From an uncultured Verrucomicrobiota bacterium (GTDB lineage Bacteria > Verrucomicrobiota > Verrucomicrobiia > Limisphaerales > AAA164-E04): a DNA stretch of 64,000 bases. The notes below the pieces were generated by a model, which was given only the letters and a program-made list of their open reading frames with translations, was not told where the DNA came from and did no database searches. How positions within the stretch are numbered: position 1 is the first letter of the stretch; each line of letters opens with the position of its first letter. Positions 1-64,000 of the stretch are shown in pieces. Made by a program: the position numbers and the translations under genes. The stretch covers positions 87,098 to 151,097 of the forward strand of contig CAYFGX010000013.1 in NCBI GenBank assembly GCA_964342405.1, read 5' to 3'.

Positions 1-106
1 GCAACGAAGAAAAGGCTAGGCTGCCGAGAGAGGCCCCGAGGCCGTAGAGAAAATCTCGTCTCCGCAGTGCTGGGTGGTTGGAAAAATGGGCGCTTGGGAT
101 CGTCAT
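1..106 (-). CDS. DUF1501 family protein, N-terminal fragment running out of the window (Tat signal MTIPSAHFSNHPALRRRDFLYGLGASLGSLAF)
   Basis: Reverse-complement of 1..106 translates from an ATG at 106 into a twin-arginine signal (RRRDFLYGLGA), which is typical of DUF1501 proteins. It lies 21 bp downstream of the PSCyt/DUF1553 gene, the usual pairing. Not listed in the ORF track because it is incomplete. Confidence 0.55.
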   Translation of the reverse strand, partial: MTIPSAHFSNHPALRRRDFLYGLGASLGSLAFSSL

Positions 107-127
107 GTCAGATCGTCGCGTTTGGGG

Positions 128-2989
128 TTAGTAAATGTAGGCAAATTCGTTGCTGTTGAAGAGAACAAGACAGAGCTCGGCTAAGGCACGAGTGCTTGGT
201 GAAATGTCCGCCATTTTAGTGTCCGGCTTGAAGTCTTGGAACACTTCCAAGCGCTCAGTGAATGAGAACTTCTCGCCCGTGTTTTCTTCAACCGCTTCAC
301 GCACGACTTCAACGGGATACTCCGGTTTGGGAATGGAGATTCGATCGTGCCGTTGTTTCATATTGGAAAGATGTGCGAGGCACCGCTTTCTCTCGTCGGA
401 TCGAGGGCTTCGATTGAAAGCAAGCCTGAACGCTGTGTCAATGGCCTCGTCACGTGAATCTGAAAGAGACTCGACTTTAAGCGCGAACGCCACGGCTCGA
501 TCGTAGGCAATCTGGCTGTTGAATAAACTGAAAACCTGTGGCGTGACATTGGATGCATCTCGTGATTCGCAGGAAAGATCAGGGTCGGGCTCGTTGAAGA
601 CCTCCATGAAGGGATCTCGGAGTCCGCGAATTTTCTGCATATAGATGGAGCGACGATGCCGCTGTTCGGGAAGCGGGTTGGGTTGCCAAGCCGTCGCGAA
701 GGTGCCCATGACCATGCGGGGTTGGAGTGCAACCTCGAGGTTGATTTCAGGGCGATTGGGAATGCCTCCCATGCTGCGATTGAGCTCTCCGCTGACAGCT
801 AGCATGCTATCCCGCAATTCTTCTGCTCGCAGTCGCCGAGGAGTGAAGGCAGCGTAACTTTGATTCTCAGGATCAAGCCGTCTGAGCGTTTCGGGGTGAG
901 GATGTTGGGATGAACGACGATAGGTTTCCGAGTTCATGATCAGGCGATGCATACTCTTGAAAGAGCCTCCTGAATCACGAAAAGCGACCGCTAACCAGTC
1001 GAGGAGTTTTGGGTGAGTGGGCTTCTTACCGCTTGCTCCAAGATTGTTGGGATTGCCGGCAATCGCTTGTCCGAAATGCCACTGCCAAATGCGGTTTGCG
1101 ATGGCGCGGTAGGTCAGAGGGTTCTCTGGATGGGTGATCCACTTCGCCAATGCAGTTCGACGCTTTGAGATCGTATCGGGAAACTCGATGTCGGCGAGCG
1201 CGGGAACGAGTTCGTTAAGCACACTCAAAGCTGCCGGCGTGACCCTCTCGCCTTGAGAGAACGCATCGCCTCCTGTGAGAATGTGTCCAGCTTCAAGCTC
1301 ACCTTTCTCCCTCGGTTTGGCTGGCATGCGTTGGGGGGCCGTGTAGCCGTTTCTCTTGGGGGAACGTCCAGAGTAGACTGAGAAGGCGACCGGTTCGTAT
1401 CGATCGAGCTTCCATTTGATGCGACCGATCGTCTTGCGGGCGATTCGTTCGCGGCCGAAATCCTCGACGCTGAAGCCGTGTCGCCGTGGGGGCATTTCAT
1501 CCGGTGACAAACCGGCCTTCTGGGCTTCTCCTCGTGTCTGGTATGGGAGATTGCGCTCATGAAACCATTCTCTGATCGCTTTGGCTGATTTCTCATTCAG
1601 CTGCGTCAGCTCGTGCTCTTTGGCCTTCTTTTGGCGAATGAGGTATTTCCGTTCTTCAAAACCAGAAAGATTCTCGTGAGGGAGAAAGGGAGCCTCTCTC
1701 TCAGACAGTTGCGTTGTGTTGAAGCTTGAGTAGAGACTGTAGTAGTCCCTGGTGGGAATCGGATCGAACTTGTGGTCATGGCACTTGGCACATCGTAGCG
1801 TATGTCCGAGGAAGGATTGCCCGACCGCGTTCACCGCATCATCCAAGAATCGTTGTCGTGCGATTGCCGGTACCTCCATCGAGGTCAACTCCCAGGGGCC
1901 CATGCGCAGAAAACCAACCGCGACGAGATGTTCCGGATTGTCTGGGGCGATCTCATCTCCAGCGATTTGCTCGGAGACAAATTGATTGTAGGGCTTGTCG
2001 TCATTGAATGAGCGAATGACGTAATCACGATAACGCCATGCGTTTCCGCGATCGAAATCATTGGCGAAGCCTGATGTGTCTGCGTAGCGAACGACATCAA
2101 GCCAATGACGTCCCCATTGCTCTCCGTAGTGCGGGCTTGCGAGGAGGCGTTCAACGACGTCTGCGAAGGCTTCTGCCTCCGGGCGCGGATCGTTTAGGAA
2201 GCGATCAACATCCTCGGCTTGGGGCGGCAGTCCGGTGAGATCGTAGCTGGCTCTCTTGATCAAAGTCAGCCGGTCAGCCAAAGGGGCTGCGTCAAGTCCA
2301 CGTGTCGAAAGACGTTGATCGATAAAGGCGTCGATCGGCTGTCGGTTAGGCAAGGGCGCGTCAGGTTTCGTCAAAGCTTGGTAAGCCCACAAGTTTTCTG
2401 GGAGATACTTCCGTTGCGTCCACTCCGCCTTCAACCCGCCACTGGTGGCTACCGAGATTCCCTCCGCAGCGCTCCACCTGTCTTCGGTTGATTCCAGTAG
2501 TTCCTGAACTCGTTCCTCGCTAGGCCAAGGCGCTCCCGCTTCAATCCATTCTCGGAAGCGCGCGACCTTCTCGGGTGACAAGCGCTCACTTTTCTTCGGG
2601 GGCATTTGGAAATCCTCGTCGGTCCATTCAATCGCCGTCAGGAGCGGACTCTCGTCAGGTTTCCCTGGTACGATAGCGACCCCATAGTCTCCGCCCTTGA
2701 GAACTCCATCCAAACTTCGAAGATCGAGGCCTCCTTTCAACTTATCTGGGTCGTCCCCATGACACGCCAGGCATGAAGCCGTGATGGTTGGCCAGATTTG
2801 ATGGGCGAACAATGCATCGGCTTCGGAAGATTTCTCGTTCGTTGCTGCGAAGGAGACGAGTGGGGCAAGAAGATAGCCCAAATGGAAGGGCCTTAGGAAT
2901 CGAAAGATTTTGCCTTGTCGCCCGGATGGTAGACGCTTATTAGGTGAAGGCATAGCAGGGATCGTGACGGGAAGTTGCTTGGAATTCAA
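128..2989 (-). CDS. PSCyt1/PSCyt2/PSD1 protein (Planctomycete cytochrome-c domain + DUF1549 + DUF1553), secreted
   Basis: 953 aa. N-terminal signal, CxxCH heme motif (CLACHGDDPDKLKGGLDL), then DUF1549-like and DUF1553-like regions including the conserved CAKCHDHKFDP motif. Architecture is typical of Planctomycetes/Verrucomicrobia. Confidence 0.85.
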   Translation of the reverse strand: MNSKQLPVTIPAMPSPNKRLPSGRQGKIFRFLRPFHLGYLLAPLVSFAATNEKSSEADALFAHQIWPTITASCLACHGDDPDKLKGGLDLRSLDGVLKGGDYGVAIVPGKPDESPLLTAIEWTDEDFQMPPKKSERLSPEKVARFREWIEAGAPWPSEERVQELLESTEDRWSAAEGISVATSGGLKAEWTQRKYLPENLWAYQALTKPDAPLPNRQPIDAFIDQRLSTRGLDAAPLADRLTLIKRASYDLTGLPPQAEDVDRFLNDPRPEAEAFADVVERLLASPHYGEQWGRHWLDVVRYADTSGFANDFDRGNAWRYRDYVIRSFNDDKPYNQFVSEQIAGDEIAPDNPEHLVAVGFLRMGPWELTSMEVPAIARQRFLDDAVNAVGQSFLGHTLRCAKCHDHKFDPIPTRDYYSLYSSFNTTQLSEREAPFLPHENLSGFEERKYLIRQKKAKEHELTQLNEKSAKAIREWFHERNLPYQTRGEAQKAGLSPDEMPPRRHGFSVEDFGRERIARKTIGRIKWKLDRYEPVAFSVYSGRSPKRNGYTAPQRMPAKPREKGELEAGHILTGGDAFSQGERVTPAALSVLNELVPALADIEFPDTISKRRTALAKWITHPENPLTYRAIANRIWQWHFGQAIAGNPNNLGASGKKPTHPKLLDWLAVAFRDSGGSFKSMHRLIMNSETYRRSSQHPHPETLRRLDPENQSYAAFTPRRLRAEELRDSMLAVSGELNRSMGGIPNRPEINLEVALQPRMVMGTFATAWQPNPLPEQRHRRSIYMQKIRGLRDPFMEVFNEPDPDLSCESRDASNVTPQVFSLFNSQIAYDRAVAFALKVESLSDSRDEAIDTAFRLAFNRSPRSDERKRCLAHLSNMKQRHDRISIPKPEYPVEVVREAVEENTGEKFSFTERLEVFQDFKPDTKMADISPSTRALAELCLVLFNSNEFAYIY

Positions 2990-3073
2990 CGTTCGATTTC
3001 GAGGAGAAGGAACTCATTCGCTCTTTATTGTTTCTTTTGAGTAGAGAGCAAAGAATCGAGTCGGTTGGATATT

Positions 3074-3102
3074 TTGACAGAGAACTCTCCACGGCTTAGT
3101 TT
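3074..3102 (+). promoter_or_regulatory. candidate sigma70 promoter (TTGACA-N17-TAGTTT) immediately upstream of the DUF2071 gene; implies a very short leader
   Basis: TTGACA at 3074-3079, a 17 nt spacer, then TAGTTT at 3097-3102. The ATG at 3117 is about 8 nt beyond the predicted TSS. Confidence 0.25.
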
Positions 3103-3116
3103 CAGATAGTCATTTA

Positions 3117-3848
3117 ATGCACCCTTCACTCCATTTCGCTGCTCATCGACCGTGGCCCATTCCTGATGGACCTTGGGTGATGCGGCAAAATTGGTATGAC
3201 TTGGCCTTTATTCATTGGGAGATACCGATCCATGAATTGAGGTCTTTGATTCCATCTTCGTTGGAAGTCGATTCCTTTGATGGAACGGGGTGGATCGGTC
3301 TGGTCCCTTTTGGGATGCGGGGCGTGACGCCGCGTGGCTTGCCGGCGGTTCCGGCTCTCTCCGATTTTCCGGAGATGAATGTGCGGACGTATGTCGTGCA
3401 AAATGGCAAGCCTGGGGTTTGGTTCTTTAGCCTGGATGTGCCGAATCCTTTGGCGGTCTTGGTGGCTCGCGGCTTGTTTCATCTTCCCTACTTTCTCGCA
3501 CAGATGGATCTTCGTTCGAACGGAGACGAGGTTTGCTATCAGAGTCGATATGATCGGCGGGTGTTCCGAGCCAAGTATCGCCCGGAACCTGAACGACCGA
3601 TTCGGTCTCGGGCCTTTGCTCAGTGGGCAACGGAACGCTACTGTCTTTACGCGACGGACCGAAAAGAAACGCTGTATCGTGGTGAAATTCATCACCGCCC
3701 ATGGCCTCTAATGTCTGCTCGTCTCGAGGTGGATGAGAATTCTTATCTCGACCCGTTTCCAGTTGGCAATCGACAGGACGAAGTACTCTTCTCTCGGTCG
3801 ATTGACGTGGTGGTTTGGCCCTTGAGAAAAGTCGAGCTGTCCAAGTAG
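3117..3848 (+). CDS. DUF2071 domain-containing protein (COG3361-like)
   Basis: 243 aa. Motifs WYDLAFIHWEIP...GWIGLVPF...MNVRTYV...GVWFFSLD resemble the DUF2071 family. Confidence 0.55.
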   Translation: MHPSLHFAAHRPWPIPDGPWVMRQNWYDLAFIHWEIPIHELRSLIPSSLEVDSFDGTGWIGLVPFGMRGVTPRGLPAVPALSDFPEMNVRTYVVQNGKPGVWFFSLDVPNPLAVLVARGLFHLPYFLAQMDLRSNGDEVCYQSRYDRRVFRAKYRPEPERPIRSRAFAQWATERYCLYATDRKETLYRGEIHHRPWPLMSARLEVDENSYLDPFPVGNRQDEVLFSRSIDVVVWPLRKVELSK

Positions 3849-3879
3849 CGTTTTGTCCTGGGGGGCTTTTTGGCGCGCA

Positions 3880-5490
3880 CTAAGGTGCCTTGAAAAGGCC
3901 CAGTCGGGCTGACTCCTCGATGACTTTCATCGTCACGGGGAGGGCAGCCGCTGATCCGTAACCACCGTTTTCGACCACAACGCAGATCACCAGCTGAGGG
4001 AGTTCGAATGGGAAATACCCGGTAAACCATGAATGTGAGGCGCCGTGACGGTTTTCGGCTGTGCCCGTTTTTCCAGCCAAGGCCCAGGGAAGTTTGCTCG
4101 CCTTCTTTGCTGTCCCGTCGGTGACAACTCGACGAAGGATCACTCCAAGCTTGTGGGCGGTTGCTTCGGACATGAAGCGGCCGAGGGTGCGGGGTTCTTG
4201 ATTGTTGAGGAGTCGGGGGAGCGGGGCTGTGCCGTCGTTGGCGACGGCTGCCGTCAGAAGGGCCATCTGGAGAGGAGTGACCGCGAGCTGACCTTGACCA
4301 ATTCCCATCTGGGCCAAGCCATATTGATCGTTCGTCTTCAGTTCGGGAAGTCGGCTGGCGGCCGATTGGATCTGTCCATCTGCACTGTCCACCACGGAAA
4401 TGGATCGATTGAAGGCCATTCGCTTGGCGATCCAACGAAACCCTTGATGTTTGGCTTGCACGCCGAGTTTGGCGAAATACACATTGGAAGATTCGGCAAT
4501 CGCGGTGCCTAGCCCGATCTTTCCGTAGCCCCCCCAAGTTCGACCCTGGCTTTCGCGGTCATAGTAGACGTGATCGCGAATGGGTTTGACGCTGCGAGAC
4601 GTTGCGAAGCCGCGACCGCATTCGATCAAGTCTGGCAGTCCGTGTTCGAGAGCAAAGGCTCCCATCGCGATCTTAAAGGTGGAGCCCGGGGGGTAGAGGC
4701 CGTGGATGGCGCGATTGAGGAGGGGGGCGCGGCGTCCGGCTTCAAGGAAGGTTTGCGGCTTTAGGTCATTGGGATCGAAGGCTGGTCGGCTGCACAAGGT
4801 GTAGAGCGCCCCTGACCGAACACCCATCACCACGACGGCCCCTTTTCGATCGCCCAGAATCTTGTAGGCGGAAGTCTGTAGGCCGGCGTGGAGCGTGAGC
4901 TGGATGTCTTTCCCCGCTGGTGCTTGCTCTTTGGTGAGAATGTTTCGGCCTAGCTGTTCCCAGTCCTCGATGGATTCGGCTCGCGTGCCGGCAAGGGCTC
5001 CATCAAGCGCTTTTTCAATCCCATTGAGGCCATAGACGGGGTGGAAGTAGCCAACGACGTGGGCCGCTTTTTCTGCGAGTGGGTAAACTCTTCGCAGTCC
5101 CTCCGCGCTTTGATCGTTCTCGGCCAAGACGACGTTGTTTCGGTCGAGGATTTTGCCGCGATCCAGTTGCCTAGCGGGGTTAAAGTGGCGTCGATCGTAG
5201 CGTTGCATGAAGCTCACGAATTTGGGGCGGAAAAGCCCCATCAATTGCCAAGTGGCCTGGTAGGCCAGGGCGGCTAGGAAGAGGCTACACAGTCCCCAAT
5301 AGATGAATCCGACGTAGCGGACGGGTGCTTTGGCTTTCTTCTTGGCGGTAAACTCAATTCGCCCCGTCTTGAACACCAGCCAGAGGACGCGAAAGGCAGC
5401 TACGAAAAAGAGCACCTGGAGGCCGAGCAGCAGATTAGACTGTGTTGCGGAGTCCAGGCCCTCGAGCCCGTTTCCTACCAGGTTTTCCAT
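3880..5490 (-). CDS. penicillin-binding protein 2-type peptidoglycan D,D-transpeptidase (class B PBP)
   Basis: 536 aa. N-terminal TM helix. Catalytic motifs STFK (YPPGSTFKIAMGA), SSN (AIAESSNVYFA) and KTGT (AGKTGTAENRHG). Confidence 0.85.
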   Translation of the reverse strand: MENLVGNGLEGLDSATQSNLLLGLQVLFFVAAFRVLWLVFKTGRIEFTAKKKAKAPVRYVGFIYWGLCSLFLAALAYQATWQLMGLFRPKFVSFMQRYDRRHFNPARQLDRGKILDRNNVVLAENDQSAEGLRRVYPLAEKAAHVVGYFHPVYGLNGIEKALDGALAGTRAESIEDWEQLGRNILTKEQAPAGKDIQLTLHAGLQTSAYKILGDRKGAVVVMGVRSGALYTLCSRPAFDPNDLKPQTFLEAGRRAPLLNRAIHGLYPPGSTFKIAMGAFALEHGLPDLIECGRGFATSRSVKPIRDHVYYDRESQGRTWGGYGKIGLGTAIAESSNVYFAKLGVQAKHQGFRWIAKRMAFNRSISVVDSADGQIQSAASRLPELKTNDQYGLAQMGIGQGQLAVTPLQMALLTAAVANDGTAPLPRLLNNQEPRTLGRFMSEATAHKLGVILRRVVTDGTAKKASKLPWALAGKTGTAENRHGASHSWFTGYFPFELPQLVICVVVENGGYGSAAALPVTMKVIEESARLGLFKAP

Positions 5491-5656
5491 TGCTCAAGGC
5501 TTAACAAATCTTCCTGTCGACGGGGAGGAAAAAGCGTGCTGGGAAGGGGCAGTGTGGGGCTGCTCGGCGAGTTGCGAGGGCGTCGGACTGACGGCTTGGT
5601 TCGTGAAATTCGAGTTTGCTTTCAAGCGGTGCTCGCCTGAAAATCGTCCTTTCGCC

Positions 5657-8515
5657 ATGCCTCATCGGTTTCCAATAGGTCGACATGTGCTCTGCTTTCT
5701 TTGGGGAGGCTTGCTTGCTTGGGGTGGGGGCGCTGTGACGGCAAGCGACAATCGCTCAGTTTCTGAATCTTTTTTTGAATCACAGGTGAGACCGTTGCTC
5801 CTGGATCGATGCGTCGACTGTCACAACGGAGAGAAGCGTAAAGGGGGGCTTAGGCTCGATACCAAGGCTGGCTTTTTGGCTGGTGGAGGGAGGGGAGCGC
5901 TCGTCGACCACGAAACTCCGGAAGCGAGTCTGTTGATCCGTGCGGTGAGCAGGACGGAGCAGGATCTGGCCATGCCGCCAGACGACCCGCTCAAGGAACC
6001 AGAGTTTGAGATCCTGAGACGCTGGATCGAAGGTGGAGCTTCTTGGCCAGATGAACCGGACGCTGAACCTGAGCTCAGCCTGGAACAACGAAGAAGGCGG
6101 CATTGGGCGTATCAACCAGTAGAGCGGGGGGAGCTTCCGGCTACAATCCATGACAACTGGGTGCAGGTCCCGGTGGATGCCTTTGTCCTGGAGCGATTGC
6201 AGGATGCTGGCCTGAGTCCATCAAAGCCAGCATCTCGATCGATTCTCTTGCGTCGCGCTTTTATGGCTTTGATCGGTTTACCTCCGACTTTGGCGGAGGT
6301 GCGCGCGTTCGAGACGGACCCGCGTCCGGATGCTTTTGAACGTGTGGTTGAGGGATTATTGTCGCGCCCGGAGTATGGAGAAAAATGGGGGCGGCACTGG
6401 CTTGATCTTGCCCGGTATTCGGATGCAAAAGGCTATGTCGATGCGGGAGAGGTGAAATACCCTTTCGCCTACACCTATCGGGACTATGTTGTCCGCGCTT
6501 TCAATGAAGACCTTCCTTATGATCAGTTCATTCGTGAACAACTCGCTGCGGATCGCCTACCCAATAGGGAGAATTCGGAGAATAGGGACAACGAGGCCCT
6601 GGCGGCCATGGGATTCTTAACCGTTGGCTCGCGTTTCAACTTTTTCCCTCACGAAATTATCGATGACCGAATCGATGTGACGACTCGTGGGTTTCTAGGT
6701 CTCTCGGTGGCTTGCGCCCGGTGTCACGATCACAAGTATGATCCGATCACGGCGAAGGACTATTACACGCTCTATGGCATCTTCGCTGGCTCACGGGAGC
6801 CGACGCTGGAACAAGTTCCGGTGCTGGAGAGCGGGCATCGAGAAGAAGCGGCGGAGCTCACCACGGCGCTCGAGCAAGAAGCGGCTAAATACCACCAACA
6901 TCGGGCCGAACTGCATCAGCGAGTGATGTTCGAGCTCCGGGCTTGGGCCGGGGATTACCTCCACTACATCGTTCAATCAACACCGGAACATCGGACCAAA
7001 CCGCAACCCGAATTGCAGACGGAGCGGGGGCTCGTTCGGGAAGTCTCGGCCTATGCGTCCGGCGGCGTTCGACGGTGGCGAGAGTATTTGGCTTCACGCT
7101 CGGCCGACGATCCTGTCTTCGGTCTGTGGGTGCGCTTGGGACGCTTATCAAGGGAGCAGTTTGCTTCTGAGGCTTCTCGGTTAGTGGAGGCGTTTGCTGC
7201 GGAACCTTTTGCCAACCCTCTTCTAGGTACGGCGTTTAGGGGGCAGACCATTCGTTCGATGGAAGATGTGGCGACCCATTACGCAAGACTACTTGAGGGA
7301 GTGGATTCCGAGTGGCGAAAGTGGCTAGAGCAGAATCCCGGAGACTCGGGGTTTCCGGACCCTGGTCGAGAGGAGCTTCGTGATGCCCTCTACGGTCCAG
7401 AAGCCCCGGGTACGCTAGAAATTGATGAGGCGTTTGACTATTGTACGTTGGATGAGAGCGTGGAACTGAGGAAGCACTTTGCGAACGTAGAAAGGGTTTT
7501 TTTGAAGACCTGGGACGCTTCGCTACCTCGTCCGATGATGATGGTAGATAAGACCAATCAGGTGCCCCAACACGTGTTTTTAAGAGGAGATCCCAAGCGT
7601 CGAGGCCCTGAAGCCCCGATGGAGATTCCCGCCGCGCTCGGTGTGGAAAAAGGCGGTGCTTGGGAGGAAGGCAGCGGACGGCTCGAGCTGGCGGAAGCGA
7701 TTGCGAGTCCCTTGAACCCATTGACGGCTCGCGTCATGGTGAATCGTGTTTGGGCTTGGCATTTTGGCCAGGGATTAGTCGCGTCCTTAAGTGATTTTGG
7801 TGCGCGGAGCGATGGTCCGAGTCACCCAGAGTTGCTCGATTACTTGGCACATGAATGGATGAAGCACGGATGGTCCATTAAGTGGCTCCAACGTCAGATC
7901 GTCCTCTCGGCAACTTGGCAACAGGCAAGCTTGGATCGAGAAGATCAGCGGAGGCGAGATCCGGAGAATCGTCTCTATTGGAAGCAGAATCGACGGAGGC
8001 TTTCCTTTGAGGAAATGCGGGACTCGATGCTGTATGTTTCTGGTGAGCTTGTTCCACGTTTAGGTGGGACACCGGTTCGGCTTTCTCCTGATAGCCCGGA
8101 CAATCGAAATCGAACGCTCTATTCCTTTGTGGATCGTGAGAAGCTTGAGGAAGTGTTTCGGGTGTTTGATTTTCCTAGTCCTGATATTACCGCAGCGCGT
8201 CGTACGTCCACGACGGTGCCCCAACAATCTCTTTTTCTTCTCAATAACCCCTTTGTTATTGAGCAAGCGAAAGCTGTGCTGCGCGAAGCTTTGGGAGGGG
8301 AGGTTCTGTCCGAAGCGGATTCTCAAGAGCTGTTCCGTAGTCTTTTTCAGCTTGTGTATGCACGGAGGCCATCGATCGAGGAGCTGGGTGAGCTGGCTGT
8401 GTTCCTGTCATCTTATGGTGCTGACGAGAAATTGGCGGCCTTGGACGACAAACATCCGATGGTTGTCTTGGCGCAAACATTATTGCTTTCCAACGAGTTT
8501 CTTTTCGTTGATTAA
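5657..8515 (+). CDS. PSCyt1/DUF1549/DUF1553 protein (second copy)
   Basis: The track ORF starts at 5330, but that N-terminus overlaps the PBP gene. The ATG at 5657 (MPHRFPIGRHVLCFLWGGLLAWGGGAVTA) gives a signal peptide followed by CVDCHNGEKRKGGLRLD (CxxCH), DUF1549-like and DUF1553-like regions with CARCHDHKYDP. Confidence 0.85.
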   Translation: MPHRFPIGRHVLCFLWGGLLAWGGGAVTASDNRSVSESFFESQVRPLLLDRCVDCHNGEKRKGGLRLDTKAGFLAGGGRGALVDHETPEASLLIRAVSRTEQDLAMPPDDPLKEPEFEILRRWIEGGASWPDEPDAEPELSLEQRRRRHWAYQPVERGELPATIHDNWVQVPVDAFVLERLQDAGLSPSKPASRSILLRRAFMALIGLPPTLAEVRAFETDPRPDAFERVVEGLLSRPEYGEKWGRHWLDLARYSDAKGYVDAGEVKYPFAYTYRDYVVRAFNEDLPYDQFIREQLAADRLPNRENSENRDNEALAAMGFLTVGSRFNFFPHEIIDDRIDVTTRGFLGLSVACARCHDHKYDPITAKDYYTLYGIFAGSREPTLEQVPVLESGHREEAAELTTALEQEAAKYHQHRAELHQRVMFELRAWAGDYLHYIVQSTPEHRTKPQPELQTERGLVREVSAYASGGVRRWREYLASRSADDPVFGLWVRLGRLSREQFASEASRLVEAFAAEPFANPLLGTAFRGQTIRSMEDVATHYARLLEGVDSEWRKWLEQNPGDSGFPDPGREELRDALYGPEAPGTLEIDEAFDYCTLDESVELRKHFANVERVFLKTWDASLPRPMMMVDKTNQVPQHVFLRGDPKRRGPEAPMEIPAALGVEKGGAWEEGSGRLELAEAIASPLNPLTARVMVNRVWAWHFGQGLVASLSDFGARSDGPSHPELLDYLAHEWMKHGWSIKWLQRQIVLSATWQQASLDREDQRRRDPENRLYWKQNRRRLSFEEMRDSMLYVSGELVPRLGGTPVRLSPDSPDNRNRTLYSFVDREKLEEVFRVFDFPSPDITAARRTSTTVPQQSLFLLNNPFVIEQAKAVLREALGGEVLSEADSQELFRSLFQLVYARRPSIEELGELAVFLSSYGADEKLAALDDKHPMVVLAQTLLLSNEFLFVD

Positions 8516-8525
8516 TTGAACTCTC

Positions 8526-9953
8526 ATGAATGCCAACGAACTGTCGAAGCCCGGCATCTCTCGTCGCGAATGGTTGCAGCGATCGGGCTTAGGCTTGGGG
8601 TGCCTAGGGCTGGGAGGTCTGTTGGCGCGCGAGCTTGAGGCAGGGAGTGCGCGCGCATCCGGGGCGCTGCAAGTGCGGGCTCCGCATTTCACGCCCCGGG
8701 CGAAACGGATCATTCACGTGTTTCTGAATGGGGGCTTGTCTCATGTGGACTCGTTTGATCCGAAGCCTCTGCTGACGCGGTATGACGGGAAACCTCTGCC
8801 TTCCCCCAATCTGATTACCGAACGACCCACGGGGGCCGCATTCGGCTCGCCTTTTGCCTTTAAACAGTATGGCCAGAGTGGATTGCCTATCAGCGAGATC
8901 TTTTCTGAATTGGGCGAACATGCGGACGATCTTTGTGTGATCCGCTCGATGTTTTCCGATGTGCCGAATCACGAGCCTGCGCTGATGTTGATGAACTGCG
9001 GAGACAACACGCTCTCTCGCCCAAGCGTGGGTTCATGGCTCACTTACGGGCTGGGATCTGAGAATCAAAATCTCCCTGGCTTCATCGCGATGTGTCCGGA
9101 AGGGCATCCGGTCAAAGGTCCCGACAATTGGCGATCCTCTTTTCTGCCAGGGATCTACGAAGGGGCTTACGTCGACACGAAACATGAGTCGGTAGAAGAA
9201 CTCATTAAAAACATTCGGCATCCTTCAATGGACGTCGAGACTCAGCGCCGTCAGATGAATTTGTTGCAGGCTCTGAATCGCCGGCACCTGTCAGCTCGTG
9301 GTTATGATCCTGCCCTCGAATCTCGAATTCAAAGTTTCGAACAGGGCTATCGAATGCAAATGGAGGCATCGGACGCATTTGACCTTGAGCAAGAATCTGA
9401 AGGGACTCGGGAGCGATATGGAAAAACCATGCAAGCGCGCCAATTGCTGATTGCGCGGCGACTTGTTGAGCGTGGTGTTCGGTTTGTTCAGGTGTGGCAC
9501 GGGAAATGGCAGCCGTGGGATAATCACGACGAAATCGAGAAGAATCATCGAAAGCTCGCCGGGGAATGTTCGCAGGGGATTGCAGCCCTGCTAGCAGATC
9601 TGAAAGAGCGCGGACTTTGGGAGGATACGTTGGTGGTTTTTGGTGGTGAATTTGGACGCACGCCTACGGTAGAAACCCGCAACGGCGATGCTTCCAAGAT
9701 GGGGCGTGACCATAATCACTACGGCTTCTCCATGTGCCTGGCCGGGGGAGGAATTAAGGGGGGGACTGTCTACGGATCGACAGATGAATTTGGGTTCAAG
9801 GCTACCGAGAATCCGGTGCATATTCACGATCTCCATGCGACCTTACTTCATCTCATGGGCTTAGATCATGAGCGCTTGACCTATCGATACGCGAGCCGGG
9901 ATTTCCGCCTTACGGATGTTCACGGCAAAGTCATCCACTCGATCCTGAGCTAA
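8526..9953 (+). CDS. DUF1501 domain-containing protein (sulfatase-like fold) with Tat signal
   Basis: 475 aa. Begins 10 bp after the DUF1553 gene stop. Tat motif SRREWLQRSGLGLG. Conserved DUF1501 C-terminal region (GGEFGRTP...GRDHN). Confidence 0.85.
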   Translation: MNANELSKPGISRREWLQRSGLGLGCLGLGGLLARELEAGSARASGALQVRAPHFTPRAKRIIHVFLNGGLSHVDSFDPKPLLTRYDGKPLPSPNLITERPTGAAFGSPFAFKQYGQSGLPISEIFSELGEHADDLCVIRSMFSDVPNHEPALMLMNCGDNTLSRPSVGSWLTYGLGSENQNLPGFIAMCPEGHPVKGPDNWRSSFLPGIYEGAYVDTKHESVEELIKNIRHPSMDVETQRRQMNLLQALNRRHLSARGYDPALESRIQSFEQGYRMQMEASDAFDLEQESEGTRERYGKTMQARQLLIARRLVERGVRFVQVWHGKWQPWDNHDEIEKNHRKLAGECSQGIAALLADLKERGLWEDTLVVFGGEFGRTPTVETRNGDASKMGRDHNHYGFSMCLAGGGIKGGTVYGSTDEFGFKATENPVHIHDLHATLLHLMGLDHERLTYRYASRDFRLTDVHGKVIHSILS

Positions 9954-10055
9954 CGAATCGGTTGCTTGAAGATTGCTGCCTTCCGCCGGTGAGTAACTTT
10001 CTGGGTTGAATCGCCAAAGGGTTGAACTTTCGACCGTAGTTGCGATAGTGCCTGA

Positions 10056-11129
10056 ATGAAGCATTCGATTAGGCGCTTACTGGTGTGTGGGGCATTGGCC
10101 GTCATCATGGGAGTAGGGAACGCGGCTGAGAGTGCCAAACTTTACGACCCGGAGAAGCACGATCGATTTGACTGGTGGGGTGATGTTGACGGCTTTCTCG
10201 AAGCGCAGTCGCGGCGCACGCTCGATCTCGCTAATCAGGCCTTTGCCAAGTATCCCCCTCAAGTTCCGGAACCGATGGAACGGAAGATGGCCCTCTACAT
10301 GATGGATGGCGTTCTGCATGAATTGAATGCGCCGAAGAGTGAAGCCGTACAGGCGTTTTTGCGTGGGCGAATTGAGCGCTCACTTGAGGAGATTGCTTCG
10401 ATGCAGCCAAGAGACGGGGCAATCATCTGGAAGCTTTACAACGAGACATTCATCATTCGAACCGCTTCCGTAACGCTCGCGTTTGACCTGGTGCGAGGAC
10501 GGCTCCGAGGGGTTGAAGGTTTCGGTCTGCCTGACGACCTTGTTTCACAGATAGCCAAGCATTGCGATGTGCTCTTTATCAGTCACCGCCATCGTGATCA
10601 TGCCGATGAAACGGTGGCAAAATGGTTTTTGGATGCAGGCAAGCCGGTGGTCGCGCCACCAGAGATCTGGAAGGGAAGACCGATTCACTCCGAGATTTCC
10701 CACATGGCCCGAATCCCTCACAAGCAGCAGAGTTTGCCCCTACTTGGGGGCGACGTTGAGTTGTTCGTGACTGTGTATCCGGGGCACCAGGGATCGGATA
10801 TCGAGAACAATGTCCCGGTTGTGATCACTCCTGAAGGTCTTTCCTTTGTGCAAACCGGGGATCAATCAAATCGGGACGACTTTGTTTGGATTGATGAGAT
10901 TCACAAATACTACGAGATCGATGTTCTCATGCCGAACTGTTGGTCTACCGATATTCACCGTTTGGCCGATGGCTTCCGTCCCAAATTGATCATTCCTGGG
11001 CATGAGAACGAGATGGGGCACACCATCGATCATCGCGAACCCTTCTGGCTTACCTACAATCGCCTCTATGATTCTCCTTACCCCGTCTTGGTGATGGCTT
11101 GGGGGGAACGCTACCACTACCGCCGCTAG
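10056..11129 (+). CDS. MBL-fold metallo-hydrolase, secreted
   Basis: 357 aa. Signal peptide. HxHxDH motif (ISHRHRDHADE) and downstream His/Asp ligands typical of the metallo-beta-lactamase fold. Confidence 0.7.
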   Translation: MKHSIRRLLVCGALAVIMGVGNAAESAKLYDPEKHDRFDWWGDVDGFLEAQSRRTLDLANQAFAKYPPQVPEPMERKMALYMMDGVLHELNAPKSEAVQAFLRGRIERSLEEIASMQPRDGAIIWKLYNETFIIRTASVTLAFDLVRGRLRGVEGFGLPDDLVSQIAKHCDVLFISHRHRDHADETVAKWFLDAGKPVVAPPEIWKGRPIHSEISHMARIPHKQQSLPLLGGDVELFVTVYPGHQGSDIENNVPVVITPEGLSFVQTGDQSNRDDFVWIDEIHKYYEIDVLMPNCWSTDIHRLADGFRPKLIIPGHENEMGHTIDHREPFWLTYNRLYDSPYPVLVMAWGERYHYRR

Positions 11130-11409
11130 ACGCCAGATTTGGTGGGCAGAGGTTGCTGGTTCTGCAGCCAAAACGAAGACCGGGGACGGCTCTGCACTGA
11201 ACTCGGCGTCCTCTCGTAGTCGGTGCATTGAGTTCGACTTCGGAGAATTACTCATCCGGGCTGATCGATACTCTGAGGGAAGAAGGGGGCATTCCCGCTG
11301 TTTCAATCAGGGATTCTCCCAATTGTTTCGCCTATCGGCGGTAGTAGTGTGCGGGCGACGGACTCACTGCGATCGAACCGTGGCGAGCCCTACCGTAAAT
11401 AGAAGCGTG

Positions 11410-11715
11410 ATGAACAAGAATAAGCCGATTCCTGCCCGAGAAGTTTCCAACGAAACACTCCGTCAATTGAGGGAGCAGATTGATGTTCAACCGGATGCTG
11501 TTGCCTTGATCGCCTATGAAATCTGGGAAGCTGCCGGTAGACCTGATGGGTATCACATGGAGCATTGGATTGCGGCTGAGACCCAATTCTTGGTCACGGA
11601 AGCCAAGGTGCGTGGTCTCTTAAAGGAATCGGCAGGAGAAGAGCGATCCAACAGAAAATCCCTGGCGACCAAGGTGAAGGGCAAAAGGAAGCAATCTCCG
11701 AAAGCGGTCGCTTAG
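11410..11715 (+). CDS. DUF2934 domain-containing small protein
   Basis: Motif YEIWEAAGRPDGYHMEHWIAAE matches the DUF2934 signature (W..AG.P.G....W..AE). The start is more likely the internal ATG at 11410 (MNKNKPIP) than 11323. Confidence 0.5.
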   Translation: MNKNKPIPAREVSNETLRQLREQIDVQPDAVALIAYEIWEAAGRPDGYHMEHWIAAETQFLVTEAKVRGLLKESAGEERSNRKSLATKVKGKRKQSPKAVA

Positions 11716-11820
11716 CTGCGGCCACTGTCTTGCTTGGAGTCGACTTTGAAAGCACCAACGTTTTTGAGCTGAAATGCTGCTGAGCCGGACTATGGAGCAC
11801 TGGGGCTGTACAAGAAGATC

Positions 11821-11851
11821 CGGCGGTTTGATGGATCGTCAAACCGCCGGA
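11821..11851. terminator. perfect 12-bp stem-loop (CCGGCGGTTTGA-TGGATCG-TCAAACCGCCGG) in a 585-bp gene-free region; possible bidirectional terminator
   Basis: Inverted repeat read directly. T-rich flank on + (ACGATATTTCTTATCTC) and U-rich flank on the - side (GAUCUUCUUGU). Confidence 0.35.
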
Positions 11852-12300
11852 CGATATTTCTTATCTCAAGCAGGACACTGAACCTCAGGTCCAGTGCGAA
11901 GTGGGACATAGATAGGCCTTTGTATTCAGCGCGCTGAGGGCGCCGAAGGCTGGCATGCTCTGATCAACACTCGCGATTGAGTTCTGTCCTAGCATGTTGT
12001 CCATGGTTGAGATGTAGCAATACCGGTGCCAACTCTAATTCGTGATTTCTTTTTTGTGTCGGTAATTTTGATTTTCGGGGTTGATTGTGTCATTTCAGGT
12101 AGTTCTCAGTCAGAAACTGGGCACGATGCAGTCCAAACCCTGCTTCTTGACTCTTTGGAGCTTGCCAATTTTGCAACACCCACTCGACGGCACGGTCGAG
12201 AGATGGGAGAAGATTACCGCTAGGTGGTAAAAAAGAACCAGTCGTGAAACCAGGTGAGACTAATTGACTCGCTTTGTGAGGAGCGTTGTCTCACTTGGCA

Positions 12301-12891
12301 CTAACTGGGCGTCAGTTCGAACGTTTTTTCGTTGATCGTATCGCGCCAGCGCTGGAGATAGGAAAGCGTGCCGTATTCGGATCCCATCGCGTTGAGGAGT
12401 TGGGTTCGGTCTGGGGCTTTACTCGATATCCAGTTCTCGTGGAGTGACTTAAGCCTTCCATGAGAGGCTTGCAGAGTCTGATTGATCTGTTCCTGGATTT
12501 CGTTGAGCGACTGAAGAACCGGGCCTGCCGCTACGAATTGGCGGGCTTTGAGAATGTTGGAGTCTGCTTCCTTAATATTGCGGATTAGCTGGTCGCATTG
12601 CTGAAACAAGGGGCCGAGCCGCATGAAGAGTTCGACAAGGGGTTCGGGAACCTGCCGGCTTTTTGTAATGTCCTGTTCGGTCTCGAGTTGAACGAAGTGG
12701 GCCAGGCGATTGGCTGGGTTCGCTAGGACTTGATGCGCTTCGTTGATTTGCGCTGCGTCGTCGGAACTGGTGCTTTCCGACTGGTTTTGATCGGGGTGCG
12801 CGTCCTTAACGGCTTTTAGATAATGCTCTTGAAGCTTGTCGGGTTCGATCCAGGGACCTCTATCGAGTCCGAGAATGGCAAATGCATCCAT
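12301..12891 (-). CDS. hscB: Fe-S cluster assembly co-chaperone HscB (J-domain protein)
   Basis: 196 aa. N-terminal J domain with HPD motif (AVKDAHPDQN) and a C-terminal helical HscB-like domain. Confidence 0.7.
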   Translation of the reverse strand: MDAFAILGLDRGPWIEPDKLQEHYLKAVKDAHPDQNQSESTSSDDAAQINEAHQVLANPANRLAHFVQLETEQDITKSRQVPEPLVELFMRLGPLFQQCDQLIRNIKEADSNILKARQFVAAGPVLQSLNEIQEQINQTLQASHGRLKSLHENWISSKAPDRTQLLNAMGSEYGTLSYLQRWRDTINEKTFELTPS

Positions 12892-12947
12892 GATGTATTG
12901 CGTCTAGGTTGCGAATGCGTTGCCGTGTTTTGGGGCAAAGATGGATA

Positions 12948-13337
12948 CTAGGCGCTGAAACTCTCTCCGCACGAGCAGCTAGTCGCGGCGTTTGGATTAT
13001 TCACTTTGAAGCCGCCGTCTTGCAGGGCGTCGACGAAATCAAGTTCAGATCCGGTGACATAGAGGGCGCTTTTGGGATCGACCACGACTCGGATCCCAGA
13101 GGACTCCACCATAATGTCTCGGTTGGCCGGGGCATCTTGGAGGTCCATTTTGTATTGGAGTCCCGAGCAGCCTCCGCCGATCACGGCGACCCTTAGCACT
13201 CCCTCTGGGCGCCCTTGTTTGGTGAGGAGGGAATTGACTTTATTGCCGGCGCTTTCGGTGAGCTTGATCAATCGCTCATCTCCGACGCGATAGCCTGGGG
13301 TGGTCTGGGAGCTTTTTTTTCTTCGCGATGCGATCAT
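12948..13337 (-). CDS. iron-sulfur cluster insertion/assembly protein, IscA/ErpA/SufA (HesB) family
   Basis: Conserved GGGCSG motif and C-terminal CSCGESF. The likely start is the internal ATG at 13337 (MIASRR..) rather than 13370. Confidence 0.8.
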   Translation of the reverse strand: MIASRRKKSSQTTPGYRVGDERLIKLTESAGNKVNSLLTKQGRPEGVLRVAVIGGGCSGLQYKMDLQDAPANRDIMVESSGIRVVVDPKSALYVTGSELDFVDALQDGGFKVNNPNAATSCSCGESFSA

Positions 13338-13496
13338 GATTCTCGACTGGCGGCAAAATAGCTCTCCCAAGGTCGACCGTCAAACGGACTTTCACCGTTG
13401 CTGGCAAATTCGCGATGGAATCTGTCCCCATCACGGACCTTCCGCCTAGCTTGACCCTAGCTTGACAATTGGCAGGGGATTCGCGATGAAGGGGGC

Positions 13497-14246
13497 ATGT
13501 TCCAAACCTTAAGAGCACGGGTATTGTTTTCATTGCTTCTTGTGAGTCTCTCAGGAGCGCTCAGCGCCGCTGAACCGGGGCAACAGGTTGCGGGTTCCTT
13601 CCTAGCAGCGATTCAGAAGCCGATCAGTTACGATTACCTGATCTATTTGCCAAAGAACTATCGCGGGAGAGGTGAGGAATACCCCCTTCTGCTTTTCCTC
13701 CACGGTGCCGGTGAACGAGGGGATGATCTGAACAAGGTTAAGGTGCATGGGCCGCCCAAATTGATTGAGCAAGGCAAAGACTTTCCGTTCATCGTTGTAT
13801 CGCCTCAGTGCAAAAAGAATGAGCATTGGGATGCAGAGGTTCTTTTGCGGTTGATCACTTCGATTGAGAACCAGTATCGGGTCGACTCGAAGCGGATCTA
13901 TGTTTCAGGCCTAAGCATGGGGGGATTTGGCACTTGGAGTCTGATTGCTCGAGCGCCCGAACGGTTTGCCGCTGCGGCACCGATTTGTGGGGGAGGAAAT
14001 TTCATCGAGTTTGTGCTCGGTTCTGACGAGACGAAAGCAGCGATTCGATCGCTACCAATATGGGCCTTTCATGGGGGCGCAGATCGAGTCGTCAAACTTT
14101 CCGAGGCCTATCGAATGGTTCGATTGCTGGAACGTGGAGCCCGCGAGGTCAAGCTGACCGTATACCCGGGAGTGGGACACGATTCCTGGACAGAGACTTA
14201 CGATAATCCCGCGCTCTATGAGTGGATGTTGAGTTGGAGCCGATAG
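13497..14246 (+). CDS. secreted alpha/beta-hydrolase esterase (phospholipase/carboxylesterase or PHB-depolymerase-like)
   Basis: 249 aa. Signal peptide. LFLHGAGERGDD region and nucleophile elbow GLSMGG. Confidence 0.7.
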   Translation: MFQTLRARVLFSLLLVSLSGALSAAEPGQQVAGSFLAAIQKPISYDYLIYLPKNYRGRGEEYPLLLFLHGAGERGDDLNKVKVHGPPKLIEQGKDFPFIVVSPQCKKNEHWDAEVLLRLITSIENQYRVDSKRIYVSGLSMGGFGTWSLIARAPERFAAAAPICGGGNFIEFVLGSDETKAAIRSLPIWAFHGGADRVVKLSEAYRMVRLLERGAREVKLTVYPGVGHDSWTETYDNPALYEWMLSWSR

Positions 14247-14276
14247 AAAACGCGTAAATCAAACGAAGGGGAATCT

Positions 14277-15062
14277 ATGGGAGTTTCAACGAGCTATCTC
14301 GAGAAGGCACGGGGCATTGTCGACTGTGTCGCTACCCAAGAGGCTGCGATCGAGCAGGCGGCAGACTGGTTTGCGGCTTCGATCCTGGCAGGTCGTATGG
14401 TGCATCTATTCGGCTCAGGCCACAGTCGCATCATGGTCGAGGAAATGTGGCCTCGCTACGGCTCTTTTCCGGGCTTCAATCCGATCGTGGAGCTCTCTCT
14501 GACGTTTCACAACGGGGTGGTTGGGGCGAATGGGCAGCGACAGGCCATGTTCTTGGAGAACGCCCTCGGCTTGGCGGATCGAATCCTCCGAAACTACACT
14601 CTGAGCAGGGAAGACACCGCTCTCGTAGTTTCTTCGAGTGGATGCAACATTGTTCCGATTGAGATGGCCCAGGGGTTTCAAGCCCAGGGGATCAAGGTCG
14701 TGGCGCTTGTGAGCCGTCAGCATGCCGATGTTTCCACGAGCAAGCATCCCAGCGGTCAGAAACTCCAAGACTGTGCCGACCTCGTGCTGGACACTGGAGC
14801 CCCGGCAGGGGATGCCATGGTGCCGATTGAGAATTTGGATACGCCCGTCAGTCCAGGATCAACCGTGGGCGGATGTCTCATCATCAATTCGTTAAAGGCA
14901 GAGATTGCCGATCGCCTCGTCAAAGCTGGCCAAGCTCCGAAGGTGCTGACAGCGAGTGCACTGGTAGGGACGGAGCGAGCAACCGAGCTGTTTGAAGCTG
15001 CCTATGACGAGCATGCTGCTCGCTTGCGTGGCTTGTATCAGTTCGAGCTGGGAGCGAAGTGA
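14277..15062 (+). CDS. SIS-domain-like protein (UPF0309/SIS_2-type sugar-phosphate-binding fold)
   Basis: 261 aa. Phosphosugar-binding-like motif HLFGSGHS and Rossmann-like alternation. Family assignment is tentative. Confidence 0.45.
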   Translation: MGVSTSYLEKARGIVDCVATQEAAIEQAADWFAASILAGRMVHLFGSGHSRIMVEEMWPRYGSFPGFNPIVELSLTFHNGVVGANGQRQAMFLENALGLADRILRNYTLSREDTALVVSSSGCNIVPIEMAQGFQAQGIKVVALVSRQHADVSTSKHPSGQKLQDCADLVLDTGAPAGDAMVPIENLDTPVSPGSTVGGCLIINSLKAEIADRLVKAGQAPKVLTASALVGTERATELFEAAYDEHAARLRGLYQFELGAK

Positions 15063-17377
15063 TCTCCGACTGCCTCAATTCGGTGGTAGGTGTTGATTTG
15101 AGGGGCTTCAAGAACGCTTGTTTTCCCTGTAGTCCAACGAACGGTTAGCGATTCCACCCCTTCAGAATTCCCAATCCCGAAATGGACACTGTTGGATTTC
15201 TGGGAGCGGTATGAATCGCCGTTCACAATGTAGCGGTTTTGTTCTCCGGTTTTCGACTTCAAGGTGACGACGGCTCCCACGACCGTTGCTCCTGAAGTGC
15301 CATGGAGTTGGGCGCCGATCCAGTTACCAGCTTGTTCCGTGAAGTTTGGAAACAGGTGGAGCGCTTGCTTGGCCTGGGGGTAGGTTTCAAAGGTTGAGAG
15401 CAGCCATTCCAGTTTGCCATCCCCATCGAGGTCTTCGCTGACGAGGTTGCGACAGTCGATGCCGAGCGAAAGTCCGAAAAGGTAGCCCACTTCGATGAAG
15501 GAGGCATTGCCGAGGTTCAGAAAGAAGCGATTCATTTCGTGGCCTCCGAACGAGGCACCCGTTGCGCGAATTCGTTTCTGCTTCTCCTCGAAGTATTCAG
15601 CGAGGGCTTCATTTTCGTTCGAGTCTCCAAGATAAATATCGTAGAGCCAGAAGTCCTTCTCGTAGTCCGTGACGGACGCGGATGAGATGTGTCCGTTGAC
15701 AATATAGATATCTTCATCTCCGTCGTTGTCGAAGTCCCCAGGTGCGACACCCCAGGACCAACCCGTTTCCGCTAGGGCCTGACTTTCTTTTTTCTGTTGG
15801 AAACCGCTTGAGGTTTGGAACAAGAGGCGGTTGCCGGTGCTCATCTCCCGCCGCATGCGTGTGTAGTCTTGGGCGTGGGGGAGACCAAGATTGAGCTCCT
15901 CAAGGCGGTGGGCGGTAGGAGCGTTCATGCCGATCATGAAGACGTCCGGTCGTCCATTGGCGTCCCAGTCCCCAAAACAATGAGCCATACCAAAAGCGTG
16001 ATTTTCTGAAATGAGATCCTGGGTCACATCTTTGAAGCGGCCCTTGCCTTGATTCTGGTGAATATCGATTCCGGCGAAATCACTGATAACGATGAGATCT
16101 TGATCCTGATCTTGATCGTAGTCGAAGAAGGAGGCGCTGTAGGTGCGGCGGAAGCGTTTGGCGGTGAGTTCAGACTCCGCGGTCTGATCTTCGAATTGAC
16201 CCTGGCCGTTGTTGGTGAGGAGGTACGAAGCATGACCGTCATTGGCATCATAGAACGGCGTTGGCATTTGACCGTTCTGATAGGGACTGCGGTATTGAGC
16301 GAGCCAAAGATCTAAGTCGCCGTCTTTGTCGATGTCACCAGATGTGATCAGAAACGGATTCTTGAGTGCGTGACGTGGGAGAGAAGAGGAAATGGGAGGA
16401 GTAGGAAAGCGGCCGTTTGGATCCCCTGAGAAGAGGGCGATGCCCTCAGAATTGACGGCAAGGAAGTCGGTGTGGCCATCTCCGTTGAAGTCCTCGAAGA
16501 GACCTGTATCCAGGAAGGGCAGCGGGAAGTCGCAGAGGGGCGTTTGCCGAAACTGTCCCTGTCCTTGGTTCCAGTAGACACGGTTGATACGGGAAACGAT
16601 GATGTCTGCAAGGCCGTTGTGATCGAGATCGTGGACTTGCAGGTTGGGTTCAAAGACCACGGCATCGCGTGAAGGGGTGACATCGGCAGGAATGACATGA
16701 CCGAAAGGAGTGGGACCACTGCGGGAGAGGATCTCGGCTTCCGTCACCGATATAGAATCAATGGAGGCCAGGTCGGATTCGTCGAGGAGCCTCCAGCGGA
16801 GCTTGATTTGGCCCCGGACGATCCAGCGCTGCTCTGGATCGGGCTTGAGGAGATGGAGTGTGAACTTGTAAAGGGACTGAGGTGCCCCTCCTTGATTGGG
16901 CCAAAAAGCAACATGTCTCCACTCGGATTGTTCTAGGTTGAGATCTTGAGATAGATCGGTCGGAAGAAGCGCGATGAAGTCGGCCTTTGAAAGTCTTTGT
17001 CGAGATTTTCCGAGCTGTCGATGGCTGATGCCATGGGGCAAGGATTCTGATTCGCCGATTGATCCGATTGTGATGGAATCAAAGGAAACTTGGACGAGAT
17101 CACGCAGAGCATTCTCGGAGCCTCTGAGTTGATCCCAGAGCGATTCGATCGTAGCCGCATACGCTTGTCCGAGTCGTTCAGGAGCCCAAACATCACGGTT
17201 CCAGTTGGTGGCAATGCTTGCGAAATCTGGAGCCGTAGTTTCTATGCTTGGCTCGTTGCTCGTCTCTATTTGAGGGGGAAGGTCATCAAGGTTCAGCCTG
17301 AACGTCATCCAGGTAATCAGGATGAAACCGAAGATCAGTTTTATGGTTTGATCTGAAAACTGCTTGTTCTGCTTCAA
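15038..17377 (-). CDS. CRTAC1 family protein (FG-GAP/VCBS repeats + ASPIC/UnbV C-terminal domain)
   Basis: 779 aa. Repeated DxDxDGxxD loops (DLDHNGLADII, FNGDGHTDFL, DIDKDGDLDLWL, DFDNDGDEDIYIV). C-terminal UnbV_ASPIC-like region (RYIVNGDSYRSQKSNSVHFGIG...LTVRW). Confidence 0.8.
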   Translation of the reverse strand: MKQNKQFSDQTIKLIFGFILITWMTFRLNLDDLPPQIETSNEPSIETTAPDFASIATNWNRDVWAPERLGQAYAATIESLWDQLRGSENALRDLVQVSFDSITIGSIGESESLPHGISHRQLGKSRQRLSKADFIALLPTDLSQDLNLEQSEWRHVAFWPNQGGAPQSLYKFTLHLLKPDPEQRWIVRGQIKLRWRLLDESDLASIDSISVTEAEILSRSGPTPFGHVIPADVTPSRDAVVFEPNLQVHDLDHNGLADIIVSRINRVYWNQGQGQFRQTPLCDFPLPFLDTGLFEDFNGDGHTDFLAVNSEGIALFSGDPNGRFPTPPISSSLPRHALKNPFLITSGDIDKDGDLDLWLAQYRSPYQNGQMPTPFYDANDGHASYLLTNNGQGQFEDQTAESELTAKRFRRTYSASFFDYDQDQDQDLIVISDFAGIDIHQNQGKGRFKDVTQDLISENHAFGMAHCFGDWDANGRPDVFMIGMNAPTAHRLEELNLGLPHAQDYTRMRREMSTGNRLLFQTSSGFQQKKESQALAETGWSWGVAPGDFDNDGDEDIYIVNGHISSASVTDYEKDFWLYDIYLGDSNENEALAEYFEEKQKRIRATGASFGGHEMNRFFLNLGNASFIEVGYLFGLSLGIDCRNLVSEDLDGDGKLEWLLSTFETYPQAKQALHLFPNFTEQAGNWIGAQLHGTSGATVVGAVVTLKSKTGEQNRYIVNGDSYRSQKSNSVHFGIGNSEGVESLTVRWTTGKTSVLEAPQINTYHRIEAVGDHFAPSSN

Positions 17378-17433
17378 GATAGAGAGTGAAGCAAGAATTG
17401 GGGGCGATTACCAGTCTCCTCCCGGGCGTGCGG

Positions 17434-18342
17434 CTATTCTATGAGCGTGGCGCGGATCGCGAGGGGGCTTTTTGGTTTGGCTGGGTCCCAGGGGGGATCT
17501 GAAATGACGATGCCCTCAAGCGACGTTCTTTCCTCGGGACTGAATTCCTCTGCGGGCAAGTCTAGGATGTAGCCCTTTGAGCTAAGACGGATTGTTTGGA
17601 TCTTGTCGGAACTTACGAGGCGGTGGTATCCGAAGAATTGGAGCTTCCTGGAAGGTAGATTGTCGTTCGGAATCCTTGGTGTGATTTCAAGCCGGAAAGA
17701 CGAGGTGTCTTTGAAAGCTCGCACTTGCCATTGCTGTGAGACGTGCGCTTGTTCATTGAGTGTGGCTTGGAAACGTTGGTGTTCGGAAGGGATGATGACT
17801 GCTTTGTCGGTGGCCGGAAGCGTGATCTTTAGGGGCTCAAATCCAGGGTAGCATTGTTTGCCGCAGCACATCCAAGAGGCATCACCGATAAAGGTGTAGG
17901 GCCGACCCGTCGGAAGCTCTTCTGGTGGTGTGATCTTTGTGATCAAGAGAGCTTCCTTCTGATAGCCCCACACCCGGTAATCCACCATCTGACGGTGCGT
18001 TGGTGTGGGCCATAGAAGAGGTCCCGCGCTGAAGCCCTCCGGGAGCTTCCATTTGACGGCGGCCGGAAGGCCGACTGTTCCTGCATTCTTCCAGTAGGTG
18101 TGAAAGCCGGGTTTGATCACTTGTCGGATTCCCAACCAAAAGGGCCTGCCTGGAGCGATCGTGCGGTGATCTGAGATGAGCGTGACTTCAATGGGCGAGA
18201 ACGAAACAGGTTCGTTGGCCTGGACGGATGTGGCGTGTAACAGACTTCCAAGGGTGAGGAAGGTGAGGTGGAGGACGAGCGGTAAGGTGAACGAAGAAAC
18301 AAAAACCGGCCTACCTGAATCGAATCGAGTAGGCCGGTTCAT
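17434..18342 (-). CDS. secreted protein with DsbD N-terminal (DsbD_N/DsbC-fold) thiol:disulfide-interchange-like domain
   Basis: 302 aa. Signal peptide. FHTYWKNAGTVGLPAAVKWKLPEGFSAGPLLWPTP matches the conserved DsbD alpha-domain motif. No TM or thioredoxin domains follow. Confidence 0.5.
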   Translation of the reverse strand: MNRPTRFDSGRPVFVSSFTLPLVLHLTFLTLGSLLHATSVQANEPVSFSPIEVTLISDHRTIAPGRPFWLGIRQVIKPGFHTYWKNAGTVGLPAAVKWKLPEGFSAGPLLWPTPTHRQMVDYRVWGYQKEALLITKITPPEELPTGRPYTFIGDASWMCCGKQCYPGFEPLKITLPATDKAVIIPSEHQRFQATLNEQAHVSQQWQVRAFKDTSSFRLEITPRIPNDNLPSRKLQFFGYHRLVSSDKIQTIRLSSKGYILDLPAEEFSPEERTSLEGIVISDPPWDPAKPKSPLAIRATLIE

Positions 18343-18374
18343 AGAATTCTGAAGGGGTTCCCTTCGTTTGAGTC

Positions 18375-19466
18375 TTAGTTGATCTTGATCAACTCGACTT
18401 CGAAGATCAGGGTGGCGTTTGGAGGAATCGCTCCGCCGGCGCCTCGCGAGCCATATCCAAGTTCAGAAGGAATCACGAGTTCGGATTTACCGCCTTCTTT
18501 CATCAATTGCAGACCTTCTGTCCAGCCTGGAATCACGCCGTTGAGCGGGAAGGTGGCGGGTTGGTTGCGGCTGTAGGAGCTATCAAACTCGGTGCCGTCG
18601 ATCAATTTGCCGCGATAGTGCACGGTCACACTGTCGGTGGCCTTAGGGCTGTTGCCTGTGCCGGGTGTGATCACGCGGTGTTGGAGACCGGTGGCGGTTG
18701 TGTTGACATCAGGGCGTTTGGCGTTCTCAGTGAGATAATTCTTGCCAGCCGCTGCAGCATTCGCGATCGCGTTTTTTGCGTCTTCTTCCACTTTCTTTAC
18801 TTTGCTTTCGAGTTGAGCCACATCGTATTCCCCGACGAGTCGGACCGATTCGATAACGACGGGCGTTACGGGCACGACTTTACCTCCGGGATACTTGGAG
18901 TGGGTTTGGGTTTCTGTGTTGCGGATCTTATCGACGACGTCGAGTCCCTCTGCGACCTTGCCGAACACCGCGTAACCGGCACCATCGCGCGGTTGATCGA
19001 GTCCGCCATTGTCGACGACGTTAATAAAGAATTGAGCCGTCGCAGAATCGGGTTGCCGTCCGAGACGAGCCATGGCGATGGAGCCGCGGACGTTTTTTAG
19101 ACCGTTTTTCCACTCGTTCTTGATCGGAGCGCGAAGGCCAGCTGTTTTCTTGTCAATGGCCTTGTTGAATCCGCCGGCTTGAATCATGAAGTTCGGCATG
19201 ACGCGATGGAAAATGGTGCCATCATAGAATTCGCTCTCGGCATATTGGATGAAGTTCAGAGTCGAAATCGGAGCTTTTTCGGCATTCAACTCAAGGGTGA
19301 TATCTCCGAGAGTCGTCTTCATTAGAAGCTGGGGATTGTCGGCAGCCTGCATGCTAGAAACGCAACCGAGGGCGAGACCGGCAACGACGGCGCCCAAAAG
19401 TGATGGTTTAAATTGTGAAAAGAGTGTCATTGGCAAGAACTTGACGTTGAGTTTTGGCGATTTCAA
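18375..19466 (-). CDS. bifunctional peptidyl-prolyl cis-trans isomerase: N-terminal cyclophilin domain fused to C-terminal FKBP domain, periplasmic
   Basis: 363 aa. Signal peptide (AxA|ADNP). Cyclophilin block ([20 protein letters not shown]). FKBP block ([12 protein letters not shown]...[19 protein letters not shown]...[18 protein letters not shown]...[14 protein letters not shown]). Confidence 0.85.
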
Positions 19467-19513
19467 GGAAGAATCGTGACTAAGTCAGGGCATTTTTGGT
19501 ATTTCAGTAGCTC

Positions 19514-22012
19514 ATGGGAGCTGAATTTCTGGCGTTCGGGATCGGATCAGGGTCTAAGCTCGGTCTTGTGAACCGGGGGCGATCGATCTGCCCCCGTCTC
19601 TTGTGGCTCGTTCTTCTCTTGGTTTCCTGTCGACTCTGGGCTGCGGAGGATGCCAATTACCGCGTTGCCGTCATCCGGGACGACGATTCTTGGTATTTCG
19701 ACGCGATGGTGGAGCGCTTTATTCAAGAACTCGAGCCATTGGCCAAGGATCGCTACGAGGTCCTTTTCGATCACTCTCTCAATGCCAAAGGGGAGTTTGA
19801 GTTGCTCCCGGGATTCATTGATCAGGCGATGGCGGATTCTGAGGTCAACTTGATCTACACTGCCGGAGTGGTTGCCACTGAAATCGCCGCCGGGCTATCA
19901 GATCGCGATCGGATCAAGCCAGTGATCGGAGGGGCACTTCAAATGGTGGATGGATCGCTCATGGAACTGACTCGAGGGGGCGCGTCTCAGTTTCACAATT
20001 ACACCTTTATCACCAACCCGCGTCGGGTCCGTGCCGATCTGGAGTTTCTCTATAGTCTTGATCAGGCGAAGACGATCCACGTTTTAATCGATCGCGAGGT
20101 CATCCGGCATCTCAGTGTCTTGGAGGACGGTGTCGGGTTCTTTGAGAATGAGTTGCCGGTGGAGAAACTGGTCGTGGTCGGGGCTGCGAAGACGGCTCAG
20201 GAAACCCTGGACTCATTACCAGACGGGATTGAAGCAATGTACGTAGCGTTGCAGCCGCGGATGGATGATGCGGAGCGAGCTCGTCTGTTTGCGGGGTTGG
20301 CAGAGCGAGGAATTCGTACCGTATCCATGTGGGGGCGACTGGATGTGAACCTTGGGGCCTTGGCGGGGCTCGAGTCTGATACACGATCGGCAGTGGCTCG
20401 GCGAATCGCGTTGAATATCCATCAGCTCTTGCAAGGCGTTGAACCGGGATCACTCCCGACCTACTTGCCGGTGCAGGATCGTATCGTTGTGAATATGGGC
20501 ACTGCTCGAGTCACGGGGTGGTCTCCGAGCTATGATCTTTCAATCGTCGCCGAGTTCATCAACACCGAGGCAAACATTGATTCTCAACCTCTCAATCTGG
20601 TTGAGGCGATGAAGATGGCACGGGAGAACAACGCCGCTGTAAACATTGCTGAGGAGGAACCGCGAATCCAGCGCGAGGAGATCCAAATCACTCGGAGCAA
20701 TCTATTACCAACCTCAAATCTGATCTCCCGCTATGGTGGAACGCGATACACTGAGATCATTAATCCGCTCATGACGCCGCGATTTGCCAAGCAGGCGAGT
20801 CTTGGAGTGCAACTGCAACAATTGCTTTACAGTGACACGGTCATCAGTGCTTGGCGGGCGCAGAAGCGAGCGCTGGTTTCGGCGGAGTTGCAGCTGGAGT
20901 CGGCTCGCTTGGATGCCGCCTTCGAAGCGGTTGGGGCGTACTTGGATGTGCTGAGCGCAAGAGCCTTGAGAGAAATCGAGCGCCAGAATCTCACACTCAC
21001 TGAAAATAATCTGGCCTTGGCGAAGCTGCGACGTGATATCGGCGCTGCAGAGCCAGCTGAGGTTTTTCGGTGGGAGCGAGATCAAGCGCGGAATCGGGCT
21101 GCATTGATCCAGCGTGATTATCAAGTCAAGAACGCCATGGTCGTGTTGAACCAGGTCTTAGGCACTCCACGCGAGCGGGTCTGGGACTTGGAGGATATTT
21201 ATCTCGGGAACGAAGATTATTACTTTCTAGGCAATCAATTAAACACGCTCGTTCAGAATTATTCCGAGTTCGAGCGCTTTGGCTTCTTTCTCCAGCGCTT
21301 TGCGGTGTTGGCATCACCTGAGCTGGCGAGCTTCGACTACGGCTTAGTTGGGCAAGGTATCCTGTTGCGTCAGAAGAAACGTCGGTTTTACCTGCCGGAC
21401 CTGGCCTTGTCGGCGAGTGCGAGTCGGGTGGGGTCTCGTTCGTCTTTTCAAGGATATGATGAGCAGAATGAGATGACGGTCGGAATCGAACTCTCGTTTC
21501 CGCTGCTGACCGGGGGAGAGCGCCGGGCTGCAGTGCGCAAGCAGGAGGCGGAGATTCGGAAGTTGAATCGACAGCGCGAGCAGGCGGAGCAGCAGTTGGA
21601 GTTAGGCGCTCTCGTTGCTAAAAACAATATTGGTTCTGCACATCCGAATATCCGATTGAATCGCATCTCGCTCGCGAAAGCCGAGTCTCTCTATGAATCG
21701 ATTCTTCAGAAGTATTCATTGGGCGCTACGGACTACTTGAATTTGCTCGATGCTCAACAGGCGCTGATTATTCAACGTCAGCAAGAAGCCTTGGCCGTCT
21801 ACGATTATCTCCTGGAGATTCATCGTTTGCAGCGCGCGATTGCTTGGTTCGAATTTGATAAGACAGAAGCGGAGAAAGATGCCTTGGTAGGGCTCCTAAC
21901 GACGTATCTCGAATCCGGTCTGTTTCCGGAAGGTACGAAGGAGCCTTCTTGGTTGGGAAGAGAGGTCCGGGGGGCAGCGGCTGCAGTCCTTGAGTCGGTA
22001 ACGGGAGAATGA
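19514..22012 (+). CDS. TolC-family outer-membrane efflux protein with a ~350-aa N-terminal periplasmic-binding-protein-like domain
   Basis: 832 aa. Signal peptide. The N-terminal region (YRVAVIRDDD...IKPVIGG) resembles ABC_sub_bind/BMP-type PBP folds (inference). The C-terminal half has the two OEP repeats of outer membrane factors. First gene of an OMF-MFP-RND operon. Confidence 0.75.
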   Translation: MGAEFLAFGIGSGSKLGLVNRGRSICPRLLWLVLLLVSCRLWAAEDANYRVAVIRDDDSWYFDAMVERFIQELEPLAKDRYEVLFDHSLNAKGEFELLPGFIDQAMADSEVNLIYTAGVVATEIAAGLSDRDRIKPVIGGALQMVDGSLMELTRGGASQFHNYTFITNPRRVRADLEFLYSLDQAKTIHVLIDREVIRHLSVLEDGVGFFENELPVEKLVVVGAAKTAQETLDSLPDGIEAMYVALQPRMDDAERARLFAGLAERGIRTVSMWGRLDVNLGALAGLESDTRSAVARRIALNIHQLLQGVEPGSLPTYLPVQDRIVVNMGTARVTGWSPSYDLSIVAEFINTEANIDSQPLNLVEAMKMARENNAAVNIAEEEPRIQREEIQITRSNLLPTSNLISRYGGTRYTEIINPLMTPRFAKQASLGVQLQQLLYSDTVISAWRAQKRALVSAELQLESARLDAAFEAVGAYLDVLSARALREIERQNLTLTENNLALAKLRRDIGAAEPAEVFRWERDQARNRAALIQRDYQVKNAMVVLNQVLGTPRERVWDLEDIYLGNEDYYFLGNQLNTLVQNYSEFERFGFFLQRFAVLASPELASFDYGLVGQGILLRQKKRRFYLPDLALSASASRVGSRSSFQGYDEQNEMTVGIELSFPLLTGGERRAAVRKQEAEIRKLNRQREQAEQQLELGALVAKNNIGSAHPNIRLNRISLAKAESLYESILQKYSLGATDYLNLLDAQQALIIQRQQEALAVYDYLLEIHRLQRAIAWFEFDKTEAEKDALVGLLTTYLESGLFPEGTKEPSWLGREVRGAAAAVLESVTGE

Positions 22013-23076
22013 ACATGATGGTTTTAGAACACGTTCGTTGTTGTAGTGGCAAAATTGGAGTGCTTGGCCTCTCCGTAATGTTGCTTGTTTCTTGTGCGAA
22101 GGAAGAGCCTCCCGTGGTTAAACCACGACCCGTGAAAACCTTCACGGTTCCCGAGCCGGCTCAAGTCTACGAACGAGTTTTCTCGGGACAACTCAGCGCG
22201 ACTGAAGGCACCGGAATTGGTTTTCAAGTGGGGGGGCGTATTACTTCACTCGATGTGAAGGTTGGGCAGCGGGTTGAGGTGGGCGAGATTATCTCGCGGT
22301 TGGATGATTCGAACTACGTGAATCAGAAAGACGATGCTGCCGCTCAGTATGAACAGGCGCGACAGGAACGGCAGCGAACTACGCGTCTCTTCGAATCGGG
22401 CAACGCGAGCCGGAGTCAACTCGATGGCGCTATGGCCCGCAGTCAATCTACCAAGGCGGCCCTTGAACTTGCAAAGCGCCGGGTGAGTGATTGTGTGCTT
22501 CTAATGCCCTATTCTGGTCTCATCGGGCGCGTGTCTGCCGAGGTACAACAATTGGTGAATCCGGGACAAGAGATTGTCTCGATTCAGGGAGATGACGGAT
22601 TGGAATTTCAGGTCGGTGTGCCGGCTGAAGTGGTTGGGGAAATCACTGTGGGGCTGGTAGCCGAGCTGGTCATCAGCGGCCAAGAGGAACTGACGTATTC
22701 TGGCAAGGTGACGGAGATTTCGCCACAAGCGGCTTCCAATACGACCTATCCGGTCACGCTCACTTTGGATGATGAAGATGATCGAATTCGTGCGGGAATG
22801 GATGGGGTTGCGAAGATACTCTTGCCGGTCCAAGAACAGAGTGTTCACTCCGTGCCCGCCGAATGTGTGGTCGCGCAAGCGGGAACCAAACCGTTTGTCT
22901 GGATTGTCGACACTCAGTCTGCGGGCTTGGGAACGATCCGACGTCAAGAGGTTGCGCTCGGGGATTTGCGGCCAGAGGGTCAGGTGGCGGTCTTGTCTGG
23001 TGTCAAGGCGGGCGATCTTGTCGTTTCCCGCGGGGTGCATCGAGTTGAGGCTGGCTTGGAAGTTCGCCTGGACTGA
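22009..23076 (+). CDS. efflux RND transporter periplasmic adaptor subunit (MFP/HlyD family), lipoprotein
   Basis: 355 aa. Overlaps the upstream gene by 4 nt (ATGA). Lipobox LLVSC. Coiled-coil hairpin, then beta-barrel and MP domains. Confidence 0.85.
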   Translation: MNMMVLEHVRCCSGKIGVLGLSVMLLVSCAKEEPPVVKPRPVKTFTVPEPAQVYERVFSGQLSATEGTGIGFQVGGRITSLDVKVGQRVEVGEIISRLDDSNYVNQKDDAAAQYEQARQERQRTTRLFESGNASRSQLDGAMARSQSTKAALELAKRRVSDCVLLMPYSGLIGRVSAEVQQLVNPGQEIVSIQGDDGLEFQVGVPAEVVGEITVGLVAELVISGQEELTYSGKVTEISPQAASNTTYPVTLTLDDEDDRIRAGMDGVAKILLPVQEQSVHSVPAECVVAQAGTKPFVWIVDTQSAGLGTIRRQEVALGDLRPEGQVAVLSGVKAGDLVVSRGVHRVEAGLEVRLD

Positions 23077-23108
23077 TTTGGCGGAATCGTGATTTGTGAG
23101 GAGCGAGG

Positions 23109-26100
23109 ATGAACCCGGCTGAGTGGACTCTAAAAAATAATCGGACTGCGTGGACGATCTACGTCCTGGCGCTGCTCATTGGGGTGGCGACTTTCTTGAC
23201 GATCGGGCGACTGGAGTATCCTGAGTTCACCATCCGGAATGCTCAGATCATCACCGAATACCCAGGACGAACGAGTGAGCAGGTTGAGCAGGAAGTTACG
23301 GAGCCTCTCGAACAGTCGATTCGAAAGATGCCGGAGGTGGACAAGATCAAGTCGACTTCAAAACCGGGGATCTCGATTATTTCGGTTGAAGTGGAGGAGA
23401 AGTATTTCGATATGGAGGACATCTGGTCTGACCTTCGAAACCGAGTCTCCGCCACACGTTTGCCTGACGCCGCTCGTAAACCTCGCGTGGACGACAACGT
23501 AGGGGATGTGTCTCCGTACGTTTTCGCGTTGGCTGGTGATGGTTATCCGTATCGAGAATTGCTCCAATACGCTGAGGATGTGCGGGACGAAATTGTGGCG
23601 ATTGATGGCGTGGGCAAGGTCGAGATTCATGGCGATCAGGAGGAGCGCGTCTACCTGGAGTTTTCCAGCAATGAACTTGCGGCCTATGGCTTTTCGCCCA
23701 ATGACTTAGCGTCTCACGTTTCGTCCCAGAACGTGGCCGCTGCGAGTGGGCGCGTGCAGATTGGTCGCGAGCGGATTAATCTCGTGACTCAGGGTGAGTT
23801 CGAGTCGCTCGATGAGTTGCGTTCTTTTCGTCTCTCGAACGCGGGGGATGCTGCCAGTGTGCGTTTGGACGATGTGGTGGACATTCGTCGGGATTACATC
23901 GATCCGCCAAAGGCCATCTCCCACTTCAACGGTGAACGAGTCATTTGCCTCGCAGTGACGATGGTTAAGGGAGGGGTTGTCACTGAGATTGGCGAGCAGA
24001 TTCAACGAGAGATTGATCGCATCCAGGGTTCGCTTCCTCATGGCTTAGAGATCGAAACGATGTTCTTTCAACCGGTCTATGTAGCGAAGTCCGTGAGCGA
24101 CTTCCTGGTAAACCTGGGACAGGCGTTTTTCTTTGTCGTGCTGGTGATGTTCCTGTTTGCCGGTTGGCGGATCGCCGTTGTGGTTGGCGTGCTGGTTCCG
24201 TCGGCAACTCTGGTGTGTTTCGCCCTCATGCCAAAATTCGGAGTCCAACTAGAGATGATGTCGATCGCGGCCCTAATTATTGCGTTGGGGTTGTTGGTGG
24301 ATAATGCCGTGGTGGTGAGCGAACAGATTCTGGTTCGTTTGGGCAACGGGGAATCTCGGTTCGATGCTGTTAAGAATGCGGTCGGTGGTTTGACGATTCC
24401 TCTCTTGGCAGCGAGCGGAACGACGATTGCCGCCTTCTCGCCGATTGCTTTGTCCTCTGGGGGAACGAGCGAGTTTACCTACAGTTTGTTTGCGGTGGTA
24501 TCCTTGACGCTGCTCTCTAGCTGGGTCTTGTCACTCACGATCATTCCCATGCTGTGTTTCTATTTTTTGAAGCCCTTGAAGCGAGAAACATGGGTGGGAC
24601 GGATTCTGCAAGCGAGCTATCTGCCTTACGAGCGTTTGTTGCGTCTCACCCTAAAAGGGCGTTGGGCTTACCCGGTGATTATTTTGGTGTTAACCATGGT
24701 CGCCGGGATGGGCATGGGATTCGTTCCGAACATCTTCTTTCCCCCAAACGAGCGCGGGCAGTTCATCGTTGATTTTGAACTCGCGCTCGGGACGGACATC
24801 ACGGAAACCGAGCGGCAGGTGAAGAAACTAGAAGAATGGCTGGTTAATAAGCATCCCGACCAAGTGAAGAGTGTCTCGGCATGGATCGGAAATGGGGGGC
24901 CGCGCTGGTATCTTTCTTTGGCTCCGGAACCTGCGAATCCGAACTATTCGTTTTTATCGGTTTTGACCTTCATGGATGATCCCGCTGAAGTGGCTGCAAT
25001 GGTCGAAAAAGTTAATGTTCACGCGCGCGAAAACTTCCCAGATGCACGCGTGACGGCCAAGGTGCTTGAGAACGGTCCTCCGGTCGGTGACCCGATCCAG
25101 ATCCGCTTGTATGGCCGAGATATGTCCACGCTCTACGGGCTCCGCGATCAGATCGTAGAGCAAATTGGAGGTGTGAACGGTCTGTTCGATTTGAGAGACG
25201 ATTGGGGAGCTTGGATCAAGCAGGTCTCGGTTGAGCCCGATGCCGTTCGCTCGACGCGCTTAGGTCTGCGGACTGATAGTATATCAAGTGCCCTCAATCT
25301 GCAGTTCTCGGGACTAGAGATCACGCAGTTTAGGGATGGAGACAAGTCAATTCCGGTCGTGCTACGTTCTCAAAAAGACTTCCGAGAGCATCCGGAGCGG
25401 CTCGACGATCTCCCGGTTTTTTCTCCGATTTTCGGGGCCATTCCTCTGAGTCAAGTCGCCGAGCCGAATCTCGAGTTCTTGCCGGGTTCCATCTTGCGTG
25501 AGAACACGCTTCGGGTGATGACAATCAAAGGTCGCGTAAGGGGACGCTTTGCCAGTGAGGCTTTGGCTGAAATTCAGCCAATCGTGGCAGAGCTCACGGG
25601 GGCTTCAGAATGGCCTGAGGGGTATCGAATTGAATATGGCGGTGAGCAGGAAGAAAGCGCCAAGGCTCAAGGGGGGATTGCGGCTGCGATGCCGATCTCG
25701 CTCTCGATCCTGATGCTCATTTTGATTGCGCAGTTCAACAGCTTGCGTCGCCTGGCAATCATACTCCTGACGATTCCTCCAATGTTGATCGGGGTGGTGC
25801 CGGGACTGTTGATGACGGGATCATCGTTCGGCTTCATGACTCTGCTGGGACTGATCGCGTTGCTTGGGATCATCGTCAACAATGCTATCCTGCTGATTGA
25901 TGAGACCGACGCTCAACTGGCCAAGGGTCAAGTTCTCCTTGAAGGCATCGTCAGCGCAGCCAAATCAAGGTTGCGACCGATTGTGATGACGACAATCACA
26001 ACCATCATCGGTCTCCTGCCCTTGGCGCTCGGGGGAGGCGGAATGTGGAGTTCGATGGCTTACGCGATGATGTTCGGCTTGGGGTTCGCGACCCTCCTCA

Positions 26101-26171
26101 CGCTTCTGCTGTGCCCCGTCCTTTATCTGCTTTTCTTCGGTAGCCGCATTCGCGACGCGGCTGGAAAATGA
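23109..26171 (+). CDS. efflux RND transporter permease subunit (AcrB/HAE1 family)
   Basis: 1020 aa. 12-TM topology with two large periplasmic loops and conserved AcrB-family motifs. Confidence 0.95.
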   Translation: MNPAEWTLKNNRTAWTIYVLALLIGVATFLTIGRLEYPEFTIRNAQIITEYPGRTSEQVEQEVTEPLEQSIRKMPEVDKIKSTSKPGISIISVEVEEKYFDMEDIWSDLRNRVSATRLPDAARKPRVDDNVGDVSPYVFALAGDGYPYRELLQYAEDVRDEIVAIDGVGKVEIHGDQEERVYLEFSSNELAAYGFSPNDLASHVSSQNVAAASGRVQIGRERINLVTQGEFESLDELRSFRLSNAGDAASVRLDDVVDIRRDYIDPPKAISHFNGERVICLAVTMVKGGVVTEIGEQIQREIDRIQGSLPHGLEIETMFFQPVYVAKSVSDFLVNLGQAFFFVVLVMFLFAGWRIAVVVGVLVPSATLVCFALMPKFGVQLEMMSIAALIIALGLLVDNAVVVSEQILVRLGNGESRFDAVKNAVGGLTIPLLAASGTTIAAFSPIALSSGGTSEFTYSLFAVVSLTLLSSWVLSLTIIPMLCFYFLKPLKRETWVGRILQASYLPYERLLRLTLKGRWAYPVIILVLTMVAGMGMGFVPNIFFPPNERGQFIVDFELALGTDITETERQVKKLEEWLVNKHPDQVKSVSAWIGNGGPRWYLSLAPEPANPNYSFLSVLTFMDDPAEVAAMVEKVNVHARENFPDARVTAKVLENGPPVGDPIQIRLYGRDMSTLYGLRDQIVEQIGGVNGLFDLRDDWGAWIKQVSVEPDAVRSTRLGLRTDSISSALNLQFSGLEITQFRDGDKSIPVVLRSQKDFREHPERLDDLPVFSPIFGAIPLSQVAEPNLEFLPGSILRENTLRVMTIKGRVRGRFASEALAEIQPIVAELTGASEWPEGYRIEYGGEQEESAKAQGGIAAAMPISLSILMLILIAQFNSLRRLAIILLTIPPMLIGVVPGLLMTGSSFGFMTLLGLIALLGIIVNNAILLIDETDAQLAKGQVLLEGIVSAAKSRLRPIVMTTITTIIGLLPLALGGGGMWSSMAYAMMFGLGFATLLTLLLCPVLYLLFFGSRIRDAAGK

Positions 26172-26184
26172 CGAAGAAGACCGG

Positions 26185-26694
26185 CTAGTTCGCGTCCTCG
26201 TCGAGGAAGACGAGCTTGACGCCAGTTTCTTTGGGGGCGTCTGAATTGAGGCTGTCAATTAGACTGGCTGCCGGTGCCGTGTCAGCAGGTTTGCTGGCCG
26301 CTTCTACTTCCGGTTCCGCGGACTCCGGTGTGAGGGCCGAACGGAGCGCATCTTCCACGAGCTGGGTACAGTGGATCTTCGTTGGGGGCAGTGGTCCTAA
26401 ATCTGCAGCAAGCTCGGTGCCTGACATGCTGGCTGCTTCATCCACGGTTTTCCCCTTGATCAATTCCGTGGCCAAGCTGGCTGCGGCGATTGCAGTTTCG
26501 CAGCCAAACGATTGGAAGGTGGCTTTGTCGATAATCTTTTCCCCGTTCTCGACCTTGTACTTGAGCCACATGCGAACCATGTCCCCGCAACCTGGACTGC
26601 CGACGGTTCCGATGGCGTCGGCGTCGGTCATTTCCCCCATGTTCTTGGGGTTTCGTATCGAGTCCTCAACGCGTTTGTGAAAATCTTCGCTCAT
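26185..26694 (-). CDS. iscU: Fe-S cluster assembly scaffold IscU/NifU-like with acidic C-terminal extension
   Basis: 169 aa. Three conserved Cys (GSPGCGD, FGCETA, HCTQL) and LPPTK-type motif (LPPTKIHCTQLVEDAL). A ~45-aa acidic low-complexity tail follows. Confidence 0.85.
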   Translation of the reverse strand: MSEDFHKRVEDSIRNPKNMGEMTDADAIGTVGSPGCGDMVRMWLKYKVENGEKIIDKATFQSFGCETAIAAASLATELIKGKTVDEAASMSGTELAADLGPLPPTKIHCTQLVEDALRSALTPESAEPEVEAASKPADTAPAASLIDSLNSDAPKETGVKLVFLDEDAN

Positions 26695-26824
26695 AGTTGC
26701 TGTTACTAAGATTCAATCGGGGCACTGGGGAGTCAATGGCATTCTCGGGGATAATTTGATTTGGGCGACTGGCCGGCTTCAGGCATGGTCGGGTGGCGAT
26801 TAGCCCAAAAGTGCGAATGGGCGA

Positions 26825-28162
26825 ATGGGCGTGGACCGTGAGGGTTCGCTGCCTGGAGTCGAAAGCGAATTGAAGAACGAGCAACAAGAGGCCATTCCGG
26901 TAGGAGAGGCGCAACCGGATGGGCCGACGGTCAAGCCGGGCGCCAGCTTGCGGGGCGGTGCCTTGAGCGCTTTGGCGCACCGAAACTACCGTATCTTCTT
27001 CGGGGCTCAGATCCTGAGTTTGCCGGGAACGTGGCTTCAGTTGGTGGCTGAAGGATGGTTGGTTTATCAATTGACTGGATCGGCCATGGCTTTGGGGGTG
27101 ATTCGATTTCTTCACACCATTCCGGTCACGTTACTCAGTGTCTTCGCAGGTGGTTTAGCAGATCGCTATGACAAACGCCGCGTGTTGATGTTTACTCAGT
27201 CGATTGCCATGGTCATGGCCTTCGCTCTGTTTTATCTCGCTTTTTCAGGTCGGGTAACCGTTTGGCAAGTGGGGGCTCTCGCGCTCACTTTGGGAATTGT
27301 GAATGCGTTCGACATTCCTACGCGACAAAGCTTCATTGTCGACTTGGTCGGCAAGAGGGATCTAATGAATGCGATCGCACTAAACTCTTCCGTCTTCAAC
27401 GCAGCCAGGATTGTTGGGCCAGCCATTGCGGGCTTGGTGATCAGCAGCGTTGGCGTGGCCTGGTGCTTTCTGTTCAATGCGATTTCGTTTCTATTCGTTA
27501 TCGTGGGGTATGGGTTGCTTCGCTTGAAACCGGTCGAGAAGGCTTCTGATAGTGACCGGTCGAAGGCAGGCATTGGTGCTGCCTTGAGTGTTGTTTGGTC
27601 GAATCCCGTTCTGCGGGCATTATTGGGAATGTCGGCACTTAACAGCGTTTTTTGCATGTCCTACACAACTTTGATGCCCATTTTCGCCGAGGACATTTGG
27701 AAGGTCGGCCCCCGCGGACTGGGGGCGCTTCTCTCGGCGAACGGGGTTGGGGCGCTCTTAGGATCCGTGACCTTGGCGGTATTTAGTCATGCTGAAAGGC
27801 GAGATCGATTGGTGAAGATCGGTGGAAGTGGGTTTGCAGCCTCCATGATCGCTTTCTCGTTCTGCCCGAATGTGTATTTTGCCATGGGAGTGCTGGTTAT
27901 CTCTGGATGGTTCATGGTGTCCTTCTACGCCACCACGAATACGCTCGTTCAAGGGGAAGTAGAAGATCAGTTCCGCGGGCGAATCATGGGGCTCTACACT
28001 CTGAGTTTCATCGGCATCATTCCCATCGGGGCATTTCTGGCTGGTTGGGTTGCCGTTCGTCTGGGAGCGCCTATGACCACTTTCTTAGGCGCTGTGATTT
28101 GTTTGATCGGGAGTCTTTTCCTCTGGCGAGCGCGGTTGTCTGGAGAGGTGCGTTCGTCTTAG
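26825..28162 (+). CDS. MFS transporter (EntS/DHA3-like)
   Basis: 445 aa. 12 predicted TM helices. MFS motif A-like GGLADRYDKRRV between TM2 and TM3. Confidence 0.85.
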   Translation: MGVDREGSLPGVESELKNEQQEAIPVGEAQPDGPTVKPGASLRGGALSALAHRNYRIFFGAQILSLPGTWLQLVAEGWLVYQLTGSAMALGVIRFLHTIPVTLLSVFAGGLADRYDKRRVLMFTQSIAMVMAFALFYLAFSGRVTVWQVGALALTLGIVNAFDIPTRQSFIVDLVGKRDLMNAIALNSSVFNAARIVGPAIAGLVISSVGVAWCFLFNAISFLFVIVGYGLLRLKPVEKASDSDRSKAGIGAALSVVWSNPVLRALLGMSALNSVFCMSYTTLMPIFAEDIWKVGPRGLGALLSANGVGALLGSVTLAVFSHAERRDRLVKIGGSGFAASMIAFSFCPNVYFAMGVLVISGWFMVSFYATTNTLVQGEVEDQFRGRIMGLYTLSFIGIIPIGAFLAGWVAVRLGAPMTTFLGAVICLIGSLFLWRARLSGEVRSS

Positions 28163-28390
28163 CCTAGGGATCGCTGCAATACCGAAAGGGCGGCTCCTAA
28201 GTAGAGTTGGGCTGAGTTCGAATGCTTGCCTAAATCTCGTGGCGTTACGAAGTTCCAAGGCTGCGATACCCTCACATCGCCATGTTCAGGCAAGAATGGT
28301 GAGATTCGAACCGGCTCAAGGCAATCATGGTTGATACCTAGGTGTTCCATCCTATTGTTCTCTCTTATAGGCTGTGCTTGACTGATGTGA

Positions 28391-29095
28391 ATGCTCGATG
28401 ACTGCCGCCAGGCTGTTGGAACAACTGTGACTGATATTGCCGAGAAACGAATCTCGATCATCGTCGCTGATGATCATCCTCTATTCCGCAAAGGTCTTGC
28501 CGATTTGTTGCGCGAAGACGAAGGGCTTGAGCTGCTTGCTGAAGCGGAGGATGGTAAAACAGCGTTTCAAGTGATCAATGAGTTGCGGCCGCGAGTCGCC
28601 GTGCTGGACATCGAGATGCCTGGACTGTCCGGGATTGAAATCGCTCGAGAACTCCATCTTGCCGGGAACAAAGACACTTCTCTCATTCTCGTAACGGCCT
28701 ACAAAGAGCCAGAAATGTTTGATGAGGCCCTGGATAACGGGGTGAAAGGCTACGTTCTAAAGGAAAATGCCATCGTCGACATCCTGAATGGGATCCGTGC
28801 GGTTGCGAATGGCGAGGATTATATCAGTCCGAGTCTAGCAGGCTTGCTCCTGAAGCGGCGTCGTTCGAGTGAAGGGTTGCGTCAGGAGAATCCTGGCCTG
28901 GAACGGTTGAGTCCGTCAGAGCGCCGAATCTTGAAGTTGATTTCTCTGGATCGAACCACCAAGGAGATTGCAGACGACTTGGGGATCAGTCCCCGAACCG
29001 TCGAGAATCACCGAGCGAATATCGCCCGGAAAGTGGGTATTAGTGGGACGCATAGCCTGCTGAAATTTGCGTTCCAGAATCGTTCCCGCCTCTAG
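28391..29095 (+). CDS. two-component response regulator, NarL/FixJ (LuxR-HTH) family
   Basis: 234 aa. REC domain (IIVADDHPLFRKG..., phospho-acceptor Asp in VAVLDIEMPGLSG) and a C-terminal LuxR HTH (LSPSERRILKLISLDRTTKEIADDLGISPRTVENHRANIARKVGI). Confidence 0.9.
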   Translation: MLDDCRQAVGTTVTDIAEKRISIIVADDHPLFRKGLADLLREDEGLELLAEAEDGKTAFQVINELRPRVAVLDIEMPGLSGIEIARELHLAGNKDTSLILVTAYKEPEMFDEALDNGVKGYVLKENAIVDILNGIRAVANGEDYISPSLAGLLLKRRRSSEGLRQENPGLERLSPSERRILKLISLDRTTKEIADDLGISPRTVENHRANIARKVGISGTHSLLKFAFQNRSRL

Positions 29096-29119
29096 TTCTT
29101 CACTAATCTTCTGGATAAA

Positions 29120-29131
29120 GGACATTTGTCC
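29120..29131. promoter_or_regulatory. palindrome GGACA-TT-TGTCC in the 131-bp spacer between the response regulator gene and the giant gene; candidate operator
   Basis: Inverted repeat read directly. The position fits a regulator binding site, but no consensus is known. Confidence 0.2.
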
Positions 29132-29226
29132 TATTCTTGACCGAATAAGGTCTAGGTGTTCACCCCTATTCGCTACTGAGTAGAGCATCCCATAGGCAGT
29201 ATGTCGGTGTTTGATAATCTACTTGT

Positions 29227-32200
29227 GTGTTTGATTTCGATAGTATTCTCCGACGTGGGTTTAGAGCTCTGACGGGGGACGCAGACATTAATTTTAAACC
29301 TAAGCGGGAGCTGATCTGCCTGCGCTCCGCAGTCGTTGGTCTGGCCTTGTTGCTTTCGATCGGAGCGGAAGGGGCTGTCACTCGGGTTTATGTCGATCAG
29401 AGTGCTGCGGCAGGGGGTGATGGAACTTCATGGCAAGCTGCGTTTCGAGAGCTCAGATACGCATTGCTCGCTCTGGGACCGAACCCTGACGTTCTCACCG
29501 AACAGGAACCGGTTGAAATCCGAATTGCTTCCGGTACCTACCTTCCGGCTGCGACCTCCAGCAGTGAGGATCGCTACAAGAGTTTTGATTTCTCAGGTTG
29601 GTATGACATGACTGTGATTGGAGGCTTTCCGGTAGGAGGTGGGGGGCTCGCCACGGTGAATCCAAGAACCAATGTCACGGTTCTAAGCGGAGATCTCGAC
29701 GGCGATGGCACTCCAGAAAATAACTCCTACAACGTTGTTACGGCCAAGGACAATATCAATCTCACTTTTCAGGGGCTGGTCATCGAACACGGGAATACGG
29801 TTTATCGAAAGGACGACGTTGCCGGCGTTCAAAAAAATCAGATCGTCAATCTTCAGCGTGCGCGAACCGAGGCGGCCCTGAGGGGCTTTGATCTACGAGG
29901 GAATCTTCCCAGTATCGGTCCAGGCTGGATTAAGATTCAGGCTCCCAATCTTTCCAGTGTTTACAATAGTAGGACTCCTTTCGGCGGATGGAATGAAGGG
30001 GATCTTCCGTGGTTGAAAAAACTTTCGAGTGCCTCAGCTTCTCCCGCCACTTGGGCCTTCAATCAGGAACTTTTCATCAGTAGCAATCGCATCAGTGACG
30101 AGAATGGTCATGAGTTTCCGGATCCTTTCAACCCCCTGATGAAACTGGACGCCATTGAACGCTATGAAGGAGATTTTCAGATTGAAAGGCCCTTTTCAAG
30201 TGGGCGCCGCGTTTTCCCCTTTGACATCATTCCTTTCGAAGAGGATGGCATGCCAGGGCCTCGATTTGAGGAACGTAACAAGGATTATCTCTTTGCTGCT
30301 TCTTTGGATGATGTAAATCCGTTCTCCCATGTCGCCAAGCCAGGCTTCGACAGAGTTTCTGGTTTGAATCGAGCTTACCATGATGCGATTCACCGACGGG
30401 GAAACGGTGGTGGCGTACGGAGTTTTCGCTGCTGGAGGCTGTTGTTTCAGGACTGTGTGTTTCGGTTTAATTCTGCGGATGCCTATGGTGGGGCTGTCTT
30501 CAGTAAGCACTCATCCGTTACCTATCAGAATTGTGTCGCCCTTCGAAATAGATCCGGTGCGAGTGGGGGGGCATTCTGTCATTTGGAGGATTCATTCAAG
30601 TTCTTTGAGTGTGAGTTTTTGAAGAATGAAGCGGTGGAGGGGGGTGGACTCTATACTCTCTGGGAGGGGGACGATTACAAGTCCCCTTCATCGGACGACT
30701 TGGTTGGCGACGCGATTGCCCTTTCTCAGGATACTTCTAGGTTTGCGAGAAATGTAAAGAGAGGTCTAATCGCTGGTGCTATTCGGGCGGCCGCAAGGGA
30801 TACGGTTATTCAAGCGGTTAAGAATCAGTTTAAGAACGAGGCAAAGGAGGCATTGTTCGAGACTTTCAAGGACAAGTATAAGTCTGAACTGACAGGCAAG
30901 GAGATTGCGAAGAATCTTGCCAAAGCTGTTGCCTACCAGGGAACGAAATATTTTCATCAATGGTTGGAAGAGGAAGGCTGTGGGAATAATTCCGATTGTA
31001 TCGCCTATGCTCGATTCATGAACAACGTTTTCAAAATCGTTGACTTGGTTCTGTACTGGACGGACGTATTCAATTTGTTCAACGAGTTGAAAGATTTTGC
31101 AGAGGAAACGAATAAGTCTCCAGACGAGGTCGAGGAAGAGCGTCGCCGGGCTGAGGAAGCGAGACTCGCTGCTGTCTTGCTCGAACGGCGGCAAGATTTC
31201 AATTCTGAGGCCAGGTCGATTGTTCGAGACTGTCTTTTTGTCGAGAACGTATCTGCTTTGGGAGGTGTTGGCATTCGGTCGCTTCACACGAATATCCGAA
31301 TCGATCGAACTCAGTTTCTCAATAACCGCTCCACTGGCGCGAGTCTACTTGTTGGTGAGCGGCGTGATGATTACGAGTGGGGCGGTGCCATTCATGGATC
31401 TCATTACTGTGACTTCCTTGTAAGTAACTGCCTCTTCAGGGGGAATCGCACTCATTCGGGCTTGGCCTCTGCGATCATCCTTCGGGTCAATAGCAGTCTG
31501 TTTGCTGAGTATTGCACTCTTCATAACAATAAGGCAGACGAGGGATTCGGATCGGCTTTTTACGGTCTTACCGGCGTCTCTTCTTGGTTCGAGAATTCTA
31601 TTTTTTGGGGAAATCGAAACTCGGAGTTCGATGTGGTGGGCCCGGCCGATATTCAAAGTATTACTTATGACGCGTTACCTGGTGAGATAAAAACTCGGAT
31701 GGCTAACAATGGTCTTGATGCGTCAGACTTTGGCTCTTCGGTTGCCCATCTCGGGGATAGTTTTATTGAGTCCTATCCCGGCTCGTTGGGAGAAGGCGTT
31801 CAGGATAAAGGAGGAAATACTGGGGTCGACCCCGTTTTAACCGCGGACTCCCGACCACAGTGGAATTCACCTCTCCTCGGCTATATTCCGATCAGACCGG
31901 TCGAGCTCCGTGAGTATTCCGAGAAAATTGAATATATTGGTAACGGCTTCTACGGTGCTGTGACAAATCCAGGGGATGTAAAAGATGTTCTGGGTGTTCC
32001 CAGATTGCACGGATCCTATGCCGATATCGGCTGCTTCGAACGAGCGGTTGTTCCTGCGCGAATCTACGTTGGTGGAGCCGGTGTTGTTGGTGGACAAAGG
32101 GGAGACTCTTGGTCGAGTGGAATGGCCGATCTGGCAACAGCGCTGGATGTCATCGATCATATTGTGCCGGCGGAGACGGAGATTTGGGTAAGAGAGGGTG

Positions 32201-35200
32201 TCTACCAATCTCCTAAGGACGACGGCGATCCACAGGATATCGCCTTTCGAACGCATGGGCACCGGAACCTGCGATTGTACGGAGGCTTTGAAGGGGATGA
32301 GATGCTGGCCGATCCTTCAGCCTTTCACCTGGATGTGATGGAGGTGTGTTGTCGAGCGGAGTTACCGGTAGAGGGGCGAAACCTCATTGTATTCGCTTCG
32401 GTAGAGAATCAATCGGAGGATTGGATCAGAATCTTTGACTCGATAGGCGAGCGGGTTGCGGACTTTGCGGTGGGATCTGACGTTGCCTGGAACTTTGACA
32501 AAACACGCCTTTCACGATCAACGCCGAATCTCGATCAAATGCGGACCATTTTCGGAAAGCTCAAGAGCTTACTTGGTCTCAAGCAACCAGATATTTCACT
32601 TTGCCTCGATGGCGAAAGCGACTGGATCTTTGGTGCTGAGTTTGATGCAAGATTGGACTTAATGGAAGTGGAGCGCGTGTCCGAGATTCCGGACCGCGGG
32701 AGGAGTGGAATTGTCGTTTCCCGAATCATCGAATCTGGATTACTTCATTTTCGAGTATTCGATTGCGTTGGGAGAGTGGTTGTCGACGGATTGCAGACGG
32801 AACTGGACGATCCCTCTGATCTCGTCGATTCAATAAGTTTGGATCTTGCCGGATACTGGAGTTCCAATCCGAATACGAGCGAGAAGGCAGATGCGATTGA
32901 GGAGGTAATGGCATTTGCACAGAACGAAGTCGGACTGAAAGTGAGGGATTCGAGCAGTGGGACTCATCAGACCACGATCAGTGGTGAACACGGTGCGAGC
33001 GGTGATCCTAGCGACAATCGAAAGCGACTCTTCTCCATTGACCATGACGGTCGACGGCGCCTCAAGACTCTCGTCGTTGACGGCGTGACTTTCAAGGGGG
33101 CCCGGGAAGGGGCGTTTGGACTCAATCCCGATTCGACTCAAACCTTATTTCGAGATTGTCGATTCATCGAGAACTACAATTTGTCACCTACCGGACGTGG
33201 AGGCGCGATTGAGAACCAAGGAGATCTGACGGTTTTCGGATCGGAGTTTGTTGGGAACTATGCCCGAAAGGGAGGCGCGATTCACTCACTAGGCGGTAGG
33301 ACGACAGTTTTGAGTTCTCGGTTTATTGATAACGTTGCTGAGTATCGGCCGAATGACGCTGCTCTGATTTTTGAAGCAAGCGCAGCGGGCGGAGCCATCT
33401 ATTTGGATCATTCACCCGCGACTGTTCAAAGTTCAATCTTTCATGGGAATCAGGCGATTGGAATCAAGGCGGTTGGTGGAGCGATTGCGGTGAGTCCAGA
33501 TACGCAAGGCACCCATGCTGATACCTTCTTGACCCATTGCACGATCGTTGGGAATCAAGTTGTTTCAGGTGCTGGTAGAGTTGGGGCGAAACCTCTAGGG
33601 GGAGGGGCGGGTTTGTTTGTGAATGCCTTTGATTACACTCAGGGCGCCACATTTATCGACGGCTCCATATTCTGGGACAATGAGGTCCAGGGTTCGGAAC
33701 AGGTCTATCCGCTTCCCGAGCGTCAAATTGATACGCAAGGAAAAGGGTATGAAATCCTTAACTCTGTGGTTCAAGGAGCGGCAACTGATGCGCTTGCTAA
33801 TGTTCGTTCAGTCAATCCTTCGTTTGACGCGACGAGTGGCGATGAGTTTCGGCTCGAAGACTTTTCGCCCTTGTTAAACGAAATCAGTGATTCAAGTCCC
33901 TCATTCTCGGGCGATGCGTTTGATCTCTTGGGGCGGCCCACGGATGACGATTTTACGGTGACTCTCTCGCCCCTGGATAGTCTTCAGGAAAAGAGGCTCT
34001 TCGGTGCCAAGCGAGATTTGGGAGCCTTTGAATTGCAATCAGCTTCAGCTTCGATTGGAGTGCCGCAGTCGTTCTATGATGCGGGCTTGCAGCTCTTTGG
34101 ATTATCATCCGTTGGTTTCAACAATGGACCCGGTGAGAGGATTCGATGGCAGCAGTTCGATGGCAGTGGTGATCCTCTGTTGAATTCTGGTGATTGGATC
34201 GACCTACCTGACGGTGCTGATCTGGACTATGTTTCCTCGGATTCACGATCGCTGCTCTTTAGGCGAAATGTATCAAACTATGGGGATCGCTACTATCGGG
34301 CGGTGATCACTCGGGCGAACGGGCGAGAGATCTTTTCGCCGCCGGCTCTCTTTGATGCGCCGATCCTTTATGTCGATCACGATGCTGCAGGGAACAACAC
34401 AGGGAAGAGTTGGACGCATGCTTTTACGAGTCTTCAAGATGCCTTAGCTGCCGCGCGAGTGTCGGCAGGATGTCGAGAAATCTGGGTTGCTCAAGGAACC
34501 TATTACCCAACGGGAACCTTTGATCGAACGATCAGCTTCGAGATGGTGAATGGTGTGGGGATTTACGGTGGATTTGAAGGGGGAGAAGCGCTTCGTGTGG
34601 ATAGTCAACGAGACGCTAGTCGGACGATCTTGAGTGGCGATATCGGGGCTAGGAATATTAAAGCGGATAATAGCTATGTCGTCGTGAGGAATGCTGTTGC
34701 CCACGGGTCTCGCGCTACCCTTGGTCCTGCATCGATTCTAGATGGTTTTGTGATCGAGGAAGGAAATGCGAATGGGCAGGTGTTTGTTGCCGATAGCCAG
34801 GGGGGCGGAATGTTGAATGAACGAAGTAGCCCGACGCTAAGAAATCTGATCATTCAAAGTAATTATGCCAACGAAGGTGGGGGGGTAGCGAATTTGGATG
34901 CCGAGCCAACTTTCATCAACTGTACAATTTCAAACAACACAGCGGAATATGGTGCAGGGATGTTCAGCCGAGGAGGCAGAATCAATCTCGATCGTTGTTT
35001 CATCGCGAGCAATACGGCGCATGCACGTGGAGGGGGACTTCAGTCGATTGATGCCATTGTTGCACTAAGCTTTTGTGAAGTGCGCTCAAACGACGGAGGG
35101 GGTATACTGCATTCCCGAGGTCAGTTCGATATTCGTGATAGCCTCGTCGCCACGAATGTCGGTGTGCATGATGCCGCAGGGATTCTGGTTTCGGATGGGG

Positions 35201-38200
35201 GCACGGGAAGTGTGATAAACTGCACGGTGGTCTACAACCGGCTTGATGCCTCGGGTACGCCCGGACTATCTCGGTCGGGCGATGACGGTCAATTGTTCCG
35301 AGTCGCGAACTCGATTCTTTGGGGGAATCATTTTACCTCCTCTCGCATTTCCGAGGCGTCGGCGAATCATCAAATTTCTGGCGCGTTGAACCAAACGAAA
35401 TGCCTGGTCCAAAATGGGGGCTTCGGCTTTGACCCGCTATTCGTTGATGACGAGAATGGTAACTACCGATTGTCGGTGTTTTCGCCCGCCATTAACTCCG
35501 GTGACAATGCCGAGGTGACTGACACTCTCAACAGTCGTGATCTGGATGGTGGCGATAGTTTTCGCGTTCAAGAGACAACGGTCGATTTGGGTTGTTATGA
35601 GTTTCAGACCCAGACTGGAGGCCAACTCTATTTTTCAAGCTTACCACAGAGCGGGGCGATTGAGTCGGGGAAAGACCTCAGCATGAGGCTTGGAAACGGG
35701 CAATCGGCTGAGTCGTTTATAATAGAAAGAATTAAGGATGGAGTGGTTGCAACTGTTATCGACGATTCGTTCCATGTGATTCGTCGGAACTCTAACGGTC
35801 TCTCGCTAACTTTGGTGAGCTTGGATCCGTCTCTTGACGGGGCCCAATACCGTTTTCGAGATACTTCGTCAGAGTCTGGATTCGTCTCTGATGTGTACGA
35901 GTTGAACGTGCCTTCGCCTATTTTTGTAGATGGTCGTGTTGCTTCCAGCGGGAACGGCAGGTCTTGGGTAAGCGCAAAGAAAACGATTCGAGCGGCTCTG
36001 AGTGTGGCTGTTTCCGGTCAACAAATATGGATCGCTGAGGGAACCTATTATCCTGTCGATCAAGCCTCGACGGACAGAACTGCTTCCTTGAGCCTGCCCC
36101 AGGGCGTCTCATTGATAGGCGGTTTTGCCGGAGATGAAGTGAGTCTCAGTGAACGGGAATGGGAGCGGCATCCAACGCGTCTAAGCGGCGACATTGGTCA
36201 AGTCGGTGTGGCTGATGACAATAGCCGAGTGTTGCTTCAGGTGATCGGGGATGTGCATGGAACTCCAGTATCTTTGGAGACGGTGATTGACGGTTTGATC
36301 TTCAGTGATGGCAATCAGAATCTGACTCGGTGGGATGCTGCTCTGAATTTGAAAGGGGCGAGTCCTTTGGTGAGGAACTGTCGATTTGAGAATAATCGAG
36401 GCTATCTTGGCGGGGCCGTGACGCTCGATAATTCAGACGCGATTCTGTTTAATTGCCTATTTGCAGGGAACCTTGCCAGAAATGGAGGGGGAGGGATCTA
36501 TTTGAGATCTGGAGCAGGCCAGATCATAAACTGTACGGTCGTTGGGAATCAGGGAGGAACGATCAGTGGCGGCGGCGGAGTTCTAGCAGATGCTTCTTTC
36601 ACTGGCCAAATCGTGAACACGATTCTGTGGTCGAATACGGATCGACGAGAAACGAATACTGGCCCTTCTACCGTGGAACAAATGCAGGTTCGTGGAACGA
36701 CGATGGTCAGCCATTCAATCGTTCAAGGTTTGGATGCCTTGGCTGGCTCGAACAATCTGGGGATCGATCCACTTTTTCTAGATCTGTCGCTCGAAGACTA
36801 TCGGCTGAATCCCTTCAGTCCCGCAGTCGATGCGGGAGATCCCGCTGCCCGTCTCTGGGATGGGCTCGATGCGGCCGGTTCGAGTAGAGTGTTCAATCGT
36901 GGCGGTGGCGGCATTGTTGATATCGGTGCTTACGAAGCGCAATCCTCAGCCCGGGCGCCCATCGGTTTGGTTCAAAGTTACGATGTAGGCGTGATCACTG
37001 GGAGTGGACGCTTGGATGTGAAAACTCTGTCGGGGGAGGCCAACCGCTATTCGTGGCAAGTGGATCGCGGGGACGGAGCTGGTTTCGTTGCCTTGGCTGG
37101 GGATGGGTTTCATCGAATCACCCGCACGGATACGCAGCTTACGCTTGAAATCCTTGGTGCGATCCAGTCGATGCGTGGTTATCGATATCGGTATGTCGTT
37201 GCGAACACGACCCCGTCCTTTGTTGGGAGTCCCGTTCGTCTGGAAGTTGTGCCCCCGGTGCGAGTCGACAGCACCATTGTCTCGAAGTTGACCGCGGCTC
37301 AACTCGATACTCGGATCGAGGATGGCTCTTCCTGGCTCAATGCCTATGTCTCGCTGACGGATGCGCTCAATCAAGTTTCGCGTGGGGGAGAGATCTGGGT
37401 TGCTGAAGGAATTTATTATCCAAGTGACCCGACCGCGGGACGCCGGGATCAAGCCTTCGCGATGCGTCCAGACGTCGGCATCTATGGGGGCTTCAAAGGG
37501 TTTGGCGCGAACGCCGAATCGCTGCGAAGTGAGCGCGATCCGGTCCTTAACCGATCGATCCTCAGTGGGGATATCGGTGTCTTGAATGATCCGACGGACA
37601 ACTCATTCAACGTGATTCGGAACCAGGGGCTTACCGAGGCTTTGGATCGCGACTCGGTCCTTGATGGTTTCGTCATCGTGGGTGCCTACCGTGAGGCTTC
37701 GGCAAACTTTGACCTCAGCGATGGGGGGGCGATCCATAATCAAAGTAACCATCCCACCATTCGTAATTGTGTGATTGAAGGGAATCTCGGACAGCGAGGA
37801 GGGGGGATTGCGAACTACGATTCAGCGCCACTCATCAGTCGGGTTGAGGTTCGAAATAACCGCGCTGCGACCGGCGCGGGTCTTTACAACCATTACTCAT
37901 CGCCGCGGATCGAGAACTGTTTGATCGCAGGGAATACTGCAAGCGGTGATGCAAACCGATTCGGAGGCGGCGTTTTCAATGACGTGTCTAGTGCCCCGAC
38001 TTTTTTGTTTTGCACCGTGTCTGCCAATCAATCGCCCTTTGGAGGGGCCGGGATTGGGAACGACTCATCGGCCTCACCGATCATCGCTAATTCAATTCTC
38101 TGGGGAAATCTCAGCGGGGATATCGCAGGGACCTCGTTGTTTGGCGGAACGCCGACGGTTTCTTTTTCTACGGTTCAAGCCTCTCCGTCGCCTGCGGGAA

Positions 38201-41200
38201 CGGGAAATCAGAACTTCAATCCGCTGTTTCAGGCGTGGCGAACACAGGATTATTCGCTCTCACCGTTTTCGCCGGCGCTCGATTCGGCATCAACTTCTGT
38301 TGCGATGGAAGACACCGCCTTTCTTGATCTTTCGGGAGCCCCACGAGTGAGCGGGGCGCAGAGTGATTTAGGGTGCTATGAGCTGGATCTATCCTCCGGT
38401 CGTAAGAGCCCAATAATGCTTACTTCAGCGCCGGAGCAAGGTTTCAGTATGGGTTCAACCGAGTTTCCTGTCATTGGACATCCGGCAGCCTTGGTGCAGT
38501 GGGAGATGGATCTCACGAACGATAACGTGGTGAGCTTTGTGCCATTGATTGAGTCGCCAAACCGACAACTGAGAACGACTGCGAGCGCTTCTACGCTTGA
38601 GGTTATTGAACCTACGGCCGCTGCATCGTTTCGATTCAAGGCTGTCCAAAATGGGGAAGTATTTGTTTCTGAAGCTTTTTCGGTAGCGGTGATGGATCCG
38701 ATCCTGGTCAAGAGCGATGCTTCGGGCGTCGAGGATGGGAAAACCTGGGGGACTGCTTTCAGAACCCTGACTTCGGCATTGGCTCAGGCGTCGCTTGGTC
38801 AAGAGATTTGGGTGGCCGCTGGTGTGTATTTTCCGACATCGGGTAGGGATGCATCGGTGGCATTTGAAATGAAAGATCGAGTGGCGATCTACGGTGGCTT
38901 TGATGGCACTGAATCCAATCGAGATTCACGCGATTGGTTGAGCAACGTCACGGTCCTGTCAGGGAATATTGGCGAGCTGAGTGTGGAGTCCGACAACAGT
39001 TTGCACGTGCTATCCAACCGGGACTTAAGTCGTCGCGCGGTATTAGACGGTTTTGTGATTGAAGGCGCCTTTGGTGGGGCCGCGATGCTGAACAGAAATG
39101 CGAGTCCTACAGTGCGACACTGTGTCTTTCGTGATAACCAGAGTCTTGTCACCGGTGCGGGAATTGTGAATGTGCTCGGAGCTCCGCTGATCGAAGCTTC
39201 GTCGTTCTACCGGAATCGGGGGCTTCGTGGAGGGGCGCTGGAATCGCTTGGAGCCGGATCTTTTCCCGAAGTAGTGAATAGTCTCTTCTATGAGAACGAA
39301 GCTGTCAGTGACGGTGGGGCCATCTTCAATGAGGACGGGGGCCGTTTCGTCAACGTCACAGTTGCGTTCAATCGGACAGGAGAACTCGTCGGCGGCATGG
39401 ACAATGCAAAGGCGAACGCAGTCACCGTCTCAAATTCCATTCTTTGGGGGAACCAGCCAAGCTTCTCGAATCGAAGCCAAGTGCTGAGCGGGCAAATAAG
39501 GAAGGGAACAATCCTCCAGTCGATCGTTCAAGGAATGGCGATCCCCGGTGAGGATGGAAACTCTGGCTTGGATCCGCTCTTCGTGAACCCCGCATTTGGA
39601 ATGTTCCAATTGTCGGGCTTTTCGCCTGGGATCGACGCCGGAAATTCGAGCTATCTCGATGACCGCTTTTCTAAAGATCTCATGAATCGAGATCGGCGTT
39701 TTGCAGGGACAACAGTTGATCTGGGTGCCTATGAGTTCCAAGGGGCTCGAGTCGGTGATATCGGATTGTTTCAAGCCTTCACGGATACGACGCTTTTAGG
39801 AGGCGGGACCCTGCGGGTGAGGGTGCCATCAGGCCAGGGGGCAAAGGTGGAGTGGCTGCAAGATGTGGGGGCAGGTTTTGTTCCGGTTGTTATGGATTCA
39901 GTGCATTCCGTCCTGATTGATGACGAATCCTCTGCTCTGAGGATTCTGAATCCTGCCATCGATCTGAATGGAGCACGTTATGCCTTTCAGATCGTTGTTC
40001 CCAGTGCAGGGACGTTTCAGTCTGGATCTGCAACTCTCAAGGTCTTTGCTCCACTCCTCGTCGATGCCTCAGTCACACCGGTTGCGAGTGGCCGTGATAC
40101 GAACGGCGTGTATCAATCGCTTCAACAAGCGCTTGCTGAGGTTTCCGAAGGAGGAGCCATTTGGGTGGCAGCGGGAACTTACACGCCAACCGGAATAGAT
40201 TCGGGTGATCGGTCTGCAAGTTTTGGCCTGGTGCCAGGTGTCTCGGTCCTGGGCGGGTTCGAGAGTGGTCAGCTTCCTGCGCAGTGGTCGGCAGCTTCCC
40301 GCGATCCCGATCAGTTCGTGACCAGACTAAGTGGTGAGATCGGGGACCCGAATCTCCGAACCGACAATAGCTTCCGGGTGATTGATAACGACGGAAGGAC
40401 ACGGGACCTCGGGGAGCGCACGATTCTTGACGGTTTTGTAGTCGAGGGGGGCTACGGAACGAATGGCGTTGGAATGAGAAATGTGGATGCGAGTCCTGTG
40501 ATTCGTGATTGCGTCTTTCGAGACCACTATGCATCCGCATCAGGCGCTGCGGTCGAGAATCAAGGCACCTCCGCTCCTCTCATCGCTGCGTGCCGCTTTT
40601 ACGATAACGAGTCGGGAAGCACAGGTGGGGCGATCTCGAATTTCGGTTCGGGGAATCCACTGGTCGTCAATTCGGTGTTTCAAGGAAACAGAAGTGGTGG
40701 GGCGGGAGGCGCCATTTATTCCGAAGCTCTGGCGGCTGTGATCAACGGGACCTTTACGCTAAACCACTCGGGAGGTCTCGGAGGGGCTGTGTTTGGTCTA
40801 ACTCCCGACTCAGTGGAGGTGGTCAATTCCATTCTATGGGGAAATACTGCCACTGAAGAAGTGTCCGTGGAACAAGGCCAAGTTTTTGGGGCTGCCGTGA
40901 CGGATTCGATCGTTCACGGTTTGGAGAAACTTGCTGGGAATCGCAATATCGCTTTGGACCCTTTGTTCATTGATCCGTCGCAGTATGATCTTCGTCTATC
41001 GGTCTATTCGCCTGCCGTTGATCAGGGGGCAGCAGGAAAGGATCCAAGCGGTCAGACAACAGATGCCTGGAAGCAGCCGCGGGTCTTTGGTTCTCAAGTC
41101 GACCTCGGGGCCTTTGAGGTGCCTTCTGTTTCTCCGGGGGCTCTAGGAATCATTGAAGGCTATTCTGTCGTAGAATTGGCCGAGGGTGAGACCGTGCTTC

Positions 41201-44200
41201 GCCTTCGGGTGGCTGCTGGGAGTGTGGGTAGTATCGTTTGGCAAGTCGATCGCGGTGCCGGTTTTGAGGATCTCGTATCGGATGCTGTTCACGAGTTGTT
41301 GGTTAGTGGAGAGGTGGTCCAACTGAAGATTGTTTCGCCGTCCTTCTCGATGAACGGGTTCAGGTATCGATATCGAGTGAATGGAACGGCGCCGGAGTTT
41401 GTATCGTTCCCGGTCACCCTCAAGGTGGCCCCCGCCATTCGGGTCAGTCAAGCGACAGGGAGTGACGACAATGATGGATTGAGCTGGGGGCAAGCGGTGA
41501 AATCGATTCAAAAAGCTTTATCCCTGGTCACAACAAACGGTGAGATCTGGGTGGCAGCGGGAACCTACTATCCCACGGACGGAGGGAACACTGGGCGAGG
41601 GACTTCGTTCCAGTTCGGGCAACGGGTGAGTGTCTACGGTGGGTTTCGAGGTGATGAAGGAACGCGGGCAGCGCGTGATTGGAGACTCAATCCAACCATT
41701 CTGAGTGGTGACATCGGAAACATCGGCGACGATTCAGATAACTCCTATCACGTTCTCGAGCACCGTTCTTCGGAAGGATTGAATGGGACTCATCTCGATG
41801 GTGTGATTGTTCAAGATGGCCATGCGAGTGGATCTGGTTATCAGCAAGACTATGGTGGAGGGATCTTTGTTCATTCTGGAACCTTGACGCTTCGAAACAC
41901 GATGATTCGTGAGAACAAGGCCTCATGGCGTGGCGGAGCGGTTGCGATTGAACAAGGCAAACTTCAGCTTGAGGGCGCTCTGATCTACAATAATTCAGCG
42001 GTGAGTAGTGCGGGGGCTATCGTGTTGCTCTCAGGGGATGTTACTCTGACGAACACGACGGTCACGGAGAATACGTCGGGTTCACGGACAGCGGGAATTG
42101 ACGTCTTCCCGGGAGGGCGCCTCACCGTGTCGAATTCCATCCTGCACAACAATCGGACTTCCGGTGCGGCTTCGGATCTCGAGACACAGCAGCTCTCAGG
42201 AAATGCCAGTGTCTTCAACAGTATCGTTGAGGGGCTCAATCGCTATCGGAGCGCAAACAGTTTTGCAATCGATCCCTTGTTTGCCGATCCCGAGAACGAT
42301 GACTTCAGCTTGAGCGCCTTCTCGGGAGCGATTGGGCGGGGAAGTAATGCTAGCCTGCCAACCGGGTATACGACGGACCTGGACGGAGTGGCGCGTGTTT
42401 TGCCGGCGAACGACCGGACGGTCGACATGGGGGCCTACGAATATAGTGGAGCGGCTGCTGGAGGTCTGGAGGTGGTTCAGTTTCCAAGTTTCGATTCGTT
42501 GATAGGAGGAGGCGAACTGAAAGTCGTGGTGACGCCTAGTTTTCGAAATCGAATCATTTGGCAAATCGATCGTGGAGACGGAACCTTCGTAGATCTTGTG
42601 GCAGACTCCGTCCATTCGGTGGTGTTTGGTGCCGATAGTTCGACGCTGAAAGTGTCTTTCCCAGATGCTCATCTTGCCGGCGCGCGTTATCGGTTCAGAG
42701 TCTCTGGAACCTCCCCGGAGTATGTCTCTGAAAGTGCCAGCCTACGACTGTTGCCCGTCTTGAAAGTAGACGCTGACGCAGCGGCGGGAGGGGATGGCTT
42801 GAGCTGGACGACTGCCTTCAGGACGATTCAGGAGGCGTTTGCCGCTCTGCCAACGGTCGGGCTCCGTGAGATCTGGGTTGCCGAAGGGACATACTATCCG
42901 TCACTGACCAACGCTCGGGGAGACTCCTTTGAGTTGCAAAACAATCTACGAATCTACGGCGGATTCCAGGGTGGCGATGATAGTGAGGCTCTGAGTGATC
43001 GAGACTGGAAGTCGTATCCCACGATTCTCTCAGGAAACATCGGGAGTAGCAGTTCGAGTAGCGATAACTCAAAGCGGATTATTCATAACCGTGGGAGTTC
43101 CCAGATCAATGCGAGCGCCGTTCTGGACGGTTTTGTCATCGAGGCGGGCAATGGCGATAATGGCGCTGGGATTTATAACTACGCCGCGAGTCCGACTATC
43201 CGCAATTGCCATTTTAGGAACAACGTGGTGACGAGTCTTGGGGGTGCGATGTACTGCATCGACTCTTCTCCGATCGTCAGTGATTGTATTTTCGAGAACA
43301 ATGAAGCTCAAATGGGTGGTTCTGTAAGGCTCTCATCGGGCGCGGCAGAGTTTCGTCGCTGTCAGTTTCTTGGCGGTCGAGCATCGTTGGGCGGCGGGCT
43401 CTCCGTCGGCAACTCGCCTGCTCTCTTTGAGAATTGCCTCTTTGCGGGGAATCATGCAACCGGTTCTGGAGGAAACTACGGAGGTGCCATTGCAGTCTCC
43501 TACGTCGACGCCACCGGTAAGACCCGATTCCTGAACTGTACTGTGGTGGACAATACTTCAGCTGGGGGAGCAGCGGGCATTGAATTGTCCCCAACGCCGT
43601 TTGGTCCGGTAGAGGTCCATAATTCCATTCTGTGGAATAACTTGGCCCGGGGTGTTGCTAACTTCGATTCTCAACTTAAGGGGAACGGTATTACGATTCG
43701 CCATTCGATGGTCAATGGAATTTCGGATTTCGGAGGCAATATTGCTTCTCCGCCTGATTTTGTGGCCCCTTCTCAGAAAGACTATCGACTGACGGCATGT
43801 TCCTTTGGGATCAATCAGGGCAACAACGCGGCAATCCCATTGCCGTCTCTCGACTTAGCAGGTAATGCCCGACTGTTTGATGGCCAGGCTGAATCCGATG
43901 TCGTGGATATGGGAGCCTACGAATTGGCGGGCGAGGTGCCCGCGAATCGATTGGTATTGAATGCCTCGCCCGTTTCACGGGGCGTTCAAGAAGGGGGCAA
44001 CGCAAGCTTCTCGGTAACTGCCGTTGGTGATGCGGTTACCTATCAATGGCAGAGTGACGACAAGGGGAACGGGGTGTTCGCGAATCTGAGTGACACTGCG
44101 CCGTATTCCGGTGTCACGAGCTCCAGCCTCAGTGTTACCGCAATTCCCGCAACATTGAACGGAACTCAATACCGATGTGTTGTCACGGCTGCTTCCGGAT

Positions 44201-47200
44201 GCCAGGAGATCTCTGAGAGTGCGAGCCTAGGGGTTCGATTCTCAACCCTGTTCGTGGACGTGGATGTCACGGGGAACGGAGATGGGAGCTCTTGGGAGAA
44301 TGCATTTACGGATCTACAGGCATCCATTGCAACGGCGGCTGCTCTCAATACCGAGGTCGAAATCTGGGTTGCTGAGGGGACTTACTATCCGGCTGGAATC
44401 AATTCCGGTAACCGGGATGCAAGTTTCATGATGTATCCGAATGTCTCTCTACTCGGAGGTTTTTCTGGTGCTGAAGAAGCGGCCTCTGAACGAGATTGGG
44501 AGAGGAATCTGAGCATCCTCAGCGGAGACATCGGAGTGGCCAATGACAACACGGACAATAGCAAGCACGTGGTGTTTGCATCGGGGCCAGACATCCAAAA
44601 GACCCTAGGTCCCTCGGCAATTCTGGACGGTTTTATCGTTGAGAAGGGATATGGCCCGGGCGGAAGCGGATTACATGTCGATGGGGCTTCGCCGACGATC
44701 AGAAATGTCGTTTTCCGAGGGCATGTCTCAACGGCCAAAGGGGGGGCGATTTACATAGATCGAGAAGTAGAGGGATTTACTCAAGATTCGAGTCCGTCGT
44801 TCGAATCCTGTCGGTTCGAAAACAACACCGCTCAGTCGGGTGGGGGAGCGGTTTTTGGAATCCATATGGGAAATCAACGGTTTCAAGAATGTGTTTTTGA
44901 GAACAATCGAACCCTTTCAGGCCGAGGGGGAGCAGCTAGTTTTGAGACCAAACCCTTTGTGGCCGCTTCAAATCTGCAGTTTCTCTCTTGTTCCTTTGTT
45001 GGCAACCAATCAACAGGTCCGGGGGGAGCGATGGCAGTGGATCAGGAAGATGGGGAGTTGAATCTCCGGAATTGCTTCTTTGGAGGAAATCGAGCCACGA
45101 GTGGTGCCGGTGGTGCGCTTAGCTTGGGGTTGGAAGGGGGGAGCACTAACGAAAGCTTCGTAGTTGGCTGTACCTTTCTTGCGAATCGGGCGAGGTGGGG
45201 AGGAGGGGCAATCTCGAATAGGGTTCGCAATTTCGAGATGCACAATTCGATCATTTGGAATAACCGAGACACTTCCGGGACTGGTGGGAACCGTGCATTG
45301 GATGTTTCGAGTGATCAATCGATCATTCGGCAACAGGTGACCATCAAGTCTTCCTCGCTCGAGAACTATGCGGGGATCAAGGGCTTGATTGAGGAGCGCT
45401 TGGACCCCTATACGCCGACCTCGTTCACCAAGTTTGTTGCGATTGGCAATCTCTCGGTGGATCCACTTTTTGTTCAGATGGGTGATCCTGACGTGGCGCC
45501 GTCAGTTTCCGTGTCGCCAGAGATTAACTGGTGCTCTCCAGTGATTGATCGAGGCTTCACTACGGAGCTCGTCGGGAGTGATCGAGACGTGACTGGCAAT
45601 AGCCGAAGATTTAGACGGGGGGCTCCGGATATAGGTGCCTATGAGCTTCAGGAAGAGCGGATTCCATCAATCTCGATCGTGAGTCATCCTGAAGACGCCT
45701 ATTCATCGCCCAGTGGGACAGCTGTGTTCAGTGTTATTGCGAGAGGAAGCTTCGATTCGTACCTTTGGCAGCAGGATCTTGGTGACGGTGCGGGCTGGAT
45801 GGGTCTGCAGGAGTCAGCTACGTATCAGAATGTTGGCACGGATACTCTGACTATTGTAGGACCGGCCTTGCTACTGGATCAGAGCAGCTATCGGTGCGTG
45901 GTATCAAGTGCCGTTGGATGTGCTCCCATCTCGAGCAATGGGGCGGATCTCTTCGTCGATTCGACGCCCCCTTCGATCACGGGAATGCCGGATACCATTT
46001 ACCTCTATCCTGCCAGTGGTGATCGAAGTGCTGAAGCCACTTGGACAGAACCCGTTGCCAGCGACAACTATGCGGTTGCCACTCTGGTTCACGATGGTCC
46101 CCAGGATCGAGTCTTTGCGGAAGGAACGACCACCGTGACGTATACGGCAACTGACTTGGCCGGGAATGTCAGAACCGCAAAGTTTGATGTCATTGTGACG
46201 CCCCTGATCGCCGCCATTCTTCCTTCCCCAAAGCCAGGCGGAGCCGTCGATCAGAATTCGGAGTTCGTGTCGATTGAGTTCGATCAATCCATAGCCGGAA
46301 GCAGTCTCGGTGATCAATCGGTATTCGTCTATGGCTCCCAGTCCGGTCGGTCCAGCATCGGGAATGGCGGGTTGGACTCGCTGGAGGCGAATGGAGCTGC
46401 GATCAGGATTCAGGATCTCGAGTCCTTTTACCCGGGAGAGTCGGTTCAGGTCACCTTTACAGACAAGGTGATGTCAACTCGGACGCATGCCATGGAACCT
46501 TATATCTGGTCCTTCCAAATGGCCAATCGAAGCAGCGATGGCGGGTTCGATCTCGATCTTGAATCGATCATGCCAAACGCTGATCTGATCCCGAAACTTG
46601 GCGATCTCGACGAGGACGGGGATTTGGACCTGTGGCTGGCAGATCCGATGGGTGGGAGTCGTTGGATGAGGAATGATGGTTCTGGTGTTTTTGCTGATGC
46701 GGGACAGTCAATGGGGAGCGCAAAAGTGAATTCTGTTGAGCTCCTCGATTTAGATGGCGATGGCGATCTTGACGGGGTGGTTCTAACGGAGGTCGGTCTT
46801 GCGATTGAATGTTGGATGAATGATGGGAATGGCGTTTTCACCTCGCGAGTGAACTCGGTCGGGACCGGAGATGTCAGGGATCTTGCCGTAGGCGACTTCA
46901 ATGGAGACGGGGTTCTCGATCTCTTCGCTGCCCATCATGATGCTCCAAGCGAGTATTGGAAGAATGATGGGACAGGATTCTTCTCTGTTGAGTGGTCGAC
47001 ACCCGGTAGTGAACGAGCATCAGGGATTGAGGCGGGGGATCTTGATCTCGATGGTGACCTTGATGTGATATTAACCCGCGTTGACTCGCTAGGCGCCAGC
47101 CAGTCCGACCAGGTTTATCTAAATCGGATGCGGGGAAGTTTCCTCGGACCTTTCGATCTTACTGTCAGCGAAGCGGATATTACGCAGCTCGGGGCGACCA

Positions 47201-50200
47201 TTGATTCAATTGATTCGCCACGAGACGGAGATTTCTCTGTTTCGAGAATGATTGATGGGAATACGGGAACAGATACGTGGTATGAAGATTTCAATAACGA
47301 GCCTCAGAACGCACTGCTGAATATTTCGTTTGATTCGGCCTACTATCTCAGTCGCTACGCCATTACCTCGACGATCCATAGTTGGGCTCCTGCGAGCTGG
47401 CGGGTTTGGAATTTTCAAGATGGCGTTCGCACCGATATCGATGAGCGGTCCGGTCAGTCATTTCGCAATATGGCTACAATCGCGAATGGCGTTCCACCGC
47501 TGAACCCTGTGGACCACGTTTGGCTGTCTCTCTTTGGTCAGTCATTCGCTCGCTACCTGATGATTTCTGAAATTCAATTCTATGGACGTGCGTTGCCTGT
47601 GGCTGAATTGACGAGTCGCCGAATTCTCTTGGCTGATATTGATAACGATTCAGACCTTGATCTGATTAGTGGCAATCCAAGTAGTACCGAGACTCGAGTC
47701 TATCTCAATGACGGGAGTGTCGGGCGAGATCGAGTTCCTCAGTTCTCTCATGGACGGGTTCTCTTTAAGGGGGGGTTGGAGGCTGGATCCTATTTCGGTG
47801 ACTTCGACGGAAATCAATTGCGCGATGTGTTTGCCCTCACAACTGCCCCGAGTGGAGGTTTGGAGTCCCATGTGCTGCGAAATGAAGGTGGCGGAACCTT
47901 TTCGGTTCATCAGACAATTGTGGGTGGAAAGCGATTGGCTCTCGGGGACATCGAAGGCGATGGCGACCTTGATGCGGTGATGGTTGTCGAGCCGGGCTTA
48001 GACGGAGGCGCTTCTGCTGCCGAGTTGATCGCCAGTCGTTACTCCCAGCTTCCTATCGCTTCGGGAACGAAAATTGAAATACTGGAAGATCACAGTTTTT
48101 CGTTCACTCGGACCTTCTTTGAAGACCGTGTCAGCGATGACGGAGCGTTTTCAGGGATCAAGATTGTCGCTCTGCCGGCAAATGGCTCTCTCAAGCTTGG
48201 GAGCGCGACGATTGCTGTGGGACAACTTCTCGATCCAGACCAGCTATCCGAGTTCGTTTACGTTCCGCAACGGGGATTCAGCGGCAAGAACTGGTTCGAG
48301 TGGCAAGCCCGGGATCGATCGGACCAGCTATTTAGTGCCTCTGGCAGGGTTCAGATTAAAGTGATACCGGTCAATGATCGTCCAATCATGAGTTCGATCT
48401 CGGATAGAACCTTCGATATTGCGAAAGCGAATCCTTGGGTACGATATTTTGATCCTAGTCCCGGCGATTCAGACCAAGAATGGTTTATGGAGTTGAGCCA
48501 TGATAATCCTCAGTTGATCCGCTCTGTGACCCGGGATGTGAGTGCGAACGATCGAATCAATCGACGTGGAAAAATTCGATTTGATTTTGTCGAAGGGCAA
48601 ATTGGATCGGCCCTTGTGACGGTTGTTGTCACGGATGATGGAGGCACCGCCCATGGAGGCATCGATCGATTTGTGACCACGTTTACGGTGACCGTTCGAG
48701 ATACGGTGAATCCTGCGATTGCCAATATGCCTGCGGACATTTCCGTCGTCGTTGGTGCGGGATCACGTCTCGTCCCGGTCACTTGGGATCCGCCAACACT
48801 CAATGTAAATTCAGGTCTCACGAACCTGAGCTCTAGTCATTCATCGGGAGATCTGTTCCCCATCGGTGCTACTCCTGTTGTCTATACCGCCAGCGATGGT
48901 TCAGGTAATGAAGAGACGGCAACCTTTACCGTGACCGTGCTGGATCAAGAGTCGCCGATGGTGGTTAACCCGATCTCTTCTTTTGACGTGCCTCTTCCAA
49001 TCGGAGACGTGACGGCGCAGGTCTACTGGGCGCCTCCTGTGTTCGCTGATAATGATCGAATCAAATTGCAAGGAAGCACGCACGTGCCCGGTGACGTTTT
49101 TCCGGCTGGTGATACGGCCGTTCAATACTGGGCAGAGGATCCTTCGGGGAATCGGTTAAGTTCTGAGTTTGTTGTGTCGGTGGTCGACCGAGAGCTTCCC
49201 GTCCTCAGTGGGGTCCCTTCGGATAGGACTCAGGAGACCGATCCGGGTCTTGCTTCTGCGACGGTGACTTGGTTGCCGCCTGTGGCCTCTGACAATTCGG
49301 GGTCCGTTCAGCTCAGTGCAAGTCACTCGCCCGGAGAAATGTTCGCGGTGGGGGAAACGGTTGTGACTTATGCTGCGGTTGATGGAGCGGGAAACCGGAC
49401 GGACGGGGACTTTACGGTTCGGGTTGTGGATCGTGAAGCGCCGAGTTATGCAACGTTTCCCGCAGATATTGATGTCGCAACGGATGCTGGGCTTGCAACA
49501 GCGACGGTGACCTGGGTGGCTCCTGTTGCTTCGGACAATGTTGGGGTTGTCACATCGACCGCGACCCAGCAGCCTGGTGCCAAATTTCCTCTTGGACGAA
49601 ACGTCGTGGTCTATTCCGCAAGGGATGCGGCCGACAATGTCGTCACTCGTTCGCTCGTCATTTCGGTGTTGGATCAGGAACGACCAAGTATCTCCGGTCT
49701 CCCTGCGGATATCTCGATCCCGGTCTCGGCCGGGGCCGAAGGGATGAGTATCGATTGGGTAGAACCTACTGCGAGCGACAATGTTGCGGTAGCGTCCTTC
49801 ACCAGTTCTCATCAGCCTGGGGCGCTCTTTCCGATTGGGTTGACAACAGTGACCTATACGGCCAAGGACTCCGCGGGAAACGAACTGAGTCGTTCCTTCA
49901 AGGTGCAAGTGACGGATGACGAGGCGCCATCTTTTGTAGGGAGCCTCGAGACCGTTGAAGTACCGACGGATCCCGGGCTTGCGAGCGCTCGTGTCACTTG
50001 GGATGCGCCCCTCGTCCACGATAATGGGGAGAGAGTCGCTTTGAGTTATAGCCGAGCCCCGGGATCGATCTTCCCGTTGGGAACGACGACGGTCAATGTG
50101 ACCGCGACTGATATTTCGGGCAATCAAGCGTCCGACAGTTTTGATGTTGTGGTTGTCGACGAGGAAAGTCCTGTGTTCGAGAGTGTTCCCGCTGATATCA

Positions 50201-53124
50201 CGTTGATCCTCGCCTCAGGTGAGGAAAGTGCCGTGGTTACCTGGGAGAACCCGGTCGTGTCTGACAATGTGGCTGTCACAAGCAGTGTTGCCAGCCCGAG
50301 TTCCGGAAGTTCATTCGAGATTGGTGTTCACACCATTACCTTGACGGCCAGCGATCTCGCGGGAAATGAGACCGTGGAGAGCTTCGTTGTTTTTGTCCTT
50401 CCAACCGGAAACATTATCAACGTTTCGCCCTCTGAGAGTGGGGCGATGATTGCTGCGGATTCGAGTCTCTCTCTAACCGGTGACCTGGATCTGGCTTCCC
50501 ATACCGTCGATGAGGACAGCATTCGTGTTCACTTGTCTCAGAGCGGTGGGTTTCGGTCCGGGGATCGGGGTTTCGAGTCTGTTACGGGCGTTAGAGAGCG
50601 GGTGGAGATTCAGCCCAAAAAAGCATTCAAAGCGGGTGAGCGCGTTTCAATCACGTCGACCCGATCACTGAAAAACCGTCTAGGCGGACCGATGAACGCG
50701 CGGACCTGGCAGTTCCTCGCGGGAGTTGATAGTTCGGAGGGAGCCCTGATTCCGCCCCTCGGCCCAGTAGCGGATGCCGACGGAGAAATGGTCGCCTTGG
50801 GTGACTTTGATGGGGACGGAGATCTCGATTGTTTCTTGGCGAGTACTGCTGCTGACCGAGTGCTTCTTAATGACGGCCTGGGAAGTTTTAGTGACACAGG
50901 GCAACGATTGGGACAATCGCCAAGTCAGCCCAAAGACGTGGATCTTGGAGATCTTGATGGGGATGGGGATGTCGATGTTGTGGTGACAGGGCTCGGTAGC
51001 CACGGGACGCAAGTGTATCTGAATGATGGTCAGGGAGGCTTTCAAGATCAGGGCCAAGTGTTTCTCGATGGCGTCTTCTACGCAGCCGAACTGGGTGATC
51101 TTGATTCCGATGGAGATCTCGATCTGTTCCTTGCGAATTACGACGGAGCGGATCGAGTTTACCTTAATGACGGATTCGCCACATTCAATGACGGAGGGCA
51201 AATGCTAGGGAACATCGACCGGGGTGGTGTCACCGGTTGGAGCGTGTCTGTCGATGCGAGCATTGGAGATGTAGACCGAGATGGGGATCTCGACATCGTG
51301 GTTAGTGAGTTCGATGGCTATTGGTATCAATTGACCAATGATGGGACCGGGAATTTCAGTGCGATGCGATTGCCGACAATGCCCTTTGGGCAGCAGAGAA
51401 AGATTGAATTGGCTGATCTGGATGGAGATGGCGATCTGGATGCGATGAGCCTTTACGGGACGGGTTATGCCGTTTGGGGTCGAGATTCTGAAGGAGCCTT
51501 GAGTGTCGTCGATCAGTTTGATCCAGAGGTGATGGATGCCATGGCACTGGGGGACATCGACGGCGATGGCGATCTCGACATGGTGATCAGCGGGCAGGAT
51601 CGAGGCTACAAGTTCTGGATGAATGACGGAACAGGAGCCTTTGAAGTCGGACCTCGAGTAGATGGAAGTTTGAACCTGGGGCTTGCCCTTGGGGATATTG
51701 ATGGTGATGGGGATTTGGATCTGATAGGGAATCAGTCTTGGTGCTACAACCAGCATGCAGTGCTTGCGGATAAGGCTTACACCATTTCCGAAGAGGAGAA
51801 CATCTCGCTGGAAGCAGCTGATTTTGCTGCGCTGCGTGAGGACGGGGACGGTCCGAGTTTCGCTGGGATTCAAATCAGTAAGGTGCCAACAAAAGGGACC
51901 CTTGTGACCGGTGGCGTCACGCTGAAAGACGGTGACGTACTTGTCCCGAGCACAATGCAGAGCCTGGAGTACGTGCCAAACGAAGGAAGTGTTGGGGAAG
52001 ACTCGTTTGAGTGGGATGCCACCGATGGGTTGGCATACTCGGAGAATCCAGCAACCATTTCGATCACCATTACGCCCTCAAGCATTCCCGCAATTGTAGG
52101 GCGGAATATCTTCTACAATAATTCTTCCTTTGATCAGAACGATAGCGCGATCAACGAGCACGATGACTCTGCTGTCGCAACGAACAAGAGTGCTCTTCGG
52201 AACGGCCAAATGGGGACGCTCTCGCATGTGAGCAACTATAGCAAGGGGCTCAACGGGGTCATGATCGACGTGGAAAATATTCCCGACACGATCAGCCTTG
52301 CTGATTTTAGTTTCAAGGTGGGGAACGACAATGATCCCGCCAATTGGGTTGCTGGCCCAACACCCGCTCAGCTTCTCTTTCGTGCCGGGGCAGGGACTGG
52401 CGGTTCTGACCGTATTACTCTGGTATGGATCGATAATAACAGAGACGGCGTTGACGATGTCAATGAGGCTCCTCATGGGAAGTGGATGCAAATCACTGTC
52501 CTCGCAAATGCTTCCACGGGCCTTGCTGCTGATGACGTGTTCTACTTTGGGAATGCCATAGGGGAAACAGGGAATGCCCCTGGAAGTGCCCGGGTGACGA
52601 CTGCTGATGTGCTCTTGGTTCGAAACAATCCAAAGTCGTTCCTATCACCGGCCTTGATCACAGATCCTCATGACATAGACCGAGATGCGCGAGTGAACGG
52701 GGTCGACGTGCTGTTGGCCAGGAATCACATGACAAGTTTTCTCAATGAGCTTCAACTTATTGATCTCACCGGTTTGATCGCAGCCGATTCAGCGATAGGT
52801 GGTGGAGTAGAAGTGGACGCATCGCTCCCAGCTCAAGCTGAGATTGCCAAGGCGTTAGATGCTTTGACTGCCCGAGAATCCATCTCCGAGGTGAGGCCTC
52901 CAAGCCTTTCTTTGGATCCGTCGGGACAGATTAAGATTACCTTCCCGGGCGTCTCTGGAGGAAGTTATTCGGTTTTCTATAAGGACGGCATGGATCGGCC
53001 TGACTGGCGTGAGTTAAGCGCAGATGTTGTCGAAGTGTCCCCGGGGTGGTTTGTCGTCATGGACTCCACCGAGTCTCCAAGTCGCTTTTACCAATTTAAG
53101 TTGAATCATTCAGAACATGAATAG
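29227..53124 (+). CDS. giant secreted multidomain surface/adhesin-like protein (7,965 aa): signal peptide, 10x [right-handed beta-helix (Pmp-like) + Ig-like], HYR x8, FG-GAP/VCBS propellers, discoidin, cadherin-like domains, C-terminal dockerin-like module
   Basis: Single uninterrupted 23.9 kb ORF. GTG start at 29227 is the only in-frame start upstream of the signal peptide (LICLRSAVVGLALLLSIGAEGA). Domain evidence is given in the separate domain features. Confidence 0.9.
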   Translation: MFDFDSILRRGFRALTGDADINFKPKRELICLRSAVVGLALLLSIGAEGAVTRVYVDQSAAAGGDGTSWQAAFRELRYALLALGPNPDVLTEQEPVEIRIASGTYLPAATSSSEDRYKSFDFSGWYDMTVIGGFPVGGGGLATVNPRTNVTVLSGDLDGDGTPENNSYNVVTAKDNINLTFQGLVIEHGNTVYRKDDVAGVQKNQIVNLQRARTEAALRGFDLRGNLPSIGPGWIKIQAPNLSSVYNSRTPFGGWNEGDLPWLKKLSSASASPATWAFNQELFISSNRISDENGHEFPDPFNPLMKLDAIERYEGDFQIERPFSSGRRVFPFDIIPFEEDGMPGPRFEERNKDYLFAASLDDVNPFSHVAKPGFDRVSGLNRAYHDAIHRRGNGGGVRSFRCWRLLFQDCVFRFNSADAYGGAVFSKHSSVTYQNCVALRNRSGASGGAFCHLEDSFKFFECEFLKNEAVEGGGLYTLWEGDDYKSPSSDDLVGDAIALSQDTSRFARNVKRGLIAGAIRAAARDTVIQAVKNQFKNEAKEALFETFKDKYKSELTGKEIAKNLAKAVAYQGTKYFHQWLEEEGCGNNSDCIAYARFMNNVFKIVDLVLYWTDVFNLFNELKDFAEETNKSPDEVEEERRRAEEARLAAVLLERRQDFNSEARSIVRDCLFVENVSALGGVGIRSLHTNIRIDRTQFLNNRSTGASLLVGERRDDYEWGGAIHGSHYCDFLVSNCLFRGNRTHSGLASAIILRVNSSLFAEYCTLHNNKADEGFGSAFYGLTGVSSWFENSIFWGNRNSEFDVVGPADIQSITYDALPGEIKTRMANNGLDASDFGSSVAHLGDSFIESYPGSLGEGVQDKGGNTGVDPVLTADSRPQWNSPLLGYIPIRPVELREYSEKIEYIGNGFYGAVTNPGDVKDVLGVPRLHGSYADIGCFERAVVPARIYVGGAGVVGGQRGDSWSSGMADLATALDVIDHIVPAETEIWVREGVYQSPKDDGDPQDIAFRTHGHRNLRLYGGFEGDEMLADPSAFHLDVMEVCCRAELPVEGRNLIVFASVENQSEDWIRIFDSIGERVADFAVGSDVAWNFDKTRLSRSTPNLDQMRTIFGKLKSLLGLKQPDISLCLDGESDWIFGAEFDARLDLMEVERVSEIPDRGRSGIVVSRIIESGLLHFRVFDCVGRVVVDGLQTELDDPSDLVDSISLDLAGYWSSNPNTSEKADAIEEVMAFAQNEVGLKVRDSSSGTHQTTISGEHGASGDPSDNRKRLFSIDHDGRRRLKTLVVDGVTFKGAREGAFGLNPDSTQTLFRDCRFIENYNLSPTGRGGAIENQGDLTVFGSEFVGNYARKGGAIHSLGGRTTVLSSRFIDNVAEYRPNDAALIFEASAAGGAIYLDHSPATVQSSIFHGNQAIGIKAVGGAIAVSPDTQGTHADTFLTHCTIVGNQVVSGAGRVGAKPLGGGAGLFVNAFDYTQGATFIDGSIFWDNEVQGSEQVYPLPERQIDTQGKGYEILNSVVQGAATDALANVRSVNPSFDATSGDEFRLEDFSPLLNEISDSSPSFSGDAFDLLGRPTDDDFTVTLSPLDSLQEKRLFGAKRDLGAFELQSASASIGVPQSFYDAGLQLFGLSSVGFNNGPGERIRWQQFDGSGDPLLNSGDWIDLPDGADLDYVSSDSRSLLFRRNVSNYGDRYYRAVITRANGREIFSPPALFDAPILYVDHDAAGNNTGKSWTHAFTSLQDALAAARVSAGCREIWVAQGTYYPTGTFDRTISFEMVNGVGIYGGFEGGEALRVDSQRDASRTILSGDIGARNIKADNSYVVVRNAVAHGSRATLGPASILDGFVIEEGNANGQVFVADSQGGGMLNERSSPTLRNLIIQSNYANEGGGVANLDAEPTFINCTISNNTAEYGAGMFSRGGRINLDRCFIASNTAHARGGGLQSIDAIVALSFCEVRSNDGGGILHSRGQFDIRDSLVATNVGVHDAAGILVSDGGTGSVINCTVVYNRLDASGTPGLSRSGDDGQLFRVANSILWGNHFTSSRISEASANHQISGALNQTKCLVQNGGFGFDPLFVDDENGNYRLSVFSPAINSGDNAEVTDTLNSRDLDGGDSFRVQETTVDLGCYEFQTQTGGQLYFSSLPQSGAIESGKDLSMRLGNGQSAESFIIERIKDGVVATVIDDSFHVIRRNSNGLSLTLVSLDPSLDGAQYRFRDTSSESGFVSDVYELNVPSPIFVDGRVASSGNGRSWVSAKKTIRAALSVAVSGQQIWIAEGTYYPVDQASTDRTASLSLPQGVSLIGGFAGDEVSLSEREWERHPTRLSGDIGQVGVADDNSRVLLQVIGDVHGTPVSLETVIDGLIFSDGNQNLTRWDAALNLKGASPLVRNCRFENNRGYLGGAVTLDNSDAILFNCLFAGNLARNGGGGIYLRSGAGQIINCTVVGNQGGTISGGGGVLADASFTGQIVNTILWSNTDRRETNTGPSTVEQMQVRGTTMVSHSIVQGLDALAGSNNLGIDPLFLDLSLEDYRLNPFSPAVDAGDPAARLWDGLDAAGSSRVFNRGGGGIVDIGAYEAQSSARAPIGLVQSYDVGVITGSGRLDVKTLSGEANRYSWQVDRGDGAGFVALAGDGFHRITRTDTQLTLEILGAIQSMRGYRYRYVVANTTPSFVGSPVRLEVVPPVRVDSTIVSKLTAAQLDTRIEDGSSWLNAYVSLTDALNQVSRGGEIWVAEGIYYPSDPTAGRRDQAFAMRPDVGIYGGFKGFGANAESLRSERDPVLNRSILSGDIGVLNDPTDNSFNVIRNQGLTEALDRDSVLDGFVIVGAYREASANFDLSDGGAIHNQSNHPTIRNCVIEGNLGQRGGGIANYDSAPLISRVEVRNNRAATGAGLYNHYSSPRIENCLIAGNTASGDANRFGGGVFNDVSSAPTFLFCTVSANQSPFGGAGIGNDSSASPIIANSILWGNLSGDIAGTSLFGGTPTVSFSTVQASPSPAGTGNQNFNPLFQAWRTQDYSLSPFSPALDSASTSVAMEDTAFLDLSGAPRVSGAQSDLGCYELDLSSGRKSPIMLTSAPEQGFSMGSTEFPVIGHPAALVQWEMDLTNDNVVSFVPLIESPNRQLRTTASASTLEVIEPTAAASFRFKAVQNGEVFVSEAFSVAVMDPILVKSDASGVEDGKTWGTAFRTLTSALAQASLGQEIWVAAGVYFPTSGRDASVAFEMKDRVAIYGGFDGTESNRDSRDWLSNVTVLSGNIGELSVESDNSLHVLSNRDLSRRAVLDGFVIEGAFGGAAMLNRNASPTVRHCVFRDNQSLVTGAGIVNVLGAPLIEASSFYRNRGLRGGALESLGAGSFPEVVNSLFYENEAVSDGGAIFNEDGGRFVNVTVAFNRTGELVGGMDNAKANAVTVSNSILWGNQPSFSNRSQVLSGQIRKGTILQSIVQGMAIPGEDGNSGLDPLFVNPAFGMFQLSGFSPGIDAGNSSYLDDRFSKDLMNRDRRFAGTTVDLGAYEFQGARVGDIGLFQAFTDTTLLGGGTLRVRVPSGQGAKVEWLQDVGAGFVPVVMDSVHSVLIDDESSALRILNPAIDLNGARYAFQIVVPSAGTFQSGSATLKVFAPLLVDASVTPVASGRDTNGVYQSLQQALAEVSEGGAIWVAAGTYTPTGIDSGDRSASFGLVPGVSVLGGFESGQLPAQWSAASRDPDQFVTRLSGEIGDPNLRTDNSFRVIDNDGRTRDLGERTILDGFVVEGGYGTNGVGMRNVDASPVIRDCVFRDHYASASGAAVENQGTSAPLIAACRFYDNESGSTGGAISNFGSGNPLVVNSVFQGNRSGGAGGAIYSEALAAVINGTFTLNHSGGLGGAVFGLTPDSVEVVNSILWGNTATEEVSVEQGQVFGAAVTDSIVHGLEKLAGNRNIALDPLFIDPSQYDLRLSVYSPAVDQGAAGKDPSGQTTDAWKQPRVFGSQVDLGAFEVPSVSPGALGIIEGYSVVELAEGETVLRLRVAAGSVGSIVWQVDRGAGFEDLVSDAVHELLVSGEVVQLKIVSPSFSMNGFRYRYRVNGTAPEFVSFPVTLKVAPAIRVSQATGSDDNDGLSWGQAVKSIQKALSLVTTNGEIWVAAGTYYPTDGGNTGRGTSFQFGQRVSVYGGFRGDEGTRAARDWRLNPTILSGDIGNIGDDSDNSYHVLEHRSSEGLNGTHLDGVIVQDGHASGSGYQQDYGGGIFVHSGTLTLRNTMIRENKASWRGGAVAIEQGKLQLEGALIYNNSAVSSAGAIVLLSGDVTLTNTTVTENTSGSRTAGIDVFPGGRLTVSNSILHNNRTSGAASDLETQQLSGNASVFNSIVEGLNRYRSANSFAIDPLFADPENDDFSLSAFSGAIGRGSNASLPTGYTTDLDGVARVLPANDRTVDMGAYEYSGAAAGGLEVVQFPSFDSLIGGGELKVVVTPSFRNRIIWQIDRGDGTFVDLVADSVHSVVFGADSSTLKVSFPDAHLAGARYRFRVSGTSPEYVSESASLRLLPVLKVDADAAAGGDGLSWTTAFRTIQEAFAALPTVGLREIWVAEGTYYPSLTNARGDSFELQNNLRIYGGFQGGDDSEALSDRDWKSYPTILSGNIGSSSSSSDNSKRIIHNRGSSQINASAVLDGFVIEAGNGDNGAGIYNYAASPTIRNCHFRNNVVTSLGGAMYCIDSSPIVSDCIFENNEAQMGGSVRLSSGAAEFRRCQFLGGRASLGGGLSVGNSPALFENCLFAGNHATGSGGNYGGAIAVSYVDATGKTRFLNCTVVDNTSAGGAAGIELSPTPFGPVEVHNSILWNNLARGVANFDSQLKGNGITIRHSMVNGISDFGGNIASPPDFVAPSQKDYRLTACSFGINQGNNAAIPLPSLDLAGNARLFDGQAESDVVDMGAYELAGEVPANRLVLNASPVSRGVQEGGNASFSVTAVGDAVTYQWQSDDKGNGVFANLSDTAPYSGVTSSSLSVTAIPATLNGTQYRCVVTAASGCQEISESASLGVRFSTLFVDVDVTGNGDGSSWENAFTDLQASIATAAALNTEVEIWVAEGTYYPAGINSGNRDASFMMYPNVSLLGGFSGAEEAASERDWERNLSILSGDIGVANDNTDNSKHVVFASGPDIQKTLGPSAILDGFIVEKGYGPGGSGLHVDGASPTIRNVVFRGHVSTAKGGAIYIDREVEGFTQDSSPSFESCRFENNTAQSGGGAVFGIHMGNQRFQECVFENNRTLSGRGGAASFETKPFVAASNLQFLSCSFVGNQSTGPGGAMAVDQEDGELNLRNCFFGGNRATSGAGGALSLGLEGGSTNESFVVGCTFLANRARWGGGAISNRVRNFEMHNSIIWNNRDTSGTGGNRALDVSSDQSIIRQQVTIKSSSLENYAGIKGLIEERLDPYTPTSFTKFVAIGNLSVDPLFVQMGDPDVAPSVSVSPEINWCSPVIDRGFTTELVGSDRDVTGNSRRFRRGAPDIGAYELQEERIPSISIVSHPEDAYSSPSGTAVFSVIARGSFDSYLWQQDLGDGAGWMGLQESATYQNVGTDTLTIVGPALLLDQSSYRCVVSSAVGCAPISSNGADLFVDSTPPSITGMPDTIYLYPASGDRSAEATWTEPVASDNYAVATLVHDGPQDRVFAEGTTTVTYTATDLAGNVRTAKFDVIVTPLIAAILPSPKPGGAVDQNSEFVSIEFDQSIAGSSLGDQSVFVYGSQSGRSSIGNGGLDSLEANGAAIRIQDLESFYPGESVQVTFTDKVMSTRTHAMEPYIWSFQMANRSSDGGFDLDLESIMPNADLIPKLGDLDEDGDLDLWLADPMGGSRWMRNDGSGVFADAGQSMGSAKVNSVELLDLDGDGDLDGVVLTEVGLAIECWMNDGNGVFTSRVNSVGTGDVRDLAVGDFNGDGVLDLFAAHHDAPSEYWKNDGTGFFSVEWSTPGSERASGIEAGDLDLDGDLDVILTRVDSLGASQSDQVYLNRMRGSFLGPFDLTVSEADITQLGATIDSIDSPRDGDFSVSRMIDGNTGTDTWYEDFNNEPQNALLNISFDSAYYLSRYAITSTIHSWAPASWRVWNFQDGVRTDIDERSGQSFRNMATIANGVPPLNPVDHVWLSLFGQSFARYLMISEIQFYGRALPVAELTSRRILLADIDNDSDLDLISGNPSSTETRVYLNDGSVGRDRVPQFSHGRVLFKGGLEAGSYFGDFDGNQLRDVFALTTAPSGGLESHVLRNEGGGTFSVHQTIVGGKRLALGDIEGDGDLDAVMVVEPGLDGGASAAELIASRYSQLPIASGTKIEILEDHSFSFTRTFFEDRVSDDGAFSGIKIVALPANGSLKLGSATIAVGQLLDPDQLSEFVYVPQRGFSGKNWFEWQARDRSDQLFSASGRVQIKVIPVNDRPIMSSISDRTFDIAKANPWVRYFDPSPGDSDQEWFMELSHDNPQLIRSVTRDVSANDRINRRGKIRFDFVEGQIGSALVTVVVTDDGGTAHGGIDRFVTTFTVTVRDTVNPAIANMPADISVVVGAGSRLVPVTWDPPTLNVNSGLTNLSSSHSSGDLFPIGATPVVYTASDGSGNEETATFTVTVLDQESPMVVNPISSFDVPLPIGDVTAQVYWAPPVFADNDRIKLQGSTHVPGDVFPAGDTAVQYWAEDPSGNRLSSEFVVSVVDRELPVLSGVPSDRTQETDPGLASATVTWLPPVASDNSGSVQLSASHSPGEMFAVGETVVTYAAVDGAGNRTDGDFTVRVVDREAPSYATFPADIDVATDAGLATATVTWVAPVASDNVGVVTSTATQQPGAKFPLGRNVVVYSARDAADNVVTRSLVISVLDQERPSISGLPADISIPVSAGAEGMSIDWVEPTASDNVAVASFTSSHQPGALFPIGLTTVTYTAKDSAGNELSRSFKVQVTDDEAPSFVGSLETVEVPTDPGLASARVTWDAPLVHDNGERVALSYSRAPGSIFPLGTTTVNVTATDISGNQASDSFDVVVVDEESPVFESVPADITLILASGEESAVVTWENPVVSDNVAVTSSVASPSSGSSFEIGVHTITLTASDLAGNETVESFVVFVLPTGNIINVSPSESGAMIAADSSLSLTGDLDLASHTVDEDSIRVHLSQSGGFRSGDRGFESVTGVRERVEIQPKKAFKAGERVSITSTRSLKNRLGGPMNARTWQFLAGVDSSEGALIPPLGPVADADGEMVALGDFDGDGDLDCFLASTAADRVLLNDGLGSFSDTGQRLGQSPSQPKDVDLGDLDGDGDVDVVVTGLGSHGTQVYLNDGQGGFQDQGQVFLDGVFYAAELGDLDSDGDLDLFLANYDGADRVYLNDGFATFNDGGQMLGNIDRGGVTGWSVSVDASIGDVDRDGDLDIVVSEFDGYWYQLTNDGTGNFSAMRLPTMPFGQQRKIELADLDGDGDLDAMSLYGTGYAVWGRDSEGALSVVDQFDPEVMDAMALGDIDGDGDLDMVISGQDRGYKFWMNDGTGAFEVGPRVDGSLNLGLALGDIDGDGDLDLIGNQSWCYNQHAVLADKAYTISEEENISLEAADFAALREDGDGPSFAGIQISKVPTKGTLVTGGVTLKDGDVLVPSTMQSLEYVPNEGSVGEDSFEWDATDGLAYSENPATISITITPSSIPAIVGRNIFYNNSSFDQNDSAINEHDDSAVATNKSALRNGQMGTLSHVSNYSKGLNGVMIDVENIPDTISLADFSFKVGNDNDPANWVAGPTPAQLLFRAGAGTGGSDRITLVWIDNNRDGVDDVNEAPHGKWMQITVLANASTGLAADDVFYFGNAIGETGNAPGSARVTTADVLLVRNNPKSFLSPALITDPHDIDRDARVNGVDVLLARNHMTSFLNELQLIDLTGLIAADSAIGGGVEVDASLPAQAEIAKALDALTARESISEVRPPSLSLDPSGQIKITFPGVSGGSYSVFYKDGMDRPDWRELSADVVEVSPGWFVVMDSTESPSRFYQFKLNHSEHE
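29387..45955 (+). repeat. ten diverged tandem units, each a ~380-aa parallel beta-helix followed by a ~95-aa Ig-like domain
   Basis: Each unit starts with a [IL]xVD..(G)DG.SW..A...L..AL......EIWVA.GTY.P block and a GGF.G box. It carries GGAI/FxxN (chlamydial Pmp-type) repeats and NxxxxGN turns. It ends with VDLGAYE[FL]Q, followed by an Ig-like segment with W[QE]xDxGxGF...RYR. Units start near 29387, 32060, 34360, 35920, 37260, 38700, 40050, 41430, 42760 and 44250. Confidence 0.8.
30750..31230 (+). other. AT-rich, Lys/Glu-rich predicted alpha-helical insertion inside beta-helix unit 1
   Basis: Local drop in GC. The encoded peptide NVKRGLIAGAIRAAARDTVIQAVKNQFKNEAKEALFETFKDKYKSELTGKEIAKNLAKA...EEERRRAEEARLAAVLLERR is unlike the surrounding Gly/Asn/Ser-rich beta-helix. 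Confidence 0.5.
45960..46210 (+). other. HYR (hyalin repeat) domain 1 of the giant protein
   Basis: PSITGMPDTIYLYPASGDRSAEATWTEPVASDNYAVATLVHDGPQDRVFAEGTTTVTYTATDLAGNVRTAKFDVIVT matches the HYR pattern (W..P.A.DN.........G..F..G.T.V.Y.A.D..GN). Confidence 0.7.
46560..47995 (+). repeat. FG-GAP/VCBS calcium-binding repeats (46560-47110 and 47620-47995) flanking a discoidin (F5/8 type C) domain (47160-47600)
   Basis: DxDxDGDLD loops (LGDLDEDGDLDLWLA, LLDLDGDGDLDGVVL, VGDFNGDGVLDLFAA, AGDLDLDGDLDVIL, LADIDNDSDLDLISG, LGDIEGDGDLDAVMVV). Discoidin-like RMIDGNTGTDTWYEDFNNEPQNALLNISFD...ARYLMISEIQFYGR. Confidence 0.65.
48700..50405 (+). repeat. array of seven tandem ~81-aa HYR domains
   Basis: Seven consecutive units share [VI]TWxxPxxSDN...hxxG..FPxGxTxVxYxAxDxxGNxxxxxFxVxVxDxExP (for example ATVTWLPPVASDNSGSVQLSASHSPGEMFAVGETVVTYAAVDGAGNRTDGDFTVRVVDREAP). 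Confidence 0.75.
50760..51760 (+). repeat. seven consecutive FG-GAP repeats (predicted 7-bladed integrin-alpha-like beta-propeller)
   Basis: LGDFDGDGDLDCFLA, LGDLDGDGDVDVVVTG, LGDLDSDGDLDLFLAN, IGDVDRDGDLDIVVSE, LADLDGDGDLDAMSL, LGDIDGDGDLDMVISG and LGDIDGDGDLDLIGN recur at roughly 50-60-aa intervals. Confidence 0.75.
52420..52750 (+). other. dockerin-like module (two Ca-binding-loop + helix segments) near the C-terminus of the giant protein
   Basis: WIDNNRDGVDDVNEAP and DIDRDARVNGVDVLLARNHM resemble dockerin type-I 12-residue EF-hand-like loops followed by a helix. Similarity is inferred by eye only. Confidence 0.4.
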
Positions 53125-53821
53125 AACACAGACCGCTTCACTAGGAGTTCCTTTGAGTATGAGGCTAGCACCAGATTTCCTTCGCTGGATCGGCTTGCTG
53201 TTGCTGCTGCTTGTCAGTTCCGGCAAGGCTCAAGCTGCTTTCATTATTGTTGTGGGCGATCATGAGCTAGCGCCAGGGCTGCCCGACCAAAAAGTAGAAC
53301 TCTATTTCAGCAATACCGCAGCACCGCAGGAGATTGCTGGATTCGACTTCAACATTCAAATGGGGGATGGAGGACCAGAGGCGCCGGGTGGTGCTGTTGA
53401 TGGCCCATCAATTACGAATGTGGATCTAAAAACAAATACGATCTTTGGGGGAGTGGCTGCGACTCAAGTCATGGCTCCAAGTTTGGATCAAGTGCGAGTG
53501 GAGTCGATCACCTTGGATGCAGGGACGGTCTCCGTTCCCGTGGCGACGGATTCGAGTCTGCTGATGGCTACGGTGACCGTTGACACAACCGGCTTCAATA
53601 CACTAGGTGCGAGTTGGTCCTTGAAGATCAACAACACGCTGAACGGGAACTCACAATTCCTAGATGGGGGTGTTAGTGCCGTCGCGATCTCGGAAACTGC
53701 TGGTTCGATCACGATTGCAGCCGTACCAGAGCCTAAGGCTTTTGCTTTGGTTGCGGGGGGCTTTGTCGTTCTCTTCAGATTGTGGGGGCGGAGGCGCGAA
53801 GGGCTCGGCTCGTCTGCCTGA
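53117..53821 (+). CDS. PEP-CTERM sorting-domain protein (exosortase substrate), overlapping the giant gene stop
   Basis: 234 aa. ATG at 53117 overlaps the giant TAG stop (ATGAATAG). N-terminal signal (LLLLLLVSSGKAQA). C-terminus VPEPKAFALVAGGFVVLFRLWGRRREG is a PEP motif, TM helix and Arg cluster. Confidence 0.7.
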   Translation: MNRTQTASLGVPLSMRLAPDFLRWIGLLLLLLVSSGKAQAAFIIVVGDHELAPGLPDQKVELYFSNTAAPQEIAGFDFNIQMGDGGPEAPGGAVDGPSITNVDLKTNTIFGGVAATQVMAPSLDQVRVESITLDAGTVSVPVATDSSLLMATVTVDTTGFNTLGASWSLKINNTLNGNSQFLDGGVSAVAISETAGSITIAAVPEPKAFALVAGGFVVLFRLWGRRREGLGSSA

Positions 53822-53856
53822 TTATTGATGCGGTGAGTGCTGATTGATGGAGCTTG

Positions 53857-56800
53857 CTAGGCTTGGTGGGGGAGTGGAAACCGAATCACCCATTCTGTGC
53901 CATTGCCCACGGAGGAAATGAGTTCGCAAGAGCCTTTGAACATTGTCGCTCGCTCTCGAATCCCACTGAGGCCAAAGCCGTGCTGCTCCCTAGTTTTTTC
54001 GAGATCTGGATCGAATCCTCGCCCATTGTCCTTGATTCGCAAGGTGATCATTTGATCTGTAATCAGGAGGGTGACGATCACTCGAGTGGCCTCTGCATGT
54101 TTGAGGCAATTGTTCATCGCTTCTTGGATGATTCTAAAGAGGTTGATTTGCTTTTCCGCCGAAAGATTCTTTGGGATAGGTTCGATCTCATGTTCGATCT
54201 CAATCTCACTCGCATCGCCGATCTGATTGAGCATGCCTTGAATGGCTTTCGTCAGGCCGAGTCGATCGATCTGGTAGGGGCGGAGATTGTTGGCAATACT
54301 TCGGACTTCCTGGATTGAGTCCAAGCTGATGTCCGATATCTCCTGAAGTGCTGTCCCCATCGCATCCGGCCCTGTGGGTGTGCGGAGTGTGAGAGCGGCT
54401 CGGTTCTTGATGACGAGGAGGTTCTGTTCGAGGCTATCATGCAGTTCTCTGGCAATCCGTTTTCGATCAGCTTCCTGTCGCGAGAGCATATCTCGGGCGA
54501 AGCGCTCTTGCTCAGTTTTTCGACGCTTGTCGCGACTGATACGAGTAAGGAATCCCAGTGAAACGAGCCCCATGAAACCAAGTGCGCCTAGGGCCTGGAA
54601 TCCCGCTGACCTCCAAATGGCGCCTTCTACCTTGAGGGTTAATGTCGTGTCGTCTTCGTTCCAAAGTCCGCTATTGTTGGCTGCCGAGGCTTGAAACTGA
54701 TAGTTGCCAGGAGCGAGATCTTGCAACACGACTGACTGTTGAGGGCCGATATCGGTCCAATCTGAGCTGATCTCTTTCACGCGATAGCGAAATCGAATCT
54801 CGTCTGGTGCCGAAAAGTTGAGGCCGGAGAATTGAATTTCTATTCTTTCTACGTGGGAAGGAACTCTAAAGGTCGGATTGTTTCGGTGCTGGGATATTGG
54901 GTTTGGACGGCCGTCGAGGGAGAGATTTTCGAGGAGAACTGTGGGCGGAGTCTTGTTCAGTGGGAGAGTTTTCGGGTTTACATAGCATGGTCCCCCGCTC
55001 GTAGCGAACCAGAGATTGCCATCGTCCGTGCGAAGGCTGGAGGGGTGTCCGGCGTTGCATTGGAGTGAGGGAAGGCCATCATCTGTCGAGTAGGAGTTGG
55101 CGAACAAATATGAGATCTCTCCGTTGGCGACGCGATCGAAATTATCGAACGAGACTCGATGGATCCCATTGTAGGAACCGAACCATAGACTCCCTAGATG
55201 GTCATCGATGAGTGTGCTGATCTCATTGGAAGGAAGACCATGCTCGGTGGAGTAGTGCTGAAAGGTGCCGTGGCGGAATCGATAAATACCTTGTCCTCCG
55301 GTTCCAAACCAGATGTCGCCTGATTGTCCGATGGCGATTGCTCTGACTCGGATGGGGGCGACCTGTGAGGCCTTGGAAACGTGTTCGAAGCGATCGGCTT
55401 TGTAGCGGTAAATGCCGTTATCGCCGGTTCCAATCCAGACTGTGCCATCGGGCCCGCAAGCGAGACTCAACACCTCTTTTGTTGGCCGGTTTTCGTAGGC
55501 TGTGAGATCCATTGGCTGATTGTCCTCAATTACAGCGAGTCCCCCATCACTGCTGCCAACCCAAAGCCTGTTTTCCAGATCGTAGCAGGTCGCGACAATT
55601 CGTCTTCCCAATCCGATGTCGAATGCATCAATCGGTATGAAGGCTCCATCCTTGAGTGAAAATGTCGATGCCGATCGGCGGCGTTGATTTGATTTGCTTA
55701 GGCCGGTTGCATATTTTCCACCGAATACGTCTCCCATTTGGTTGGCCGTTAGCGTCCAAATGTCTCCTCTGCCCTGATGGATCGCATTATCAAGAGTGGT
55801 GCCATAGAGCTGATTTTTTGGAATTTCCAAAATTCCTCTAATTGTGCCGAGAAGGAGGTTTCCGGATTTTTTTTGAAGAAACGAACGGGCTTTGGTGCCC
55901 TCTGGAGGAAGGCCGCTGATTAAGCGGAATTTGCGTTTGCGAATCCTGCTGAGTCCCTTGTCAGCTAATGTAGCATTGGCCGTCCAGAGCGTGCCCTCGG
56001 CATCGGTGACTAAAGGTCCGCCAATGTCCAGCGGCGTACTCTGGATGTGGTATTGGCCCTGGTCGTCTGGAACGTAGTGTTCTTGGGCCGTAGATTTGGT
56101 TCTTTTCACCCAAAGTGAACCGTCACTGACTTCAAGGATGCTAGTGGCCTTTTTCAGTTCCTGGTCTTCTTGAATGATCTCACCTGAGATAATTCTTTCC
56201 CCATTATACCTCAAGATTCTTCCATCGACCGCAAGCCAGATGCCGCCCGATCTCGCGGGTGTAGGTCCCGCCGTGATCAGTTCACTTTCGTTAAAGACAT
56301 GTTGGGTGGACATGTTGTCCTCTGTCAGAGTTCCCAACTTATTTCCACGACTCCACCATGTCGTTCCTTGATGGTCCGTTACCGCGGTGAAAGGTGGGTT
56401 CTGTTCCCCGGGCAAAGGTGTGAGAACTGCGTGCTCGGTTGGACGGGCACCCTTCATAGACATGAGGCGGCGCTGTCGTGTGTCACGGTTCAGACTCGAA
56501 TACACCAAGGTGCCGTCGGGACGGATTGTATGAAGTGAAAGGCGTGTCTCTGGATTCGTCCGCAGGCCCGTTGTGCGGTGGAAAGTCCCTTTGCTGTATT
56601 GAATGATCTCGTCTCGCACATTGAGCCACAGCGATCCATTTGCTGCGGGAATGATACCGCTCACTCTTCCATGGGGGAAACCCGGTGTGTTCGCGTCAAA
56701 AACCGTGAACTCTTGCCCATCGAACCGGGCGAGTCCGTAGAAAGTGCCAAGCCAGATGTAGCCATCTGTGGATCTAGCAATACTGAGAATTGGGCTGCCA

Positions 56801-56982
56801 GGGATACCGTCGTTAACGTTCCAAGTGTCTGCGATGTAGCCGCCCTCTAACTCAAAATACGATTTTCCCCTGAGAACTTCTTCGGGGATCATAGCGAGCA
56901 GGAATCCAATGAGGAGTAACTTCAGAATCCTTAGGGCGAGATGACCGGAGTTTGATTGAGGCATCGGTGATGTCGAGACCAT
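53857..56982 (-). CDS. sensor histidine kinase, NarL-type (HisKA_3 + HATPase_c), with large periplasmic two-component-regulator-propeller (Reg_prop) and Y_Y_Y domains
   Basis: 1041 aa. Signal/TM, then repeated WxGTxxGLxxY propeller blades, a Y_Y_Y-like region and a TM helix (LGALGFMGLVSLGFL). HisKA_3 H-box (RIARELHDSLEQNL) and N/G-box ATPase (DNGRGFDP, GFGLSGIRER). Confidence 0.9.
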   Translation of the reverse strand: MVSTSPMPQSNSGHLALRILKLLLIGFLLAMIPEEVLRGKSYFELEGGYIADTWNVNDGIPGSPILSIARSTDGYIWLGTFYGLARFDGQEFTVFDANTPGFPHGRVSGIIPAANGSLWLNVRDEIIQYSKGTFHRTTGLRTNPETRLSLHTIRPDGTLVYSSLNRDTRQRRLMSMKGARPTEHAVLTPLPGEQNPPFTAVTDHQGTTWWSRGNKLGTLTEDNMSTQHVFNESELITAGPTPARSGGIWLAVDGRILRYNGERIISGEIIQEDQELKKATSILEVSDGSLWVKRTKSTAQEHYVPDDQGQYHIQSTPLDIGGPLVTDAEGTLWTANATLADKGLSRIRKRKFRLISGLPPEGTKARSFLQKKSGNLLLGTIRGILEIPKNQLYGTTLDNAIHQGRGDIWTLTANQMGDVFGGKYATGLSKSNQRRRSASTFSLKDGAFIPIDAFDIGLGRRIVATCYDLENRLWVGSSDGGLAVIEDNQPMDLTAYENRPTKEVLSLACGPDGTVWIGTGDNGIYRYKADRFEHVSKASQVAPIRVRAIAIGQSGDIWFGTGGQGIYRFRHGTFQHYSTEHGLPSNEISTLIDDHLGSLWFGSYNGIHRVSFDNFDRVANGEISYLFANSYSTDDGLPSLQCNAGHPSSLRTDDGNLWFATSGGPCYVNPKTLPLNKTPPTVLLENLSLDGRPNPISQHRNNPTFRVPSHVERIEIQFSGLNFSAPDEIRFRYRVKEISSDWTDIGPQQSVVLQDLAPGNYQFQASAANNSGLWNEDDTTLTLKVEGAIWRSAGFQALGALGFMGLVSLGFLTRISRDKRRKTEQERFARDMLSRQEADRKRIARELHDSLEQNLLVIKNRAALTLRTPTGPDAMGTALQEISDISLDSIQEVRSIANNLRPYQIDRLGLTKAIQGMLNQIGDASEIEIEHEIEPIPKNLSAEKQINLFRIIQEAMNNCLKHAEATRVIVTLLITDQMITLRIKDNGRGFDPDLEKTREQHGFGLSGIRERATMFKGSCELISSVGNGTEWVIRFPLPHQA

Positions 56983-57224
56983 GATAGCATTCTATGGCAG
57001 CGTCTAGATGGCCCTGTTTGAATTGAAAATACGATCGGCCCGGGAAGAGGCTATTCGAGAATCCGAGTCTTGCCTATAGGGATGAATACCTAGTCCTTTG
57101 TTGCAATTGGGCCACTGAGGCTTGCTCGTATTCTAGATTGGTAGGGGGCGAGGTGCCGATACAGCGCGGATGAACGATCGAGAGCGGGGAGGTGAAATTC
57201 TGACGAGGTACTCGACAGGAAATT

Positions 57225-57253
57225 CAAGGGCACCAGGCTGGCTGGTGCCCTTG
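57225..57253 (-). terminator. GC-rich 12-bp stem-loop (CAAGGGCACCAG-GCTGG-CTGGTGCCCTTG) just downstream of the SPFH gene stop
   Basis: Perfect inverted repeat 7 bp after the stop codon at 57260 on the minus strand. Followed on the minus strand by GAAUUUCC, a weak U tract. Confidence 0.45.
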
Positions 57254-57259
57254 TGCTTT

Positions 57260-58354
57260 CTACAATAGGTTTGTTACGCGGTCGGTGAGTCCTTTTTCAC
57301 CGAGCACGATGTTCATTTTGGACGAACTTGCGATCCGTTCGAGAACTTCGAGTTCTCGCATACGCATCAGCGCAGGGTTGCCCTCCATGAGCCGTGCCGT
57401 GTTCATCTGGCTCCGCATCGCTGCGGTTTCTTCGCGTCGCGCGATGACATTGGCTTCCGAGGCTTTCTTGGCTTCGATGACTTTGTTTAGCAACATCTTC
57501 ATGTCTCCGGGCAGGATCACGTCTTTGATCCCAAGCGAGATGATCTCGACTCCGAAGGCCTGAGCTCGCTTTCGCATAGCGGACAAGAGTTCGTCAGCCA
57601 CTGCCGTCTTGTCTGACAGCAATGCGTCCAGGTCGCGTGTTCCTACTGTGCTGCGGAGAGCAAGTTGGGCGTCTCGATACAAAGCCTGATCAAGGTCCTT
57701 CACTTTCTCCGCGCAGAGCTGGGGATCGCTCACGCGGAAGGTCACCATCGAGTTCAAGCGAAGCGATACTTTGTCCGCTGTCATGATCTCCTGTCCACTG
57801 ATGTCGATCACCCGTTCTCGGATATCGATGTACGTGCACGTGAAGTTGCCGACTTGTTTCCAGGCTGCGTAGCGCCCGGGGGCCAAGACCTTCTGGAAGC
57901 GTCCGTCCTCGTAGCAGATGGCTACGGAACCTTCGCTCACGGTGAAGATGTCAAACACATTGGGTGCTTGCGGGCATCCGAGTACGGGTGCGAGTTCTTG
58001 GTGCTCGAATAGACCGCCAGTCACGGTGACTGTTTCAATCCGGACCTTCCGAAAGCGGGTCCAAACCACGTAGAGTCCTTGGTCCAGAATGCCATCGAAG
58101 CGGCCATCAATCCACACCAGCGCACGTTCGTTCTCTTTTAGATCGATGACTTGCGCCGAGTCTCCGAGTGCTCCCGATTTGACGATGAGGTCGAGATCAG
58201 GGTGCCTGAGCCAAGGATCGCGTTGGGATACGACTTCGATACTGCGCTTGGTGAAGCGAGGAAAATTCCAGTAGGTTCCTTGCCCGACGATCTTCTTGAA
58301 CTCTTTGTCCACGAAGACCAATCCCTTTTCGAATGATCGGATTTTCTTTCTCAT
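57260..58354 (-). CDS. SPFH/band-7 (slipin/stomatin-like) domain protein with N-terminal extension
   Basis: 364 aa. C-terminal SPFH core (LALRSTVGTRDLDALLSDKTAVADELL..., AQAFGVEIISLGIKDVILPGDM...) plus a coiled-coil tail. No obvious N-terminal TM helix. Confidence 0.8.
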   Translation of the reverse strand: MRKKIRSFEKGLVFVDKEFKKIVGQGTYWNFPRFTKRSIEVVSQRDPWLRHPDLDLIVKSGALGDSAQVIDLKENERALVWIDGRFDGILDQGLYVVWTRFRKVRIETVTVTGGLFEHQELAPVLGCPQAPNVFDIFTVSEGSVAICYEDGRFQKVLAPGRYAAWKQVGNFTCTYIDIRERVIDISGQEIMTADKVSLRLNSMVTFRVSDPQLCAEKVKDLDQALYRDAQLALRSTVGTRDLDALLSDKTAVADELLSAMRKRAQAFGVEIISLGIKDVILPGDMKMLLNKVIEAKKASEANVIARREETAAMRSQMNTARLMEGNPALMRMRELEVLERIASSSKMNIVLGEKGLTDRVTNLL

Positions 58355-58737
58355 TTCTCTCTCTTTCTTTCTCTTCGTGAGTGCGAAGCAAATTCTCGTT
58401 TGTGCCCCTTGCCTTCAAGAGAACCCGAATGCCGGCCACACTCATGTCGCGGAGCGCTCCTGGTTCTGCGGAGGCTGACTGTGGGGGCTTTGAGGCATGG
58501 GCTTGAACCATTGGCCCAAGCCGTATGCCGTGCTGCCCCCGAGTGCCAGTTCTTCACTGAATCCGTGGCTCGCTTCAAGGCGATCGCTTTGTGCTGCTTG
58601 ATGAGAACGCGAGCTTCGGTAGATCGAACAACGGATTGTTCAGATCCGACCTTGTCTCTTATTCCCGTCAAGCGGGCTCGACACGCGGGTGTCTCTATCC
58701 GGCGCTTGGCTACCATGAGAGGGAATGCACCCTCGGG

Positions 58738-58810
58738 TATCAGGTAAGGGACTCGAACCCTTTACATCTTCGGTGATAACGAAGTGCTCTACCAATTGAG
58801 CTAACCAGAT
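58738..58810 (-). tRNA. tRNA-like gene (73 nt) with non-canonical anticodon loop UUAUCAC (nominal anticodon AUC); possible variant tRNA, pseudo-tRNA or tRNA-like regulatory RNA
   Basis: Minus-strand sequence AUCUGGU-UA-GCUC-AAUUGGUA-GAGC-A-CUUCG-UUAUCAC-CGAAG-AUGUA-AAGGG-UUCGAGU-CCCUU-ACCUGAU-A folds as a cloverleaf. It has a canonical D-arm and T-arm (GGTTCGAGTCC). The acceptor stem has one U-U mismatch, no CCA is encoded, and A34 is unusual for bacteria. Confidence 0.5.
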
Positions 58811-58941
58811 CTGCCAGAACGGCTTCGTCAGAATCCATTCACGGAACACTCAATCTGAAACCTCCACGCACGATCTCGGGAGAACGAACGCTTGTTGGTC
58901 AGTTGTGCGCCGCTGGCCCACCGTCGTGACGTTGAATCGAG

Positions 58942-58959
58942 TTGCAATCCGGATGCCAA
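58942..58959 (-). promoter_or_regulatory. sigma54 (RpoN) -24/-12 promoter, TTGGCAT-CCGGA-TTGCA, reading leftward toward the tRNA-like gene and the SPFH gene and divergent from rtcR
   Basis: Minus-strand sequence CAAGGTTGGCATCCGGATTGCAACTCG matches the consensus YTGGCACG-N4-TTGCW, with GG and GC at the correct spacing. Predicted TSS is near 58932. It is about 170 bp upstream of the divergent rtcR start. Confidence 0.55.
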
Positions 58960-59129
58960 CCTTGAATGGGTTTTTAATGGTGGGCTCTCAAGGTGTTGAC
59001 TGTGAATTATTTGCGTTGATTGGGTTTGCTCCATGGGCCGTTTTTCTAGAAATCGTTGTGTGAGTTAAAGTAGCTGAAAAGATAGAAAAATAGACTGGGA
59101 GATAAGTAGGATAATGTTAGGTTTGATGC

Positions 59130-60710
59130 GTGAAAACGGTTGTGATCAGTCTACTTGGGAGCATGCTCGATCGGGGGTCTAAGGAAGATCGATGGCAACG
59201 TTGGCGGCCGAGTGTGAGTCTGGTTCAGCATGAGGATCTCGCGGTCGATCGATTTGAGCTGTTGTATGAGGCCCGCTTTGAACGCTTGGCCAAGACGGTC
59301 TGCGAGGACATTGCTGAGGCTTCGCCCAAGACGAAAGTCGTCAAACGCTTGATCGCCTATGACGATGCTTGGGATTTTGAACAGGTCTACGCAGCGCTGC
59401 ATGACTACGCACGTGCGGGCGCCTTTAAGCCTGACAAGGAGAACTACCTCATTCATATCACGACCGGAACACATGTCGCTCAGATCTGCCTTTTTCTGCT
59501 CACGGAATCGAGATACTTGCCAGGGAAGTTGATTCAAACGAGTCCACCGAAACGGAAGGGGAAGATTCCTCGGGGGCAATATGACATCATCGACCTAGAT
59601 CTTTCGCGATATGACCGGATCGCTTCCCGCTTTCGCCAGGAGGCGCAGGATGATATCGCCTTCCTCAAGTCTGGAATCCAAACGCGAAACAAGGCCTTCA
59701 ACCGTCTGATCTCAGAGATCGAAAACGTTGGCGTACGGTCGTCCGAACCGATCCTCCTGATCGGTCCCACCGGGGCGGGTAAGTCTCTTCTCGCGAGACG
59801 GATCCAAGAGTTAAAGCGCCATCGCGGTCAACTGGAGGGCAGTTTTGTGGAAGTAAACTGCGCGACGCTCCGTGGCGATGCGGCCTTGTCGGCGCTGTTT
59901 GGACATAAGAAGGGCGCCTTCACCGGAGCGGTCAGTGATCGCCCGGGACTGTTGCGAGAAGCTCACAAGGGAATGCTGTTCCTAGATGAGATTGGTGAGT
60001 TGGGCTTAGATGAGCAGGCGATGCTGTTGCGAGCCATCGAGGAAAAGAGATTTCTGCCCATGGGGGCAGACGTCGAGGTGAAGAGCGATTTCCAACTGAT
60101 CTGCGGAACAAACCGGGATCTGTCTGAGGAGGTTCGGGAGGGAGGCTTTCGTGAGGACCTCTACGAGCGGATCAATCTCTGGACCTTCTATTATCCAGGA
60201 TTGCGGGAGCGAGTGGAGGATATTGAGCCGAACTTGGATTATGAGATCGATCGTTTCGCTGAGAAACACAAGCGTCAGGTTCGGTTTAGTCGAGAGGCGA
60301 GGGAAGCATTTGTGTCCTTTGCGCGCTCGGGAGAGGCGCTCTGGAGAGGGAATTTTCGAGATTTAAACAGTGCCGTTATTCGGATGGCGACCTTGGCGCA
60401 GGGAGGCAGGATCACGGTGAAAGAGGTGAAGGATGAGATCGCCCGGCTCCGAAAGAAGTGGCAAACCTTGCGGCAAGAAGCGACGGCAGAACTCGTCGTG
60501 GAGGTTCTTGGTTCCGATGCGGCGGAGTCTCTAGACCGCTTTGATCGGGTTCAGTTAGCGGACGTGCTGAAGGTCTGCCGAGAATCTCGCAGTGCGGCGG
60601 AGGCGGGGCGAACGCTGTTTGCTGCTTCAAGGGCAAAGCGATCCTCAAGCAATGATTCGGATCGGCTGCGAAAGTACCTCGCCCGGTTCAACCTTAAATG
60701 GCCCGTGTAG
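59130..60710 (+). CDS. rtcR: sigma54-dependent transcriptional activator RtcR (N-terminal CARF domain + AAA+ sigma54-interaction domain + C-terminal HTH)
   Basis: 526 aa with GTG start. Colinear with E. coli RtcR across the whole length (KWRPxxxLxxQ, YLIHITTGTHVAQICLFLL, Walker A GPTGAGKS, GAFTGA, ESELFGH-like LSALFGHKKGAFTGA, NLWTFYYPGLRER, RGNFRDL, DRLRKYLARF). Confidence 0.9.
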   Translation: MKTVVISLLGSMLDRGSKEDRWQRWRPSVSLVQHEDLAVDRFELLYEARFERLAKTVCEDIAEASPKTKVVKRLIAYDDAWDFEQVYAALHDYARAGAFKPDKENYLIHITTGTHVAQICLFLLTESRYLPGKLIQTSPPKRKGKIPRGQYDIIDLDLSRYDRIASRFRQEAQDDIAFLKSGIQTRNKAFNRLISEIENVGVRSSEPILLIGPTGAGKSLLARRIQELKRHRGQLEGSFVEVNCATLRGDAALSALFGHKKGAFTGAVSDRPGLLREAHKGMLFLDEIGELGLDEQAMLLRAIEEKRFLPMGADVEVKSDFQLICGTNRDLSEEVREGGFREDLYERINLWTFYYPGLRERVEDIEPNLDYEIDRFAEKHKRQVRFSREAREAFVSFARSGEALWRGNFRDLNSAVIRMATLAQGGRITVKEVKDEIARLRKKWQTLRQEATAELVVEVLGSDAAESLDRFDRVQLADVLKVCRESRSAAEAGRTLFAASRAKRSSSNDSDRLRKYLARFNLKWPV

Positions 60711-60727
60711 CAGGCTTACTTCAGAGC

Positions 60728-61039
60728 CTAGTCGATGGGGGCTCCGCATTTTGGGCACTCGCTATGCACACTGAAGGATCTCATTGGGATACGATGGCCA
60801 CAGTGAGCGCAGGGGCGGCCTCCACCTCGAGTAATCCAGATGAGCTCTTCAATGATGTAGGCGGACCCAATGACGACGGCGATTGCAAGTCCCGTGTACC
60901 AGGCTGGCGTTAACTCGTCGCGCCCCTTTAAGAGCCAGTAGGCGATTGCGACAAGAGGAACGCTCAAGGTGTGTTTCCACTTTCGGTACTTGGTCCAATT
61001 GGATTCGTTCATGTCGGGTGGTTTGCGTTCGTGCCGCAC
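60728..61039 (-). CDS. hypothetical small membrane protein with C-terminal CxxC...CxxC zinc-ribbon
   Basis: 103 aa. One predicted TM helix (LVAIAYWLL...LAIAVVIGSAYII) and CAHCGH...CPKCGAP. Convergent with rtcR. No homology recognised. Confidence 0.25.
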   Translation of the reverse strand: MRHERKPPDMNESNWTKYRKWKHTLSVPLVAIAYWLLKGRDELTPAWYTGLAIAVVIGSAYIIEELIWITRGGGRPCAHCGHRIPMRSFSVHSECPKCGAPID

Positions 61040-61317
61040 GATTTCATCGGAAGGACTGCAGTTCAGTGGTTCGACGAAAGCGTTTGACTACCTTCAATTC
61101 AGATTGCGGTCCTTGTCAATTCTCGGATCGTTCGCGGAAGGTTGGGGGAAGTTGGAGTCCCGTCGACTTCTCATTCTCGGATTTTGTTCTCTGACCCAAC
61201 GGTGAGAGAAGCCGCCCATTCGGGTGCTTGTGCCAACAATTACCATTGTGTCATGCTGATTTAACATTATGGTGTGGGGATTGATGAATATAGGGATCTA
61301 AAATCGGACTCTATAGC

Positions 61318-62658
61318 ATGAAATCTCGAAGGGCATTTTTTATGAGTGAGCAAGGAGAATCAAAGCCGAAGTCGAAAAAGAATCCGAACTGGGGAGCTCG
61401 AGTCCTTATTGTTATCTTGTTTGGGGTGGGAGGAGTCTTTGTCGAATACCAGAAACAGATTGAGCCCATGTATCGTGCGACGGCAACGATCATGGTTGAA
61501 TCGAATCTCGGAATGATTGACAGCATTTTTCCGGCAATGGATGTCGGGAACGACGGGGATGAATCGTCCAATGGTCTCAACACGCTAGTTGAGATCATTC
61601 CGAGCACGAAACTCATGCGACAGGTGATCATGGATCATGATCTCTTAAATAGAGAGAGTTTCGCGGGTAAGAATCCGAGTTCGGGTTCGCTTGATTCGTG
61701 GGCTCGCAGGCTTGCTGCGCGAACCTACGCAAAAACTCGAGAAGGAACTCATCTGATCGATATTTCGGTGATAGACAATGACCGCGATTTGGCTCGGGAT
61801 TTGGTAAATTGGATTGCTGCAGGCTATATCAAGCAGCACTCGAATCGCAATCTCGCGGCGAGCCAGGTCGCCAAGTCGGTTCTGACGGAGGAGGCCGAGC
61901 GCCTGAAGAAGAAACTGAGGATGGCGGAGGTGGCATTGATTACCTTCCGGAAGACGGCCAAGCTCGTGGTGCCTATTGAACGGCGACAAGCTATGCTGGA
62001 GGATTCACTTTCAGACCTTGACCGAGAACATACTCGCTTGAAGGTGGGAATCTCTCAACTTAAGGGTGATCTTGAAAAAATTATTGGGTTCGGTGCGAAG
62101 CCTAATTTTGATCAACTTCGAACGGTGCCCAGTGTTACTGAGTTAGACTCAGTTGATCGAATCTGGAAGCTTTTCACGGCACACGAGGATGCTGCGATGA
62201 TGCTTGGGGATGATGAGAATAAGCTGGAGCACCACCAGGAAGTTGAGGGCAAGTTGAGGGCGAGATTAAACAGTGTATTGGCTGACGCTCCTTTTCAGCT
62301 TGAGGTGAAAATTGATCAACTGCAGAGCGAATCTACGAATCTCCAGCACCTCATTCAGTCTCAGGAAGAAGAGTTGTTAAATCTCGCGACTCATGCAGTC
62401 GAGTATGGCGTATTGCAACGGGAGGTAGACGCGACCAAAGCGCTCTACGAATCCGTGCTTCAGCGCATCAAAGAAGTCGATCTCACCAAAGGCTTTTCGG
62501 ACGAGGTGATCTCAATCGTTGAAGAGGCGGAACGTGCAACGAATATTTCACCCCGTCGAATGGCGGCCAGGAGTGTGCTTCTGGGGTGTCTGTTGGGAAT
62601 TGCCTGCATCTTTGTTTACGACGGCCTAAAGCCAGTTCTTGCAAACCGTCCGGCCTGA
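61318..62658 (+). CDS. polysaccharide chain-length determinant (PCP/Wzz/GumC-like) protein, PEP-CTERM-locus subfamily-like, no kinase domain
   Basis: 446 aa. N-terminal TM (VLIVILFGVGGVFVEY), Wzz-like segment (YRATATIMVESNL), long coiled-coil region and C-terminal TM (VLLGCLLGIACIFVY). Confidence 0.65.
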   Translation: MKSRRAFFMSEQGESKPKSKKNPNWGARVLIVILFGVGGVFVEYQKQIEPMYRATATIMVESNLGMIDSIFPAMDVGNDGDESSNGLNTLVEIIPSTKLMRQVIMDHDLLNRESFAGKNPSSGSLDSWARRLAARTYAKTREGTHLIDISVIDNDRDLARDLVNWIAAGYIKQHSNRNLAASQVAKSVLTEEAERLKKKLRMAEVALITFRKTAKLVVPIERRQAMLEDSLSDLDREHTRLKVGISQLKGDLEKIIGFGAKPNFDQLRTVPSVTELDSVDRIWKLFTAHEDAAMMLGDDENKLEHHQEVEGKLRARLNSVLADAPFQLEVKIDQLQSESTNLQHLIQSQEEELLNLATHAVEYGVLQREVDATKALYESVLQRIKEVDLTKGFSDEVISIVEEAERATNISPRRMAARSVLLGCLLGIACIFVYDGLKPVLANRPA

Positions 62659-62836
62659 GCTGACCTCGTTTGTGGATCCATATAGTATGAGAGGTCAGCG
62701 GAAGACGGAGCGCCGGAAAGTCCCTTGCTCGCATCGAGTCGTTTCGACCAAAGAGGTTTATGATCCGACTGCTTTTTCTTGAACCTGACTTTTGGGAGAA
62801 AAGGTACATTTCAGGATGTAGCAAAAATGGCGCATT

Positions 62837-64000
62837 ATGAGTGATTCGACAGGCCTTTTCCCTGCTTCAAGACGTGTGGTCTACTACCGTCGTCTTGCGT
62901 TGGCTGTCGTCCTGATTGCGCTCCTTGGCCTGCTCCATGAATACAATCCGACCCGTCCGCCCGTGTATCGAGCGACGGCAACCCTTCAAATGGACGTGAC
63001 GCCGATCTCGGAGGCCAGCATTGTGTCCGCGGAGGCGCTCGATCGGAAAGACTTGGAAACCGCCCGGCGACTCAACACGCTGGCTGCTACAATGCCCAAC
63101 ACCGCTCTGATGCGGAACGTGATTGAGGAGCATGGTCTCCTGAACCGTCTTGATTCTACTGACGGAGGTCTTGATGCCAGGGAAATGGATTCTTTGGTTC
63201 TCGAGTTGATGTCAACGGTTCGCAGCTCTGTGCGGAAGGGGACTCACCTCGTCGATATTTCAGTGACTCACGGCGATCAGAAATTTGCCGAGAATTTGGC
63301 CAACTGGGTCTCTGTTGGCATGATCCAGCAAGATGTGGATCGCAAATTTGCCGGAAGGCGCTCGGCGTTCGATGTGCTGGCCAGGGAAGTGGAGAAACTG
63401 AAGACACAGCGGAATGAGGCAGAGTCTGCATTGATGGATTTTCGAGAACGTCTCAATCTAGCCATTCCCATGGAAGAGCAGGAGCTTGTGCTCAAGCGCG
63501 GGCTAGAGAGTTTGAGGCAGCAAGCGACAGATTTGAGTATCCTGAGAGACCGGCTGGAGAGTGATCTTGAAATGGTGGCTCAGTTCGGCGAGAAGCCAAC
63601 GCTTGATCGGCTTGAAAGTGTCGTGAGCGTCTACGACGCCGAAGAGGTTAGGCGGATACGGGATCTGATTGCGGAGCACAGAGAAGCCTTGTTGCTCATT
63701 GAGAATGACCAAGAGGACTGGCTCACCGCTCACAACCTGGCTGCCGATACCCTTCAGGAGCAGTACGTTCGTGAAGTTCGAAAGGCGGCTTCAGGACTGA
63801 AAATGGAGCTGGAGCGGTTGGGAGCGAAAGACGAGGGATTGAAGCGACAGACCGTCAAAGCGGAAGCCGAGATGTTGGCTTTTGCAGACCGGCGAGTGGA
63901 GTATGACATCCTCGCTCGAGACGTTGCTGCGAGCGCACTCCTCTTTGAATCTGTGGCGGATCGGGTCGAAGAATTCGACCTTTCCGAAGGACTCGGGGAC
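62837..64000 (+). CDS. second, paralogous PCP/Wzz-like chain-length determinant protein (3' partial, runs off window)
   Basis: ATG at 62837 opens a frame with no stop to the window end. N-terminal TM (LALAVVLIALLGLL), YRATATLQMDV and LMRNVIEEHGLLNRL parallel the upstream paralog. Not in the ORF track because it lacks a stop codon. Confidence 0.6.
   Translation, partial: MSDSTGLFPASRRVVYYRRLALAVVLIALLGLLHEYNPTRPPVYRATATLQMDVTPISEASIVSAEALDRKDLETARRLNTLAATMPNTALMRNVIEEHGLLNRLDSTDGGLDAREMDSLVLELMSTVRSSVRKGTHLVDISVTHGDQKFAENLANWVSVGMIQQDVDRKFAGRRSAFDVLAREVEKLKTQRNEAESALMDFRERLNLAIPMEEQELVLKRGLESLRQQATDLSILRDRLESDLEMVAQFGEKPTLDRLESVVSVYDAEEVRRIRDLIAEHREALLLIENDQEDWLTAHNLAADTLQEQYVREVRKAASGLKMELERLGAKDEGLKRQTVKAEAEMLAFADRRVEYDILARDVAASALLFESVADRVEEFDLSEGLGD

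Follow-up and report, generated by a model that had tools for sequence, protein, structure and literature searches.

Loci of Rtc-type RNA-damage responses have been described in several arrangements. Through its CARF domain, RtcR binds 5' tRNA halves ending in a cyclic phosphate, and its induction by 2',3'-cyclic-phosphate tRNA fragments and its dependence on rpoN are known only for the Salmonella and E. coli proteins (PMC7790460). The Salmonella rsr-yrlBA-rtcBA operon combines the Ro60 orthologue Rsr with Y RNAs containing a tRNA-like domain, and RtcR is activated there by cyclic-phosphate-ended tRNA halves (PMC7790460). A Band-7/SPFH gene directly 3' of a predicted non-coding RNA strongly resembling tRNA (b7a-tRNA) was predicted in 2016 as an RNA-repair accessory; the pair has been described beside RtcB, with b7a-tRNA interpreted as a trans-acting cofactor (bioRxiv 10.1101/312249). 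The SPFH-family slipin PaFlo8 (PA14_60630) of P. aeruginosa is encoded between rtcR and the rtc genes (PMC13086221). A trcR mutant of Anabaena PCC 7120 shows joint derepression of rtcB, a tRNA array and the slipin gene alr0740, and TrcR has been called the functional equivalent of RtcR (PMC10272220).

The window analysed here, a 64-kb stretch of DNA from an uncultured Verrucomicrobiota bacterium, contains rtcR, a sigma54 promoter, a tRNA-shaped gene, an SPFH/Band-7 gene and a hairpin, all of which had been named by a sequence-only reading, with coordinates that were exact or 1-2 nt off. The locus is probably a ligase-less copy of the Band-7/b7a-tRNA module known from Rtc-type RNA-damage responses, controlled directly by RtcR and sigma54 and encoding a putative RNA-protein particle. 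The same reading had considered it an undescribed RtcR-regulated module, which could not be upheld: the Band-7 and tRNA-like RNA pair has been described beside RtcB (bioRxiv 10.1101/312249), PaFlo8 was already known within the P. aeruginosa rtcR/rtcA/rtcB locus (PMC13086221), and rtcA and/or rtcB are located 3' of the orthologous Band-7 gene in eight of the 13 RtcR-adjacent loci. Since the pair was predicted in 2016, the locus is a further example, lacking the ligase, and not a novel type of system. Three points are possibly new: the tRNA-like part as one domain of a covariation-supported RNA of ~180 nt inside a conserved leader of ~580 nt, its hypervariable and hence non-decoding anticodon, and a Band-7 protein without a transmembrane segment and with a predicted stomatin/vault-protein-like fold.

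The window shares with the described Band-7/b7a-tRNA module the Band-7/SPFH gene directly 3' of the tRNA-resembling RNA, and orthologous pairs (55-63% identity) have rtcA and rtcB downstream and a divergent rtcR upstream; it differs by having no RtcB, RtcA or other ligase in the operon or in the 64 kb. Ligase adjacency is the described context of this module and is not treated here as defining it. As in the Salmonella operon, RtcR is divergent from a sigma54 promoter, and the predicted unit transcribed from it joins a non-coding tRNA mimic to a scaffold protein that may bind RNA. The earlier likening to tRNA-like Y RNAs proved apt (PMC7790460). However, the scaffold in the window is SPFH/Band-7 and not TROVE, its RNA is a full cloverleaf including the anticodon arm, and rtcB/rtcA are absent from the window. 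Rfam Y RNA families gave no match at E<=1 in 56900..59300, and TROVE/Ro60 was not found among the adjacent genes (histidine kinase, zinc-ribbon, Wzz-like). The P. aeruginosa locus, compared by layout, resembles the window in its slipin gene next to rtcR, but has RtcA and RtcB. Deletion of that rtc-locus slipin gave no phenotype under the conditions tested, among which, in the accessible part of its description, RNA-damaging stress was not included; this observation counts against the mechanism proposed below. The TrcR regulon of Anabaena (the long array as trn operon, rtcB and alr0739-alr0740, with alr0740 likened as a slipin gene) resembles the module in that translational stress induces a slipin gene together with an RNA ligase and additional tRNA genes (PMC8421152, PMC10272220), but has a repressor and sigma70 promoters where the window has RtcR/sigma54, and a long array where the window has a single tRNA-like domain. 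No tRNA array (~20 or more clustered genes, often with an HNH endonuclease) was found in the window, which has one tRNA-shaped gene by ARAGORN and no HNH gene.

Comparative analysis was performed with 82 homologous loci (Planctomycetota, Verrucomicrobiota, Acidobacteriota, Desulfobacterota and others). RtcR, the tRNA-like gene and SPFH are kept in L001 (79% protein identity) and L002 (63%), together with the order of RtcR, divergent sigma54 promoter, tRNA-like RNA, SPFH and terminator that the sequence-only reading had proposed; no RtcB or RtcA was found within 8 kb in either. The adjacency of rtcR and SPFH recurs more widely, with a divergent RtcR in 13 of the 82 homologous loci, eight of which continue into Pfam-verified rtcA and/or rtcB. 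RNA linkage was counted in the 76 loci with at least 700 nt of upstream sequence, and the ~180-nt RNA was detected 5' of the Band-7 gene in 72 of these, always on the same strand and 360-600 nt 5' of the start codon, with the whole interval conserved. Pfam-verified rtcA and/or rtcB follow the Band-7 gene in 12/68 loci, the other 56 being without adjacent rtcA or rtcB, and 27/60 have an array of 5-34 predicted tRNA genes upstream of the module. In Planctomycetota, the pair directly follows arrays that comprise up to ~34 tRNA genes and enclose an HNH endonuclease gene; an HNH gene is conserved beside cyanobacterial tRNA arrays too (PMC8421152, PMC10272220). Judged from these sequences, the RNA and Band-7 pair is the constant core, and RtcR, downstream rtcA/rtcB and upstream tRNA arrays are variable additions. 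Among close homologues of the Band-7 gene, ~47 of the 60 loci whose upstream sequence is long enough have no adjacent RtcR, and RtcR control is therefore lineage-specific.

The rtcR gene (59130..60710, plus strand) encodes a product of 526 aa with a CARF-type sensor, a sigma54-interacting AAA+ domain and a C-terminal DNA-binding region, which matched the NCBIfam RNA_repair_RtcR equivalog (800.8 bits, cut-off 650), the Pfam families RtcR (CARF; 276 bits), Sigma54_activat (166 bits) and AAA_lid_14, and the PADLOC model RtcR--CARF_AAA_HTH (840.6 bits). It is separated by an A+T-rich spacer (58959..59129), patchily conserved with L001 and L002 and presumed from its position to be the enhancer region for RtcR binding, from a sigma54 -24/-12 promoter, TGGCAT-N5-TTGCA (TGGCATCCGGATTGCA; 58943..58958, minus strand), which matches TGGCAY-N5-TTGCW exactly. 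This consensus occurs twice in the 64-kb window vs 0.07 expected, and two matches were obtained in 0/100 shuffles. The earlier description of a near-perfect divergent sigma54 promoter was borne out by the presence of the -24 GG and -12 GC and by conservation across several phyla: 11 of the 13 loci with an adjacent rtcR have a TGGCA(C/T) -24/-12 element 30-56 nt 5' of the conserved RNA. Transcription was predicted to start near 58931-58933 (minus strand), and no rpoN was found within the 64-kb window.

The conserved RNA of ~180-200 nt (58722..58920, minus strand; nhmmer 113 bits, E=2.9e-34; single copy in the window) starts ~10 nt downstream of this predicted start. The leader is composed, on the minus strand, of a 5' domain (58811..58922: GGGCCAGCGGCGC..., a variable covarying hairpin, GUGUUCCGUGAAUGG... 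and a linker), the tRNA-like domain or b7a-tRNA (58736..58810), a hairpin directly 3' of it, GAGGG-UGCAUU-CCCUC, read from the sequence (58719..58734), and a distal leader up to the Band-7 start codon (58355..58718) with blocks conserved in L001 and L002. The long-range helices CCA/UGG, CGG/CCG and CGCA/UGUG were 95-98% paired with compensatory changes in 50 sequences, and the hairpin 3' of the tRNA-like domain (consensus GCAGG-CUGAAAA-CCUGC) showed changes on both sides in 5/5 pairs of the 50-sequence alignment. Over 32 pairs, 95.7% were paired vs 26-45% with the partners slid, and 151 cells had two-sided changes vs 29.7 in shuffles, the observed values being reached by 0/500 shuffles. The whole 578-nt leader folded better than shuffles (z=-3.19). 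A profile of 468 positions showed the distal leader to be conserved in 70+ other loci; the window shares with it only the short motifs CUCCGCG...GUGUGGCCGGC and AGCAGCAC, and its distal leader gave no match at E<=10 with the profile from Planctomycete leaders.

The tRNA-like domain was recognized by the Rfam tRNA model (58738..58810, minus strand; 61.1 bits, E=3.4e-12; model positions 1-71, one non-canonical acceptor pair), with D, anticodon and T arms all present, and was called 'tRNA-Asp, anticodon ATC' by ARAGORN (58736..58810) as the sole tRNA-shaped gene in the window. It has the anticodon loop UUAUCAC, a 7-bp acceptor stem with a U-U mismatch and a 3' ACCC instead of CCA, and is located 382 nt 5' of the Band-7 ATG on the same strand. 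Of the 73-nt tRNA-like gene claimed earlier, the tRNA-shaped element and its site were confirmed but its free-standing status was not, the element being the 3' domain of the larger conserved RNA. Planctomycete copies match Rfam tRNA model positions 5-66 only, and copies called 'Leu' have 74 nt and no long variable arm. Among 45 copies, 24 anticodon triplets were recorded and U33 was kept in only 25; 31 sequence pairs had at most 2 body differences with at least 2 loop differences, and the window, L001 and L002 have AUC, ACG and AGC, respectively, in near-identical bodies. Because the anticodon is hypervariable, the domain is not a decoding tRNA: judged by these alignments, anticodon and U33 drift freely on a nearly invariant body.

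The Band-7/SPFH gene ('slipin family'; 57260..58354, minus strand) encodes 364 aa with N-terminal beta-repeats, an SPFH domain and a long C-terminal helix (Pfam Band_7, PF01145, 111 bits, E=8.6e-32, residues 138-309), and has >5,400 homologues, mostly of 366-368 aa. The protein had been taken for a membrane scaffold, which was not sustained, since it has no hydrophobic segment (maximum 19-residue Kyte-Doolittle mean 1.22). A membrane-anchored slipin/stomatin scaffold was rejected on this hydropathy maximum, on the all-beta N-terminus of the AlphaFold2 model (pLDDT 81.4) and on the lack of NfeD among the neighbouring genes, which encode a histidine kinase, a zinc-ribbon protein and a Wzz-like protein. 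By Foldseek, the model matched stomatin (6e-17) and the major vault protein (E=1.9e-11, 398-458 aligned columns, TM-score only ~0.37, identity 12-15%). The likeness to the eukaryotic vault consists of beta-repeats followed by an SPFH-fold domain (the MVP shoulder) and a long helix, of solubility, and of a small structured RNA, associated in the window by gene linkage and with a predicted fold; the domain order is similar in the predicted model, but the window protein is far shorter (364 aa vs ~800-860 aa) and TM-score and identity are low. The strong hairpin reported earlier beyond the gene (57225..57253, minus strand) was confirmed with its 12-bp stem and 8 G-C pairs, though the T tail is weak (AATTTCCTGT); hairpins are present at the equivalent position in L001 and L002, with a clear T-run in L002, and the gene beyond is the histidine kinase.

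The target operon of rtcR in the window is without rtcB/rtcA and ends at this hairpin. The earlier statement that the window has neither RtcB nor RtcA held in a tblastn search of the 64 kb whose RtcB and RtcA queries came from homologous loci and had been verified by Pfam (best E=0.14). Five of the 13 RtcR-adjacent loci have this reduced layout, namely the window (WIN), L001, L002, L076 and L078.

The preferred reading is an RtcR/sigma54-induced RNA-protein unit of a tRNA-damage response, for which we infer the regulation and the protein-RNA contact from sequence. By analogy with Salmonella, RtcR would sense tRNA fragments with 2',3'-cyclic phosphate ends and, as the anatomy and the promoter conservation suggest, would switch on the divergent promoter at 58943..58958. 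A single transcript of ~1.7 kb would then run from near 58932 to the hairpin at 57225..57253, its first ~580 nt made up of the conserved, structured non-coding leader, and its remainder encoding the putatively soluble SPFH/Band-7 protein. The leader core would consist of the 5' helical domain, the complete tRNA cloverleaf and the hairpin, with no decoding role for the tRNA-like domain. Solved SPFH proteins and the vault protein assemble into rings or cages, and the Band-7 protein probably forms a soluble ring or cage likewise. The strict linkage of gene and RNA suggests that it binds the leader-derived tRNA mimic in an RNA-protein particle. With damaged tRNA or rRNA as its target, this particle may be a scaffold, a chaperone or a compartment for sequestration, the kind of role ascribed to Ro60-Y RNA in rsr-yrlBA-rtcBA operons. 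Counting against this reading, besides the P. aeruginosa deletion, are the close homologues without adjacent RtcR, the distal leader missed by the Planctomycete profile, the weak T tail of the hairpin and the lack of rpoN in the window.

[quoted passage not shown] If it were cut, the 5' fragment with its cyclic phosphate end would feed back on the RtcR CARF domain; the anticodon variability would reflect an arms race with nuclease specificity, and Band-7 would be a separate effector. Consistent with this are the concentration of variation at loop positions 33-36 of a nearly invariant cloverleaf, the position of the Planctomycetota module directly 3' of long tRNA arrays, and the proposal that Anabaena array tRNAs are sponges for toxin RNases (PMC8421152). 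However, the variation is accounted for equally well by an unconstrained, freely drifting loop, and the strict Band-7 linkage and the large conserved domains flanking the cloverleaf are left unexplained; a decoy would also be compatible with the preferred reading rather than exclusive of it.

The constant position of the RNA, same-strand and 360-600 nt 5' of the start codon with the interval conserved throughout, and the lack of a terminator or promoter between RNA and Band-7 ORF in the window would also fit a cis-regulatory leader, in which the ~580-nt RNA regulates either transcript elongation into the Band-7 gene or its translation, might bind a tRNA-processing/-modifying factor or RtcB, and forms no stable particle. 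This is unlikely: no alternative pairing as terminator and antiterminator was recognized, in array-type loci the element stands behind tRNA genes and could be excised by their processing enzymes, and the published interpretation is a trans-acting cofactor (bioRxiv 10.1101/312249).

It is highly improbable that the locus lost rtcA and rtcB from an rtcR-b7a-Band7-rtcA-rtcB operon and is now a functionless remnant of it. One or both of the genes absent here do follow Band-7 in 8/13 RtcR-adjacent loci, but relatives at 79% and 63% identity retain the reduced layout, as do, independently, two MAGs of Desulfobacteraceae (L076 and L078). The window has intact ORFs, a near-consensus promoter and a 113-bit match for the RNA, and 56/68 Band-7 and RNA pairs are without any adjacent rtcA or rtcB.

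An ordinary tRNA-Asp gene (anticodon AUC) with a sigma54 promoter and a membrane SPFH scaffold gene as chance neighbours on either side is scarcely credible in spite of the good Rfam score (61 bits), U33, 7-nt loop and 7-bp acceptor stem of the window copy, since the two closest orthologues are near-identical in body with the anticodons ACG and AGC, CCA is not encoded, the element sits within a larger conserved RNA, the Band-7 protein has no membrane segment, and an A34 anticodon is at odds with bacterial usage, in which A34 tRNAs are, to our knowledge, in practice Arg-ACG only.

The only unusual trait of the locus is its operon without ligase and cyclase, and any RtcB or RtcA would need to lie elsewhere in this genome or be dispensable.

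The regulator gene, the near-consensus sigma54 promoter, the tRNA-like gene, the SPFH ORF and the hairpin that had been read from the sequence were all found in the window. The rtcR gene (59130..60710, plus strand) was identified by the NCBIfam RtcR equivalog with 800.8 bits (cut-off 650) and by the PADLOC RtcR model with 840.6 bits, and Pfam RtcR/CARF, Sigma54_activat and AAA-lid domains were found in its product. On the minus strand lie a sigma54 -24/-12 element, TGGCATCCGGATTGCA (58943..58958), an exact match to TGGCAY-N5-TTGCW, a tRNA-shaped gene (58736/58738..58810; Rfam tRNA 61.1 bits; ARAGORN 'Asp, anticodon ATC') and a Band_7/SPFH ORF of 364 aa (57260..58354; Pfam domain match), after which a 12-bp hairpin (57225..57253) was located. 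Sites of TGGCAY-N5-TTGCW in the 64 kb numbered 2, against 0.07 expected. The claimed absence of rtcB and rtcA from the window was borne out by tblastn with the Pfam-verified RtcB and RtcA proteins of homologous loci (best E=0.14). No HNH endonuclease was found in the window by tblastn with the HNH proteins of homologous loci (best E=0.14), and no RpoN-box motif was found in the 64 kb.

The sole other exact sigma54 consensus, TGGCACCGGTATTGCT (12016..12031, minus strand), is followed ~15 nt downstream by the ATG of a ~38-codon ORF (MDNMLGQNSIASVDQ..., by eye), with no larger gene on the same strand before about 11300. One ORF of 7,965 aa (29227..53124, plus strand) fills 24 kb. Immediately past the Band-7 terminator, and on its strand, comes a histidine kinase of 1,041 aa (53857..56982, minus strand) that combines Reg_prop/Y_Y_Y propeller repeats with HisKA_3/HATPase_c domains; it is probably a unit separate from the Band-7 transcription unit. 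On this side the gene neighbours are conserved in neither L001 nor L002, the closest relatives of the window locus.

The pair in the window belongs to the known Band-7/b7a-tRNA module, in which a tRNA-like non-coding RNA is followed by a Band-7/SPFH (slipin) gene, and the module is the only adjacent RtcR target here. The operon logic of the sequence-only reading held, and its designation of an undescribed RtcR-regulated module had to be given up, since the module is already known, so far as a computational prediction only. According to bioRxiv 10.1101/312249, which alone mentions b7a-tRNA in the literature searched, the pair was predicted in 2016 (Burroughs & Aravind) as part of RNA repair and was never validated. 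For the comparison, 80 further loci were fetched from species-representative genomes and analysed together with the window by using ARAGORN, tblastn and ORF clustering, in a survey of 82 loci.

An nhmmer profile seeded with the window leader (the RNA from near the predicted start to the Band-7 start codon) converged to ~182 positions. Of the 76 loci whose upstream sequence spans 700 nt or more, 72 contain this element (70-146 bits); it lies on the strand of the Band-7 gene, with its 3' end 360-600 nt before the start codon. In the window it occurs as a single copy (58722..58920, 113 bits, E=2.9e-34), beginning ~10 nt past the start of transcription that the sigma54 element predicts. It consists of a 5' domain (GGGCCAGCGGCGC, a variable hairpin and then GUGUUCCGUnnAUGGGUUCUGACGA), a linker, a complete cloverleaf and a hairpin. 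Long-range helices of the 5' domain and the tRNA arms were predicted by RNAalifold on a MAFFT alignment of 50 sequences, and with the 3' hairpin, added by the analyst to the RNAalifold set, 32 pairs were counted. Standard pairs made up 95.7% of these, against 26-45% with the partners slid, and both-side changes were observed at 21 pairs (151 cells), against 11 pairs (29.7 cells) in shuffles, none of 500 shuffles reaching the observed values.

The interval from this core to the start codon is also conserved, a profile of 468 positions matching 70+ loci. This profile, built from Planctomycete loci, was not detected in the window, L001 or L002, in whose lineage conservation of the distal leader was seen only among these three, together with short shared motifs; homology of the window distal leader to the Planctomycete leaders is argued from those motifs and the three-way alignment. 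The leader interval from the RNA start to the Band-7 start codon is ~580-670 nt of non-coding sequence (e.g. L048:5340-6009 and L034:5445-6059, both Planctomycetota loci) and contains several hairpins, GNRA-type loops and a repeated GAUCGGC motif, and the 578-nt leader of the window gave a folding z of -3.19 against shuffles. The b7a-tRNA is one domain of a much larger RNA, with a core of ~180-200 nt and a conserved leader to ~600 nt, of which the tRNA-like part is ~1/8. Only the tRNA part was recognised by Rfam (E<=1 on 56900..59300; E<=5 on one Planctomycete copy), and the larger RNA has no Rfam family of its own. That the leader acts in cis only is a possible but less probable alternative. 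In L077, a Pirellulaceae MAG contig, the element and leader are present in two copies (5038-5207 and 8269-8867); the second, located ~1.2 kb past the Band-7 gene and heading to the contig end, may be a second, paralogous module.

The tRNA-like domain has a non-decoding loop. Among the 45 copies with a 7-nt loop, 24 different triplets were found at positions 34-36 and U33 was kept in 25, the entropy there being 1.5-1.9 bits, and the columns of the D-stem and T-arm are almost all invariant. The hypervariable positions 33-36 lie in the anticodon loop (alignment columns 184-191; 58773..58779, minus strand, in the window), and in 31 sequence pairs the body differs at no more than 2 of 61 positions yet at least two differences fall on these four positions. 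Either drift or diversifying selection would be compatible with this variability. A role of the domain as a bait or decoy for anticodon nucleases is a possible but less probable alternative. An ordinary tRNA is unlikely. U33 is present in the window copy, whose 7-bp acceptor stem contains a single U-U mismatch; many copies have only three acceptor pairs, with the Rfam tRNA model matching at positions 5-66, and the copies called 'Leu' by ARAGORN are 74 nt without a long variable arm. AUC, the anticodon of the window copy, is not known to be used for decoding in bacteria. Its body is common to the ACG and AGC copies of the nearest relatives (L001 and L002, respectively; ATC in the window), and a genuine tRNA-Asp(AUC) was rejected on this anticodon variability on a shared body.

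More than 5,400 matches to the Band-7 protein family were scored, most of 366-368 aa and 55-63% identical across phyla; 'slipin family protein' is the name of these homologues in some sources. The membrane scaffold supposed in the sequence-only reading is unlikely and was discarded for want of any hydrophobic segment in the protein (highest 19-residue Kyte-Doolittle mean 1.22). The AlphaFold2 model (pLDDT 81.4, pTM 0.57) has two N-terminal beta-repeat units, an SPFH domain and a helix of ~40 residues, and the repeat motif '...DGRF...L.PG.Y..W' appears again where the SPFH domain begins. By Foldseek against the PDB, human stomatin was the first match of the model (E=6e-17, 28-29% identity), followed by HflK/C, prohibitin, flotillin and erlin. 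The longest alignments were those with the major vault protein (398-458 columns, E=1.9e-11, TM about 0.37). Since the solved relatives all form rings or cages, the protein is proposed to be a soluble oligomer. No PADLOC family was matched by the SPFH protein as a defence component.

The adjacency of rtcR and the SPFH gene recurred in the comparison, a divergent RtcR adjoining the Band-7 gene in 13 of the 82 loci (the window, L001, L002, L006, L011, L019, L023, L028, L036, L040, L056, L076 and L078). In 8 of these, rtcA and/or rtcB follow the Band-7 gene on the same strand (Pfam RTC 269 bits, RtcB 294 bits), and neither is present in the other 5, namely the window, L001, L002 and two Desulfobacteraceae MAGs; 12 of the 68 loci having at least 2.5 kb downstream hold rtcA or rtcB. 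On the megabase contigs of L001 and L002, whose Band-7 proteins are 79% and 63% identical to that of the window, respectively, a divergent RtcR, a ~790-nt gap with one tRNA-shaped gene and then SPFH were found, with no RtcB or RtcA within 8 kb (L002 and L004, a Limisphaerales MAG, are one and the same locus); a decayed remnant is unlikely. L073 (Aeoliella sp. SH292, NZ_CP197417.1) clustered with RtcR but was not counted among the 13, its regulator (1397-3103, plus strand) being an NtrC-type sigma54 activator with a receiver domain. This activator is encoded on the strand of the RNA and Band-7 pair, 2.3 kb upstream of it, and the RNA element there has no visible sigma54 promoter before it. A phage origin was rejected, tblastn against 50,697 phage records giving no match at E<=1e-20.

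TGGCA(C/T)-N5-(T/C)(T/G)G(C/T) was found 30-56 nt upstream of the RNA start in 11 of the 13 RtcR-adjacent loci. In the loci without RtcR, a sigma54 element before the RNA was absent, and the RNA comes after tRNA genes or after another upstream motif that is conserved. Transcription of the window unit would begin at the sigma54 promoter and be controlled by RtcR. In Salmonella, the activating ligands of RtcR are 5' tRNA halves with 2',3'-cyclic phosphate ends, bound by the CARF domain (PMC7790460), and the signal of the window RtcR may be of this nature. The RNA and the Band-7 protein are proposed to form an RNA-protein particle.

From 5 to 34 ARAGORN-predicted tRNA genes precede the Band-7 gene on the same strand in 27 of the 60 loci with enough upstream sequence, nearly all of them Planctomycetota (L016, L020, L034, L048 of Bythopirellula polymerisocia NZ_SJPS01000008, L063, L072 of Lacipirellula limnantheis NZ_CP036339, L080, L083 and others; array ~0.3-5.4 kb upstream of Band-7 at ~6001). 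The RNA and Band-7 pair comes immediately after these arrays, whose up to ~34 predicted genes cover most amino acids, with anticodons unusual for bacteria (Arg-GCG, Ile-TAT, Val-AAC and Cys-ACA). In 22 loci the tRNA genes are interspersed with a gene for an HNH endonuclease of ~200 aa (Pfam HNH 55 bits); in L003, three predicted tRNAs are below the Rfam tRNA gathering score. These arrays are like the stress-induced L-arrays of cyanobacteria, an HNH gene being kept near both. The Anabaena repressor TrcR, called the functional equivalent of RtcR by its authors (PMC10272220), controls a 26-gene tRNA array, rtcB and alr0739-alr0740 (PMC10272220; PMC8421152), and alr0740, a 'slipin family protein', is up 42-fold (PMC10272220). 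The slipin PaFlo8 is embedded in the P. aeruginosa rtc locus, and strains without it showed no phenotype in the reported assays (PMC13086221). Both proteins are likened to that of the window by their slipin/SPFH description.

Distant slipin loci were also observed. Most of a yjbD-lysC locus is held by 1,625 of 5,426 complete E. coli genomes, and in the annotated copies examined its genes code for a slipin 37% identical to the window protein, a nucleotidyltransferase and a kinase of the 'zeta toxin family' (e.g. L084, CP061233.1, 5590-7829; L086, strain WAT, NZ_CP012380.1, 2715-5916). A sigma54-type element, TGGCACGCTTCTCGCA, precedes this locus, followed by a reduced RNA with the GUGUUCCGU motif and a T-arm (GGGUUCGAUUCCC) without the full cloverleaf. 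No rtcR adjoins it, and control by RtcR may be exerted in trans. The same theme was seen in L085 (Burkholderia multivorans NZ_CP143551.1, 5481-7110), with a sigma54-type element TGGCACGCTCCTCGCT (5481-5496), a tRNA-like gene (5666-5735; ARAGORN 'Phe, anticodon AAA') with an extra T-arm-like hairpin immediately upstream, and a slipin homologue (35% identity) from 6001.

A tentative and rather doubtful interpretation is that the larger RNA, with a purposely variable anticodon loop, and a Band-7 shell, soluble and vault-like, would together make up a particle that is induced by stress and needs no RNA ligase. Such a particle might capture damaged tRNAs or anticodon nucleases, or be a cleavable bait yielding the RtcR ligand; in Planctomycetota the same unit would close the stress-type tRNA arrays as their last member, and the reduced E. 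coli version, behind its sigma54-type promoter, would bring a second locus (slipin, nucleotidyltransferase and kinase) into the RtcR regulon. Several features may go beyond the published record: an RNA of several domains, its hypervariable anticodon, RtcR operons that lack a ligase, the fusion to tRNA arrays, and promoters of sigma54 type at the distant slipin loci of E. coli and Burkholderia.

The comparison provides a covariation-supported RNA structure, a swappable anticodon loop and a soluble SPFH protein for structural work as experimental handles. One conserved RNA-protein core joins three formerly separate observations, namely the occurrence of slipin genes within rtc loci, the tRNA arrays induced by stress and the Y RNAs that resemble tRNA. 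The window locus, with one regulator, promoter, structured RNA, protein and terminator and no confounding ligase or cyclase, is about the simplest natural test case, and if tRNA damage induces this unit, it would represent an RtcR response with an output other than ligation.

Follow-up and report, generated by a model that had tools for sequence, protein, structure and literature searches.

The locus described here lies within a 64,000-nucleotide stretch of DNA from an uncultured Verrucomicrobiota bacterium (we refer to this whole stretch as the window). A tRNA-like element on the minus strand stands there between a divergently oriented rtcR gene and a gene for an SPFH/Band-7 protein. The features are as follows, in order of coordinate:

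57260..58354, minus strand: gene for an SPFH/Band-7 (stomatin-like, 'slipin') protein of 364 aa, with three N-terminal beta repeats, an SPFH domain and long helices
58419..58737, minus strand: predicted structured RNA (about 320 nt) that separates the tRNA-like element from the SPFH start, conserved and supported by covariation
About 58423..58419, minus strand: segment D, just past block C, placed in the window by eye
58463..58435, minus strand: block C, collinear with blocks A and B in most of 71 loci
58598..58562, minus strand: block B, collinear with A and C in most of the same loci
58724..58680, minus strand: block A, collinear with B and C in most of the same loci
58734..58719, minus strand: covarying 3′ hairpin, directly after the tRNA-like element
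58738..58810, minus strand: tRNA-like element, predicted member of the b7a-tRNA family (ARAGORN, Rfam tRNA, family model R1)
58775..58777, minus strand: 'anticodon' AUC, read directly (A34 at 58777, U35 at 58776, C36 at 58775)
58821..58849, minus strand: conserved 5′ leader block GTGTTCCGTGAATGGATTCTGACGAAGCC, 11–40 nt upstream of the tRNA-like element
58943..58958, minus strand: predicted sigma-54 (−24/−12) promoter TGGCATCCGGATTGCA, one mismatch to TGGCAC-N5-TTGCW
59130..60710, plus strand: rtcR, a sigma-54 enhancer-binding activator with a CARF-type RtcR N-terminal domain (Pfam, NCBIfam, PADLOC)

The rtcR open reading frame carries the Pfam domains RtcR and Sigma54_activat, scores 840.6 bits against the PADLOC RtcR model and reaches 800.8 bits against NCBIfam NF038308 (RNA_repair_RtcR; cut-off 650), which marks it as a true equivalog. 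The promoter points away from rtcR, and the distance from its 3′ end down to the 5′ end of the tRNA-like element is about 135 nt. We found comparable promoters 102–150 nt upstream of the tRNA-like element at five RtcR-linked loci (L003, L008, L016, L033 and L053), and the GG and GC dinucleotides of the promoter are kept in the closest relative of the locus, L164. With an RtcR equivalog divergent from a −24/−12 promoter, the locus has the make-up of an RtcR-regulated sigma-54 operon, and its transcription is predicted. The layout of RtcR, promoter, tRNA-like element and SPFH gene is common to 11 RtcR-linked loci and L164. Downstream of the SPFH gene, 11–12 related loci also carry rtcA and rtcB; neither gene is found in the 64-kb window, so that for this locus any direct connection with ligation is conjectural.

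The tRNA-like element ends at 58738 and the SPFH coding sequence starts at 58354 on the same strand, with a gap of 383 nt between them; the leader of this unit is about 0.58 kb long. Inspection of the SPFH protein by eye, rather than by computation, revealed no hydrophobic membrane segment. An AlphaFold2 model (mean pLDDT 81 overall, 93 over residues 1–178) places three tandem five-stranded beta modules before an SPFH domain (about residues 181–280) and long helices. The protein matched none of the defence-system models of PADLOC. SPFH proteins form large ring or cage oligomers, and the PDB entries matched by the window protein are complexes of this kind. Because an apparently soluble SPFH protein is here genetically locked to a structured RNA, and because SPFH oligomers are known, the arrangement suggests that the protein and the leader RNA form a ribonucleoprotein scaffold.

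ARAGORN made a single tRNA call over the whole window, at 58736..58810 on the minus strand with an atc anticodon at position 34. The general Rfam tRNA model, RF00005, matched 58738..58810 on that strand over model positions 1–71, its full length, with 61.1 bits (gathering score 29; E = 9e-11 for the whole window). The 5′ part of the minus-strand RNA reads AUCUGGU-UA-GCUC-AAUUGGUA-GAGC-A-CUUCG-UUAUCAC-CGAAG, and after CGAAG the 3′ part continues AUGUA-AAGGG-UUCGAGU-CCCUU-ACCUGAU-A, followed by CCC. The original prediction, which left the strand unstated, had described excellent D and T arms, an AUC anticodon in a UUAUCAC loop, an imperfect acceptor stem and the absence of an encoded CCA, and all four descriptions agree with what we read on the minus strand. 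The D stem is GCUC/GAGC, with G18 and G19 present, and the T arm is AAGGG-UUCGAGU-CCCUU; the anticodon stem CUUCG/CGAAG closes the loop UUAUCAC. Six of the seven acceptor pairs form (A1–U72, U2–A71, C3–G70, G5–C68, G6–C67 and U7–A66), the single mismatch being U4×U69. The discriminator A73 is position 58738, and CCC comes next in place of CCA. The element has the tertiary-core nucleotides U8, A14, G18, G19, G53, U54, U55, C56, A58 and C61. Minimum-free-energy folding gives the cloverleaf, but at an ordinary energy (z = −0.85), so the significance of the element rests on covariance models and conservation and not on thermodynamics. The sequence is identical across three independent public assemblies from the same marine (Tara Oceans) population and is thus no assembly artefact; the feature is real and well above chance.

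The window SPFH protein has 440 relatives in a species-representative genome collection, and 80 loci were fetched as the genome sample for a survey of upstream sequence. ARAGORN found same-strand tRNA genes upstream of the SPFH gene in most of these 80 loci. Where a lone tRNA stood 370–600 nt upstream, it often had an odd anticodon (AGC, AAC, AAG, AGG, ATG or AAT) or a loop of 6 or 8 nt, and the proximal tRNA-like elements have a common body, nnnTGGTTAGCTCAgtGGgTAGAGCAccagaCTnnnAAtctggctGTcgCGGGTTCGAnTCCCGTACCAnnn. We built a family covariance model, R1, from 39 proximal elements. Among these 39, pairing is complete (100%) in the D and T stems and reaches 99.5% in the anticodon stem, where all five pairs show double changes; the D arm is invariant in every one, whereas the acceptor pairs 1:72 and 2:71 fail to form in 23 and 26 of them, respectively. 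R1 matched at 62 bits or more in 71 of the 80 genome loci (one exception, L026, reached 49 bits), including many without an ARAGORN call. The matches sit on the same strand, 276–844 nt (median 444) upstream of the SPFH start, a range that includes the 383-nt gap of the window. In a metagenome scan, 62 loci had at least 650 nt of upstream sequence, and 57 of them carry the element at this position. The window element scores 77.9 bits against R1, within the 62–88 bits of 128 positional orthologues; the bulk of the ordinary tRNAs of the same loci stay below about 50 bits, with some 15 (mostly Asn, Lys, Ile, Val, Arg and Phe) reaching 56–78 bits. The 128 loci with a same-position element belong to Planctomycetota, Verrucomicrobiota, Desulfobacterota, Acidobacteriota and others.

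Detailed features were counted over 113 distinct element sequences. Acceptor pairs 1 to 7 are formed in 39, 29, 50, 56, 109, 111 and 110 of these, with pairs 1–4 at about chance level. All seven pairs occur in only two sequences, and CCA follows position 73 in ten; seven acceptor pairs are present in nearly all ordinary tRNAs of the same loci. For several family members, the Rfam tRNA model aligns only from position 4 or 5 to position 66 or 67. Across the family, the core of the L-shape (D arm, T arm, anticodon stem, G18, G19, U54, U55 and C56) is intact, and the outer acceptor stem is degenerate. The anticodon loop is 7 nt long in 99 of the 113 sequences and 5, 6 or 8 nt in the other 14. The 99 seven-nucleotide loops contain 31 different triplets, with A34 in 26% and U33, a usual feature of tRNA anticodon loops, in only 59%; C32 or U32, R37 and A38 are largely kept.

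The metagenome scan yielded relatives of at most 59% identity, and the closest relative, L164, came from a protein search. Its SPFH homologue is 79% identical to that of the window, and the locus lies on the 9.77-Mb contig ERZ18545485 ptg000019l, with rtcR, tRNA-like element and SPFH gene laid out as in the window and with rtcA and rtcB likewise absent. The two tRNA-like elements are identical at 65 of 66 non-loop positions, including U4×U69, A73 and CCC. By contrast, the L164 loop is ACACGAU (C33, 'ACG') and differs from UUAUCAC at five of seven positions, a concentration of changes in the loop relative to the body (5/7 versus 1/66) with a Fisher p of 8e-6. Elsewhere, the two loci are 62% identical in the spacer and 76% in the SPFH coding sequence. 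The same pattern holds more broadly: in gene pairs with third-codon identity of 0.80–0.90 (83%), the body of the element has an identity of 0.97 and the anticodon one of 0.26, which is the random expectation. The anticodon triplet is thus firmly without selective constraint, and 'AUC' is the current state of a freely varying loop that implies no decoding of Asp codons. Exact 5-mers complementary to the variable loop numbered 13 against 15.8 expected, and complementary sites that include G–U pairs showed no enrichment in the leader, spacer and start of the coding sequence in 12 of 12 tests. We rejected a T-box-like or kissing-loop partner for the loop on this lack of enrichment.

These observations bear on whether the element is a genuine elongator, either a tRNA-Asp(AUC) that may carry inosine or an extra tRNA that is induced by stress and takes part in translation. 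Such a role would suit the full-length match to the general tRNA model, as well as the six acceptor pairs and A73 of the window copy and its CC, to which a CCA-adding enzyme could add the missing A. It would also suit the L001 element, which has seven pairs, G3·U70, A73, CCA and the anticodon AGC, and stress-induced tRNA arrays are known from the literature. However, the L164 orthologue carries the loop ACACGAU with C33 on an otherwise near-identical body, and family triplets are random, with A34 in about a quarter of copies and loops of 5, 6 and 8 nt. Taken together, a constrained body, a freely changing 'anticodon' and a relative that lacks U33 indicate that the element cannot decode GAU codons. 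Identity as tRNA-Asp was also rejected: a conserved decodable anticodon (G/Q34-U35-C36 with U33) is wanting in the window, which has A34, and in L164, and a seven-pair acceptor stem with G73 is wanting in the window, with its U4×U69, A73 and following CCC. G73 and G34 are identity elements of E. coli tRNA-Asp, and the A73 and A34 of the window disagree with both. We consider the elongator reading very improbable. A different possibility is that the fairly good acceptor of the window copy (six of seven pairs, A73 and CC) allows a free, CCA-completed RNA in this lineage; judged from the sequence, such an RNA is possible.

The odd anticodon, the acceptor mismatch, the lack of CCA and the fact that this is the sole tRNA-like feature in 64 kb might instead be taken as signs of a functionless decaying tRNA pseudogene or a relic integrase attachment site. 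Against this, the element is conserved at the same position in 128 loci of several phyla, and its stems are 99.5–100% paired with compensatory changes. Furthermore, the non-loop positions are almost completely shared with L164 even though the flanking spacer is only 62% identical, and we found no integrase among the neighbouring genes. We therefore give this reading virtually no chance of being right, and the data contradict both it and the elongator reading. Two options of the original prediction fall with them: a degenerated tRNA-Asp paralogue is at odds with an anticodon that is not kept even in the nearest relative and with the 31 triplets of the family, and a relic attachment site is at odds with compensatory changes across several phyla and with the fixed distance from the SPFH gene.

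The tRNA-like element is flanked by further conserved sequence. Upstream, a near-invariant block, GYGYGTTCCG..ATGGGTTCT..GAC, is present in a 34-sequence alignment (A4) that spans several phyla. The corresponding GTGTTCCGTGAATGGATTCTGACGAAGCC block of the window is backed by BLASTN matches between leaders and is almost identical in L164. Downstream, blocks B and C are joined by predicted long-range helices (GCAC/GUGU, nCGC/GCGn, AGYG/CRCU and GY/RC) that are 94.3% paired, compared with 21–50% in slid controls. Double-change cells in these helices number 62, versus 19.1 ± 4.5 in shuffles (0 of 500). A helix between block A and segment D, with the consensus GGCGG/CCGCC, shows covariation at four of its five pairs in the family; in the window, automatic alignment at D gave a non-pairing GACAC/TTCTC, and the location of D there is a reading by eye. 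The 341-nt spacer of the window folds at −148.8 kcal/mol, compared with −118.2 ± 6.2 kcal/mol for shuffled sequences (z = −4.97), and we observed a compensatory change between the spacers of the window (AGCG/CGCU) and L164 (AGCA/UGCU). Rfam families gave no match in the leader and spacer; the general tRNA model was the only one to match, at the tRNA-like element. Covariation and conservation indicate that the tRNA-like domain is part of a larger conserved structured RNA.

A position so constant raises the question of whether the fold is purely a cis-acting signal, one that recruits RNase P or RNase Z to cleave the leader, as in tRNA 'punctuation', and so determines where the SPFH mRNA begins, how stable it is or how it is translated; the excised piece would itself be functionless. 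The element invariably shares the strand of the SPFH gene and lies 276–844 nt upstream of it, inside a conserved leader; the tRNA operons that it closes in Planctomycetota need processing, and an irrelevant anticodon fits a processing signal. However, most members keep only about three acceptor pairs, which would make a poor substrate for RNase P or RNase Z, and the conservation of the D arm, invariant in all 39 elements, and of the T loop goes beyond what a cleavage signal needs. In addition, a further 320 nt of covarying structure follows downstream, which suggests a functional RNA. We regard a purely cis-acting role as improbable.

The window element appears to belong to a known class. The b7a-tRNA (band 7-associated tRNA) is a predicted non-coding RNA found beside a Band-7 protein and RtcB in certain bacteria, proposed to be analogous to, and maybe redundant with, YrlA; it is an experimentally unvalidated prediction according to a 2018 preprint on the structure of YrlA (bioRxiv 10.1101/312249), which credits it to Burroughs & Aravind (Nucleic Acids Res 2016; 44:8525). 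We made our comparison with the family through the description in the preprint. Like a b7a-tRNA, the window element is called a tRNA by standard detectors (ARAGORN and RF00005), lies directly upstream of a Band-7/SPFH gene on the same strand and matches R1, the model of 39 such elements. The neighbourhood differs, in that RtcB adjoins in the preprint's description, whereas the window has an adjacent divergent rtcR and no rtcB or rtcA in 64 kb; its module is a minimal one of RtcR, tRNA-like element and SPFH. Judged by these features, the window element is a predicted member of the b7a-tRNA family and not a new kind of system.

Outside this family, a close comparison is YrlA, a bacterial Y RNA with a tRNA-like domain (Rfam RF02553; Chen et al. 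2014; Wang et al. 2018). Both are tRNA mimics in RtcR-controlled sigma-54 operons, and both are encoded beside a presumed RNA-binding scaffold protein. The window element differs from YrlA in that its cloverleaf is linear and complete (tRNA model positions 1–71) and that no Ro60/TROVE gene is present among the called neighbours. The YrlA model gave nothing up to E = 5 in the window region 58340–58960 and 15.2 bits in a relative, L018 (gathering score 69). Membership of YrlA or the Y RNAs is ruled out by these absent and sub-threshold covariance matches. The original prediction had also offered a module, tRNA-like or Y-RNA-like, expressed from the sigma-54 promoter and had proposed a check against Y RNA models. 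This option is right in kind: the family of tRNA look-alikes, the upstream promoter and RtcR support its direction, with the proviso that the element is no YrlA. In YrlA, the tRNA-like domain is reportedly joined to a second module of the Y RNA, the one that binds Ro60.

The vault particle (major vault protein and vault RNA) offers a second parallel. The order of beta repeats, 'shoulder' and long helix in the SPFH protein is similar, as is its genetic pairing with a small structured RNA. This resemblance is architectural only, and the system here is known from genes and a predicted model rather than from assembled particles.

We propose that the element is probably a non-decoding tRNA mimic that serves as the RNA partner of the Band-7 protein in a response to RNA damage. 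It is from the gene neighbourhood that we infer this partnership between protein and RNA. In this mechanism, tRNA damage would activate RtcR, and the sigma-54 unit would then be transcribed. The Band-7 oligomer would find its RNA partner in the tRNA-like domain, perhaps joined by the structured RNA downstream, and would recognise the tRNA-shaped domain through its elbow and body and not through the anticodon. The RNA and the oligomer would form a Ro/Y-RNA-like or vault-like ribonucleoprotein, a pair that would parallel YrlA with Ro60. This particle might help in dealing with broken tRNAs, which it could, for instance, present to RtcB or sequester. A point against a reading tied to RtcR is that rtcR does not adjoin the module in many Planctomycetota.

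The rate at which the loop changes suggested another possibility, that the element acts as a bait or decoy for toxin or phage-defence anticodon nucleases, with an arms race that keeps altering the loop. The element could be a competitive inhibitor, or it could be cleaved to 2′,3′-cyclic-phosphate halves that feed the CARF domain of RtcR. Such a role would refine rather than contradict the model of an RNA partner for the Band-7 protein. In a nine-locus clade, loop positions 33–36 rank 27th, 38th, 1st and 19th of 533 noncoding columns for variability, and they differ at 61% of pair-sites, compared with 23.6% at other aligned noncoding sites. These positions are saturated and change faster than third codon positions, an imperfect neutral standard: anticodon identity is random where third codon positions are still 83% identical. 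At the same time, loop length, C32, R37 and A38 are kept, so that the architecture of the loop is preserved. [quoted passage not shown] However, saturation is equally expected from a lack of constraint, and about 7% of noncoding columns are as variable as the loop. U33 is lost in 41% of copies, and no nuclease gene is linked to the element in the window. Because the loop does not clearly outpace the noncoding columns that vary most, we claim a lack of constraint alone; the evidence for diversifying (positive) selection on the loop is only suggestive. We consider a bait or decoy unlikely, although it retains some credibility.

We also observed the element in a different setting. Many Planctomycetota have long tRNA arrays, with up to 32 genes in 3.3 kb, that end in the b7a-tRNA. 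A recurrent order is ...His-[HNH endonuclease gene]-Trp-Thr-Arg-Arg-Arg-Cys-b7a-SPFH, and the arrays often carry such an embedded HNH endonuclease gene. The array tRNAs have full acceptor stems and standard anticodons, whereas the acceptor of the b7a element is degenerate. We found no sigma-54 promoter between the last array tRNA and the b7a element, no rtcR within 4 kb of the array-bearing Planctomycetota loci and no RtcR within 10 kb of one locus, L165. Stress-induced long tRNA arrays of cyanobacteria are linked to a homing endonuclease, as the Planctomycetota arrays are to the HNH endonuclease; the window differs from them in having a single tRNA-like element and no array. The paper on stress-induced long tRNA arrays makes no mention of RtcR, sigma-54 or SPFH. 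A broader scheme would connect these settings through an evolving anticodon-nuclease bait, whose loop stays tRNA-shaped while positions 33–36 are diversified by an arms race. Cleavage or binding of this bait inside a Band-7 ribonucleoprotein, which would also contain the RNA of about 320 nt, would serve to detect toxins that attack tRNAs or to weaken their effect, with an input to the CARF switch of RtcR. In Planctomycetota, the arrays coupled to the module would be a reserve from which damaged tRNAs are replaced. We hold this scheme to be quite doubtful.

The favoured reading, a non-decoding tRNA mimic that partners the Band-7 protein, has consequences for annotation. Such elements are reported as odd tRNAs (Asp-AUC, Ala-AGC, Leu-AAG or 'undetermined'), which would inflate tRNA gene counts and imply impossible decoding, and they should be masked as b7a-type tRNA mimics. 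The family features give the b7a-tRNA a testable definition (an invariant elbow, an acceptor of about 3 bp and a free anticodon) and place it within a much larger conserved structured leader; they tie it to RtcR in certain lineages and, elsewhere, to long arrays of tRNA genes. The role of RtcR-type RNA-damage systems beyond ligation by RtcB thereby becomes more directly testable, and the Band-7 protein and its RNA may offer a bacterial counterpart to Ro/Y-RNA, and possibly vault-type, ribonucleoproteins.

A conserved structured RNA separates the tRNA-like (b7a) element from the start codon of the gene for the SPFH (Band-7, stomatin-like) protein, and the features of this region in the window are as follows.

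58821–58849, minus strand: 5′ leader block, GYGYGUUCCG..AUGGGUUCU..GAC, nearly invariant.
58419–58737, minus strand: structured RNA of about 320 nt, located between the tRNA-like element and the SPFH start codon.
57260–58354, minus strand: SPFH gene, whose residues 1–178 form three tandem, five-stranded beta repeats.

Counterparts of the structured RNA lie in spacers of the loci of SPFH relatives (L001–L080; for example, L018, 3372–4000). Its blocks A, B and C are collinear and conserved across phyla, and covariation supports the long-range helices B–C and A–D. The RNA matched no Rfam family. The leader block lies 11–40 nt upstream of the tRNA-like element and was also found in loci with a tRNA array ahead of that element.

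In many Planctomycetota, the b7a element and SPFH gene are immediately preceded by long tRNA arrays, which hold as many as 32 genes in 3.3 kb. An example is the following.

L045 (Bythopirellula polymerisocia), 26–3318: tRNA array.

Further array-bearing loci include L006, L021, L031, L055, L077 and L080. The terminal order Trp-Thr-Arg(n)-Cys recurs among these arrays, and at 21 loci an HNH endonuclease ORF of about 210 amino acids is embedded in the array. No rtcR was seen within 4–10 kb of the Planctomycetota array loci.

The beta repeats of the SPFH protein precede its SPFH domain, share the motif G.Y..W and were predicted with a pLDDT of 93 across residues 1–178. Apart from a weak likeness to SPFH N-terminal sheets and to major vault protein repeats, the beta repeats had no significant structural neighbours.

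A full acceptor stem is present in only 2 of the 113 distinct family members, as in the following relative.

L001 (Limisphaerales MAG; SPFH protein 63% identical), 3530–3605: tRNA-like element.

All seven of its acceptor pairs form, G3·U70 among them; A73 is present, CCA is encoded and the anticodon is AGC. Judged by sequence, these are alanine-tRNA-like identity features, and this member looks chargeable.

Elsewhere, the window contains three further features.

12016–12031, minus strand: second predicted sigma-54 promoter, TGGCACCGGTATTGCT, a perfect match (0 mismatches).
29227–53124, plus strand: giant ORF of 7,965 amino acids, for which the contig's public annotation lists hits to HYR and FG-GAP repeats.
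53857–56982, minus strand: Y_Y_Y/propeller histidine kinase, next after the giant ORF.

The giant ORF and the kinase appear unrelated to the tRNA-like/SPFH finding.

Neither the window nor the relatives closest to it (L164 and L001) have rtcA or rtcB locally. Outside this lineage, RtcR-linked loci carry rtcA and rtcB downstream of the SPFH gene (L002, L003, L008, L016, L020, L025, L033, L037 and L053). There, these two genes complete the unit b7a element–SPFH–RtcA–RtcB.
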